The notes beneath the pieces are model-generated. The model did not search any database and was not told where the DNA came from. It was given only the letters and a program-made list of their open reading frames with translations. 48,251 bases of DNA from Kofleriaceae bacterium (GTDB lineage Bacteria; Myxococcota_A; Polyangia; Haliangiales; Haliangiaceae). The stretch covers positions 1-48,251 of the forward strand of contig JBKJLC010000068.1 in assembly GCA_046597055.1 (NCBI GenBank), written 5' to 3'. The position numbers were made by a program, and so were the translations under genes. Numbering within the stretch: the stretch's first letter is position 1; the number at the start of each line of letters is the position of its first letter. Below, piece by piece: positions 1 through 48,251 of this stretch.

Positions 1-136
1 TCGCCCTCGCGGCCGATCCATCCCGGCTGGCTTCGTTGCTCGTCGGTTACATACGGAGAGTATGCGCCCTCCTCGCGCCTCGCCATCCGGGCGCCTCGGC
101 CGCGATCATCGATCGACTTATCCATGCGCGGGCCCT
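1..136. repeat. Structured REP/MITE-like intergenic element (left end probably outside window)
   Basis: Nested inverted repeats: TCGCGGCCGA 7-16 / TCGGCCGCGA 96-105 (perfect); CCCGGCTGGC 22-31 / GCCATCCGGG 82-91 (1 mismatch); CATAC 50-54 / GTATG 60-64. Only one copy is in the window, so repeat status is inferred. Confidence 0.45.
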
Positions 137-139
137 TCG

Positions 140-1495
140 ATGACGACGACCCGAGCGACGTTCGCGCTGACCCTCGCCGTGGCCGCGATCGGCTGCAAGC
201 CCAGGGCGACGCCCGGCCGTGACGCCGGGCCGGCCGCCGCCGGCGCGGTCGATGCCGGCGGCGCCAGCCCGGCCGACCTCGCGCGCTGCCTGGCGAGCTT
301 CGAGCGCGCGGGCCGGTTGCCGCCAGCCGAGCGCGCCGGCGCGATCGTGCGCGGCTGTCCGGTGTGCGGACGACCCTGGGATCCGGTGATCGTGGCCGAC
401 CGCGCCGACGAGGGCGCGCCGGTCGACCGCGAGGAGGTGTGGCGGGTGATCCAGGCCTGCGGCGGGGCGTGCACCCGCGGGGCCGCCGCCGAGCTCAAGG
501 CCGGGCTCGCCGATCTGGCGGCCGGCCGCCCCGCGACCGGTCCCTGGCGCAAGCTGGCCGCGGCCTGCCCGGCGCCGCTGCGCGCCGACGATCACAGCGG
601 CCGGTTCGTGGGCGCGGTCTGGTATGCGATGGCGACGATCACGGAGCGGATGCGCGCCGCGCGGCCCACGCTGCCGCCCACCGAGCAGGGACGCCTCGAC
701 GCCGCCCAGGCGGCGCTGCTGCTGCCGCTGCCACCGCTCAGCACGGTCGGCACCGGCTTCGTGGTCCCCCCCGGCGGGGTCCGGCCCGGCACGCCGTGGC
801 TGCAGCTCACGATCACCGATCAGGCGACCTACGTCGGCTGGCTGCCGTTCGCCGACCTCGCCCCCGACGGCCTGCGCGTGCTCGACGGCGGCGTGCCGTA
901 CCCGGGGACGCGGGTCCCCGCCGGTGGCCTCGCCGCCGCGCTCGACCAGCTGGTCGCGGCCGCCATGCCGCGCGCGCCCGCCCTGCCCGACCGCATCGAC
1001 CGGCCGGTGCTGATCGCGCCCCGCGCGGCACCGGCGCGGCGGGTGCTCGAGACCCTGGCGGCGCTCGGGACCCACCAGGTCTCGCTGGCGGTGTCGGTCG
1101 CCGCGCCGGCCGGGCTGTGGCGGGGCCTGATCGGGGCCCAGCCGATGCCGCTGGCCGCGTCGGCGCCGACGGGTCCGCGCCTGCGGTTCGGGCTCGGCAG
1201 CCTGCGGGTGGCGGCGATCGACGCCAGCGGCAAGGTCCGCGCGTCGGCGGCCCTGCCGTTCCCCGACCGCCCGGTCGCCGAGCGCTGGCGGGCCGTGGCC
1301 AACTCGGTCGCGACCGACCGGGTGATCGAGCTGCTGGCCGAGGACGCCGTGGTCGCCGACCTCGCCGCCGTGCTCGACGGCCTCGCCGGCGCCGGTGCCA
1401 CCGTCGCGATCCCGGCGCCAGCCGGCGCCCGGGTCACCGGCAGCGAGCTGGCAACCTTCGACGTCGCCCGCCTGCGTGAGGTCACCGCGCCGTGA
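140..1495 (+). CDS. Hypothetical Cys-rich lipoprotein (451 aa)
   Basis: ATG at 140 gives MTTTRATFALTLAVAAIGC (signal peptide plus lipobox); strong GC3 bias; CPVC and CGGAC Cys clusters. Confidence 0.75.
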   Translation: MTTTRATFALTLAVAAIGCKPRATPGRDAGPAAAGAVDAGGASPADLARCLASFERAGRLPPAERAGAIVRGCPVCGRPWDPVIVADRADEGAPVDREEVWRVIQACGGACTRGAAAELKAGLADLAAGRPATGPWRKLAAACPAPLRADDHSGRFVGAVWYAMATITERMRAARPTLPPTEQGRLDAAQAALLLPLPPLSTVGTGFVVPPGGVRPGTPWLQLTITDQATYVGWLPFADLAPDGLRVLDGGVPYPGTRVPAGGLAAALDQLVAAAMPRAPALPDRIDRPVLIAPRAAPARRVLETLAALGTHQVSLAVSVAAPAGLWRGLIGAQPMPLAASAPTGPRLRFGLGSLRVAAIDASGKVRASAALPFPDRPVAERWRAVANSVATDRVIELLAEDAVVADLAAVLDGLAGAGATVAIPAPAGARVTGSELATFDVARLREVTAP

Positions 1496-1564
1496 ACATC
1501 GCTCGCCGCGCCAGCGCATCAGCCAGCGCTTGACGCGCTCGCCCATCCGCGAAATCGTGGTCGG

Positions 1565-3232
<1,668 letters not shown>

Positions 3233-3308
3233 CGCCGGTCCGGGCCGGCGACCGGTTCGCGGCCCCCGGCGACCCCCCGCTCGGCTCGTGCGCATACAGT
3301 GCGCGGCG

Positions 3309-3764
3309 ATGAACCGCCTCGCGCTCGGGATCCTGACGCTCCTCCTCGCGGCCTGCGGCGGCGACGAACCCGTCCCGCTGTTCCCGGCCGACTACGCGAC
3401 GAGCTACGTCGAGGTCCGGGCCTGCCGGACCAGCGCCGACCACGACCTCAGCCGCATCCGCGTCCTCACCGACGTGACCGCGCTCAACGCGTACGTCGGC
3501 CGCAACGCCGGGTTCCCGGCCGGCTCGATCGTGCTCACCGAGGAGTACGCCCTGGCCGACGCCGCGTGCGCAGGGCCGATCGTGCGCTGGTCAGCGCTCG
3601 AACGCCTCGCCGGGGCCGAGCCCACCGCGCGGCTTGGCTGGCGCTGGCAGCAGGTCGATCCGGACCGCGTGGTGGTCTCGCAGGACGAGCCGCGCTGCAC
3701 CACCTGCCACGTCACCTGCAGCGCCCCGCCCGACGGGTACCTCGGCACCTGCGCCGCGCCCTGA
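3309..3764 (+). CDS. Monoheme c-type lipoprotein, cytochrome P460 / c'-beta fold (151 aa)
   Basis: MNRLALGILTLLLAAC lipobox; LFPADY, FPAGSIVLTE, GWRW and C-terminal CTTCH follow the P460-family layout. Confidence 0.7.
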   Translation: MNRLALGILTLLLAACGGDEPVPLFPADYATSYVEVRACRTSADHDLSRIRVLTDVTALNAYVGRNAGFPAGSIVLTEEYALADAACAGPIVRWSALERLAGAEPTARLGWRWQQVDPDRVVVSQDEPRCTTCHVTCSAPPDGYLGTCAAP

Positions 3765-3767
3765 CCG

Positions 3768-4493
3768 TCACGCCAGCACCGCGGCGACCAGCGCGCGCGC
3801 GTAGGGCGCGCACGCGACCCGGAGAAAGCGGGCGAAGTCGACCGCTGCCGCGTGATCGGCGGTGTCGCTGATCACGCGCGCGATCGCGAACGGAACCCCG
3901 TGCTCGTGGCAGACCTGCGCGACCGCGGCGCCCTCCATCTCGACCGCGAGCGCGTCGGGCAGGTCGGCGCGCAGGGCCGCGACCTCGGCTGCCGACGAGA
4001 AGAACCGGTCGCCCGAGACCACCAGGCCCTCGTGCACCGCCGGCGCGATCACGCCGACCTCGGCCAGGCCGGCCGGGGGGGCGGCCACGAACCCGCGCGC
4101 CGCGGCGGCGAGCCGCGCCCGCAGGTCCGGATCGGTCGCGAACCGCGCGGTGCCAAGCAGCGGCACCTCCCAGCGCGGGAACAGCGGCCGGACGTCGAGA
4201 TCGTGCTGGAGCAGCTCGGTCGCGATCACGACGTCGCCCACGCGCAGCGTGGGCGCGACCGCGCCGGCCAGCCCGGTGAACACGATGGCCTGGCAGCCGA
4301 ACCGCTCGAGCAGGATGGCCGCGGTGGTGGCCGCCGCGACCTTGCCGATCCGGCTGACCACGAGCACCGCGTCGCCCCCGCCGCGCCGGACCTGGTGGAA
4401 CTCGCGTCCCCCCACGGTCACCACCCGGTCCGAACCCGCGTCGGCCAGCACCGCCGCCAGCTCGTCGGGCATCGCGCTCATCACGCCGAGCAC
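3768..4493 (-). CDS. mtnN: 5'-methylthioadenosine/S-adenosylhomocysteine nucleosidase
   Basis: GVMSAMPDE, SRIGKVAAA, FTGLAG, SGDRF, VEMEGAAVAQVC, ISDTAD motifs. Confidence 0.93.
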   Translation of the reverse strand: MLGVMSAMPDELAAVLADAGSDRVVTVGGREFHQVRRGGGDAVLVVSRIGKVAAATTAAILLERFGCQAIVFTGLAGAVAPTLRVGDVVIATELLQHDLDVRPLFPRWEVPLLGTARFATDPDLRARLAAAARGFVAAPPAGLAEVGVIAPAVHEGLVVSGDRFFSSAAEVAALRADLPDALAVEMEGAAVAQVCHEHGVPFAIARVISDTADHAAAVDFARFLRVACAPYARALVAAVLA

Positions 4494-4502
4494 CGGGCGG
4501 GC

Positions 4503-6644
<2,142 letters not shown>

Positions 6645-6864
6645 CATCGGACCGTGCCACGCCCCGGGGGCCAGCGGCAACCCGAGGACCCCGGCTCGTC
6701 GGGGACGCGCGCGGTCGGGGCTACCGACCGCGCGTGACCGCGCGCCAGTCGACCAGGGCGAACCGGGTCGACTCGGCGTACGGGTAGCCGTTGACCGGCT
6801 CGGTCGACGCCGGCGGGGGATTCCGAGAAGATCCGGCCCGAGACAGCAACCGCGGTTTGTGATC

Positions 6865-6894
6865 GAAAAAGCCGGCCGCGGCGGCGGCGCGGCG
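6865..6894 (-). terminator. Possible intrinsic terminator of the Ig-repeat gene
   Basis: On the minus strand a GC-rich hairpin (GCCGCG...CGCGGC) is followed by CGGCTTTTT just after the stop at 6903. Confidence 0.4.
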
Positions 6895-6902
6895 GGGGAC
6901 GA

Positions 6903-8804
6903 TCAGATGAACGCGGCGTTCACGAAGGTCCGGAACCGCGTCACGACGTTGTCGGCGGCGTCGTATGCCTGGACCTCGAACGTGTATCGGTTGATGGTCA
7001 CCCCGTAGGTCTGCGGCGACGTGCAGGCCGTGAAGGCGGGCGCCGCCTGGCCGCTGAGGTAGAACCGGCACTGGGTGCCGGTGTGGCCCGAGGCGCTGAA
7101 CCCGTAGGTGACGCTGGTCTGGTTGAACCACACCTCACCGTCGCCGGGACCGCTGGTGATCGACAGCGTGGGCGGGATGGCGTCGACCGCGAAGCTGCGG
7201 CTGGCGGTGGCGGCGTTGCCGGCCGCATCGGTGGCGGTGGCAGAGAAGGTGTAATTGCCGCTGGCCAGCACCGGGGTGGTGTACGGCGAGCTGCAGTTGA
7301 CCGGGGCGCCGCCGTCGATCCGGCACTGCACCGAGGTGGGCGCGCCGCCGGTGGTGAACGAGAACGTCGGTGTGGCGTCGTTGGTCAGGCCGGCGGGACC
7401 GCCGGTGATCGAGACGGTCGGCGCGATGGTGTCGACCACGAAGGCGCGGGTGGCGGTGGCGGTGTTGCCGGCGGCGTCGGTGGCGCGGACCTCGAGAGTG
7501 TGGGCGCTGTCGCCGAGCGCGGCGGTGGTGTGCGGCGAGGTGCAGGCGGCGAACGCCGCGCTGCCCACCCGACACTGCACCGTGGTGGGCGCGCCGGCGG
7601 TGGTGAACGTGAACGTTGGCGTGGCGTCGCTGGTCGGTCCGCTCGGTCCGCCGGTGATCGCCACGGTCGGCGCGACCGTGTCGACGGCGAAGGCGCGGGT
7701 GGCGGTGCCGGTGTTGCCGGCGGCGTCGGTGGCCCGGACCTCGAAGGTGCGGGCGCCGTCGGCGAGCGCGGCGGTGGTGTGCGGCGAGGTGCAGGCGGCG
7801 AAGGCCGCGCTGTCGACCCGGCACTGCACCGCGGTCGGCGCGCCGGCGGTGGTGAAGGTGAACTCGGGGGTGGCGTCGCTGGTCGGGCCCACCGGGCCGG
7901 CCGTGATCGCCGCCGTGGGGGCGACGGTGTCGACCGTCCAGGTCCGGGTCGCGGGGGTCGGATCGAGGTTGCCGGTGGCGTCCTCGACCTGGACCGCGAA
8001 GGTGTGCGCGCCCTGGGCCAGCCCGGTGAGGGTGCGGGGCGAGGTGCAGGCGACCACCGCGGCACCGTCGAGGCGGCAGGTGTAGCGCGCGCCGGCGCCG
8101 GCGTCCGGCGACGAGAACGTGAAGGTCGCGCTGGTCGACGCCACCACGCCGGTCGGGCCGGTGACGAGCTGGGTGTCGGGGGTCGAGGTGTCGAGCGCCC
8201 AGGCGTGGGTCGCCGGCGACGGATCGGGGTTGCCGGCCAGGTCGGTGGCGGTGACCTCGAGCAGGTGGGCGCCGTCGAGCAGGTCCGCGATGACCAGCGG
8301 CGAGGTGCACGGGGTCGCGTCCGCGCCGTCGAGGCTGCACGCGAATGTCGCGGCCTCGTCAGCCATGAGCTCGAAGGTCACGGTGGTGCTGTTGTCGACC
8401 GGCTCGGGCGCGACCGGGATCGTGGTGTCGGGCGGGGTCAGGTCGACCTGCCAGGTGAAGGTCGCCGGGGTCGGGTCGGCGACGCCGGCATCGTCGACCG
8501 CGGTCGCCGTGAAGGTGTGCTCGCCCTCGGCGACCGGGACCTCGTGCGGCGAGGTGCAGGGCGTCGCCGCGGCGCCGTCGAGGCTGCACTGCAGATCGAG
8601 CCCGCCCGGCGTCGACGCCAGCTCGAAGACCGCGCGCGCGGCGTTGCTGCGCGCCGCGGGAGTGGAGACCAGCTGGGTGTCCGGCAGGTCGCCGTTGTCG
8701 CCGGGGCCGGCATCGGTATAGCTGACGTCCTCGCCGCAGCTGGCCGTGACCATCAGCGCCGCGAGGGTGAGCGAGGCGATCGAGGAGCGTCCGGGCGAAG
8801 GCAT
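6903..8804 (-). CDS. Lipoprotein with seven tandem bacterial Ig-like repeats (633 aa)
   Basis: MPSPGRSSIASLTLAALMVTASC lipobox, then 7 units of about 83 aa with pattern P-T-I..P..F.F....C..D.....CTSP......G.HTF.V.A.D.AGN....W/F.VD. The ORF-track extension to 9467 is IS3 sequence. Confidence 0.85.
   Translation of the reverse strand: MPSPGRSSIASLTLAALMVTASCGEDVSYTDAGPGDNGDLPDTQLVSTPAARSNAARAVFELASTPGGLDLQCSLDGAAATPCTSPHEVPVAEGEHTFTATAVDDAGVADPTPATFTWQVDLTPPDTTIPVAPEPVDNSTTVTFELMADEAATFACSLDGADATPCTSPLVIADLLDGAHLLEVTATDLAGNPDPSPATHAWALDTSTPDTQLVTGPTGVVASTSATFTFSSPDAGAGARYTCRLDGAAVVACTSPRTLTGLAQGAHTFAVQVEDATGNLDPTPATRTWTVDTVAPTAAITAGPVGPTSDATPEFTFTTAGAPTAVQCRVDSAAFAACTSPHTTAALADGARTFEVRATDAAGNTGTATRAFAVDTVAPTVAITGGPSGPTSDATPTFTFTTAGAPTTVQCRVGSAAFAACTSPHTTAALGDSAHTLEVRATDAAGNTATATRAFVVDTIAPTVSITGGPAGLTNDATPTFSFTTGGAPTSVQCRIDGGAPVNCSSPYTTPVLASGNYTFSATATDAAGNAATASRSFAVDAIPPTLSITSGPGDGEVWFNQTSVTYGFSASGHTGTQCRFYLSGQAAPAFTACTSPQTYGVTINRYTFEVQAYDAADNVVTRFRTFVNAAFI
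7173..7919 (-). repeat. Three tandem 249-bp units (Ig repeats 4-6)
   Basis: The block GAGCGCGGCGGTGGTGTGCGGCGAGGTGCAGGCGGCGAA recurs at 7515 and 7764 (249 apart); repeats 4 and 5 are near-identical in protein. Confidence 0.85.
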
Positions 8805-8904
8805 ACCGTGGTGTACCTGCGATGAAGCGAGGTCCGGTACCCCCGATCTGTGGCGCAAGCGGGCAACCGTGCGCCATCCCGGCGCAACCCTGGCACCCTC
8901 GTCG

Positions 8905-9094
8905 CCGGCGCGGGGCCGCCGGCCCGCGGCGCGCGGCGGATCGCCCCCGCAAGGGCGTCGCCCCAGTAGACGTGGGTCGCGTCGACCGCGACCGCCCACG
9001 GTGAGCGGACGTGCACGCCGGTCGCGATCGCGGTGGGGGCGCCGCCGTCCTCGGGCATCCGGTAGAGCGTGTGATCGATCTCGTCGAGGCAGTA
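8905..9094 (-). pseudogene. 3' remnant of a beta-propeller (YWTD/DUF5050-like) repeat gene
   Basis: Frame reads YCLDEIDHTLYRMPEDGGAPTAIATG...PWAVAVDATHVYWGD...GAIRRAPRAGG and begins abruptly at the IS junction. Confidence 0.6.
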
Positions 9095-9467
9095 TCGGCG
9101 CCGTGGCCTCGAACTCGCGGTTGAGGAGGTTGGCTGCGATCGGCTGGTCGTGATCGCTCATCGTCGTCGATCGATGGCGCCGACGAACCCGAGCCACGTG
9201 TCCCTCGGACTGCATGATCCGGATGATGCGATTGCGACCCACGCGCTCGTCGGCGAGATCTGCGTGGACCCGCGGGCTGCCGTACGTCCGACGGCTCCGG
9301 GTGAACGACTCGCCGATCCGAACCTTCAACCGCTCGTCCCGCAGCGCGCGCTTCGACGGCACGTGCCGCAGCCACGCATAGAAGCCCGAGGTCGAGACCC
9401 TGAGCACGGCGCACATCACGACGACCGGCCAGCAGGCCTTCTCCGCCAGGATGAACGCGAACTTCAT
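9095..9467 (-). pseudogene. IS3 OrfB transposase, truncated before the integrase (DDE) core
   Basis: MCAVLRVSTSGFYAW, RRTYGSPRVHADL, TTMSDH..PIAANLLNREFEATAP; similarity stops exactly where the W..D..Y catalytic segment should begin. Confidence 0.88.
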
Positions 9468-9784
9468 GCGTTCACCTTCGCGAAGAAGGCCACGGCTTTT
9501 CCCAGGATGTCGCGCTCCATCCGCACCACCCGCAGCTCCTTGCGCAGCGCGGCCAGCTCGGCGCGCTCCTCGGTCGTGAGCCCGGCCTTGCCCTTGCTGC
9601 GATCAGCCCGCGCCTGCTTGACCCACCCGCTCAAAGCTGACGGCGTCAGGTCGAGCTCCCGCGCGACTTGGGCCACCTTCCTGCCCTCATCGAGCACGAG
9701 CCGCACCGCGCCGGCTTTGAACTCATCCGTGAACTGCCGGCGCTTCCCCTGCCGGCCCGGTCCGCTCCCGCGCTTGGTTTCCAT
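9464..9784 (-). CDS. IS3 OrfA (HTH plus leucine zipper), 106 aa
   Basis: RRQFTDEFKAGAVRLV...VAQVARELDL...L.GWVKQ, ELAALRKELRVVRMERDILGKAVAFFAK. Confidence 0.92.
   Translation of the reverse strand: METKRGSGPGRQGKRRQFTDEFKAGAVRLVLDEGRKVAQVARELDLTPSALSGWVKQARADRSKGKAGLTTEERAELAALRKELRVVRMERDILGKAVAFFAKVNA
9497..9503 (-). promoter_or_regulatory. -1 programmed frameshift site of IS3 (G GGA AAA G)
   Basis: X XXY YYZ heptamer in the orfA frame; the -1 frame (GGG AAA AGC CGT GGC CTT CTT CGC GAA GGT GAA CGC ATG) is open into orfB. Confidence 0.7.
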
Positions 9785-9870
9785 CTTGGCCACAGTATCC
9801 GCCTCTCGGAAAGCGTCCACGGGAGTGGATCAAGCCCAAACCGCCTCGGCCGCCTCGCGGTCATCTCACG

Positions 9871-9899
9871 GTGACGGCGCCCCACAGTGGTGCCGTCAC
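9871..9899. terminator. Hairpin downstream of the GH8 gene
   Basis: GTGACGGCGCC-N7-GGTGCCGTCAC inverted repeat about 20 nt after the GH8 stop; no U-tract. Confidence 0.35.
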
Positions 9900-9917
9900 T
9901 GGCCCGCGGTCGAGGGA

Positions 9918-11249
9918 CTACGGGGTGAACCAGTTGCCCGACACCACGATCATCGAGAGCAGCTTGATGCTGTCGCCGTAGTAGCCGTCGGGCCCGGCCG
10001 CGACCATGCGGTCCCACAGCGCGTCGAGCCACGGACCGTTGGTGCCGGTGGCCGGGTCGACCATGGCGCTGACCGCGAACGGCGCGACGAACGACATGGT
10101 CGCGCTGCTGCCGGTGGCCTGGCCGGCGAGCGTGTAGCCGTCGCGGACGCGACCGGGGTCGTCGCCGGTGGTGGTGCGGATCCAGGTGTTGATCTTGCGC
10201 ACCGCCGCCTGGGCCCGCACGTCGCCGGTCATCAGGTAGTCGGTGGCCAGCCGCCACGGGTCGCGGCACGCGTTGTAGCCGTAGGCGCCATCGCGGGCAC
10301 CCTCGAGCCAGCCAGCCGGCGCCGGTCCTGGCGTGGCGCCGGTCGCGTTGATGACGAAGTCGGGCAAGAGCCCGGTGCTCGGCGCGGCGTTGGTCTGCAG
10401 GTACGCCACGGTCGCGTACAGCCGATCGACCACCGCGGTGAACCGGGCCGAGCCGCTGGCGGCGGCGTAGGCCTTGAAGTGCCCGGGCAGGAAGTCGGAC
10501 GACCGCGTGCCGGTGTAGTGCGAGTCGCTCGCGCTGACCCAGTCGCCGAGGAGAATCGAGTTGGACGGGTGGATGTCGCCGGCGAGCACGCCGGCGACCG
10601 CGGTGCGCGCGGCGGCGGCGTAGTCGACCGCACCGGTCGAGCCCCACTGGCGATGGGCGAGCAGCAGCGCGTACGCGATGTCGAGATCGCCATCGGTCGC
10701 CGAGTTGGAGCCCGACACGTTCTGGCAGCTCTGGTCCTGCGCCCACGCCATCAAGCCGGGCGTGATCGGGCTCGGGTGCCCGACGTAGTAGGCGTGGAGC
10801 CCGTCGAAGATCTGGCGGGCGTCGGGATCGTGGCCGGCCATCAGCACCGCGAGCAACATCCCGTAGCCGTGGCCCTCCGACACCGTGTAGGCCGCGGTCG
10901 CCGGCGTGGTCTTGACCCGGTACTGGCCCGCGATACAGGCGGGCTCCAGGTAGCGCGACTTCCAGGTCGTGTAGAACGCCGCGGTCGCGGCGTCGAGCTC
11001 GGCGCGGGTGTGGTTGCCCGGGTAGCGCACGCCGGTGCCGTGATAGCCGCTGTGGGTGCCAAACGGATGGCCGAGGCCACCGGCGGGTGGATCGCCACCG
11101 TCGACCGTGGACGCGCCATCGGCGCCGCCGCCCCCGTCGACGAGCGCGGCGTCATCGCCCGCGCCGCTGTCACACGCCGCGGCGGTCGCACACGCCGCGA
11201 ACGCCAGCGCCACCCACCGATATCGACCCAGCCTTGAAACATTCTTCAT
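9918..11249 (-). CDS. Glycoside hydrolase family 8 lipoprotein (lichenase/chitosanase type), 443 aa
   Basis: GAGG SD; signal ending AAAC; TVSEGHGYGMLLAV, NSATDGDLDIAYALLLAHRQWG, TRSSD, YNACRDPWR, YYGDSIKLL. Confidence 0.9.
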   Translation of the reverse strand: MKNVSRLGRYRWVALAFAACATAAACDSGAGDDAALVDGGGGADGASTVDGGDPPAGGLGHPFGTHSGYHGTGVRYPGNHTRAELDAATAAFYTTWKSRYLEPACIAGQYRVKTTPATAAYTVSEGHGYGMLLAVLMAGHDPDARQIFDGLHAYYVGHPSPITPGLMAWAQDQSCQNVSGSNSATDGDLDIAYALLLAHRQWGSTGAVDYAAAARTAVAGVLAGDIHPSNSILLGDWVSASDSHYTGTRSSDFLPGHFKAYAAASGSARFTAVVDRLYATVAYLQTNAAPSTGLLPDFVINATGATPGPAPAGWLEGARDGAYGYNACRDPWRLATDYLMTGDVRAQAAVRKINTWIRTTTGDDPGRVRDGYTLAGQATGSSATMSFVAPFAVSAMVDPATGTNGPWLDALWDRMVAAGPDGYYGDSIKLLSMIVVSGNWFTP

Positions 11250-11402
11250 CGGGACCTCGCTGGGGACGAGCCCCACGTGCATGGAGCGCGACGCGGGGAT
11301 GATCGGGTCACGCCGATCGTCGCCGCTCGCCCCGCCGGTTCTGCAGGACCTTGCCAGGAGTGAACCCCGGGGTCGAGCGCGGACCCCGTGTAGGCTCGCG
11401 TG

Positions 11403-14096
11403 GTGAAGCTCGCGTCGGTCGCCGTCCTCCTCCTCGCCGTCGCGTGCGGCCGCACGTCGCCACGCTCGGCGCCCCCGGCGGCGCCGCCTCCGCCGACGCC
11501 GCGGGCCAGCGGCGCCGCCATGCCTGCCCCGGTCGAGGCGCCGCCCACGCTGCGGCTGCCGCGGCGGGTCGAGCCGGTCGCGCACCGCGCCACCCTGCGG
11601 GTCGACCCCGCGGCCACCACCTTCACCGGCGCGATGGAGATCGACGTCAAGATCGTGACGCCGGCGCCCGTGATCTGGCTGCACGGCTATCAGCTGCAGG
11701 TCGAGGCGGCGACCGCCGAGCGCGGCGGTGACAGCGTCGCGCTGACGGTCACCCCCCATGGCGAGGACCTCCTCGCGCTCCACGCCGCGACCCCGCTCGA
11801 AGGCGCGTGGACGCTGAAGCTGCGCTATCGCGGCGCGGTCGAGCCGACCGGGACGACCGGCCTGTTCCACCAGCAGGAGGGCGATGCCTGGTACGCGTAC
11901 ACCCAGCTCGAGGCGACCTACGCACGCCGGGTGTTCCCGACCCTCGACGAGCCCGATCGCAAGACGCCGTGGACGCTGACGCTCGAGGTGCCGGCGGCGC
12001 TGACCGCGCTCGCCAACACGCGCCCGGTCGACGAGCAGCCGGCCGACGCGGGCTGGAAGCGGGTGCGCTTCGCGCCGACTCGTCCGCTGCCGTCCTACCT
12101 GATCGCGTTCGCGGTCGGTCCGTTCGAGATCGCCGACGCCGGCAAGAGCCGCTCCGGCGTGCCGATCCGGATCGTCGCCACCAAGGGCAAGCTGAGCCAC
12201 ACCGCCATCACCGCGGAAGTCGTGCCGCAGGCGCTCGCGCTGCTCGAGGACTACTTCGACCAGCCCTACCCGTACGACAAGCTCGACTTCGTCCCGATCC
12301 CGGTCACTGTCGGTTTCGGGGCCATGGAGAACCCGGGCCTGGTGACCGTCGTGAGCCGGTCGATGCTGTTCGATCCCGCCAAGCCAACGCCGAACGACCG
12401 GCGCGGGATCGCGTCGCTGGCCGCCCACGAGCTGGCTCACCAGTGGTTCGGCAACAGCCTGACGATGGCGTGGTGGGACGACATCTGGCTCAACGAAGGC
12501 CTGGCGACCTGGATGGAGGACCGGATCGTCCACGCGATCGCCCCGCGGCCCGACGACGCCTTCAGCATCGCCGACGCCCATGGCCAGGCGCTGTGGGCCG
12601 ACAGCCTCGCCACCGCGCGCGCGGTGCGCCAGCCGATCGCCGCCGCCGGTGACATCGAGAACGTCTTCGACGGCGTGAGCTACGCCAAGGCCGGCGCGGT
12701 GCTCGCGATGTACGAGCGCTGGATCGGCGCCGACGCGTTCCAGCGCGGCATCCGCGCGTACGTGAAGCAGCACGCCGATGGCGTGGTCACCACCGCTGAC
12801 TTCCTGGCGGCGATCGGGGCCGCTGCCGGACGCGACGTGTCGGGCCTGTCGAGCTACCTCGACCAAGCCGGCGCGCCGCACCTGCGGGTGGACCTGCGCT
12901 GCGAGGCCGGCCAGCCGCCGACCTTGACCTTGAGGCAAGCGCGCTACCTGCCACCGGGTGCCGCCACGCCCGCGGTCGCGAGCACGCCGTGGACGATCCC
13001 GCTGTGCGTCGCCCACGATCGCGACGGCGCCCGCGGCGAGACCTGCGGCCTGGTCCGGGAGGCCACCTCCGAGCTCGCCCTCGACGCCAAGACCTGTCCG
13101 CGCTGGGTCGTGCCCAACGCCGGCGGCCTCGGTCACTACCGCCTGTCGATGACGCCCGCGCTGGTCGCGCAGGCGACCGGCTACGGCTGGTCGCGGATGT
13201 CGCCGGTCGAGCGGGTCGTCCTCGCCGGGGAGATCGCGACCATGATCCAGGCCGGCGAGCTCGACGTGGCGCTCGGGATGGCGCTGGTACCGCCCTTGAT
13301 GCGGGATGGCAGCCGGGCTGCCGTTGGCATGGCGGCCGCCCTCGCCTGGGTCCGGAACCTGGTGCCCGACGCCCGGATGGCGACCTACGATCGCTGGCTG
13401 GCCCGGACGTTCGGCCCCACGGCGCGCAAGCTTGGCTGGCAGCGCAAGCCGGGCGAGGCGCTCGACGTGGCGAGCCGTCGCGCCACCCTGGTCCCGCTGG
13501 TGGCCGCCGCCGGCGACCGCGCGATGGTGCGCGACGCGATCAAGCTGGCGCGCGGGTGGCGCAGCCTGCCGCGCGACACCCGCGGGCTGGTCCTGCGCAC
13601 CGCGGTCCGCGCCGACGGGGCCACCTACGACCGCATCCTCGCGGACGCGCGCGCCGAGCAGGATCGCGACACCCGTGAGGACCTGTACAGCGCGCTGTCA
13701 TCGACCCGGGATCCCGCGCGCGTCACGCAGACCCTGCACCTGCTGCTCGACGACAGGGTCGACGTCCGCGAGGTGATGTACCTGCCGTACGGCTTCTGGC
13801 GCGCGCCCGAGCGCGAGCTGGCGGAGCGCTTCGTCCGCGACCACCTCGACACCCTGCTCGCCCGGTTCCCCAAGGACGCGACCACCGGCGGCGGCGCGGT
13901 CTTCGCTTCGCTGTTCACCGGCGCCTGCGAGCCGGCCCGCCGTGACGAGCTGGCCGCGTTCGTGACCACCCGGTTCGCGTCGCTCCCCGGCGGCGCGCGC
14001 ATCGTGGCGCAGGCGATCGAGAGCATGGATCAATGCATCGCGTGGAAGGCGCAGGTCGGCCCGCAGGTCGAGCGCTGGCTCGCCACCCTGCGCTGA
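11403..14096 (+). CDS. M1-family zinc aminopeptidase lipoprotein with ERAP1-like C-terminal domain
   Basis: LLLAVAC lipobox; TQLEATYARRVFPTLDEP, GAMEN, HELAH-x18-E (WLNEG), SYAKAG. Start is 11400 or 11403. Confidence 0.93.
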   Translation: MKLASVAVLLLAVACGRTSPRSAPPAAPPPPTPRASGAAMPAPVEAPPTLRLPRRVEPVAHRATLRVDPAATTFTGAMEIDVKIVTPAPVIWLHGYQLQVEAATAERGGDSVALTVTPHGEDLLALHAATPLEGAWTLKLRYRGAVEPTGTTGLFHQQEGDAWYAYTQLEATYARRVFPTLDEPDRKTPWTLTLEVPAALTALANTRPVDEQPADAGWKRVRFAPTRPLPSYLIAFAVGPFEIADAGKSRSGVPIRIVATKGKLSHTAITAEVVPQALALLEDYFDQPYPYDKLDFVPIPVTVGFGAMENPGLVTVVSRSMLFDPAKPTPNDRRGIASLAAHELAHQWFGNSLTMAWWDDIWLNEGLATWMEDRIVHAIAPRPDDAFSIADAHGQALWADSLATARAVRQPIAAAGDIENVFDGVSYAKAGAVLAMYERWIGADAFQRGIRAYVKQHADGVVTTADFLAAIGAAAGRDVSGLSSYLDQAGAPHLRVDLRCEAGQPPTLTLRQARYLPPGAATPAVASTPWTIPLCVAHDRDGARGETCGLVREATSELALDAKTCPRWVVPNAGGLGHYRLSMTPALVAQATGYGWSRMSPVERVVLAGEIATMIQAGELDVALGMALVPPLMRDGSRAAVGMAAALAWVRNLVPDARMATYDRWLARTFGPTARKLGWQRKPGEALDVASRRATLVPLVAAAGDRAMVRDAIKLARGWRSLPRDTRGLVLRTAVRADGATYDRILADARAEQDRDTREDLYSALSSTRDPARVTQTLHLLLDDRVDVREVMYLPYGFWRAPERELAERFVRDHLDTLLARFPKDATTGGGAVFASLFTGACEPARRDELAAFVTTRFASLPGGARIVAQAIESMDQCIAWKAQVGPQVERWLATLR

Positions 14097-14226
14097 CCGA
14101 CGGAACGCGCGGCGAAATCTGCGCATCGTGGTGACGAGCGGACACCGGCAAGATCGGGGACCGCGGGCGCTGCAGGCAGTTGGCCACGGCGGAGCCGGCG
14201 GCACGCGACGTGCTCTGGGTCCGCGG

Positions 14227-14571
14227 ATGTCACGCTCGCGGTCAGCCGTCCTCCTCGTGGCCTCGGTCCTCGCCAGCGGGTGCGGTGCCCGTGGCGCGGA
14301 TCGCCCGGCGACCAACGTCCTCAATGGCGCCCTCATCGGCGGCGGCAGCTTGATGACCGTCGCGGGCGTGGCCCTGCTCTCACTGGACGAGCCCCACGGC
14401 GACGACGGGATCTCCCAGTCGCCCCTCTACGCGCTGGCTCCGCTCGGGATCGCCTTGGCCATCGCCGGCAGTGCCGGCTTCTTCCAGAGCTACGCGGACG
14501 ACGAGCCGGCGGCGCCACCCCCGCCGCTGGCCGAGGCCGCACCCCCCCGTGGGCACCGGCGTCGAGCGTGA
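14227..14571 (+). CDS. Small hypothetical membrane lipoprotein (114 aa)
   Basis: MSRSRSAVLLVASVLASGC lipobox-like start and two hydrophobic segments. Confidence 0.55.
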   Translation: MSRSRSAVLLVASVLASGCGARGADRPATNVLNGALIGGGSLMTVAGVALLSLDEPHGDDGISQSPLYALAPLGIALAIAGSAGFFQSYADDEPAAPPPPLAEAAPPRGHRRRA

Positions 14572-14618
14572 GGCATCGCCAGCCCGGGGCGTGTCGGCCC
14601 ACGTGACCAGCATCGATA

Positions 14619-17600
14619 CTACCGAGGCGACACCCGCTGCGCCCACGCCTTCACCCCGGCCCAGCGGGCGTGCCATCGGCCGCCCGCGATCCGCTGCAGG
14701 GTCCGGTGGGCGTCATCCTTGCGGCCAAGGGCCAGCTCGGTCTGGGCCTGGCGCTGGAGCCAGGTCGGGTTGGTAGCGTCGACCGCAAAGGCGCGGCGCC
14801 ACAGGCCGAGCGCACGCTCGAGCTGGCCGGTGCGCTCGAGCGACTCGGCGGCGACCTGGAACGACGCACCGTCGCGCGGGTTCAGATCGATCGGCGTCGA
14901 CAGATAGCGCCAGGCCTCGTCGTCGCGGCCGACCGCGCCGAGCAGCTCGCCGAGCAGCCGCTCGCGGGCCGGATACTCGGGGTCCATCGCCCGCCAGGCG
15001 CGGCCCACCGCCAGGGCGCGCTCGACCGCCGCGTCGCGCTGGACGCCGACCGCGGTGCGCGCGAGCTGGCCGTGCAGCCCGATCAGGTGCGTGTGATCGA
15101 CGCGCAGCTGCGAGAGCGCCACCGGGCGGTCGACCTCGGCGGCCAGGGCCTGGTGGAGCAGGTCGGCGGCGGGGCCAGCCTCGCCGCTCCGCTCGGCGAG
15201 CCCGCTGGCCAGCCGCAGCAGCGCGGGCTCGCGCGGATAACGGTGCCGCGCCAGCGCGAGGATCGAGCGCGCGCGGTCGAGCCGGTTCCAGGTGGTGGCA
15301 GCCGCGATCACCTCCGCCAGCTGCGCGGCATCGGCGGCCAGGGCGCTGGCCCGCTCGAGCGCGAGGTCGAGATCGGCGTCGGGGCTCAAGGCCGCCGCCG
15401 CGGCGAACGCCATCACGTGCTCGAGATCGCCGGCGCCGAGCACCCGCTGCTTCCAGGCCGCCATCGCGAGCTGCCAGCCGACCGGGCCGCGCGCGCTCTG
15501 CTCGACGGTGTACTTCGCGTCGTGGTGGATGACCGGCGGCGGCGCGTCGAGGTCGACGTCGGTGAGCAACGCGACCCAGCGGTCGGCGGCGTCCTCGCGG
15601 GCCCCGGTCGCGGAGGTGCCTTGGGCCATGCGCGCCGCCTCCTGGCGGATCCGGTTGCGCCACGGCCCGACCGCGACGGTGTCGAGCACGTCGACCGCGC
15701 GCGGATCGCGCCACGCGTGCTGCTGGGCGATCCGGCTGGCGGCGATCACGCGCAGGTCGTCGGCGCCCGGGTGGCGCACGACGAAGCGGTCGAACGCGGC
15801 CCGGGTCGCCCGCAGATCGCCCCGCTCGTTGAGGGCCAGCACCTCGCGGAAGCGCGCCAGGGTCGCCACCAGGCCGCCGGTGCGATCGGCGACCGCGCCG
15901 AACCCGTCGGGCCGCGGCCGCGCGCGGAACCCGACGCTCGCGCGCTGGTAGTCGGCGACCGGACCCACGGCGGCGCCGATCGCCGCGGTGGCGTCGGTGG
16001 GCGTCATCCACGGCAGGCTGGCGCCGATCAACCCGAGCTCGGCCGGGTGCAGCGGGCCGCGCGCCGCGAGCGCGCGGACGCTGGCGGCAACAAGGCTCGG
16101 GTTGCCCTGCGCCAGCCACGACGCGATCAGCTGGTGGTGCGCGTACGCCCACGCCGGATCGCCGGCGGTCAGGGTCGCGAGCGCGGCCTGCCAGTGGGTC
16201 GGCGCCCGCAGCGGCAGCGCGATCACCACCGGCAGCGTCGCGGCGACCGGCACCGTCGCGGCCGGGTCGGCCTGGTAGCCGATGGTGGTGGCGCGCCCGC
16301 CGAGGGTCAGCTCGAAGCCGGCACCGGCGCGGCGTGCGGTCAGGACCGTGGTGGTGCCGGCGGCCGCGAGCCGGCGGATCGCGACGATCACGCCGTCGGC
16401 GCCGAGCTCGAGCTCGAGCGGGTCGCCGACCCCGGCCGGGACCAGCCGGAGTGTCCGAGGTCCGGACAGCGTGACCTGGTAGAAGCGCGCCAGCTGCTCG
16501 GGGCGCGGCGGCAGGATCGGCAGCAGCGCGGCCAGCAGCGCGGGTTCGTGATCGCCGACGGCGCGGGTGGTCTCGACGCCCAGCTCGGGATACCGATGGC
16601 GCAGCGTGACCCCGTCGTAGACCTGCTCCTGGACCAGCCCGGTGGCGAGGGTCTCGCGCTGGATGAAGTGGCCGTCGCGGTCGACCGTCAGCTCGGCGTC
16701 GGCGCGCCACCGCCAGCGCCCGGGCGCGACCCGCGTTCGCGCTTCAGCCAGCATGCGCCGGGCGTCGTCGGTGATCGAGCCGGTCGCGCCAGCCGCGCCG
16801 GCGACGAGCTGGTCGGCGAGCTCGTCGAACCGCGTGCGCATGAGCCCCGGCATCCACTCGGTGAGATCGTCGAGGCGCCAGTCGCCCGCGTACTGGAACG
16901 CGATCGGGCTGAGCCCCGACCACGCCGGCTGCCGCGACCAGCCCCCAGCCCCCTCGAGCAGCCCGCCACCGAGCTGCGGGTCGAAGGTCGGGCGCCGCGA
17001 CGCGAGTCTGCCGCGCAGGTCGACGCGCTCGCGCCGGAGCAGCCGGGGCTGGTCGCGATCGGCGAACCCGGCCCGACCGCGAGCGAGCTTGTCCTCGAGC
17101 TTCATGCCGAGGTCGGCACCGGCACCGGGATCGGCCGACGGGGTGGCCGGGGCGCGGGTCGCCACGGCGCCAGACGCGGTCGCCGCTGGCTCCTTCTCCG
17201 GTTGCGCCTCGCTGGCGGCCTTGCCCGCCTCGGGGCCGCGGCCGCCGCCACCGACCCCGTAGCCGGCACCGGTACCGCTGCCGAGCGTGCCGAGCGTGCC
17301 ACGCGCCGCGACGAAGCCGCCGGCTTGCTGCTGGGCCAGCATCGCCTGCGGGTCGTACCGCCACGGCACCGGCGTGCGCCACACCGGGCCCTGATCGATC
17401 ACCGGCGGCGCGACCGGGCCGGCCGCGAGGGTCGCCGGCGTCGCGTACGGTGCCCAGGTCACGCCCGCGCCGCGGGCGACGCCGTACTGCGCGTACATCG
17501 CGTCGTTCTCGAGCACGATCAGCGACGTGTGCGCCGACAGCAGGAAGTGCGCCTTGCCCAGCGCGACCATCTCGGCCTTGCGCGCATGGTAGGCGGCGAT

Positions 17601-19931
17601 CGCGCGCTGGTCGTCGCTCGGGCACGGCGTGGTCGTGCACGGCGCCAGCGCCCGGTCCCCGGCGGTGACCAGCGCGTCGAGGCGGCGCTCGGCCCACATC
17701 CGCGGCAGGTAGCCGGCGTCCCCGGCGGCCCGGCGGGTGTCCGCGATCCGGACCGTCTGCGACCACGGCCGGCCGCCGACCTGGCCGCGCAGCGTGACCG
17801 CGTCGACCGCGGCCCGCGCCGGCACCCGGGCGATCAGCTCGATGTCGTCACCGGCCGCGACCTGACCGTCGCGCAGGTAGGTCGTCACCTCGCCGTCGGC
17901 GAGCGCGGCGCCGGGCCCGACCGTGGTGGTCAGCGTGGCCGCCAACCCGGTGACCCGCGGCGTGTACAGCGACGCGACCAGGTCGAGCGCGCGCCAGGCC
18001 AGGTCGTCGCCCAGATCGAGATGCACGGCAGCACCACCGGTCGCGTCGGCCAGCGCCGACAGCGTCGGCAGGTCGACGCCATCGCCCACCCCGACGCCGA
18101 TGAACGTCGCCCGGCTGCCACCCGCGGCGCCACCGCCGGTGACCGCGTCGCGGAGCTGGTCGATCGTCCGCCGCTCGCCGGTGGCGGCGCCGTCGCCGAC
18201 GTACACGATGTACCCGGGCTGCCCGTCGAGCAGCCGGACCGCGCCGTCGAGGGCCGTGACCAGATCGGTCTCGCCGAGCCCACCATCCTCGGTGAGGTGA
18301 CGGTGCAGCGCCTTGCGGTCGATCGCCTGGGCGTCCTGCCAGGTCCCGAACCGGCGGTGGGTGGCGTCGAACGCGATCGCGAGGACCTGGTCGGTCTCGT
18401 CGATCTGCTGGATCAGCTGGTCGACGAAGTCGGCCTGGGCCCGCCGCTCGGTCACGCCGCGCGACGCGCTGGTGTCGCCGAGGATCACCCACCGGTGCGG
18501 GCGCTGGGCGGCCGGCACCACCGCGGCCGGGTCGACCTCGGGCCGGACCCGCACCAGCAGATACTGCTGGGCGTCGCGGATCGTGGTCGCGACCGAGACC
18601 GCCGGGGCGCCCGGCTTGCGCAGGCGCAGGACCAGCGAGTCGCCGAGCCGCGCGCCCTGGCTGCGGTGGCTGACGAGCACGTCGGTGCCATTGCGCTGCA
18701 CGTCGATGCGGTGCGACGGCGAGCTCAGCTCGCAGCCGTCACAGCCGACGATCTTCACCTGCATCGCGACCTCGGCCACCGGCGCCTCCAGATCGGGGAG
18801 CGGCACGGTGAGCGTGAGGTCGTCGTAGGTCCGCGCGAGTGGCTGGGTGTACGCGAGGATCACGCGCCGCTCCTGGCGCGGGAACAGCGGGAAGATCCGC
18901 ATCGACACCCGGGACGCCCCCATCTGCTCGAGCAACGCCGGATCGCGGCGCTGGTAGACGATGTCCTCGTAGATGCGCCGGGCCCGCATGCGCTCGACCA
19001 CCGCCGACTCGGTCAGCCGGCCGTCGACGTACATCGCCAGCCGCGCCACCGCGGCATCGGGCGGCAGCGCGAACTTGTAGACGCCCTCGAGGGTCTGGTC
19101 CTGCGGGTTGTGGAAGGTCTGGTCGAGCGCGACCCGCGCGATCTGGTTCTCCAGGTGGACGTCGATCGTCAGCGCGCGCAGCGGCAGCGGCCACTCGCGC
19201 TCGGGCCACTGCGGATCGCGGGCGACCAGCACCCCTGACCGGGCCGGGCCACGGTCGGCGTGCTCGTCCTTGCGGCGGCGCTGGGCCACCCAGCTCACCA
19301 GGTGCGACAGCCGCGGCGCCGGGCCGCGGGTCGGCGCGGTCGTCTTCGTCATCGTGCCCTGCTCGCCGGCGGCCACGACCGCCTCGGCCCCGGCCGAGCG
19401 CATCGCGACCCGGCCCCGCAGCACCGCGGCGGTCGTCCGGTCGGCGGACGCCTCGATCAGGAAGCGGGTGCCGAGCACCGCGACCTCGCCGTGCGCGGTC
19501 TCGACCGTGAAGACGCCCTGCCCGGGGACCACGTCGAGCAGCACCTGGCCGCGGATCCGGACCTGCCGCGGGCCGATCACCTCGACCGCGCCGCCGGCGC
19601 CGAGCTCGGCGGTGGTGCCATCGGCCAGGGTCGCGTGGTCGGGCCGGGCGCCGGGCTCGGTCGCGACCGCCGGTACCGAACCCGGATCGACGCCGCGCAG
19701 GTTGGCGATCACCAGCGCGCCGGCGGCCGCCGCGATCAGCCCCCAACCGGCGATCGCGACCGGCGAATGCTCGCGACGGCGGCGGCCGTGGCGCGCGATC
19801 AGCCCGGCGCGGATCCGCGCGCGCGCCTCGGGCCGCATCGCCGATGGCTCGGACTCGGCCAGCAGCGTCTTCAGGTTGCCTTCGAGGATCTCGCCGTCGC
19901 GATCGGGATCGGGAGCCAGGGGGGTGGTCAT
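14619..19931 (-). CDS. Putative giant anti-sigma factor: cytoplasmic N-terminus, TM, FecR domain, VIT, vWA, LolA-like segment and TPRs (1770 aa)
   Basis: TM about aa 58-78; FecR-like FTVETAHGEVAVLGTRF; VIT (ARVALDQTFHNPQDQTLEGVYKFALPPDAAV...ARRIYEDIV...DPALLEQ); vWA MIDAS DTSAS...T...VGDG; C-terminal TPR-like helices. ATGA overlap with the upstream ECF gene. Confidence 0.85.
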   Translation of the reverse strand: MTTPLAPDPDRDGEILEGNLKTLLAESEPSAMRPEARARIRAGLIARHGRRRREHSPVAIAGWGLIAAAAGALVIANLRGVDPGSVPAVATEPGARPDHATLADGTTAELGAGGAVEVIGPRQVRIRGQVLLDVVPGQGVFTVETAHGEVAVLGTRFLIEASADRTTAAVLRGRVAMRSAGAEAVVAAGEQGTMTKTTAPTRGPAPRLSHLVSWVAQRRRKDEHADRGPARSGVLVARDPQWPEREWPLPLRALTIDVHLENQIARVALDQTFHNPQDQTLEGVYKFALPPDAAVARLAMYVDGRLTESAVVERMRARRIYEDIVYQRRDPALLEQMGASRVSMRIFPLFPRQERRVILAYTQPLARTYDDLTLTVPLPDLEAPVAEVAMQVKIVGCDGCELSSPSHRIDVQRNGTDVLVSHRSQGARLGDSLVLRLRKPGAPAVSVATTIRDAQQYLLVRVRPEVDPAAVVPAAQRPHRWVILGDTSASRGVTERRAQADFVDQLIQQIDETDQVLAIAFDATHRRFGTWQDAQAIDRKALHRHLTEDGGLGETDLVTALDGAVRLLDGQPGYIVYVGDGAATGERRTIDQLRDAVTGGGAAGGSRATFIGVGVGDGVDLPTLSALADATGGAAVHLDLGDDLAWRALDLVASLYTPRVTGLAATLTTTVGPGAALADGEVTTYLRDGQVAAGDDIELIARVPARAAVDAVTLRGQVGGRPWSQTVRIADTRRAAGDAGYLPRMWAERRLDALVTAGDRALAPCTTTPCPSDDQRAIAAYHARKAEMVALGKAHFLLSAHTSLIVLENDAMYAQYGVARGAGVTWAPYATPATLAAGPVAPPVIDQGPVWRTPVPWRYDPQAMLAQQQAGGFVAARGTLGTLGSGTGAGYGVGGGGRGPEAGKAASEAQPEKEPAATASGAVATRAPATPSADPGAGADLGMKLEDKLARGRAGFADRDQPRLLRRERVDLRGRLASRRPTFDPQLGGGLLEGAGGWSRQPAWSGLSPIAFQYAGDWRLDDLTEWMPGLMRTRFDELADQLVAGAAGATGSITDDARRMLAEARTRVAPGRWRWRADAELTVDRDGHFIQRETLATGLVQEQVYDGVTLRHRYPELGVETTRAVGDHEPALLAALLPILPPRPEQLARFYQVTLSGPRTLRLVPAGVGDPLELELGADGVIVAIRRLAAAGTTTVLTARRAGAGFELTLGGRATTIGYQADPAATVPVAATLPVVIALPLRAPTHWQAALATLTAGDPAWAYAHHQLIASWLAQGNPSLVAASVRALAARGPLHPAELGLIGASLPWMTPTDATAAIGAAVGPVADYQRASVGFRARPRPDGFGAVADRTGGLVATLARFREVLALNERGDLRATRAAFDRFVVRHPGADDLRVIAASRIAQQHAWRDPRAVDVLDTVAVGPWRNRIRQEAARMAQGTSATGAREDAADRWVALLTDVDLDAPPPVIHHDAKYTVEQSARGPVGWQLAMAAWKQRVLGAGDLEHVMAFAAAAALSPDADLDLALERASALAADAAQLAEVIAAATTWNRLDRARSILALARHRYPREPALLRLASGLAERSGEAGPAADLLHQALAAEVDRPVALSQLRVDHTHLIGLHGQLARTAVGVQRDAAVERALAVGRAWRAMDPEYPARERLLGELLGAVGRDDEAWRYLSTPIDLNPRDGASFQVAAESLERTGQLERALGLWRRAFAVDATNPTWLQRQAQTELALGRKDDAHRTLQRIAGGRWHARWAGVKAWAQRVSPR

Positions 19932-20563
19932 GACGGCACCTCCTCGAGCGCGTGGCCGAGGGTGGAGAAGGTTTCCTTGAAAGCGCGGCGGGCGCGGGCG
20001 AGGAGCGACTTGGCGGCGTCGACCGACAGGCCGAGCTCCGACGCCAGATCCTCGAGGCTGCGCTCGTCGACGTACTTGCGCGCGAGCGCGAGCCGGTACT
20101 GTTCGGGTAGGTGCGCGATGGTCAGGTTGACCAGGTCGCGGGTCTCGGCCCGCGCCAGCACCTCGCCCGGCAGCGGCGCGCGCTCGAGGGCGTCGTAGAG
20201 CTGGGTGAGCGAGGCGTCGATCCGATCCCAGCGCTCGGCGACCGCGTCGGTACGGTGGTGGGCGCGCAGGTGGTCGCGGATCACGTTGCGCGACAGGGTG
20301 GTCAACCAGGTGCCGACCGAGCCGCGGGCCCGGTCGTAGCTGCCGAGCTGCGTCATGGCCCGGGCGAACGTGTCCTGGACGATGTCCTCGGCCAGCTCCT
20401 GGTCGCGCCCGACCCGATAGAAGACGAAGGCATACAGGCCATCGACGTGGGTGTCATAGAAGCGCCCGAGGGCGTCGGGGTCGCCCCGGCCGGCCGCCGC
20501 CAGCTCCGCCGCTGGCCCGCTGCGGAACAGGCGTGATAACAGGCTCGCCAGGGGTAGGCTCAT
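19928..20563 (-). CDS. ECF-family RNA polymerase sigma factor (211 aa)
   Basis: Region 2 (LYAFVFYRVGRDQELAEDIVQDTF...TWLTTLSRNVIRD) and region 4 (LPEQYR...SLEDLASELGLSVDAAKSLLARARR); GAGGAG SD. Confidence 0.95.
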   Translation of the reverse strand: MSLPLASLLSRLFRSGPAAELAAAGRGDPDALGRFYDTHVDGLYAFVFYRVGRDQELAEDIVQDTFARAMTQLGSYDRARGSVGTWLTTLSRNVIRDHLRAHHRTDAVAERWDRIDASLTQLYDALERAPLPGEVLARAETRDLVNLTIAHLPEQYRLALARKYVDERSLEDLASELGLSVDAAKSLLARARRAFKETFSTLGHALEEVPS

Positions 20564-20590
20564 TGGGCTCCTCGAATCAGCCGCGTTGCC

Positions 20591-21949
20591 ATGCCCCCCG
20601 AACTGTCACCGAGCCGTCCCGAGGTGTCGCCCGCCCCGGCAGATCGCGGCAGCGCGCTCCCGGACGGGCAACGCTTCCCCCCGGCCGAGGGTCCCACCGG
20701 CGTGCGTTCGGGCGTGGCGATCGCCATCGGTGTGTCGGCCATTGTGCACCTCGCAGTGCTGGTCGCGCTGATCACGATCGAGCCCCGGGAGCGGCTCGCC
20801 GTAGCGCCACCGCCGCGCCTCGAGCTCGTCACCACGCCGATCGAGATCGCCCTCTTCACCCTGCCCGCCCCCCCGCCGTCGCCGTCGCCGTCTCCCTCTC
20901 CCTCTCCCTCTCCTTCTCCTTCTCCTTCTCCTTCTCCCTCTCCCTCTCCCGCTCCTTCTCCCACTCCCGCCCTCTCCGCCTCCACCGCCGTCCCCGACAC
21001 CGCCGTCCCCGACACCGCCGTCCCCGCCCCCGACACCACATCCACCCCCGACAGCGCCCCCGGCCGGCTCTCCATGCGCGGCCACCCCGGCCAGACCCGG
21101 CTCGCGCCCCCCTCGGTCGCCCGCGCCTACACCCTCCCCGACGAGGGCAGCCCGGAGATCCACCCGCCCGACTACCAGCCGCCCGCGCCCACCGGCGAGC
21201 TCGCGCCCTCCGGGGGCGGCACCCACTCCAGCGATCGGCCCGGCTTCACCGGCAACGTCGCGCGCGACGGCAAGGTGTCGTTCGCGGACGACAAGGCGTT
21301 CAGCTACGAGATCCGGCTGCCCACACCGAAGAAGGTCGTGCGCGGCGTCGCCAGGGGGCTCGACAGCTGGCAGCGCGATCCCTACAAGCAGGTCCGCCGC
21401 GCGGTGCGCAACCCGTCCCGCCTGTGCCAGGTCGAGGAGGATGGCTGCGTCATCACCGACGAGGAAGGCGACCTCACCGACCACGTCGCGAAGGTCCAGG
21501 AGGACCAGGGCGTCTTCATTCCGGTGGTCGGCGGCGCCTTCAACCCGAGCGACGCGATCATGCGCAAGGCCGGCATCGATCCGTACCAGTCGGAGAAGCT
21601 GGCCTGGATGGACCGCACCCGCGACGAGCGGGCCGAGCTCGGCCGCGCCCACCGCGCCAAGGCGCTCCGCAGCACCCAGCAGACCGTGCAGAAGCACCTG
21701 CGCGCGCTGTGGGGCCGGGCCGAGCTCGACGCGGCGGCCCGGCGCGCCGCGCTGTTCGAGATGTGGGACGAGTGCGCCGAGGACGGCGAGCCCGCGACCA
21801 TCGAGGCCGGGACCCAGGCGCGCCTCGCGATCATCGCCTTCATCCGCGCCCGGCTCCCGGCCGGCTCGTCGGGTGCGTACCTGGCGGCCGAGCTCGCGAC
21901 CCTGAACTCCCGTCGCACCTCGAAGACGGTGTTCGCGCCCTACGAGTAG
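20591..21949 (+). CDS. Single-pass membrane protein with TonB/TolA-like anchor, (SP)n linker and unknown C-terminal domain
   Basis: TM VAIAIGVSAIVHLAVLVALI with S-x3-H; Pro/Ser-rich linker; well-formed high-GC3 C-terminal coding region. The start may be GTG at 20702. Confidence 0.7.
   Translation: MPPELSPSRPEVSPAPADRGSALPDGQRFPPAEGPTGVRSGVAIAIGVSAIVHLAVLVALITIEPRERLAVAPPPRLELVTTPIEIALFTLPAPPPSPSPSPSPSPSPSPSPSPSPSPSPAPSPTPALSASTAVPDTAVPDTAVPAPDTTSTPDSAPGRLSMRGHPGQTRLAPPSVARAYTLPDEGSPEIHPPDYQPPAPTGELAPSGGGTHSSDRPGFTGNVARDGKVSFADDKAFSYEIRLPTPKKVVRGVARGLDSWQRDPYKQVRRAVRNPSRLCQVEEDGCVITDEEGDLTDHVAKVQEDQGVFIPVVGGAFNPSDAIMRKAGIDPYQSEKLAWMDRTRDERAELGRAHRAKALRSTQQTVQKHLRALWGRAELDAAARRAALFEMWDECAEDGEPATIEAGTQARLAIIAFIRARLPAGSSGAYLAAELATLNSRRTSKTVFAPYE
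20879..21025 (+). repeat. Hexamer microsatellite (Ser-Pro)12 plus 15-bp tandem repeat (TAVPD)
   Basis: (TCGCCG)2(TCTCCC)3(TCTCCT)4(TCTCCC)3 at 20879-20950; ACCGCCGTCCCCGAC x2 plus a partial copy at 20984-21025. Confidence 0.95.
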
Positions 21950-21994
21950 CCGCGGCTCGACCGCGGATCACCGCCACCGTGCCATGCTCGCCGC

Positions 21995-24064
21995 ATGGGC
22001 GGCCACGAGCTCATCCAGACGCTCGCCCTCGTGATCGGCACCGCCGCGGTGACGACGCTGGTGTTCCAGCGCCTGCGCCTGCCGGTCGTGCTCGGCTATC
22101 TGGTCGCCGGCTTCCTGGTCGGTCCCAACGCGACGTTCTGGTGGGTCGCCGACGTCAGCGTGGTGCAGACGCTGGCCGAGCTGGGCGTGATCCTGCTGAT
22201 GTTCTCGCTCGGGCTCGAGCTCAGCATCCGCGGCGTGCTCGGCGTCGGCGGTGGCACCATCGTCGCCACCGTGATCGAGGTCGGGCTGATGGCGGTGCTC
22301 GGCACCGCGGTCGGGCGCGCCTTCGGCCTCGCCGGCGAGACCAGCCTGTTCGTTGGCGTGATGGTCGCGATCTCGTCGACCACGATCATCGCGCGTTCGC
22401 TCGCCGATCACCCGCCGCCGCCGGCCCAGCGCACCCTGGTGTTCTCGGTCCTGGTGGTCGAGGACCTGCTGGCGATCTTGTTGCTCACCGTGCTGACCGC
22501 GGTCGGTCGCGGCGCCGGCCTCGGCGTGACCGAGCTCGCGATCACCGTGGCCAAGCTGCTCGGCTTCCTGGTCGTGACGCTGGTGGTCGGCCTGCTGGTG
22601 GTGCCGCGGATCGTGCGCGCCGCGGTCGCGCTGGGCCGGCGCGAGACCTCGCTGATGGTGTCGATCGGCGTGTGCTTCGCGCTCGCGCTCACCGCCGCCG
22701 CCGCCGGCTACTCGGTCGCGCTCGGCGCGTTCGTCGCGGGCGCGCTGGTGGCCGAGGCCGGGGAGAACCACACCATCGAGCCGCTGGTCGAGCCGGTGCG
22801 CGACCTGTTCGCTGGCATCTTCTTCGTCTCGGTCGGCATGCTGATCGACCCCGACGCGATCGCGAGCGCTTGGCTCGAGATCGTGGTGACGCTGGGCGTG
22901 GTGGTGATCGGCAAGATCGTCGCGGTCACGCTTGGCGTGTTCCTCGCCGGCCGCGGCATCCAGGCCGCGGTCGCGACCGGCATGACGCTCGCGCAGATCG
23001 GTGAGCTGTCGTTCGTCGCGGCCAGCATCGGCGTCACCTCCGGCCTGCTGCCACCGACCTGGTACGCGGTCGCGGTCGCGGTCTCGGCGGTCACCACCGC
23101 GCTGACGCCGACCCTGGTCCGGCGCGGCCCCACGGTGGCCGCCTGGCTCGAGCCGCGGCTACCGCACCGGCTGGCAACCTTTGCGGTGCTGTACGGGTCG
23201 TGGATCGAAGGCCTGCGGGGCGTGAAGCTGCGCCGGGTGCCCGGCCCGCGCCTGCGTCGGCGCGCGGTCTTCCTGGTGCTCGACGCCGGCCTGCTGGCCG
23301 GCCTGGTGATCGCGACCGGCATCCACCTCGAGCGGGCCGCCGCGGCGCTGGTCGCCGAGCTCGAGCTCGTGCATGAGGTCGCGCGCGCCGCGGTGCTCGC
23401 GGGCGCCGCGGTGCTCGCGATCCCGCTGCTGCTCGGCATGGGCCGGCTGTCGCGGGCGATCGCCCTCGGCCTGGCCGAGCGCGCGCTGCCCTCGCGCGCT
23501 GGCGTCGATCTGGGCGCGGCGCCGCGCCGCATGCTGGTGGTCGCGCTGCAGGTGCCGCTGCTGCTGGTCGCGATGATTCCGACCCTGGCCGCGACCGGCG
23601 CGATCCGGCCGTGGCTCGCGCTGGCGGTGATGGGCATCCTGGTGGTGGTCGAGGCGTGGCGGGTGTGGCGCTCGGCCGGCGACCTCGACGAGCACGTCAG
23701 CGCCGGCGCCCAGGCCATCGTCGAGGTCCTGGCGGCCCAGACCCGCCGGCGCGAGCCGACCGAGCACGACGAGCCGGCGGCGCCGACCGGCCCCACCCTC
23801 GAGATGGTCGATCAGATGTTGCCGGGCCTGGGCACCCCGACCGCGGTCCGGGTCGGCCCCGCCAGCACGGTGGCCGGTCAGTCGCTCGGCGTGGCCAACC
23901 TGCGCGGCCGCACCGGCGCGACCGTGCTCGCGATCCAGCGCGGCGACCACAGCATCGCGGTGCCGTCGGCCGACGACACCATCGAGGCCGGCGACCTGCT
24001 CGCGCTCGCCGGCAGCCGGGACGCGATCCTCGCGGCGACCGCGCTCCTGGTCGATGATCGATAA
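21995..24064 (+). CDS. CPA2-family cation:proton antiporter with C-terminal RCK-C (TrkA-C) domain
   Basis: LPVVLGYLVAGFLVGP, AELGVILLMFSLGLE, ISST, VVEDL, RDLFAGIFFVSVGML, QIGELSF; C-terminal GQSL...LRGRTGATVLAIQRG...P.ADDTIEAGD. Confidence 0.92.
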   Translation: MGGHELIQTLALVIGTAAVTTLVFQRLRLPVVLGYLVAGFLVGPNATFWWVADVSVVQTLAELGVILLMFSLGLELSIRGVLGVGGGTIVATVIEVGLMAVLGTAVGRAFGLAGETSLFVGVMVAISSTTIIARSLADHPPPPAQRTLVFSVLVVEDLLAILLLTVLTAVGRGAGLGVTELAITVAKLLGFLVVTLVVGLLVVPRIVRAAVALGRRETSLMVSIGVCFALALTAAAAGYSVALGAFVAGALVAEAGENHTIEPLVEPVRDLFAGIFFVSVGMLIDPDAIASAWLEIVVTLGVVVIGKIVAVTLGVFLAGRGIQAAVATGMTLAQIGELSFVAASIGVTSGLLPPTWYAVAVAVSAVTTALTPTLVRRGPTVAAWLEPRLPHRLATFAVLYGSWIEGLRGVKLRRVPGPRLRRRAVFLVLDAGLLAGLVIATGIHLERAAAALVAELELVHEVARAAVLAGAAVLAIPLLLGMGRLSRAIALGLAERALPSRAGVDLGAAPRRMLVVALQVPLLLVAMIPTLAATGAIRPWLALAVMGILVVVEAWRVWRSAGDLDEHVSAGAQAIVEVLAAQTRRREPTEHDEPAAPTGPTLEMVDQMLPGLGTPTAVRVGPASTVAGQSLGVANLRGRTGATVLAIQRGDHSIAVPSADDTIEAGDLLALAGSRDAILAATALLVDDR

Positions 24065-24241
24065 GGGGTCTCGCCGGGCGTCGACTTTGACCTGACGTAG
24101 CGTCCTCGCACACCCCCGTGCGACGGAGCGCAGGCGACTCACGCCGATGCCACTCGGTGCGCTTCGCAATGCGACCGATTTCCATGACTTGGGGCACACG
24201 CGGCTGGTGCACACGTCTTGCAATTCCCGCCGGCCAGAAAG

Positions 24242-28687
<4,446 letters not shown>

Positions 28688-28762
28688 CGGTGCGGCAGGC
28701 GCGTGCAGCCACGCGGCGCGCACAGCTCGCCGAGCCACGGCTCGTGGCCGATCACCGCGACC

Positions 28763-28782
28763 CGCTGTCAGCCCTGCCGACA
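28763..28782 (+). promoter_or_regulatory. Putative enhancer (bEBP binding site) upstream of fliM
   Basis: CGCTGTCAGCCCTGCCGACA, 18/20 identical to 36269-36288, with the same 70-bp offset to a -24/-12 promoter. Confidence 0.65.
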
Positions 28783-28832
28783 TCGACAGCAGCTTGGCGG
28801 CTCGAGGGCAGGAAGTCCGGGCTCTTGAAGCG

Positions 28833-28848
28833 TGGCATGGCGGGTGCA
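28833..28848 (+). promoter_or_regulatory. Sigma54 (-24/-12) promoter of the fliM-flhA operon
   Basis: TGGCATGGCGGGTGCA fits GG-N10-GC and lies 12 nt before ATG 28860. Confidence 0.65.
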
Positions 28849-28859
28849 CGACCGGCGGC

Positions 28860-29792
28860 ATGAGCGAGCAGGCACTCGATCCTGCCGAGCTGGAGGCGAT
28901 TCAGGCGGCCATGCGCCAGAGCGCACCGGCCGGTCGATCTTTTCAGCCGTCCACCGAGGTTTCCTCCCTGTCGCTGTTCGCGACCGATCGCGACGCGCTC
29001 GCGGCCCGGCCGCGGCTCGGCGATCTGGCGGTCCGCTGGGCCGGTCGCCTGGGCAAGGTCCTGCGCGGGTATCTCGGCGACATCGGCGTCGACGCGATGG
29101 GCGCCGAGCTGGTCGACGCCCCCACCGTGGCTGACGAGCTGCGGTCGATGTGGCGGGCGCTGATCGTCGTCGAGGGCCGCGGGACCATCGTGGTCGCGAT
29201 CGGCGGCGGGCTGGTCGAGGCCGCCGCCGCTCGCCGCTGCGGTGCCCGTCAGCCCGGCACGTCGCAGCGGGGGCCGTCGCCGGTGTCGCTGCGCTTGTTC
29301 GCACCCGCCGGCGAGGCCGCGATGAGCGCGTTCGAAGAGGCGTGGACGGAGCTAGACCGCACCCCGGTCCGCCGCGAGCCGGTCGGTCCCGATGCGGTTG
29401 CCGCCGCGCTCGGCAAGGACAGCGTGCTGGTCGCGACCCTGGCGATCTCCGGAGCGGCCACCGGTCGCATCCGCATCTACGCGCTGCCCGGCGTGCTGAC
29501 CGTGCCCGCGACCGCGCGCGCCCCGGTGGCGGTCGACTCGCGCGCGATCGCGGCGGCCCTGGGCGCGGTCACCGTCGAGGTCCGGGTCGATCTCGCCACC
29601 ATGCCGATGAGCCTGTCGGAGCTGCGGGCCCTTCGTCCCGGCTCCGAGATCACGCTGCCGGTCTTCGTCGACGAGCCCCTGCCGATCTACTGCGGCGGCG
29701 TGCTCAAGGCGTGGGGCCGGCCGGTCGTGTCGCGCGGCGTGCTCGCCGTCGAGATCTCAGCCCTTGCCACGCCTGGAGGAGGACGCCCATGA
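28860..29792 (+). CDS. fliM: Flagellar motor switch protein FliM (divergent)
   Basis: N-terminal LDPAELEAI resembles the FliM CheY-binding peptide; C-terminal SpoA domain (VEVRVDLATMPMSLSELRALRPGSEITL...GRPVVSRGVLAVEI); lies before fliN. Confidence 0.7.
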   Translation: MSEQALDPAELEAIQAAMRQSAPAGRSFQPSTEVSSLSLFATDRDALAARPRLGDLAVRWAGRLGKVLRGYLGDIGVDAMGAELVDAPTVADELRSMWRALIVVEGRGTIVVAIGGGLVEAAAARRCGARQPGTSQRGPSPVSLRLFAPAGEAAMSAFEEAWTELDRTPVRREPVGPDAVAAALGKDSVLVATLAISGAATGRIRIYALPGVLTVPATARAPVAVDSRAIAAALGAVTVEVRVDLATMPMSLSELRALRPGSEITLPVFVDEPLPIYCGGVLKAWGRPVVSRGVLAVEISALATPGGGRP

Positions 29793-30064
29793 ACGACCCT
29801 GCTGCGATCACCGACGTGAAACGCCTCGAGATGCTCCTCCACGACGTGCCGCTCGAGCTCACGGTCGAGCTCGGTCGCGTCAAGCTGAGCCTGTCCGAGC
29901 TGGCCGGCCGCCTCGGCCCGGGCTCGATCATCACCCTCGACAAGGTCACCGGTGCGCCGCTCGATGTGCGCATCAACGCGCGCCTGGTGGCCCGCGCCGA
30001 GGCGGTCGCCGTCGGCGACCGTTGCGGCATCCGCATCCTCGAGATCGTCGAGAAGGAAGGCTGA
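29789..30064 (+). CDS. fliN: Flagellar motor switch protein FliN
   Basis: LHDVPLELTVELGR...GSIITLDK..GAPLDVRINARLVARAEAV..GDRCGIRI; GGAGG SD; ATGA overlap. Confidence 0.92.
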   Translation: MNDPAAITDVKRLEMLLHDVPLELTVELGRVKLSLSELAGRLGPGSIITLDKVTGAPLDVRINARLVARAEAVAVGDRCGIRILEIVEKEG

Positions 30065-30065
30065 C

Positions 30066-31346
30066 ATGCGGCTGGTCGTCGCCGTGGCGTCCCTCATCTT
30101 GATGGTCACCGCCGCGGGAGCGACGGCCGCACCCGATCGCCGGTTCGAGGTCCTCGACCGGGGCGATCAGGTCGAGGTCATCGCGACCGGCGTCACGGCC
30201 AAGCCTGGTGCGAAGGTGGCAGTGGTGCGCGAGCGGCTCGAGATCGAGCTGGCCGGCATGCCGCGACCAGGCGCGCGCGAGAGCGCGGACGCCACCGTCC
30301 AGATCGTCGAGATCCGGGGCAGCCGGCGGGTGCTCAGCATGAAGCTCCGGCTCGAGCACGACGGCGTGGTCGCCGTGCGTGGTCTCGCCGCCTTTGTCCA
30401 GACCGGCGATACGCTGCATGTGACGATCCCGCGGCAGCTGCCAACCACCGCGGCGGCCGCGCCGGTGACAGCGACCGCGCCGACCCAGCCGGCGGCGGTC
30501 GTCACGCCCCCGGTGACCCCGCCGGTCACGTCGGCGTCGGTCGAAACCCCGCCAGCGGCCGCGACCGCCGGTGCCACGCCGGGCAAGCCGTCGATCGGCG
30601 GTGCCACCACCCCCGCGGCCGCGACCGTCGTCGTCACCGCCGAACCCCCGCTGCCACCGTCCGTCACCGGGACCGGGACCGGGACCGCGCCGTCGGTCAC
30701 GCCGCTGCGCCCGCAGCCACGGTCCCCGTTCGCCGGCAGCCGCTGGCTGCTGGTCCTGGTCGGCCTGGTCCTGGTCGGTGGCGGCGTCGCGGCCGTCCTC
30801 AAGCGCAACCGCAAGCCGCTGGTCGCTGGCGCCGATATCGACGTGATCGCCAGCCGCTCACTGGGCGGCAAGTCGCGGATCGTGTGGCTGGCTGCCGGTG
30901 ACCGCGAGGTGCTGGTGGCGGTGTCGCCGCAGGCGGTCCGGCTCCTCGGCTCGTGGCGCCGCGGTGATCGCGGCGACCGTACCGACCGCACCCTGGGCGG
31001 CCTCGGCGAGCTGGGCGAGCTCGACGAGCTGGGCGAGCTCGAGCTCGAGCCGGCCCTGGCCGAGCGACCAGCCCGGCAGGAAGACGAGCGCGCGGCCCGG
31101 CGGGACCTCGAGCGCCCGGTCCGGCCAGACACCGAGCGCCCGCGGGCCGAGGTCGCGCGCGGCTCCTCGGTGCACCTGCAGCCCAGCGCGGCGGTGTCCG
31201 GAATCCTGCGGCTGCGTGGGCAGTCAGCTGCCGCCAGGGCGGAGACCAACAGCAAGCCGCCGTCTGACCACGCAAGCGACGACCCCGAGGCCGACGAGCA
31301 GTGGGCGCGCGACGTCCTGGCCAATACCAACGGGGGACCGCGGTGA
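30066..31346 (+). CDS. fliO: Extended FliO (signal peptide, periplasmic domain, P/T linker, TM, FliO domain, long tail), 426 aa
   Basis: TM WLLVLVGLVLVGGGVAAVL followed by IDVIASRSLGGKSRIVWLAAGDREVLVAVSPQAVRLL; lies between fliN and fliP. Confidence 0.75.
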   Translation: MRLVVAVASLILMVTAAGATAAPDRRFEVLDRGDQVEVIATGVTAKPGAKVAVVRERLEIELAGMPRPGARESADATVQIVEIRGSRRVLSMKLRLEHDGVVAVRGLAAFVQTGDTLHVTIPRQLPTTAAAAPVTATAPTQPAAVVTPPVTPPVTSASVETPPAAATAGATPGKPSIGGATTPAAATVVVTAEPPLPPSVTGTGTGTAPSVTPLRPQPRSPFAGSRWLLVLVGLVLVGGGVAAVLKRNRKPLVAGADIDVIASRSLGGKSRIVWLAAGDREVLVAVSPQAVRLLGSWRRGDRGDRTDRTLGGLGELGELDELGELELEPALAERPARQEDERAARRDLERPVRPDTERPRAEVARGSSVHLQPSAAVSGILRLRGQSAAARAETNSKPPSDHASDDPEADEQWARDVLANTNGGPR

Positions 31347-32077
31347 CCAGGGCCACCCGGATCGGCCTCGGTACGCTCGCGGTCCTGGCCGCGCTCGCGG
31401 CACCTGCGCTCGCGCAGCCGGTCACCCCGGTGGCGCAGGTCACCAACGGCGGGCCCACCAGCGCGCTGACCATGGTCGGCATCCTGACCCTGGCGACGCT
31501 GATCCCGGCCGCGGTCCTGTCGTGCACCTGCTTCGTTCGCTTCGTGGTCGTCCTCGGTTTCGTGCGCACCGGCCTGGCCACCCCGGCGGCGCCGCCCAAC
31601 CAGGTGCTGGTCGGCCTCGCGCTGTTCATGACGATGTTCGTGTCGGCGCCGGTCGCGATCGAGATGTACGAGCGGGGCGGCAAGGGCTACATGGCCGGCA
31701 CCATGGACGAGGCGGCGGCGCTGGCCGCCGCCACCCCGCCGCTGCGCCGCTTCCTGCTGGAGCGCACCCGCGAGCAGGACCTCGCGCTGTTCTACGAGGT
31801 CTCGACCGCGCCGCGCCCGACCAAGGCCGAGGACGTGCCGCTGCGGATCGCGATCCCGGCGTTCATCGTCTCCGAGCTGCGGGCCGCGTTCGAGATCGGC
31901 CTGGCCATCCTGCTACCCTTCCTCGTCATCGATCTGGCGATCGCGTCGATCTTGACGGCGCTCGGCATGGTGATGGTGCCGCCCCAGGTGCTCGCGTTGC
32001 CCGTCAAGCTGCTGGTCTTCCTCGCGATCGACGGCTGGAGCCTGGTGGTGCGATCCTTGCTCGTCGGAGCGTCGTGA
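31343..32077 (+). CDS. fliP: Flagellar export gate protein FliP
   Basis: Cleavable signal peptide; TCFVRFVVVL...PPNQVLVGLALFMT; IPAFIVSEL..AFEIG...LPFLVIDL..ASIL.ALGMVMVPP..LALPVKLLVF...DGW. Confidence 0.93.
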   Translation: MTRATRIGLGTLAVLAALAAPALAQPVTPVAQVTNGGPTSALTMVGILTLATLIPAAVLSCTCFVRFVVVLGFVRTGLATPAAPPNQVLVGLALFMTMFVSAPVAIEMYERGGKGYMAGTMDEAAALAAATPPLRRFLLERTREQDLALFYEVSTAPRPTKAEDVPLRIAIPAFIVSELRAAFEIGLAILLPFLVIDLAIASILTALGMVMVPPQVLALPVKLLVFLAIDGWSLVVRSLLVGAS

Positions 32078-32343
32078 CCTCGCTCGATCTCTGGCGCGAA
32101 GCCCTCACCGTCCTGGCGACGGTGGCCGGGCCGTTCCTGATGGTGGCCCTGGTGCTCGGCCTCGCCGTCGCGCTGCTGCAGACCGCGACCCAGCTGCAGG
32201 AGAGCGTGCTTTCGTTCGTGCCCAAGCTGATCGGCGCGCTCCTGGTGCTCGCGCTGGGCGGCCACTACATGCTGGATCGCCTCGGCCAGTTCTCGACCGA
32301 GGCGATCGCGACCGCCGCCCGAACGACCGGCGAACGGCCGTGA
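32074..32343 (+). CDS. fliQ: Flagellar export gate protein FliQ
   Basis: GLAVALLQTATQLQESVLSFVPK; GTG start overlapping the fliP stop. Confidence 0.92.
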   Translation: MTSLDLWREALTVLATVAGPFLMVALVLGLAVALLQTATQLQESVLSFVPKLIGALLVLALGGHYMLDRLGQFSTEAIATAARTTGERP

Positions 32344-33074
32344 TCGCTCCCGGCGACTTCGCGGTGGTGGGCAGCTTCCTGCCTGTCTTCGCGCGCGCCG
32401 CCGGTTTCGCGTTCACCGCGCCGCTGCTCGGCGAGCCCACCACGCCGGTGCGCGCCCGCCTGCTATTCTCGGTCGCGGTCGCCGCCACCGTCGCGGGCGC
32501 GGCGCCCGCGGCCGACCCCGGCACCGCCATCGCGATGATCCCGCTCGAGCTCGGCGCCGGGATCCTCGCCGGCACCTCGGCGCGGTTCATCCTCGACCGG
32601 GTCGCCGCCGGCGGCCAGCTGGTCGGGCTCCACCTCGGGCTCGGCTTCGCCGCCGACTACGATCCGCGCGCCGGCGAGTCGGCCAGCGCGGCGCGCCGCC
32701 TGGTCTCGGCCATCGCCGGGCTCGCGTTCCTCGCCGCCGGCGGTCTCGAGGCCGGCGTGCGCGCGGTCGCCACCCCGGCCTCGTCCATCGATCTCGGCGC
32801 CGGCTTTTTAGGGATCGCCGCGCTCGCCACCTCGGTGATGGGGCACGCGCTGGCCTTCGCGGCGCCGGTGCTGCTGGCGGCAACCGTGCTCAACCTCGGG
32901 CTGGCGCTGATCAACCGCGCCGCGCCGGCGTTCAACGCGTTCTCGATCAGCCTGGCGATGGTCCTGCTCGGCGGCGGGCTGGTGCTCTACGCGACCGCCC
33001 CGGCCGCCGCCGGCGCCATCGACGACACCGCCCGCGCCGCGGTCGACTTCCTCAACGGCTGGGGCCAGTCGTGA
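32340..33074 (+). CDS. fliR: Flagellar export gate protein FliR
   Basis: FTAPLLGE...PVRAR, AGGQLVGLHLGLGFA...DP, FAAPV...LGLALINRAAPAFNAF. Confidence 0.85.
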   Translation: MIAPGDFAVVGSFLPVFARAAGFAFTAPLLGEPTTPVRARLLFSVAVAATVAGAAPAADPGTAIAMIPLELGAGILAGTSARFILDRVAAGGQLVGLHLGLGFAADYDPRAGESASAARRLVSAIAGLAFLAAGGLEAGVRAVATPASSIDLGAGFLGIAALATSVMGHALAFAAPVLLAATVLNLGLALINRAAPAFNAFSISLAMVLLGGGLVLYATAPAAAGAIDDTARAAVDFLNGWGQS

Positions 33075-34108
33075 GCGACGGCAACAAGAGCCACAAGCCG
33101 ACGCCCAAGCGGCAGCAGGAGTTCCGCAAGCGTGGCGAGATCGCGCAGTCGCGCGACCTGACCTCGTCGCTGACCCTGCTGGCCGGCGTGCTCGGCGCCT
33201 CGATGGGCGCCGCCGCCAGCTGGGCGGCGCTGTGCGGGTTGACCCGCACCGCGATGTCGGGCGCGACCTTCGAACAGGTCGCCGCCGCCAGCCGCGGCGC
33301 GTTCGTGACCGCGGTCGGCCCGGTCATGGTGGTGTCGCTGGTCGGCTGCCTGCTCGCCGGCGGCCTGCAGCTGGGGTGGCCACCCGCGCTCAAGGCGCCG
33401 ACCTTCGATTTCATCCGCCCGTTCTCGTTCCAGGGCATCACCCAGGTGCTGTCGCCGAGCGCGATGGCGCGCCAACTGTTCGGTGCGCTCGCCAAGGTCG
33501 CGGTGCTCGGCGGCGTGATGGTGATGGTGCTCGCCGGGGAGCTCGATGACCTCGCCACCGTCAGCGACCCGCACCTGGTGGCGGGGCGACTCGGTGGCGC
33601 CGTGCTGCGCCTGACCCTGATCACCGCGATCGCGTTCGCCGTCCTCGGCGTCGGCGACTACCTGCTCGCCCGCCGCCGCATCAACGCCAAGATGATGATG
33701 TCGACCGACGAGGTCCGCCGCGAGGGCAAGGAGCAGGAGGGCGATCCCCAGGTGAAGGGCCACCGGCGGCGCCGCATGCGCGAGCTCGCGAAGCGCCGGG
33801 TGGTGGCCGAGACCCGCACCGCCGACGTCGTGCTGGTCAACCCCACCCACTACGCGATCGCGCTGCGCTACCGCGCCAAGGACGGCGGGGCGCCCCGGGT
33901 GGTCGCCAAGGGCACCGACGAGCTCGCGGCCCGGATCCGTGAGGCCGCACGCGCCGCCGGCGTCCCGGTGGTGAGCCGGCCGCCGCTGGCTCGCGCGCTG
34001 TGGAAGCTGTGCCCCGAAGGCAAGGAGATCCCGGCCCCGCTGTTCCACGCGGTCGCCGAGGTGCTGGCCTACGTCTACCGGATCCGCCATGGCCGGAGGG
34101 TGTCGTGA
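33071..34108 (+). CDS. flhB: Flagellar export switch protein FlhB
   Basis: KPTPKR...RKRGEIAQSRDL; MMSTDEVRREGKEQEGDPQVK; NPTH autocleavage motif. Confidence 0.95.
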   Translation: MSDGNKSHKPTPKRQQEFRKRGEIAQSRDLTSSLTLLAGVLGASMGAAASWAALCGLTRTAMSGATFEQVAAASRGAFVTAVGPVMVVSLVGCLLAGGLQLGWPPALKAPTFDFIRPFSFQGITQVLSPSAMARQLFGALAKVAVLGGVMVMVLAGELDDLATVSDPHLVAGRLGGAVLRLTLITAIAFAVLGVGDYLLARRRINAKMMMSTDEVRREGKEQEGDPQVKGHRRRRMRELAKRRVVAETRTADVVLVNPTHYAIALRYRAKDGGAPRVVAKGTDELAARIREAARAAGVPVVSRPPLARALWKLCPEGKEIPAPLFHAVAEVLAYVYRIRHGRRVS

Positions 34109-36186
34109 CCGCGAACGACCGCAACCTGGGCATCCGCGGCGACTGGTCGATGGCGGTCGGGCTGATCGGCGTGCTCGGCATCGCGGTCGCGCCCCTGCCG
34201 CCGGTCCTGTTCGATCTGATGCTCGGCCTGGCGATGTGCATCTCCGCGCTGACCTTCCTGGTCGCGTTCTACGTCGACAAGCCCACCGACTTCTCGGCAT
34301 TCCCCACGCTGCTGCTGTTCGTGACCTTGTTCCGGCTCGCGCTCAACGTGGCGTCGACCCGCCTCATCCTCACCCACGGCGGCGAGGACGATCATGCCGC
34401 CGGCGCGGTGATCGCTGCGTTCGGTAACTTCGCGATCGGCGGCGACTTCGTGGTCGGGGCGATCATCTTCATGATCCTGGTGGTGGTGAACTTCATCGTC
34501 ATCACCAAGGGCGCCGAGCGCATCTCCGAGGTGGCGGCGCGCTTCACCCTCGACTCGATGCCCGGCAAGCAGATGGCGATCGACGCCGACCTCGGCTCCG
34601 GCATGATCAACGAGCACGAGGCGCGCGAGCGCCGCGGCGAGATCCAGAAGGAAGCCGACTTCCACGGCGCCATGGACGGTGCCTCGAAGTTCGTGCGTGG
34701 CGACGCGATCGCCGGCCTCTTGATCCTGGCGATCAACGTGATCGGCGGCATCATCGTCGGGGTCACCCGTCGCGACATGTCGCTCGGCGAGGCGGCCTCC
34801 ACCTTCGCGGTCCTGTCGATCGGCGACGGCCTGGTCTCGCAGATCCCGGCGCTGCTGGTCTCCACCGGCTCGGCGGTGCTCATCACCCGTGGCCACAACC
34901 GCGAGCTCGGCTCGGCGATCACCAGCCAGCTGACCCGCCAGCGCCGGCCGCTCATGGTGACCGCGGCGCTGATCGGCGTGCTCGGGCTCCTGCCCGGCAT
35001 GCCGCACCTGCTGTTCCTCGCGCTCGCCGGCTTCATCGGCTGGCGCGCGGTCCGCAGCGACCGTGACCGGATCCTCAGCGAGCAGGCGCCCGCGAACGCC
35101 GGCCTCCTGGCCGGCGGCCCCGGCAAGCCGCACGCCGCCGATCCCGGCACCGCGTCGCGGGCCGAGCTCGAGTCGGCGCTGCCGGTCGAGCTGCTGGCCA
35201 TGGAGGTCGGCCTCGACCTGCTCAACCTGGTCGACGCCGGCCGTGGCGGCGAGCTGCTGCGCCGCATCGCCAGCCTGCGCAAGCAGGTCGCCGGCGACCT
35301 CGGCGTGCTGGTCCCGCCCATCCACATCCGCGACGACCTGCGGATGGCGCCCGGCGGCTATCGGATCCTCCTGTCCGGGGTCGTCCTCGCCGAGGGCAAC
35401 GTCCACGTCCATCGCCTGCTCGCGCTCGATCCCACCGGCTCGGCGACCAACGGCATCTCGGGCGAGACCGTGACCGAGCCGACCTTCGGCCTGCCCGCCA
35501 AGTGGGTCCTGCCATCGGAGCGCGCCCGCGCCGAGGCCGCGGGTTGCACCGTGGTCGACTCGGCGGCGGTGATCGCCACCCACCTCGCCGAGCTGGTGCG
35601 GCGCAACGCCCACGAGCTGCTCGGCCGCCGCGAGGTCCAGGAGCTGCTCGACGTCGCCGGCAAGACCGACGGCAAGGTCATCGAGGAGCTGATCCCGCAT
35701 TTGCTCAGCGTCGGCGACGTGATCAAGGTCCTGCGCAACCTGCTGCGCGAGGGGGTCTCGATCCGCGACCTGCGCTCGATCCTCGAGGCGCTCGCCGACC
35801 ATGCCGCCGCGGTCAAGCACCCCGACGAGCTGACCGAGATGGTCCGGCAGCGGCTGGCCCGCCGGATCACGCGCGCCAACCTCGCCAACGACGGCAGCCT
35901 GCGGCCGCTGGTGCTCGACCCGCGGGCCGAGGCGCTGTTCCGCGATCAGCATCCGCGCAACGCCCGACCGCTGTCGCGGCTGACCGACGACCTGGCCGCC
36001 AGCGCGCGGGACCTGACCCGCAACGACGAGATGCCGGTCCTGGTGGTCGCCCCCGACATTCGCCGGATCGTCGCAGGGGTGGCCGCCCGCCACGTCCCCG
36101 GGCTGGCGGTGATGTCGTATCGCGAGGTCGACGCGACGGTTCCGTTCGTGACGCGTGGCGTGGTGTCGGCACTCGACGCTCCGTGA
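34105..36186 (+). CDS. flhA: Flagellar export protein FlhA
   Basis: FPTLLLFVTLFRLALNVASTRLIL; ITKGAERISEVAARFTLDSMPGKQMAIDADL; DFHGAMDGASKFVRGDA; EPTFGLPAKW. Confidence 0.96.
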   Translation: MTANDRNLGIRGDWSMAVGLIGVLGIAVAPLPPVLFDLMLGLAMCISALTFLVAFYVDKPTDFSAFPTLLLFVTLFRLALNVASTRLILTHGGEDDHAAGAVIAAFGNFAIGGDFVVGAIIFMILVVVNFIVITKGAERISEVAARFTLDSMPGKQMAIDADLGSGMINEHEARERRGEIQKEADFHGAMDGASKFVRGDAIAGLLILAINVIGGIIVGVTRRDMSLGEAASTFAVLSIGDGLVSQIPALLVSTGSAVLITRGHNRELGSAITSQLTRQRRPLMVTAALIGVLGLLPGMPHLLFLALAGFIGWRAVRSDRDRILSEQAPANAGLLAGGPGKPHAADPGTASRAELESALPVELLAMEVGLDLLNLVDAGRGGELLRRIASLRKQVAGDLGVLVPPIHIRDDLRMAPGGYRILLSGVVLAEGNVHVHRLLALDPTGSATNGISGETVTEPTFGLPAKWVLPSERARAEAAGCTVVDSAAVIATHLAELVRRNAHELLGRREVQELLDVAGKTDGKVIEELIPHLLSVGDVIKVLRNLLREGVSIRDLRSILEALADHAAAVKHPDELTEMVRQRLARRITRANLANDGSLRPLVLDPRAEALFRDQHPRNARPLSRLTDDLAASARDLTRNDEMPVLVVAPDIRRIVAGVAARHVPGLAVMSYREVDATVPFVTRGVVSALDAP

Positions 36187-36268
36187 AGGTCCCGCGTTCC
36201 GCCGCACCACACGCCCGGACACGGGGCTGTTTCGCCCACGCCAAGCCTGCTGAGATCGCAGGGTTGCG

Positions 36269-36288
36269 CGCTGTCAGGCCTGGCGACA
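36269..36288 (+). promoter_or_regulatory. Putative enhancer (bEBP binding site) upstream of flhF
   Basis: CGCTGTCAGGCCTGGCGACA inside a perfect 10-bp IR (36266-36275 / 36285-36294); twin of 28763-28782. Confidence 0.65.
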
Positions 36289-36338
36289 GCGCGCTGACGC
36301 GGTGACCGCGGGACGACTGATTACGGCTGGTTAGGTGG

Positions 36339-36354
36339 TGGCGCAACGGTTGCA
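36339..36354 (+). promoter_or_regulatory. Sigma54 (-24/-12) promoter of the flhF operon
   Basis: TGGCGCAACGGTTGCA is a near-consensus TGGCAC-N5-TTGCA. Confidence 0.8.
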
Positions 36355-36366
36355 ATTCGCCGGCGC

Positions 36367-36483
36367 ATGACCGACGCGCTGCACCCCATCCCACGCACGG
36401 CGATCGCTGCCGCGATGGGTGAGGTTGACCTGACGGCCGCGTGTGAGCTCCCCGGTTTCGTGCCCGCCCTGGAGACCGAATGA
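36367..36483 (+). CDS. Candidate 38-aa leader ORF coupled to flhF
   Basis: MTDALHPIPRTAIAAAMGEVDLTAACELPGFVPALETE; starts at the predicted +1, 30 of 37 codons after ATG end in G/C, and the stop overlaps the flhF start (ATGA). Confidence 0.45.
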   Translation: MTDALHPIPRTAIAAAMGEVDLTAACELPGFVPALETE

Positions 36484-37547
36484 AGATCCTGAAGTTCGAG
36501 GGCACGTCGATGCGCGATGCCCTCGCCAAGGTGAAGGCCGCGCTCGGCGATCAGGCCGTCATCGTCTCGAGCCGTCAGATCAAGAAGGGCCTGCTCGGTC
36601 AGGCCTTCGAGATCGCCGCCGCGATCGAGGACGACCGCCCGGCCGCGCCCGCCTTCACCGCGTCGGGCGCGCTGGCGCGGACCGGCCCGCGCTCGCTCGA
36701 GCCGGCGCCCGGCCGAGCCAACCTCGACGACGAGGTCGAGCGCGTGGTCGGTCCGCTGCGCACGGAGATGCGCTCGCTGCGCGCGATCCTGCGGGCCCGC
36801 TCCGACGCCCAGCCGGCCAAGCTCGAGCAGGAGGTCGCCGCGCTGCGCCGCGCCCTCGAGCAGCTCCAGCGCGCACCGCAGGCGACCGCGCCGGCGCCGG
36901 CGGAGTCGCCCGAGGTCGCGTCGATCGTTCGGCCGTCGACCGCGACCGTGGTGATGCTGGTTGGCCCGACCGGGGTCGGCAAGACCACCACCATCGCCAA
37001 GATCGCCGCCCACGCCGCGCTGGTCGAGCACCGCCGGGTCGCCCTGGTGACCCTCGACACCTACCGGGTCGGGGGCATCGACCAGATCCGCACCTTCGCG
37101 GACCTGATCGGCGTGCCGCTCCACGTGCTCGAGGATCCGGCCCAGCTCGGCGACCAGCTCAAGGAGCTCGCCGGCCTCGACCTCGTCCTGGTCGACACCG
37201 CCGGCAAGAGCCCGCGCGATCGCAGCGCGCTGGCGTCGCTGAGCCAGGCGCTCGCCAAGCTGACCCACATCGAGGTTCACCTCACGGTCCCGGCCGGCTC
37301 GTCGGCCGAGCAGCTCGACGAGCTCCACCGCCGGTTCGCGTCGCTGCGGCCGCGCCGGCTGCTGTTCACCAAGATCGACGAATGCGGTCGCACCCCCGAG
37401 CTGACCGAGGCGCCCGCGCGCCTCGGCCTGCCGGTCACCTGGGTAGCCACTGGCCAGGAGGTGCCCGAGGACCTCGAGCGCGTGACCGTCGAGCGTCTCA
37501 CCGAGCTGGCGCAGGTCGGCCTGCGCGACCAGCGGAGGGCGGCTTGA
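36480..37547 (+). CDS. flhF: SRP-family GTPase FlhF
   Basis: MKILKFEGTSMRDALAKVKAALG N-terminus; GPTGVGKTTT, DTYR, DTAG, TKIDE, TGQEVPEDL. Confidence 0.95.
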   Translation: MKILKFEGTSMRDALAKVKAALGDQAVIVSSRQIKKGLLGQAFEIAAAIEDDRPAAPAFTASGALARTGPRSLEPAPGRANLDDEVERVVGPLRTEMRSLRAILRARSDAQPAKLEQEVAALRRALEQLQRAPQATAPAPAESPEVASIVRPSTATVVMLVGPTGVGKTTTIAKIAAHAALVEHRRVALVTLDTYRVGGIDQIRTFADLIGVPLHVLEDPAQLGDQLKELAGLDLVLVDTAGKSPRDRSALASLSQALAKLTHIEVHLTVPAGSSAEQLDELHRRFASLRPRRLLFTKIDECGRTPELTEAPARLGLPVTWVATGQEVPEDLERVTVERLTELAQVGLRDQRRAA

Positions 37548-38437
37548 TGCGCGACCAGGCCGCGTCCCTGCGCGTCATCCGCGGTGGCACCGAGGTCGGG
37601 GCGGCGCCCGCGTCCGCGCCGCGCCGTCGCGAGCGCGCGATCGCCGTCACCGGCGGCAAGGGCGGCGTCGGCAAGAGCACGATCGCGGTCAACCTGGCCG
37701 CGGTCTACGCGCAGTCGAGCGCCCGCACGCTGCTGGTCGACTGCGACTTCGGCATGGCTGACCTCAACCTCCTGCTCGGCGTGGCCCCGACCCACAGCCT
37801 GCTCGACGCGCTCGGCGGCACGCCGGTCGAGGACGTGCTGGTGTCGGCCCACGGCCTGAAGCTGCTGCCCGCGCTCAATGGCAGCTATGCGCTGGCGACG
37901 CTGGGCGTCGGCGCGCGCGCCCGCGCGCTGGAGCTGATGGACTCGCTGTCCAGCCAGTTCGACACCGTCGTGCTCGACATCGCCGCCGGCATCGGCGCCA
38001 ACCAGGCGACCTTCGCCGCCGCCGCGGCCGACGCGATCGTGGTGGTCAACCCCGAGCCGCTGTCGATGGCCGACGCCTACGCGTGCCTCAAGGTCCTGGC
38101 CCAGGAGCATGGCCGCCGTATCGCGTACGTGGTGCCCAACCGCATCAACGGCCAGGCCCAGGCCGACGAGGTCGTCGGTCGGCTGACCGACCTGGTGTCA
38201 CGCTTCCTCGATCTACGCCTGGTCGCGTTGCCTGCGATCCCCGCCGATCCGTCGGCGACCGAGGCCGCCCACTACGGAATCCCGCTGGTCCACCACCGGC
38301 CGGATGCACCGGCTGCCCGCGCCATCCGGCGGCTGTCCAGCGCGCTCGATGCGGTGGCGTCCCCCGACGAACGCGCCGGCGCTGCCCGCGGCTTCTGGCG
38401 CCGCCACTTCGACAATGTCCAAGGAGAGACGCGATGA
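37547..38437 (+). CDS. flhG: MinD-like ATPase FlhG/FleN
   Basis: DQAASLR activator motif; GGKGGVGKS; DCDFGMADL; PEPLSMADAYA. Confidence 0.92.
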   Translation: MRDQAASLRVIRGGTEVGAAPASAPRRRERAIAVTGGKGGVGKSTIAVNLAAVYAQSSARTLLVDCDFGMADLNLLLGVAPTHSLLDALGGTPVEDVLVSAHGLKLLPALNGSYALATLGVGARARALELMDSLSSQFDTVVLDIAAGIGANQATFAAAAADAIVVVNPEPLSMADAYACLKVLAQEHGRRIAYVVPNRINGQAQADEVVGRLTDLVSRFLDLRLVALPAIPADPSATEAAHYGIPLVHHRPDAPAARAIRRLSSALDAVASPDERAGAARGFWRRHFDNVQGETR

Positions 38438-39177
38438 AGGCGTACGTCAACCAGTCGCGTCGCCCCAACGCCGAGCGTGATCGGCTGATCACGGAGCACG
38501 TCGAGGTCGCGCGCCGCATCTCGTTGCGCATGGCCCGGCGTTGCCCGGCCTGGATCGCCAGCGAGGACCTGGTGTCGGCCGCCATGCTCGGCCTGGCCGA
38601 GGCCGCCGAGCGCTACGACCAGAGCCGGCCCGAGCCGTTCGTGGTGTTCGCCGAGAAGCGGATCCGCGGCGCGGTGCTCGACCAGCTCCGCCGCGGCGAC
38701 ATCATGCCGCGTCGGGTCCGGCAGATGGCCCGCAAGGTCGGCGCCACCATCAAGCAGCTCGAGCAGCAGCTCGGCGCCGCGCCCACCGACGAGCAGGTCG
38801 CCGCCGAGCTCGGGGTGTCGCTCGAGGCGTATCGTGAGGAGCTCGAGCAGCTGGTCCACGTGACGGTCGGCGTGCTCGACGAGCTGGATCCCGAGCTGCC
38901 CCACGCCGAAGGGTCGCCGGCGGTCCAGGCCGAGCGCCGTCAGAACCTCAAGCGGATCGGCCACGCGCTGAAGGGCCTCGACCAACGCGACGTCTTGCTC
39001 CTGTCGCTCTACTACAACGAGGAGCTCACGTACCTCGAGATCGGCGAGATCCTCGGGGTCACCGTCTCGCGGGTGTCCCAGCTCCACTCGCGCGCCATCG
39101 TGCGCCTGCGCACCGAGATGGAGACCAACCCGCCGGCCCGCGCGGCGGCGACCAGCCTGGAGGTGATCGGTGGGTAG
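38434..39177 (+). CDS. fliA: Flagellar sigma factor sigma28 (FliA/WhiG)
   Basis: EDLVSAAMLGLAEAAERYD, FAEKRIRGAVLDQLR, LSLYYNEELTYLEIGEILGVTVSRVSQLHSRA. Confidence 0.95.
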   Translation: MKAYVNQSRRPNAERDRLITEHVEVARRISLRMARRCPAWIASEDLVSAAMLGLAEAAERYDQSRPEPFVVFAEKRIRGAVLDQLRRGDIMPRRVRQMARKVGATIKQLEQQLGAAPTDEQVAAELGVSLEAYREELEQLVHVTVGVLDELDPELPHAEGSPAVQAERRQNLKRIGHALKGLDQRDVLLLSLYYNEELTYLEIGEILGVTVSRVSQLHSRAIVRLRTEMETNPPARAAATSLEVIGG

Positions 39178-39883
39178 CGGCATCTACGTGGCGGTGTCCG
39201 GCGCCGTGGCGCAGTCCAACGCGCTCGACGTCACCGCCAACAACATCGCCAACGCGTCGACCGCCGGGTTCCAGGGGACCCGGGTCAGCTTCCAGGAAGC
39301 GCTGGCGTCGGCGCGCTCGGTCGACATCGCCCTGGTCGGCAACACCACCGTGGGCGTCGACCAGCAGGCCGGGACCATGTCGCAGACCGGCAACCCGCTC
39401 GACCTCGCCCTCGACGGCGACGGCTACCTGGCGGTCGATACCGCCGCCGGCGTGCGCTACACGCGGGCCGGCGCGCTCCAGATGGACCCGGTCGGCACCC
39501 TCATCACGGCCGACGGCCATCCGCTGCGCGGCCAGGGTGGCGGGCCGATCGCCATCCCCGAGGGCACCACCCAGATCATGATCGGCGAGAACGGCTCGGT
39601 CAGCGCCGATGGCGCCGAGATCGGTCGCCTCGACCTGGCCCGGTTCGAGCCGGGCGCGATGCGCCGTGAGGGTTCCACCCTCATGTCGGCGCGCGGCCCG
39701 CGGCTGGACGGCGATCCCCCGCGCGTGCTCCAGGGCGCGATCGAGGGCTCCAACGTCAACATCGTGCGCGGCGTGGTCGACCTGGTGAAGGTCTCGCGCA
39801 CGTACGAGTCGCTGCTGCGCCTCATCGAAGGTTTCAATCAGGTCGAGAGCCGCGCCGCGCGGGATCTCGGCGGGCCCAAGTGA
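39170..39883 (+). CDS. flgF: Flagellar basal-body rod protein FlgF
   Basis: LDVTANNIANASTAGF; TGNPLDLALDGDGY; YTRAG; IEGSNVN; lies before flgG. Confidence 0.88.
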   Translation: MGSGIYVAVSGAVAQSNALDVTANNIANASTAGFQGTRVSFQEALASARSVDIALVGNTTVGVDQQAGTMSQTGNPLDLALDGDGYLAVDTAAGVRYTRAGALQMDPVGTLITADGHPLRGQGGGPIAIPEGTTQIMIGENGSVSADGAEIGRLDLARFEPGAMRREGSTLMSARGPRLDGDPPRVLQGAIEGSNVNIVRGVVDLVKVSRTYESLLRLIEGFNQVESRAARDLGGPK

Positions 39884-39900
39884 GCTGAGGAGGACCGACC

Positions 39901-40686
39901 ATGTTTCGCGCCTTATCGACCGCCGCCAGTGGCATGGAAGCCCAGCAGACCAAGCTGGACGTCACCGCCAACAACATCGCCAACGTCTCGACCTCCGGCT
40001 TCAAGAAGAGCCGCGCCGAGTTCGCCGATCTCATGTACCAGACCACCCGACCCGCCGGCGCGCCGACCGGGGACGGGACCACGGCGCCGAGCGGCCTCGA
40101 GGTCGGCCTCGGGGTCCGGGTCGCGACCACCCAGCGCCTGCTGAGCCAGGGCGAGATGCGCCAGACCGGCAACCAGCTCGACGTCGCCATCGAGGGCCAG
40201 GGGTTCTTCCCGGTCCAGCTGCCGTCGGGCGACGTCGGCTACACCCGCAACGGCGCGCTCCACACCGACGCCGAGGGCCGCCTGGTCACCGGCGAGGGCT
40301 TCCCGCTGGTCGGCGACATCGCGGTGCCGCCCGAGGCCCAGAACGTGTCGATCGGCGCCGACGGCACCGTGGCCGCCACCATCCCGGGTGACCCGCAGCC
40401 GGTGGTGCTCGGCAAGATCGAGCTCGCCACCTTCACCAACCCGGCCGGCCTGTCGCCGCTGGGCAAGACGATGTTCCGCGAGAGCGGCGCGTCGGGCGCG
40501 GCGGTGATCGGCGCCCCCGGCGAGGGCGGCGCCGGCTCGCTGATGCAGGGGACGGTCGAGCTGTCGAACGTCAACGTGGTCGAGGAGATGATCGACCTCA
40601 TCAGCGGTCAACGCGCCTACGAGGTCAACACCCGCGTCATCAAGGCCGCCGACGAGATGCTCGGCCAGACGGCGAACCTGCGATGA
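39901..40686 (+). CDS. flgG: Flagellar distal rod protein FlgG
   Basis: MFRALSTAASGMEAQQ..LDVTANNIANV.TSGFKKSRAEFADLMYQ; ELSNVNVVEEMIDLI.GQRAYE.N. Confidence 0.96.
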   Translation: MFRALSTAASGMEAQQTKLDVTANNIANVSTSGFKKSRAEFADLMYQTTRPAGAPTGDGTTAPSGLEVGLGVRVATTQRLLSQGEMRQTGNQLDVAIEGQGFFPVQLPSGDVGYTRNGALHTDAEGRLVTGEGFPLVGDIAVPPEAQNVSIGADGTVAATIPGDPQPVVLGKIELATFTNPAGLSPLGKTMFRESGASGAAVIGAPGEGGAGSLMQGTVELSNVNVVEEMIDLISGQRAYEVNTRVIKAADEMLGQTANLR

Positions 40687-41348
40687 AGTCGCTGACGATG
40701 GCCGCGCTGGCCACGATCGTGACGCTGGCGAGCGCGCCGGCGCACGCCGAACCGCTGGCGGCCATCGTCATGGCGCGCGCGACGGCGGCGCTGCCGGCCG
40801 ATCTCGCGGTCACCGAGGTCCACCTCGCGCGCAGCCTGGCCGCGCTCGACGTGGCACCGGATCAGGTCGAGGTGGTGTGGCTGGCGGCGCCGCGGGTCGG
40901 CCGGACCAGCGTCAAGGTCCGCCTGCGCGCCGGCCGGGTGCGCACCGTGTTCGTGCCGGTGACGCTGGCCGCGGTGGTCGACGTCGCGGTCGCGACCCGC
41001 GACCTCGCGATCGGCGAGCGGCTCACCGCCGCCGACATCCGGATCGAGCGTCGCGCCGGGTCGGCCGGGGCCGCGGCGCCCGCCGTGATCGGCCAGGAAG
41101 TGACCGCCGCGATGCGCGCCGGCGACGTGGTCGAGCCGACCCGGCTCACCACGCCGCCGCCGGTTGCCCGCGGCACCGAAGTCACCGTCCGCGTCCGCCG
41201 GGGCCGGGTCGAGGTGGTCGCCCGCGGCCGCCTCGAGGCTGCGGCACGTCCGGGCGGGCCGGCCCGGGTCCGGCTGGCGGCCACCCGCATGCTGGTCGAC
41301 GGCATGCTCACGTCCCCGTCGGTGGTCGTGGTCGGAGACGGCTCGTGA
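40683..41348 (+). CDS. flgA: P-ring assembly chaperone FlgA
   Basis: Signal peptide; SAF-like VAVATRDLAIGERLTAADI; PPVARGTEVTV...ARG; lies between flgG and flgH. Confidence 0.8.
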   Translation: MKSLTMAALATIVTLASAPAHAEPLAAIVMARATAALPADLAVTEVHLARSLAALDVAPDQVEVVWLAAPRVGRTSVKVRLRAGRVRTVFVPVTLAAVVDVAVATRDLAIGERLTAADIRIERRAGSAGAAAPAVIGQEVTAAMRAGDVVEPTRLTTPPPVARGTEVTVRVRRGRVEVVARGRLEAAARPGGPARVRLAATRMLVDGMLTSPSVVVVGDGS

Positions 41349-42034
41349 CCGCCCGCGCCGTGCTCGCGGCCGCCGCGCTGGCGATCCTCGCCACCGCCTG
41401 CACCACCCACGTCGCGCCCTACAAGCCCAAGCGGCGCAGCTTCGACGCCGGCGACTACGAGGCGTCCCAGCCGGTCGGCAGCGGTGGCAGCCTGTACGCC
41501 GGGAGTGGCGGCCTGTTCGAGGACGACATCGCGCGCCGCCTCGGTGACATCCTGGTCATCCGCATCGACGAGAACGAGGTGGCCTCGCGGTCCGCGACCA
41601 CCAAGCTCGACAAGAAGGACGAGGCCAACTACGGCGTGCCCGCCGTGGTCGGCGTGCTGGCGGCGCTGCAGACCAAGTACCCCGACGTCGATCCGAGCGC
41701 GTTGTTCTCGACCGAGTCGAAGATGTCGTTCGCCGGGGCCGGTGCCACCGAGCGCAAGGGCAAGCTGAATGCGACCCTGCCGGTGCGCGTCAAGCGCCGG
41801 TTGCCCAACGGCGATCTCTATGTCGAGGGCACCAAGGTCGTGATGGTCGGTGCCGAGGAGCACCACATCTACCTGAGCGGCATCGTCCGTCGCCGCGACA
41901 TCGCCGAGGACAACTCGGTCCCGTCGTCGCGGGTCGCCGATGCCGAGATCGAATACACCGGCCGCGGTGACATCACCGACCAGCAGCGTCGGGGCTGGGC
42001 CAGCCGCGTGGTCGCCAAGCTGTGGCCGTTCTGA
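41345..42034 (+). CDS. flgH: Flagellar L-ring lipoprotein FlgH
   Basis: LATAC lipobox; GSLY..LFED.IARRLGDILVIRIDE; LPNGDLYVEGTK; LSGIVRRRDI..DNSVPSSRVADAEIEY.GRG; WPF end. Confidence 0.95.
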   Translation: MTARAVLAAAALAILATACTTHVAPYKPKRRSFDAGDYEASQPVGSGGSLYAGSGGLFEDDIARRLGDILVIRIDENEVASRSATTKLDKKDEANYGVPAVVGVLAALQTKYPDVDPSALFSTESKMSFAGAGATERKGKLNATLPVRVKRRLPNGDLYVEGTKVVMVGAEEHHIYLSGIVRRRDIAEDNSVPSSRVADAEIEYTGRGDITDQQRRGWASRVVAKLWPF

Positions 42035-42048
42035 CCGAAGGAATCATC

Positions 42049-43152
42049 ATGCGCACCGCCATCACCGTCGCCATCATCTCGCTCGCCGCCGCCATCGCCG
42101 GCCCGGTGGCGCCGGCTGGCGCCGATCGCCTGAAAGATCTGGCGACGATCGAAGGCGTGCGCGGCAACCAGCTGACCGGCTTCGGCCTGGTGGTCGGGCT
42201 CGCCGGCACCGGTGACGATGCCAGCTCGCCGGTGACCCGACGGTCGCTGGCGAAGATGCTCAAGCGGCTGGGCGTCACGATCGACGCCGCCGAGATCAAG
42301 GCCAAGAACGTCGCGGCGGTGCTGATCACCGCCGAGCTGCCGCCGTTCGCGCGGCCGGGCCAGGCGCTCGACGTCACGGTGTCGTCGATGGGCTCGGCCA
42401 AGAGCCTGGGCGGCGGCACCCTGATCGCGACCCCGCTCAAGGGCGCCGACGGCGAGACCTGGGCGCTCGCCCAGGGTCCGGTCGCGGTCGGCGGCTTCCT
42501 GGTCGAAGGCGGCGCCGGGACCCAGCGCAAGAACCACGTCACGGTCGCGCGCATCCCCGGTGGCGCCACCGTCGAGAACGGCGCCCCGACCGAGATGCCG
42601 ACCCGCGAGCTGGTGTTCGTGCTGCATCGCCCCGACTTCACCACCGCCGCCCGGGTGGCGGCAGGGATCGATGCCGTGCTCGGGGCCGGCGCGGCCCGCG
42701 CGCGCGACGCCGGCGCGGTCGCGGTGCGGATCACCGCGGCCGACCGCGGCAAGGTGACGGCGATGGTGGCGCGCCTCGAGCTGATCGAGATCGAGCCCGA
42801 CGTGATCGCGCGGGTGGTGGTCGACGAGCGCACCGGCGTGGTCGTGGTCGGCGCCGATGTCCGCCTGCGCGGCGTCGCCATCGCCTACGGGGGCCTGACC
42901 GTGTCGGTCGACGAGCGACCCGAGGTCAGCCAGCCCGGCGTGCTGGCCAAGGGCGACACCGCGGTGGTGCCACGCACCACGATCGGCGTCGTCGAGCAGT
43001 CGGGCGAGCTGCGGCCGCTGCCGGCGGCGGCCTCGGTCGCCGACGTCGCCGCCGCGCTCAACTCACTCGGCGTCAAGCCGCGCGACCTGATCGCGATCCT
43101 GCAGGCGCTCCAGGCCGCCGGCGCCCTGCGCGCCGAGCTCGAGGTCATCTGA
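42049..43152 (+). CDS. flgI: Flagellar P-ring protein FlgI
   Basis: RLKDLATIEGVRGNQLTGFGLVVGLAGTGD; KNVAAV; SLGGGTLIATPL; DLIAILQALQAAGAL.AELEVI. Confidence 0.96.
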   Translation: MRTAITVAIISLAAAIAGPVAPAGADRLKDLATIEGVRGNQLTGFGLVVGLAGTGDDASSPVTRRSLAKMLKRLGVTIDAAEIKAKNVAAVLITAELPPFARPGQALDVTVSSMGSAKSLGGGTLIATPLKGADGETWALAQGPVAVGGFLVEGGAGTQRKNHVTVARIPGGATVENGAPTEMPTRELVFVLHRPDFTTAARVAAGIDAVLGAGAARARDAGAVAVRITAADRGKVTAMVARLELIEIEPDVIARVVVDERTGVVVVGADVRLRGVAIAYGGLTVSVDERPEVSQPGVLAKGDTAVVPRTTIGVVEQSGELRPLPAAASVADVAAALNSLGVKPRDLIAILQALQAAGALRAELEVI

Positions 43153-44000
43153 CCTCGGTCCCGCCCACGGTCCCGCCGCTCGGCGCCGGCCAGAAGCTCG
43201 ACGGGCCAAAGGCCGACACGCCCGCGCGCGCGGCCGCCAAGTCGCTCGAGGCGTTCTTCCTCCGTCAGTTCCTGGCCGAGGCGCGGCCCGACAACGCCGT
43301 CATGGGCGGCGGGTTCGCCGGGGACACCTTCCAGGACATGCTCGACGGCGCGCTCGCCGACGCCATGGCCGGCGCCGGTGGCCTGGGCATGACCCAGACC
43401 TTCGAGACCGCGCTCGGCGGCGAGCCGGCGGTGCCGTCGGGTCAGCGCCCGCGCGCGTCAGCCGAGATCGCGGCCGCGTACGCGGTGCCGACCACCGGGA
43501 CCGCGACCGCCGCGACCGGGGCCGCCGCGGGCGGGCGTTCGACCGTGCCGGCGCCCGTCATCGCCGGGCCGGGCGCGGCCGCCACCGGGCTCGGTCCCGA
43601 CCGGCTGGTGCAGCCCGCGGTCGGCCGGTTGAGCTCCGGGTTCGGCACCCGCATCCATCCGGTGACGCACCTCGAGAGCGCTCACCTCGGCCTCGACATC
43701 GCGGCGCCGACCGGCACCGAGGTGGTGGCGGCCGCCAACGGGCGGGTGACGCACGCCGGTCCCGCCGGCACCTACGGCAACCTGGTCACCATCCGCCATG
43801 CGGACGGGACCGAGACCCGCTACGCCCACCTGTCGGTGGTCCGCGTGCAGCGCGGCGATCAGGTCGCGGCCGGCGCTCGTATCGGTGATGTCGGCAACAC
43901 CGGCAACTCGACCGGGCCGCACTTGCACTTCGAGGTCCGCAAGGACGGTCACGCGGTCGACCCGCGGCCACTACTCCCCGGCGCGCCAAGAAACAAGTGA
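43149..44000 (+). CDS. flgJ: FlgJ rod-capping domain fused to an M23 metallopeptidase (283 aa, apparent CTG start)
   Basis: Rod-binding motif AAKSLEAFFLRQFL...FQDMLDGALADAMA..GGLG begins upstream of the first ATG (43302); M23 motifs SSGFG.R.HP, HLGLD, YGNLV.I.H, YAHL, STGPHLHFEV. Confidence 0.82.
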   Translation: MTSVPPTVPPLGAGQKLDGPKADTPARAAAKSLEAFFLRQFLAEARPDNAVMGGGFAGDTFQDMLDGALADAMAGAGGLGMTQTFETALGGEPAVPSGQRPRASAEIAAAYAVPTTGTATAATGAAAGGRSTVPAPVIAGPGAAATGLGPDRLVQPAVGRLSSGFGTRIHPVTHLESAHLGLDIAAPTGTEVVAAANGRVTHAGPAGTYGNLVTIRHADGTETRYAHLSVVRVQRGDQVAAGARIGDVGNTGNSTGPHLHFEVRKDGHAVDPRPLLPGAPRNK

Positions 44001-44004
44001 TGGT

Positions 44005-44037
44005 GCCCTAAACAGGTCCGGGTCTCGGGCGACCCAG
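44005..44037 (+). promoter_or_regulatory. Sigma28-type promoter of flgM
   Basis: TAAA-N15-GGCGA; the extended motif GCCCTAAACA-N11-CGGGCGA-CC-CAG is shared with the fliC upstream region. Confidence 0.7.
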
Positions 44038-44051
44038 GGGGGTGGAGGCCT

Positions 44052-44327
44052 ATGCGCATCGACCCGTCCACCCTGTCCGCCGTCGCCGCCCCGACGAACC
44101 TGCGCGTCCGCGAGCCCGATCCGTCGCCGCCGGTGCAGAGTCCGTCGAGCGTGGTGTCCCTCGGCGAGGCTGCCGCCAGCGCGGCGGCGCCGCCGCTCGA
44201 CGCCGCTCACACCGAGCGGATCGGACGGCTCCGCGAGATGATCGCGGCCGGCAAGTACACCGTCGATCTCGAGCAGCTGGCGTCGCGCATCCTCGACGAC
44301 GACATGGCGCGATCGGGGCGGGCGTGA
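44052..44327 (+). CDS. flgM: Anti-sigma28 factor FlgM
   Basis: C-terminal ERIGRLREMIAAGKYTVDLEQLASRIL; GGAGG SD. Confidence 0.92.
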   Translation: MRIDPSTLSAVAAPTNLRVREPDPSPPVQSPSSVVSLGEAAASAAAPPLDAAHTERIGRLREMIAAGKYTVDLEQLASRILDDDMARSGRA

Positions 44328-44689
44328 GCGAGCCGGCGCCGGCGGAGCCGCGGCCCCTGGCCGAGGCGCTCGAGCTGCTTCGAACCATCATGGCCGACGA
44401 GCGTCGCGCCATCGCCCGCCTCGACCTCGACGCGATCGCGGAGCTCACCGCCCGCAAGCAGGCGCTGGCGCCGGCGCTGACGACCGCCGCCGATCGCGCC
44501 ACCCGAGATCCGGCGCTGGCCCGGCTGGTCGTCCAGCTCCGCATCGAGCTCGGGGCCAACGCGGCGCTGCTGCGGGCCGCCAGCGAGGCGGTCGCGGTCC
44601 TGCTCGGTCAGGAGCCCAACCAGGGCTACGACCGGATGGCGCGTCGCCAGGGGGCGTTCATGCGACCCCGGCTGGCGGGGACCCTCTAG
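44324..44689 (+). CDS. flgN: Export chaperone FlgN
   Basis: ERRAIARLDLDAIAELTARKQAL...NAALL...GYD; lies between flgM and flgK. Confidence 0.8.
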   Translation: MSEPAPAEPRPLAEALELLRTIMADERRAIARLDLDAIAELTARKQALAPALTTAADRATRDPALARLVVQLRIELGANAALLRAASEAVAVLLGQEPNQGYDRMARRQGAFMRPRLAGTL

Positions 44690-46044
44690 TGTCGAACCTG
44701 CTCGGCCTGCTCGGCATGGGCAGCAACGGCCTGGCCGCACAGCACCGCGGGGTGGCGGTGGCGGCCAACAACGCCGCCAACGTCAACACCCCGGGCTACT
44801 CGCGGCAGCGCGTCGATCTGACCAGCGAGCTCGGTCATCCTGGCGTCGGCGGCGTCCGGATCGGCACGCCGACCCGCATGGCCGACAACCTGCTCGAAGG
44901 CCGCACCCGCGTCTCGCAGGGCTCGCGCGGCGCGTCGAGCGCGCTGGCGCCGGCGCTGGCCGATCTCGAGGCGCGGATGACGTCCGCCGACGGCGATCTG
45001 GCCACGATGTGGGCCAGCTTCGAGCGCCTGTCGGCGGTGCCGACCGACCCGCTGGTGCGCCAGGCCGCGGTCGCGTCGGTCGCCAACGTCGCCGACGGCA
45101 TGCGCCGCCGCGCCGGCGAGGTGAGCTCGGCGCGCGCCGAGGCCGACACCCGCATCCGTGACATCGCCGACCAGGCGACCGGCTACGCCAAGGAGATCGC
45201 GAACGCCAACAAGGCGATCGCGACCTCGGACGATCCGGTGCTGCGCGACCGGCGCGACCTCGCCGCCGGCAAGCTCGCCGAGCTGGTCGGCGGCGCCGGC
45301 CGGATCGATCCTGACGGTCAGATGCGCTGGGAGCTGCCCGACGGCGCGGTCCTGGTCGACGGCGATCGCGCGGCCGCCGTCACCACGCGGGTCGATCTGG
45401 CGACCGGCTTCCGCGCGGTCGAGATCGTCGATGGCGCCAGTCGCCGCGACGTGACCGCCAGCCTGACCGGCGGGCGCATCGGCGGCGAGCTGCGGTTTCG
45501 TGATGTCGATGCCAAGGCCACCGCCGACGGCCTCGATCAGCTCGCGTTCGACATCGTCACCAACCTCAACGCGGTCCATAGCGCCAACGCCGGCAGCGAC
45601 GGCGTGACCGGACGCAACATCTTCGTGCCGCCCGGGGCGGCCGCCCGCGCCGCCGCCACCATGGCGATCGATCCGGGGCTGGCCGCCGATCCGGCCCGGC
45701 TGGCGACCGCCGCGCCAGGCGCCGGCTCCGGTGACAACCGCGGCGCTACCGCGCTGCTCGCGCTGAAGGATCAGAAGCTCGGCGCCGGCGGCACCGCCAC
45801 CCTCACCGATGCCGCGATCGACCTGAGCGCCTCGCTCGGCCGCACCACCGCCGCCGCCGAGGCCACCGCCGCCCGTGACGGCGAGGTCGCCGGCCACCTG
45901 GCCGGGCTACGCGACGCGGTGTCCGGCGTCGATCTCGACGAGGAGCTGGCCAAGCTCGTCCACTTCCAGCACGCCTCCGAGGCGATGACCCGGTTCCTGA
46001 GCGCTGTCGACGGCATGCTCGGCAACTTGCTCGACCGTCTGTAA
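44689..46044 (+). CDS. flgK: Hook-associated protein FlgK
   Basis: GLAAQ...V.ANN.ANVNTPGYSRQRV; LRDRRD; GDN..A; VSGVDLDEEL..L..FQ. Confidence 0.93.
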   Translation: MSNLLGLLGMGSNGLAAQHRGVAVAANNAANVNTPGYSRQRVDLTSELGHPGVGGVRIGTPTRMADNLLEGRTRVSQGSRGASSALAPALADLEARMTSADGDLATMWASFERLSAVPTDPLVRQAAVASVANVADGMRRRAGEVSSARAEADTRIRDIADQATGYAKEIANANKAIATSDDPVLRDRRDLAAGKLAELVGGAGRIDPDGQMRWELPDGAVLVDGDRAAAVTTRVDLATGFRAVEIVDGASRRDVTASLTGGRIGGELRFRDVDAKATADGLDQLAFDIVTNLNAVHSANAGSDGVTGRNIFVPPGAAARAAATMAIDPGLAADPARLATAAPGAGSGDNRGATALLALKDQKLGAGGTATLTDAAIDLSASLGRTTAAAEATAARDGEVAGHLAGLRDAVSGVDLDEELAKLVHFQHASEAMTRFLSAVDGMLGNLLDRL

Positions 46045-46058
46045 CCCCAGGAGCCACG

Positions 46059-46934
46059 ATGCGCATCACGGGAAGCCGCATGCTGGAGCTCGCCGCCACC
46101 GCGACGAGCAAGGCCCAGACCGACATCGCCAAGTCCTCGGAGCAGCTCACCAGCGGCAAGCGCGTCAGCAGCGCGTCCGACGATCCGCTGGCGTGGGCCC
46201 AGGCCCGGCGCGCCGCCGTGCGCGCCACCATCGACGCCGGCCGCGGCGAGGCGGTCGCCGCCGGCCGCGATCATCTGCGGGCGACCGAGACGCCGCTCGC
46301 CATCGTCAGCGACGCGCTGGCCCAGGCCCGCGAGCTGGCGATCGGCGCCAACAACAGCATGATCAGCGCGGCCGACCGCGCCACCATGGCCGAGCGCGCG
46401 CGCAGCCTGTTCGACACCGCGCTGTCCGCCGCCAACGCGCGCGGCACCACCGGCGAGTACGTCCTCGCGGGCGGCCAGGGCGCGACCCCGCCGTTCGCGG
46501 CGACCGGCCTCTACCAGGGCGACAGCGCCACCCGTTCGATCGAGCTGGGCGACGGCGTCACCGGCGCGATCACGGTCGCCGGCGACGCCCTGACCGCGGC
46601 GTCGGGCGTCGACGTGCTGCCGGTGCTGGACCGCCTGGCCACCGCCCTGGCCGCCAACGATCTGCCGACCATCCAGAGCTCGATCGAGGAGCTGGGCCGG
46701 GCCCACCGCCAGGTCAACCAGGCGCGCAGCTCGCTCGGCACGCTGGTGCAGGCGCTCGACGAGTCCGACACCGCCCGCGCCGAGCTGTCCGAGCAGCTCA
46801 CCGCCCGCATCGCCGATCTCACCGAGACCGACTTCGTCCGCGCCGCCAGCGACCTGGCCCGCGGCACCACCGCGCTCGAGGCGTCGCGCGCGATCACGGC
46901 TCGGCTGGCCGGGCTGCTCAGCCCGTCGCGCTGA
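46059..46934 (+). CDS. flgL: Hook-associated protein FlgL
   Basis: MRIT...QLTSGKRVSSASDDP; N...GEYVLAG...PPF...YQGD. Confidence 0.9.
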   Translation: MRITGSRMLELAATATSKAQTDIAKSSEQLTSGKRVSSASDDPLAWAQARRAAVRATIDAGRGEAVAAGRDHLRATETPLAIVSDALAQARELAIGANNSMISAADRATMAERARSLFDTALSAANARGTTGEYVLAGGQGATPPFAATGLYQGDSATRSIELGDGVTGAITVAGDALTAASGVDVLPVLDRLATALAANDLPTIQSSIEELGRAHRQVNQARSSLGTLVQALDESDTARAELSEQLTARIADLTETDFVRAASDLARGTTALEASRAITARLAGLLSPSR

Positions 46935-46946
46935 AGCCGCGCATCA

Positions 46947-46978
46947 GCCCTAAACAAAATCCCAAGCGGGCGAATCAG
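46947..46978 (+). promoter_or_regulatory. Sigma28-type promoter of fliC
   Basis: GCCCTAAACA-N10-CGGGCGA-AT-CAG, twin of the flgM motif, about 50 nt before the fliC start. Confidence 0.7.
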
Positions 46979-47027
46979 TCATCGAACGCGCAGCCAGTAA
47001 CCAGACAGACCGCAGGAGACAATCTCA

Positions 47028-47870
47028 ATGGCCATCTCACTTCTGACCAACGTCGCTTCGATGAACGCTCAGCGCAACCTTGCCGCCACCTCGTCGAGCC
47101 TCGCGGCGTCGATCGGTCGGTTGTCGTCGGGTCAGCGCATCAACCAGGCGTCCGACGACGCCGCCGGCCTCGGCATCTCCGAAGGCCTCAAGTCCGACCT
47201 CCGCAGCCTCGGGCAGGCCCAGCGCAACGCCAACGACGGCGTGTCGATGTCGCAGGTCGCCGAAGGCTCGATGAACGAGATGCAGGGCATCGTGACCCGT
47301 ATGCGTGAGCTCTCGGTCCAGGCCGCGAACTCGACCCTCGGCACCACCGAGCGCGGTTACATCCAGACCGAGTTCAAAGAGCTCCGCGGCGAGATCAACC
47401 GCATCTCGGCGGTGACCGAGTTCAACGGCCAGAAGCTGGTCGACGGCTCGGCCTCGACCGGCCTGTCGTTCCAGATCGGTAAGGACGCCACGGCCAACGA
47501 CCGCCTGTCGCTGAGCATCACCAAGCTCACCACGTCCACCCTCGGCTCGACCTCGCTCCGCATCGCGTCGGCGACGCTGTCGACCGTGACCGGTGCCCGC
47601 GCCGCGATGGGCGCCTTCGACAAGGCGATCGACCAGCTGTCGGGCGCGCGCGCCAAGGTCGGCTCGGTGCAGAACCGCATGCAGGTCGCGATCAGCTACC
47701 TCGGCGTGGTCCAGGAGAACCTGTCGGCCGCGAACTCGCGTATCCGCGACGTCGACGTGGCGACCGAGAGCGCGCAGCTCACCAAGGCGCAGATCCTGAG
47801 CCAGGCGGGGCTCGCGGTCCTCGGCCAGGCCAACCAGCTGCCGAACGCGGCGCTGTCGCTGCTCCGGTAA
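47028..47870 (+). CDS. fliC: Flagellin (280 aa, D0/D1 only)
   Basis: TNVASMNAQRNL, RLSSGQRINQASDDAAGL, RMRELSVQAAN, FNG, RAKVGSVQNR, ENLSAANSRIRDVD, QANQLP..ALSLL; AGGAG SD. Confidence 0.97.
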   Translation: MAISLLTNVASMNAQRNLAATSSSLAASIGRLSSGQRINQASDDAAGLGISEGLKSDLRSLGQAQRNANDGVSMSQVAEGSMNEMQGIVTRMRELSVQAANSTLGTTERGYIQTEFKELRGEINRISAVTEFNGQKLVDGSASTGLSFQIGKDATANDRLSLSITKLTTSTLGSTSLRIASATLSTVTGARAAMGAFDKAIDQLSGARAKVGSVQNRMQVAISYLGVVQENLSAANSRIRDVDVATESAQLTKAQILSQAGLAVLGQANQLPNAALSLLR

Positions 47871-47901
47871 TCTGACACGACGATACTGACCAGGAGGGTT
47901 C

Positions 47902-48251
47902 ATGCCAGTCTCCTTCAGCGGCCTTGCTTCAGGGATGGATTCCGGTGCGATGGTCGACCAGCTGGTCGCCGCCGAGAAGGCTCCAGCCCGGGCAATGCAG
48001 ACGAAGGTCGCGAACCTGGGCCGCCAGGGCAGCATCGTCAGCGATCTGTCCACCAAGCTGCGCGCACTGGGCGTCCTGGCCCGCGGCCTCGACCTGGCGT
48101 CGGAGGTCCGCTCGGTGAAAGCCGAACGCTCCGACACCACGCATGTCGGGGTCGCGGTGTCGGGGTCCGCCACCACGTCCGATCACACGCTGCGCGTCAC
48201 CAACACCGCGCGAGCACAGACCGTGACCTCTCGTACATTTTCCAGCGATGC
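47902..48251 (+). CDS. fliD: Filament cap protein FliD (5' part, runs off the window)
   Basis: AGGAGG SD, then MPVSFSGLASGMDSGAMVDQLVAAEKAP; later V...ARAQ; no stop before the window end. Confidence 0.9.
   Translation, partial: MPVSFSGLASGMDSGAMVDQLVAAEKAPARAMQTKVANLGRQGSIVSDLSTKLRALGVLARGLDLASEVRSVKAERSDTTHVGVAVSGSATTSDHTLRVTNTARAQTVTSRTFSSD

Follow-up and report, generated by a model that had tools for sequence, protein, structure and literature searches.

Cell-surface signalling of the FecR type is represented by the FecI/FecR, FoxI/FoxR and PupI/PupR pairs (ECF243 clade), in which an ECF sigma factor is paired with a single-TM partner that carries a FecR beta domain and a Gly-Thr site. 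It has been established that FecR cleaves itself at Gly181-Thr182, a step after which RseP is expected to act (PMC12036975). Other anti-sigma factors combine control of a sigma factor with defence. RsiV of Bacillus subtilis, a lysozyme sensor processed by signal peptidase, serves as receptor for a hostile enzyme and at the same time inhibits it, and its amount rises on induction (PMC5014341), whereas the large single-pass anti-sigma DdvA of Myxococcus xanthus bears periplasmic TPRs and undergoes RseP-dependent release to govern a defensive regulon, CBASS/CRISPR (PMC11506125). In addition, a predicted anti-sigma with vWA and DUF3520 is encoded at position +1 in ECF226 and ECF289, and a predicted FecR-like plus TPR anti-sigma, with no TonB receptor, in ECF267 (PMC7826278). 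Outside bacteria, human ITIH4 and ITIH1 contain a full VIT-vWA-hybrid core with a canonical MIDAS, directly followed by a long variable region.

The locus described here shares parts with each of these systems. It lies in a window of 48,251 nucleotides, the whole stretch of DNA that was analysed, and comprises the following features:

19928..20563, minus strand: ECF sigma factor gene, 211 aa (Pfam r2 and r4_2; best PDB match SigW, E 7e-17)
14619..19931, minus strand: putative anti-sigma/sensor gene, 1770 aa, single-pass, translationally coupled to the ECF gene (318 homologues)
19788..19895, minus strand: cytoplasmic two-helix head (aa ~13-48), a putative truncated anti-sigma domain (invariant residues, model)
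19704..19760, minus strand: single transmembrane helix (aa 58-76; hydropathy)
19287..19637, minus strand: FecR-like juxtamembrane beta domain (aa ~99-215; PF04773; profile matches to PupR 6ovk and 4m0n, E ~1e-9)
19467..19472, minus strand: Gly154-Thr155, predicted self-cleavage site (invariance; FecR-domain motif)
17442..19196, minus strand: ITIH heavy-chain-like core (aa ~246-830; profile, model, Foldseek), made of VIT (~246-440), vWA with MIDAS (~479-660) and a closing hybrid/helical part (~661-830)
16917..17441, minus strand: linker of aa ~831-1005, rich in Gly and hypervariable, which may be a protease bait (conservation, position)
16218..16784, minus strand: LolA/RseB-like beta domain (aa ~1050-1238; hhalign, Atlas leads, model topology)
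14622..16202, minus strand: helical solenoid/TPR region (aa ~1244-1770; model, fold searches)
20604..20629, minus strand: CGACACC-N14-TGACA, a predicted ECF-specific promoter ahead of the sigma factor gene (motif count vs shuffles)
20668..20693, plus strand: GCAAC-N17-GGTC, a second motif resembling an ECF-type promoter, directed towards the divergent gene (motif count)
20702..21949, plus strand: conserved divergent gene encoding a TM, a Pro-rich stalk and a conserved C-terminal domain (homology)

Both reading frames, and the domain layout that an earlier note had proposed from the letters (one TM, FecR-like, VIT, vWA with MIDAS, Gly-rich linker, TPR tail), were all recovered; the LolA-like domain, the invariant Gly154-Thr155 site and the upstream promoter-like motif had been overlooked. 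The note's remark that no characterised example was known has to be qualified, as the predicted vWA anti-sigmas of ECF226 and ECF289, the FecR-like plus TPR proteins of ECF267 and the giant DdvA exist. None of the three ECF groups is described, in the passages covered, with VIT or with FecR and vWA jointly; their reported promoter motifs differ from the one found here, and the strings GACAC and TGACA are absent from the ECF-group supplement text covered (PMC7826278). What is new is a transducer-free FecR domain with a Gly-Thr site, a full ITIH core with its linker, a LolA/RseB-like domain and a fixed-spacer motif, and among the listings of non-subscription papers that were covered, none describes this architecture or regulon.

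The sigma factor has the composition of an ECF (group IV) protein of ~200 aa with sigma2 and sigma4 only (Sigma70_r2 at 36-104, r4_2 at 147-194, region 3 absent; Pfam), and by its PDB matches it is nearer to SigW/SigE types than to the FecI clade. Its stop overlaps the start of the 1770-aa gene (GTCATGACC junction, ATGA at 19928-19931), an overlap present in 35/38 homologous loci, and an ECF gene stands immediately upstream of the large gene in 38 of the 39 loci with enough upstream sequence. The pair is thus conserved across genomes, mostly in Kofleriaceae (ECF identity 61-90% among the loci of this family) and also in Planctomycetota, and lack of such conservation had been named beforehand as grounds for rejection. 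One planctomycete homologue (L042) shows no ECF match within 8 kb upstream. Distribution is patchy: across 201 genomes of the phylum, a profile of the middle domain matched just this genome and one congener. As regards neighbours, a homologue of the divergent gene, which gives no Pfam match, probably starts at GTG 20702 and is a possible associate of the system, occurs in 31/43 loci, and GCAAC-N17-GGTC is found in 29/51 regions (spacer 17 in 27; shuffles mean 2.4). A Na/H antiporter (5/43 loci) and the M1 peptidase and small ORF of the window (0/43) were discarded as parts of the system.

That the two proteins form an anti-sigma/ECF pair is very probable. The cytoplasmic head, of ~55 residues here and 49-85 among homologues, is conserved, with N19, L23 and L44 invariant in an alignment of 109 homologues and helices modelled at 9-26 and 34-48. 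Class I anti-sigma factors (ASDI) possess a cytoplasmic domain of four helices, whereas the model places just two ahead of the TM. In one homologue (P0250) the head position is occupied by a zinc anti-sigma domain of the zf-HC2 type; in some others the head is missing from the N-terminus. The co-folding check suggested for sigma binding gave weak support: the ECF-head complex scored 0.60, against 0.00 for the best of three controls, with at least 92% of contacts shared between runs and a partner pLDDT of at least 74, where the mark used is reached by 116/157 solved and 2/215 mismatched pairs, scores of 0.60 or less among these belong to only 18 of the solved pairs and to both mismatches, and the value may reflect resemblance to solved ECF/anti-sigma complexes. 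A cleaved signal peptide or lipoprotein, the former also named beforehand as a possible refutation, is unlikely given the conserved head, the absence of a lipobox (0/109) and the unconserved AxA (25/109); 102/109 homologues show one strong hydrophobic peak, and 42/116 carry RR near the TM, a pair that might serve the twin-arginine (Tat) insertion known from FecR-type systems.

As in FecR-type cell-surface signalling, the single TM is followed by a FecR domain (Pfam, aa 100-175, E 2e-8). The Gly-Thr self-cleavage motif is present in its sequence: Gly154-Thr155, which would correspond to Gly181-Thr182 of FecR, is invariant in the 109 homologues and kept in 58/67 distant ones (missing in 9). Unlike in FecR-type systems, the transducer-binding C-terminal end is absent, VIT comes directly after the FecR domain (Pfam), and ~1550 residues are added. 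The earlier note had seen no transducer in the window, and the same applies to the 94%-complete genome, where no STN-bearing TonB transducer was found and the canonical partner was dismissed, the sole STN match being a PilQ-like secretin. The genome encodes two full-length M50 site-2 proteases.

The ectodomain has the VIT-vWA-hybrid core of ITIH heavy chains, with a canonical MIDAS in this copy and in 109 close homologues (D486, S488, S490, T555 and D580 invariant). VIT is matched by Pfam (aa 252-361, E 6e-23), whereas the vWA, without a Pfam match in this copy, is visible in the family profile and the model. A profile of the whole core matches ITIH4 residues 28-596 (E 2.5e-20), and its model (pLDDT 86.5, pTM 0.84) has ITIH1 6fpy as top Foldseek match (E 1.6e-27, 615 columns), with integrin and adhesin vWA domains also among the fold matches. 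The MIDAS is degenerate in 25/67 distant full-length, otherwise complete homologues, so that metal-dependent vWA sensing, the input that had been proposed, is not universal in the family. Directly after the core comes the linker, with a mean column conservation of 0.21 vs 0.67-0.78 in the core, a length of 93-246 aa among homologues and 19% Gly. It sits where ITIH4 has its protease-susceptible region 633-713 and, by analogy, may act as protease bait, although it is Gly-rich whereas the ITIH4 region is Pro-rich. Unlike ITIH, the protein is membrane-anchored, with an anti-sigma-like head and a LolA-like plus TPR C-terminus, and trapping is putative.

Residues 1050-1238 align with the LolA alignment in hhalign (80%, E 1.4e-5, equal to the positive control), against 6% for DUF2092 and at most 2.3% for other control domains; Atlas leads reach 0.85-0.87, and the modelled topology is helix/6 strands/2 helices/7 strands. 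Comparison with one LolA sequence gave 0.3%, no match, PDB sequence searches gave noise only, and fold searches with the whole C-half returned TPR proteins and did not recover the LolA fold. Among the fold matches of the TPR region is 8rot, in keeping with the likeness to DdvS/DdvA as large myxobacterial single-pass systems with TPRs. DdvA differs in its zinc three-helix head and CHAT protease, neither a CHAT nor a zinc motif being found in the 1770-aa protein, and it lacks FecR, VIT, vWA and LolA-like parts. Nor does Pfam match DUF3520 here, as it would in ECF226/ECF289 anti-sigmas.

CGACACC-N14-TGACA precedes the ECF gene in 47/51 upstream regions, always with spacer 14 (shuffles mean 0.25), and stays beside it where the divergent gene moves away; it is probably the promoter that this ECF recognises. 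In 61 genomes 163 sites have spacer 14 vs 37 with spacer 13, an excess that may partly be codon-frame bias, and the start-codon version of the count was therefore relied upon: motif plus start codon occurs in 60/101 family genomes vs 5/101 for the reversed pattern. The TGACA-to-start distance is 8-9 nt in 26/41 cases, and relatives have the motif at this distance from the starts of secreted-protein genes. In this genome the site of the ECF is the sole strong one, its own operon thus being the only target seen. Among 62 non-ECF genes behind the motif, TIMP-like genes are the largest class (13/62, although 11 of the 13 proteins built the profile that counts them), two encode alpha-2-macroglobulins, and the majority are of other kinds without assigned identity, lipoproteins and OmpA-like proteins among them; 34 of the 38 proteins in recurrent motif-led groups begin with a hydrophobic stretch. 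Genes of the lol, lpt and bam families, chaperone genes and transporter genes were not seen in this position, and transporters do not recur in the neighbourhood either.

The 13 TIMP-like genes, of at least two sequence groups, encode a Cys right after the predicted signal peptide (after A-x-A in 11/11 aligned, C-x-C in 5). Their TIMP matches are weak (Pfam E 0.03-0.09; best in the PDB agrin NtA, E 0.01, and TIMP-2, E 0.24), TIMP is assigned to 19% of the members of their Atlas cluster, and a three-sequence profile gave antibody noise only against the PDB. Just 1/14 further TIMP-like genes in system-bearing genomes carries the motif. With the query used, no TIMP-like gene was found in this genome, whose alpha-2-macroglobulin gene has no motif; such genes occur in 101/101 genomes, only two near-identical ones standing behind the exact motif. 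A motif match within an alpha-2-macroglobulin coding region (L189) was not counted as a promoter.

The ITIH4-like build, together with a predicted promoter ahead of inhibitor-like secreted proteins in relatives, suggests that the pair is likely a bacterial alarm sensing envelope attack, possibly by proteases. According to this model, the two-helix head of the inner-membrane protein would hold the co-translated ECF. By analogy with FecR/FoxR, the FecR-like domain would cut itself at Gly154-Thr155, and the ~1600-residue ectodomain would stay docked non-covalently, keeping an RseP-type protease off the TM stub. In the least certain step, modelled on ITIH4, linker cleavage and MIDAS-dependent capture of the attacker, most likely a foreign protease, would change the shape of the VIT-vWA part so that the ectodomain comes undocked, after which RseP-type cleavage would free the ECF. 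The latter would then transcribe CGACACC-N14-TGACA promoters, those of its own operon, which would replenish the sensor much as sigmaV does for RsiV (a likeness of working model only, with no sequence kinship expected), and in relatives also leaderless genes for secreted proteins, TIMP-like foremost. Control by self-cleavage plus RIP is reasonably probable by analogy, and more likely than the direct control by the vWA that had been envisaged; the absence of an STN-bearing TonB transducer from the matches in the 94%-complete genome agrees with a self-contained system, while nothing indicates that the protein crosses the outer membrane. The protease as signal is a tentative proposal, and an anti-sigma with an ITIH4-like bait-and-trap ectodomain, whose sigma is freed by protease attack, stands as a whole somewhat below even probability. 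The LolA-like and TPR parts are left unaccounted for by a protease signal.

The same anti-sigma and self-cleavage logic could instead be driven by a ligand or a pulling force, the linker being merely a spacer. Like an integrin, the MIDAS vWA would grip an acidic residue of a partner in the envelope or on the surface, and ligand or tension would pull the self-cleaved ectodomain off. In FecR, activation comes from pulling the cleaved fragment away mechanically (PMC12036975), the MIDAS is invariant in Myxococcota, integrin and adhesin vWA domains are among the fold matches, and TPRs suit partner binding. Against this alternative, which is unlikely, stand the loss of the MIDAS in those 25/67 distant homologues, a neighbourhood in which the divergent gene is the only conserved candidate for a partner, and TIMP-like genes behind the motif that go unaccounted for. 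A sensor of envelope lipid or lipoprotein stress, comparable to RseB fused to its anti-sigma, is less probable still. Its LolA/RseB-like domain would bind mislocalised lipid and its regulon would consist of exported repair proteins, which agrees with the lipoproteins and OmpA-like proteins behind the motif and with a domain nearly confined to this architecture (FecR and VIT in 24/24 long matches tested). That domain, however, has a conservation of 0.57, below the 0.71-0.78 of the VIT-vWA core, and lies furthest from the self-cleavage site; structure searches did not confirm its fold, and lol, lpt, bam and chaperone genes were not seen behind the motif.

Two further explanations are very improbable. 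Signalling of the FecR type through an unrecognised outer-membrane partner encoded elsewhere would explain the genuine FecR domain and its Gly-Thr site, but VIT occupies the place of the transducer-binding end, the only STN match is the secretin, and no transporter was seen behind the motif or recurs around the locus. Slightly less probable again, the large protein might belong to the targets of the ECF without regulating it, or another transcription factor might bind the motif as a 21-bp direct repeat (GACAC...GACA). The two motif halves are alike, complex support is weak, L042 has no ECF match in that upstream stretch of 8 kb and some homologues are headless; translational coupling with a conserved head, a fixed 8-9 nt to the start codon that fits the -10 element of a leaderless mRNA, and a motif that follows the ECF when the divergent gene relocates speak against it.

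Returning to the alarm that would be released by protease attack, it might belong to an inducible anti-protease defence that unites an ITIH4-type bait-and-trap, the FecR switch, the ECF, TIMP-like inhibitors and, in certain lineages, also alpha-2-macroglobulin; this broader proposal, a bacterial protease receptor with counterparts of three animal inhibitor classes, is doubtful at present. In any case, the locus would take the FecR self-cleavage switch beyond systems with a transducer and join it to a very large sensory module, and it offers a first testable function for bacterial VIT-vWA (ITIH-like) proteins. Although none of its carriers is in culture, the predicted promoter and regulon would allow the system to be reconstructed in a laboratory strain. 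Should a protease prove to be the signal, predatory soil bacteria would possess a sensor of proteolytic attack, and the animal ITIH and TIMP families would gain a functional link to bacteria.

The ECF sigma factor gene (19928-20563, minus strand) and the 1770-aa reading frame that it overlaps by ATGA (14619-19931, minus strand) are as the earlier note described them. By Pfam the sigma factor carries regions 2 and 4 and no others; mapped elements of the large protein and the promoter motif are:

aa 58-76 of the large protein: transmembrane segment, the sole one
aa 100-175 of the large protein: FecR domain, Pfam match
aa 252-361 of the large protein: VIT domain, Pfam match
20629-20604, minus strand: motif CGACACC-N14-TGACA, upstream of the ECF gene

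A genome scan recovered 43 loci with this architecture, mostly in Kofleriaceae/Haliangiales bins and three in Planctomycetota. The conservation of the pair, on which the earlier note had made its proposal depend, holds well: four loci end before the upstream gene, and 38 of the other 39 (one partial) have a same-strand ECF gene immediately upstream, L042 being the sole exception; 35 of these 38 retain the ATGA overlap. The assembly itself holds one copy of the full architecture, and three further VIT-vWA genes that lack a FecR match or the cytoplasmic N-terminal helices (the head). Among 109 full-length homologues, the invariant residues include G154 and T155 (the predicted self-cleavage site), the MIDAS residues D486, S488, S490, T555 and D580, and N19, L23 and L44 of the head.

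The N-half model (pLDDT 86.5, pTM 0.84) places, from the N-terminus onward, two cytoplasmic helices, the transmembrane segment, a FecR beta domain and then a core. The top structural match of the core is ITIH1 (E 1.6e-27, 615 columns), and its sequence profile aligns with ITIH4 residues 28-596 (E 2.5e-20). It is followed by a Gly-rich linker of 93-246 residues across homologues, with hardly any conservation, which occupies the position of the protease-susceptible region of ITIH4 (residues 633-713), whose cutting is reported to yield a MIDAS-dependent protease complex (PMC7793589). In the C-half model (pLDDT 94.4), a beta domain precedes a TPR solenoid. Compared with 30 aligned LolA sequences, the beta domain scored 80% (E 1.4e-5), equal to the positive control of LolA against DUF2092, and the three other domains reached at most 2.3%; against DUF2092 it scored only 6%. 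On this profile evidence we provisionally call it LolA/RseB-like.

Class I anti-sigma domains have four helices, whereas the modelled head has two. Co-folding of the ECF with the head scored 0.60 (best control 0.00), with at least 92% of contacts shared between runs and a partner pLDDT of at least 74. The score is rated weak: solved pairs reached the mark in 116 of 157 cases and mismatched pairs in 2 of 215, but of these only 18 solved pairs and both mismatches lie at 0.60 or under. It may also partly reflect likeness to solved complexes. FecR is reported to cut itself at Gly181-Thr182, its fragments remaining associated until pulled apart, upon which RseP acts (PMC12036975). The Gly-Thr is retained in the large protein, but VIT stands in place of the transducer-binding end of FecR. 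No STN domain of a TonB transducer was found in the assembly, whose sole STN belongs to a secretin; two full-length M50 proteases are encoded.

Of 51 loci, 47 carry the motif ahead of the ECF, its spacer being 14 nt in every case (shuffles, mean 0.25). When a start codon 6-13 nt further on is required as well, 60 of 101 family genomes have it, whereas the reversed pattern gives 5; the gap is most often 8-9 nt (26/41), as expected of leaderless transcripts. The unpublished genomes G076 and/or G081 enter the 101-genome motif tally and those of alpha-2-macroglobulins and of the second FecR-VIT-vWA class; their loci are excluded from alignments A2-A8 and from the pair, promoter and regulon counts, and the claims are independent of both. 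The divergent gene (20702-21949, plus strand), found at 31 of 43 loci, encodes a conserved membrane protein of no Pfam family. It has its own ECF-type motif, GCAAC-N17-GGTC (20668-20693, plus strand), and its start is probably a leaderless GTG; with the annotated-style ATG (20591) as start, the frame would extend across both promoters.

The regulon sample covers part of the motif sites, some chosen by eye for a good spacer, and related genomes share sites, so that site and gene counts are non-independent events. An ORF starts at +5 to +13 in 73 of 117 unique sites, 11 of these being ECFs and 62 other genes. TIMP-like proteins, with a signal peptide followed by Cys, account for 13 of the 62 in two main groups; their TIMP identity is weak, and 11 of the 13 built the profile that counts them. 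Two are alpha-2-macroglobulins, from near-identical genomes, and the remainder comprise Cys-rich lipoproteins, OmpA-like, HEAT and RCC1-like proteins and exported proteins of no known kind. The recurrent groups together have 38 members, 34 of which pass a crude filter for a hydrophobic N-terminus. Besides the weak TIMP identity, further results call for caution in reading the regulon: of 18 other TIMP-like genes, the motif precedes 1 of the 14 that lie in genomes with the system and none of the 4 elsewhere. Secreted TIMP-like proteins whose predicted mature form begins with Cys (L209-L238) are found in 39 of the 101 family genomes, both with and without the system. A membrane-anchored HEAT-repeat protein of ~780 aa is motif-led in four genomes (L113, L173, L174, L208); its homologue in the assembly lacks the motif. 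Since the assembly yielded no TIMP-like gene and no strong site beyond that of the ECF, and its alpha-2-macroglobulin gene (such genes are present in 101/101 family genomes) is not preceded by the motif, the predicted output there is the operon alone.

A search with the middle (LolA/RseB-like) domain profile returned 460 representatives. FecR and VIT were present in all 24 long ones tested, one of which has a zf-HC2 zinc anti-sigma head. The domain was found in only 2 of 201 genomes sampled across the phylum, which makes the distribution of the system patchy. Of 67 distant representatives of full length, 58 keep Gly-Thr. P0239, P0251 and P0176, whose N-termini are truncated or signal-peptide-like and lack the head and Gly-Thr, are possibly stand-alone secreted forms. 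Many family genomes hold a second, more distant FecR-VIT-vWA class (e.g., G032:C15, G016:C78, G085:C30) with open frames of 1200-1700 aa. Three more single-TM FecR-domain proteins of the assembly (L076, L077, L079) carry other C-terminal modules, TPR-like and TonB-C-like as judged by eye, which suggests that FecR is a modular switch in the lineage.

Elsewhere in the window, a large flagellar cluster (28794-48176: FliM/N, FliO/P/Q/R, FlhB, FlhA, FlhF, FliA, rod, FlgH/I/J/K/L, flagellin) lies in a genome whose nearest relatives are Kofleriaceae (Myxococcota), generally regarded as lacking flagella. A 1489-aa CheB-CheR-PAS-histidine kinase-receiver hybrid precedes it (24218-28687, plus strand). 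The ORF at 6903-9467 (minus strand), with an N-terminal HTH_21 (IS3-type) and C-terminal Ig-like repeats, is possibly a transposase remnant joined to a surface protein. A long ORF (9918-13136, minus strand) with a GH8 glycosyl hydrolase domain at its C-terminal end overlaps an opposite-strand M1 aminopeptidase and probably starts far later.

Beyond the gene pairing, domains, conserved residues and motif, which are directly established, we infer a mechanism in which the head would hold the ECF and the self-cleaved ectodomain would stay docked until some signal undocks it; RseP-type cleavage would then free the ECF, which would renew the sensor and, in relatives, induce exported proteins. As the signal we tentatively prefer proteolytic attack, because the core is ITIH-like and a variable region sits where the bait would be, the commonest regulon class resembles protease inhibitors, and RsiV, one anti-sigma serving as both receptor and inhibitor (PMC5014341), is a precedent. 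Force or a ligand sensed through the MIDAS is a somewhat unlikely alternative: the site is full in 41 of the 67 distant representatives and degenerate in 25, one of which bears the name Planctomycetaceae, and the existence of a MIDAS-less clade shows the vWA metal site to be dispensable somewhere. That a lipid is sensed through the LolA-like domain we consider improbable. The large protein would work like a FecR-type RIP anti-sigma, but it does not belong to FecR cell-surface signalling.

Within the part of the ECF classification consulted, ECF226 and ECF289 have vWA+DUF3520 anti-sigmas and ECF267 a FecR-like+TPR anti-sigma with no TonB receptor; none is described there with VIT, which the large protein has, and other tables may assign the present ECF to a group (PMC7826278). 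DdvA, the characterised giant myxobacterial anti-sigma, differs in its domains (PMC11506125). Literature searches for a FecR-VIT-vWA anti-sigma architecture or its regulon found no description, in agreement with the earlier note, which knew of no characterised example. The system is a real, conserved and apparently undescribed variant of ECF/anti-sigma signalling, whose promoter, regulon and trigger are open to testing.
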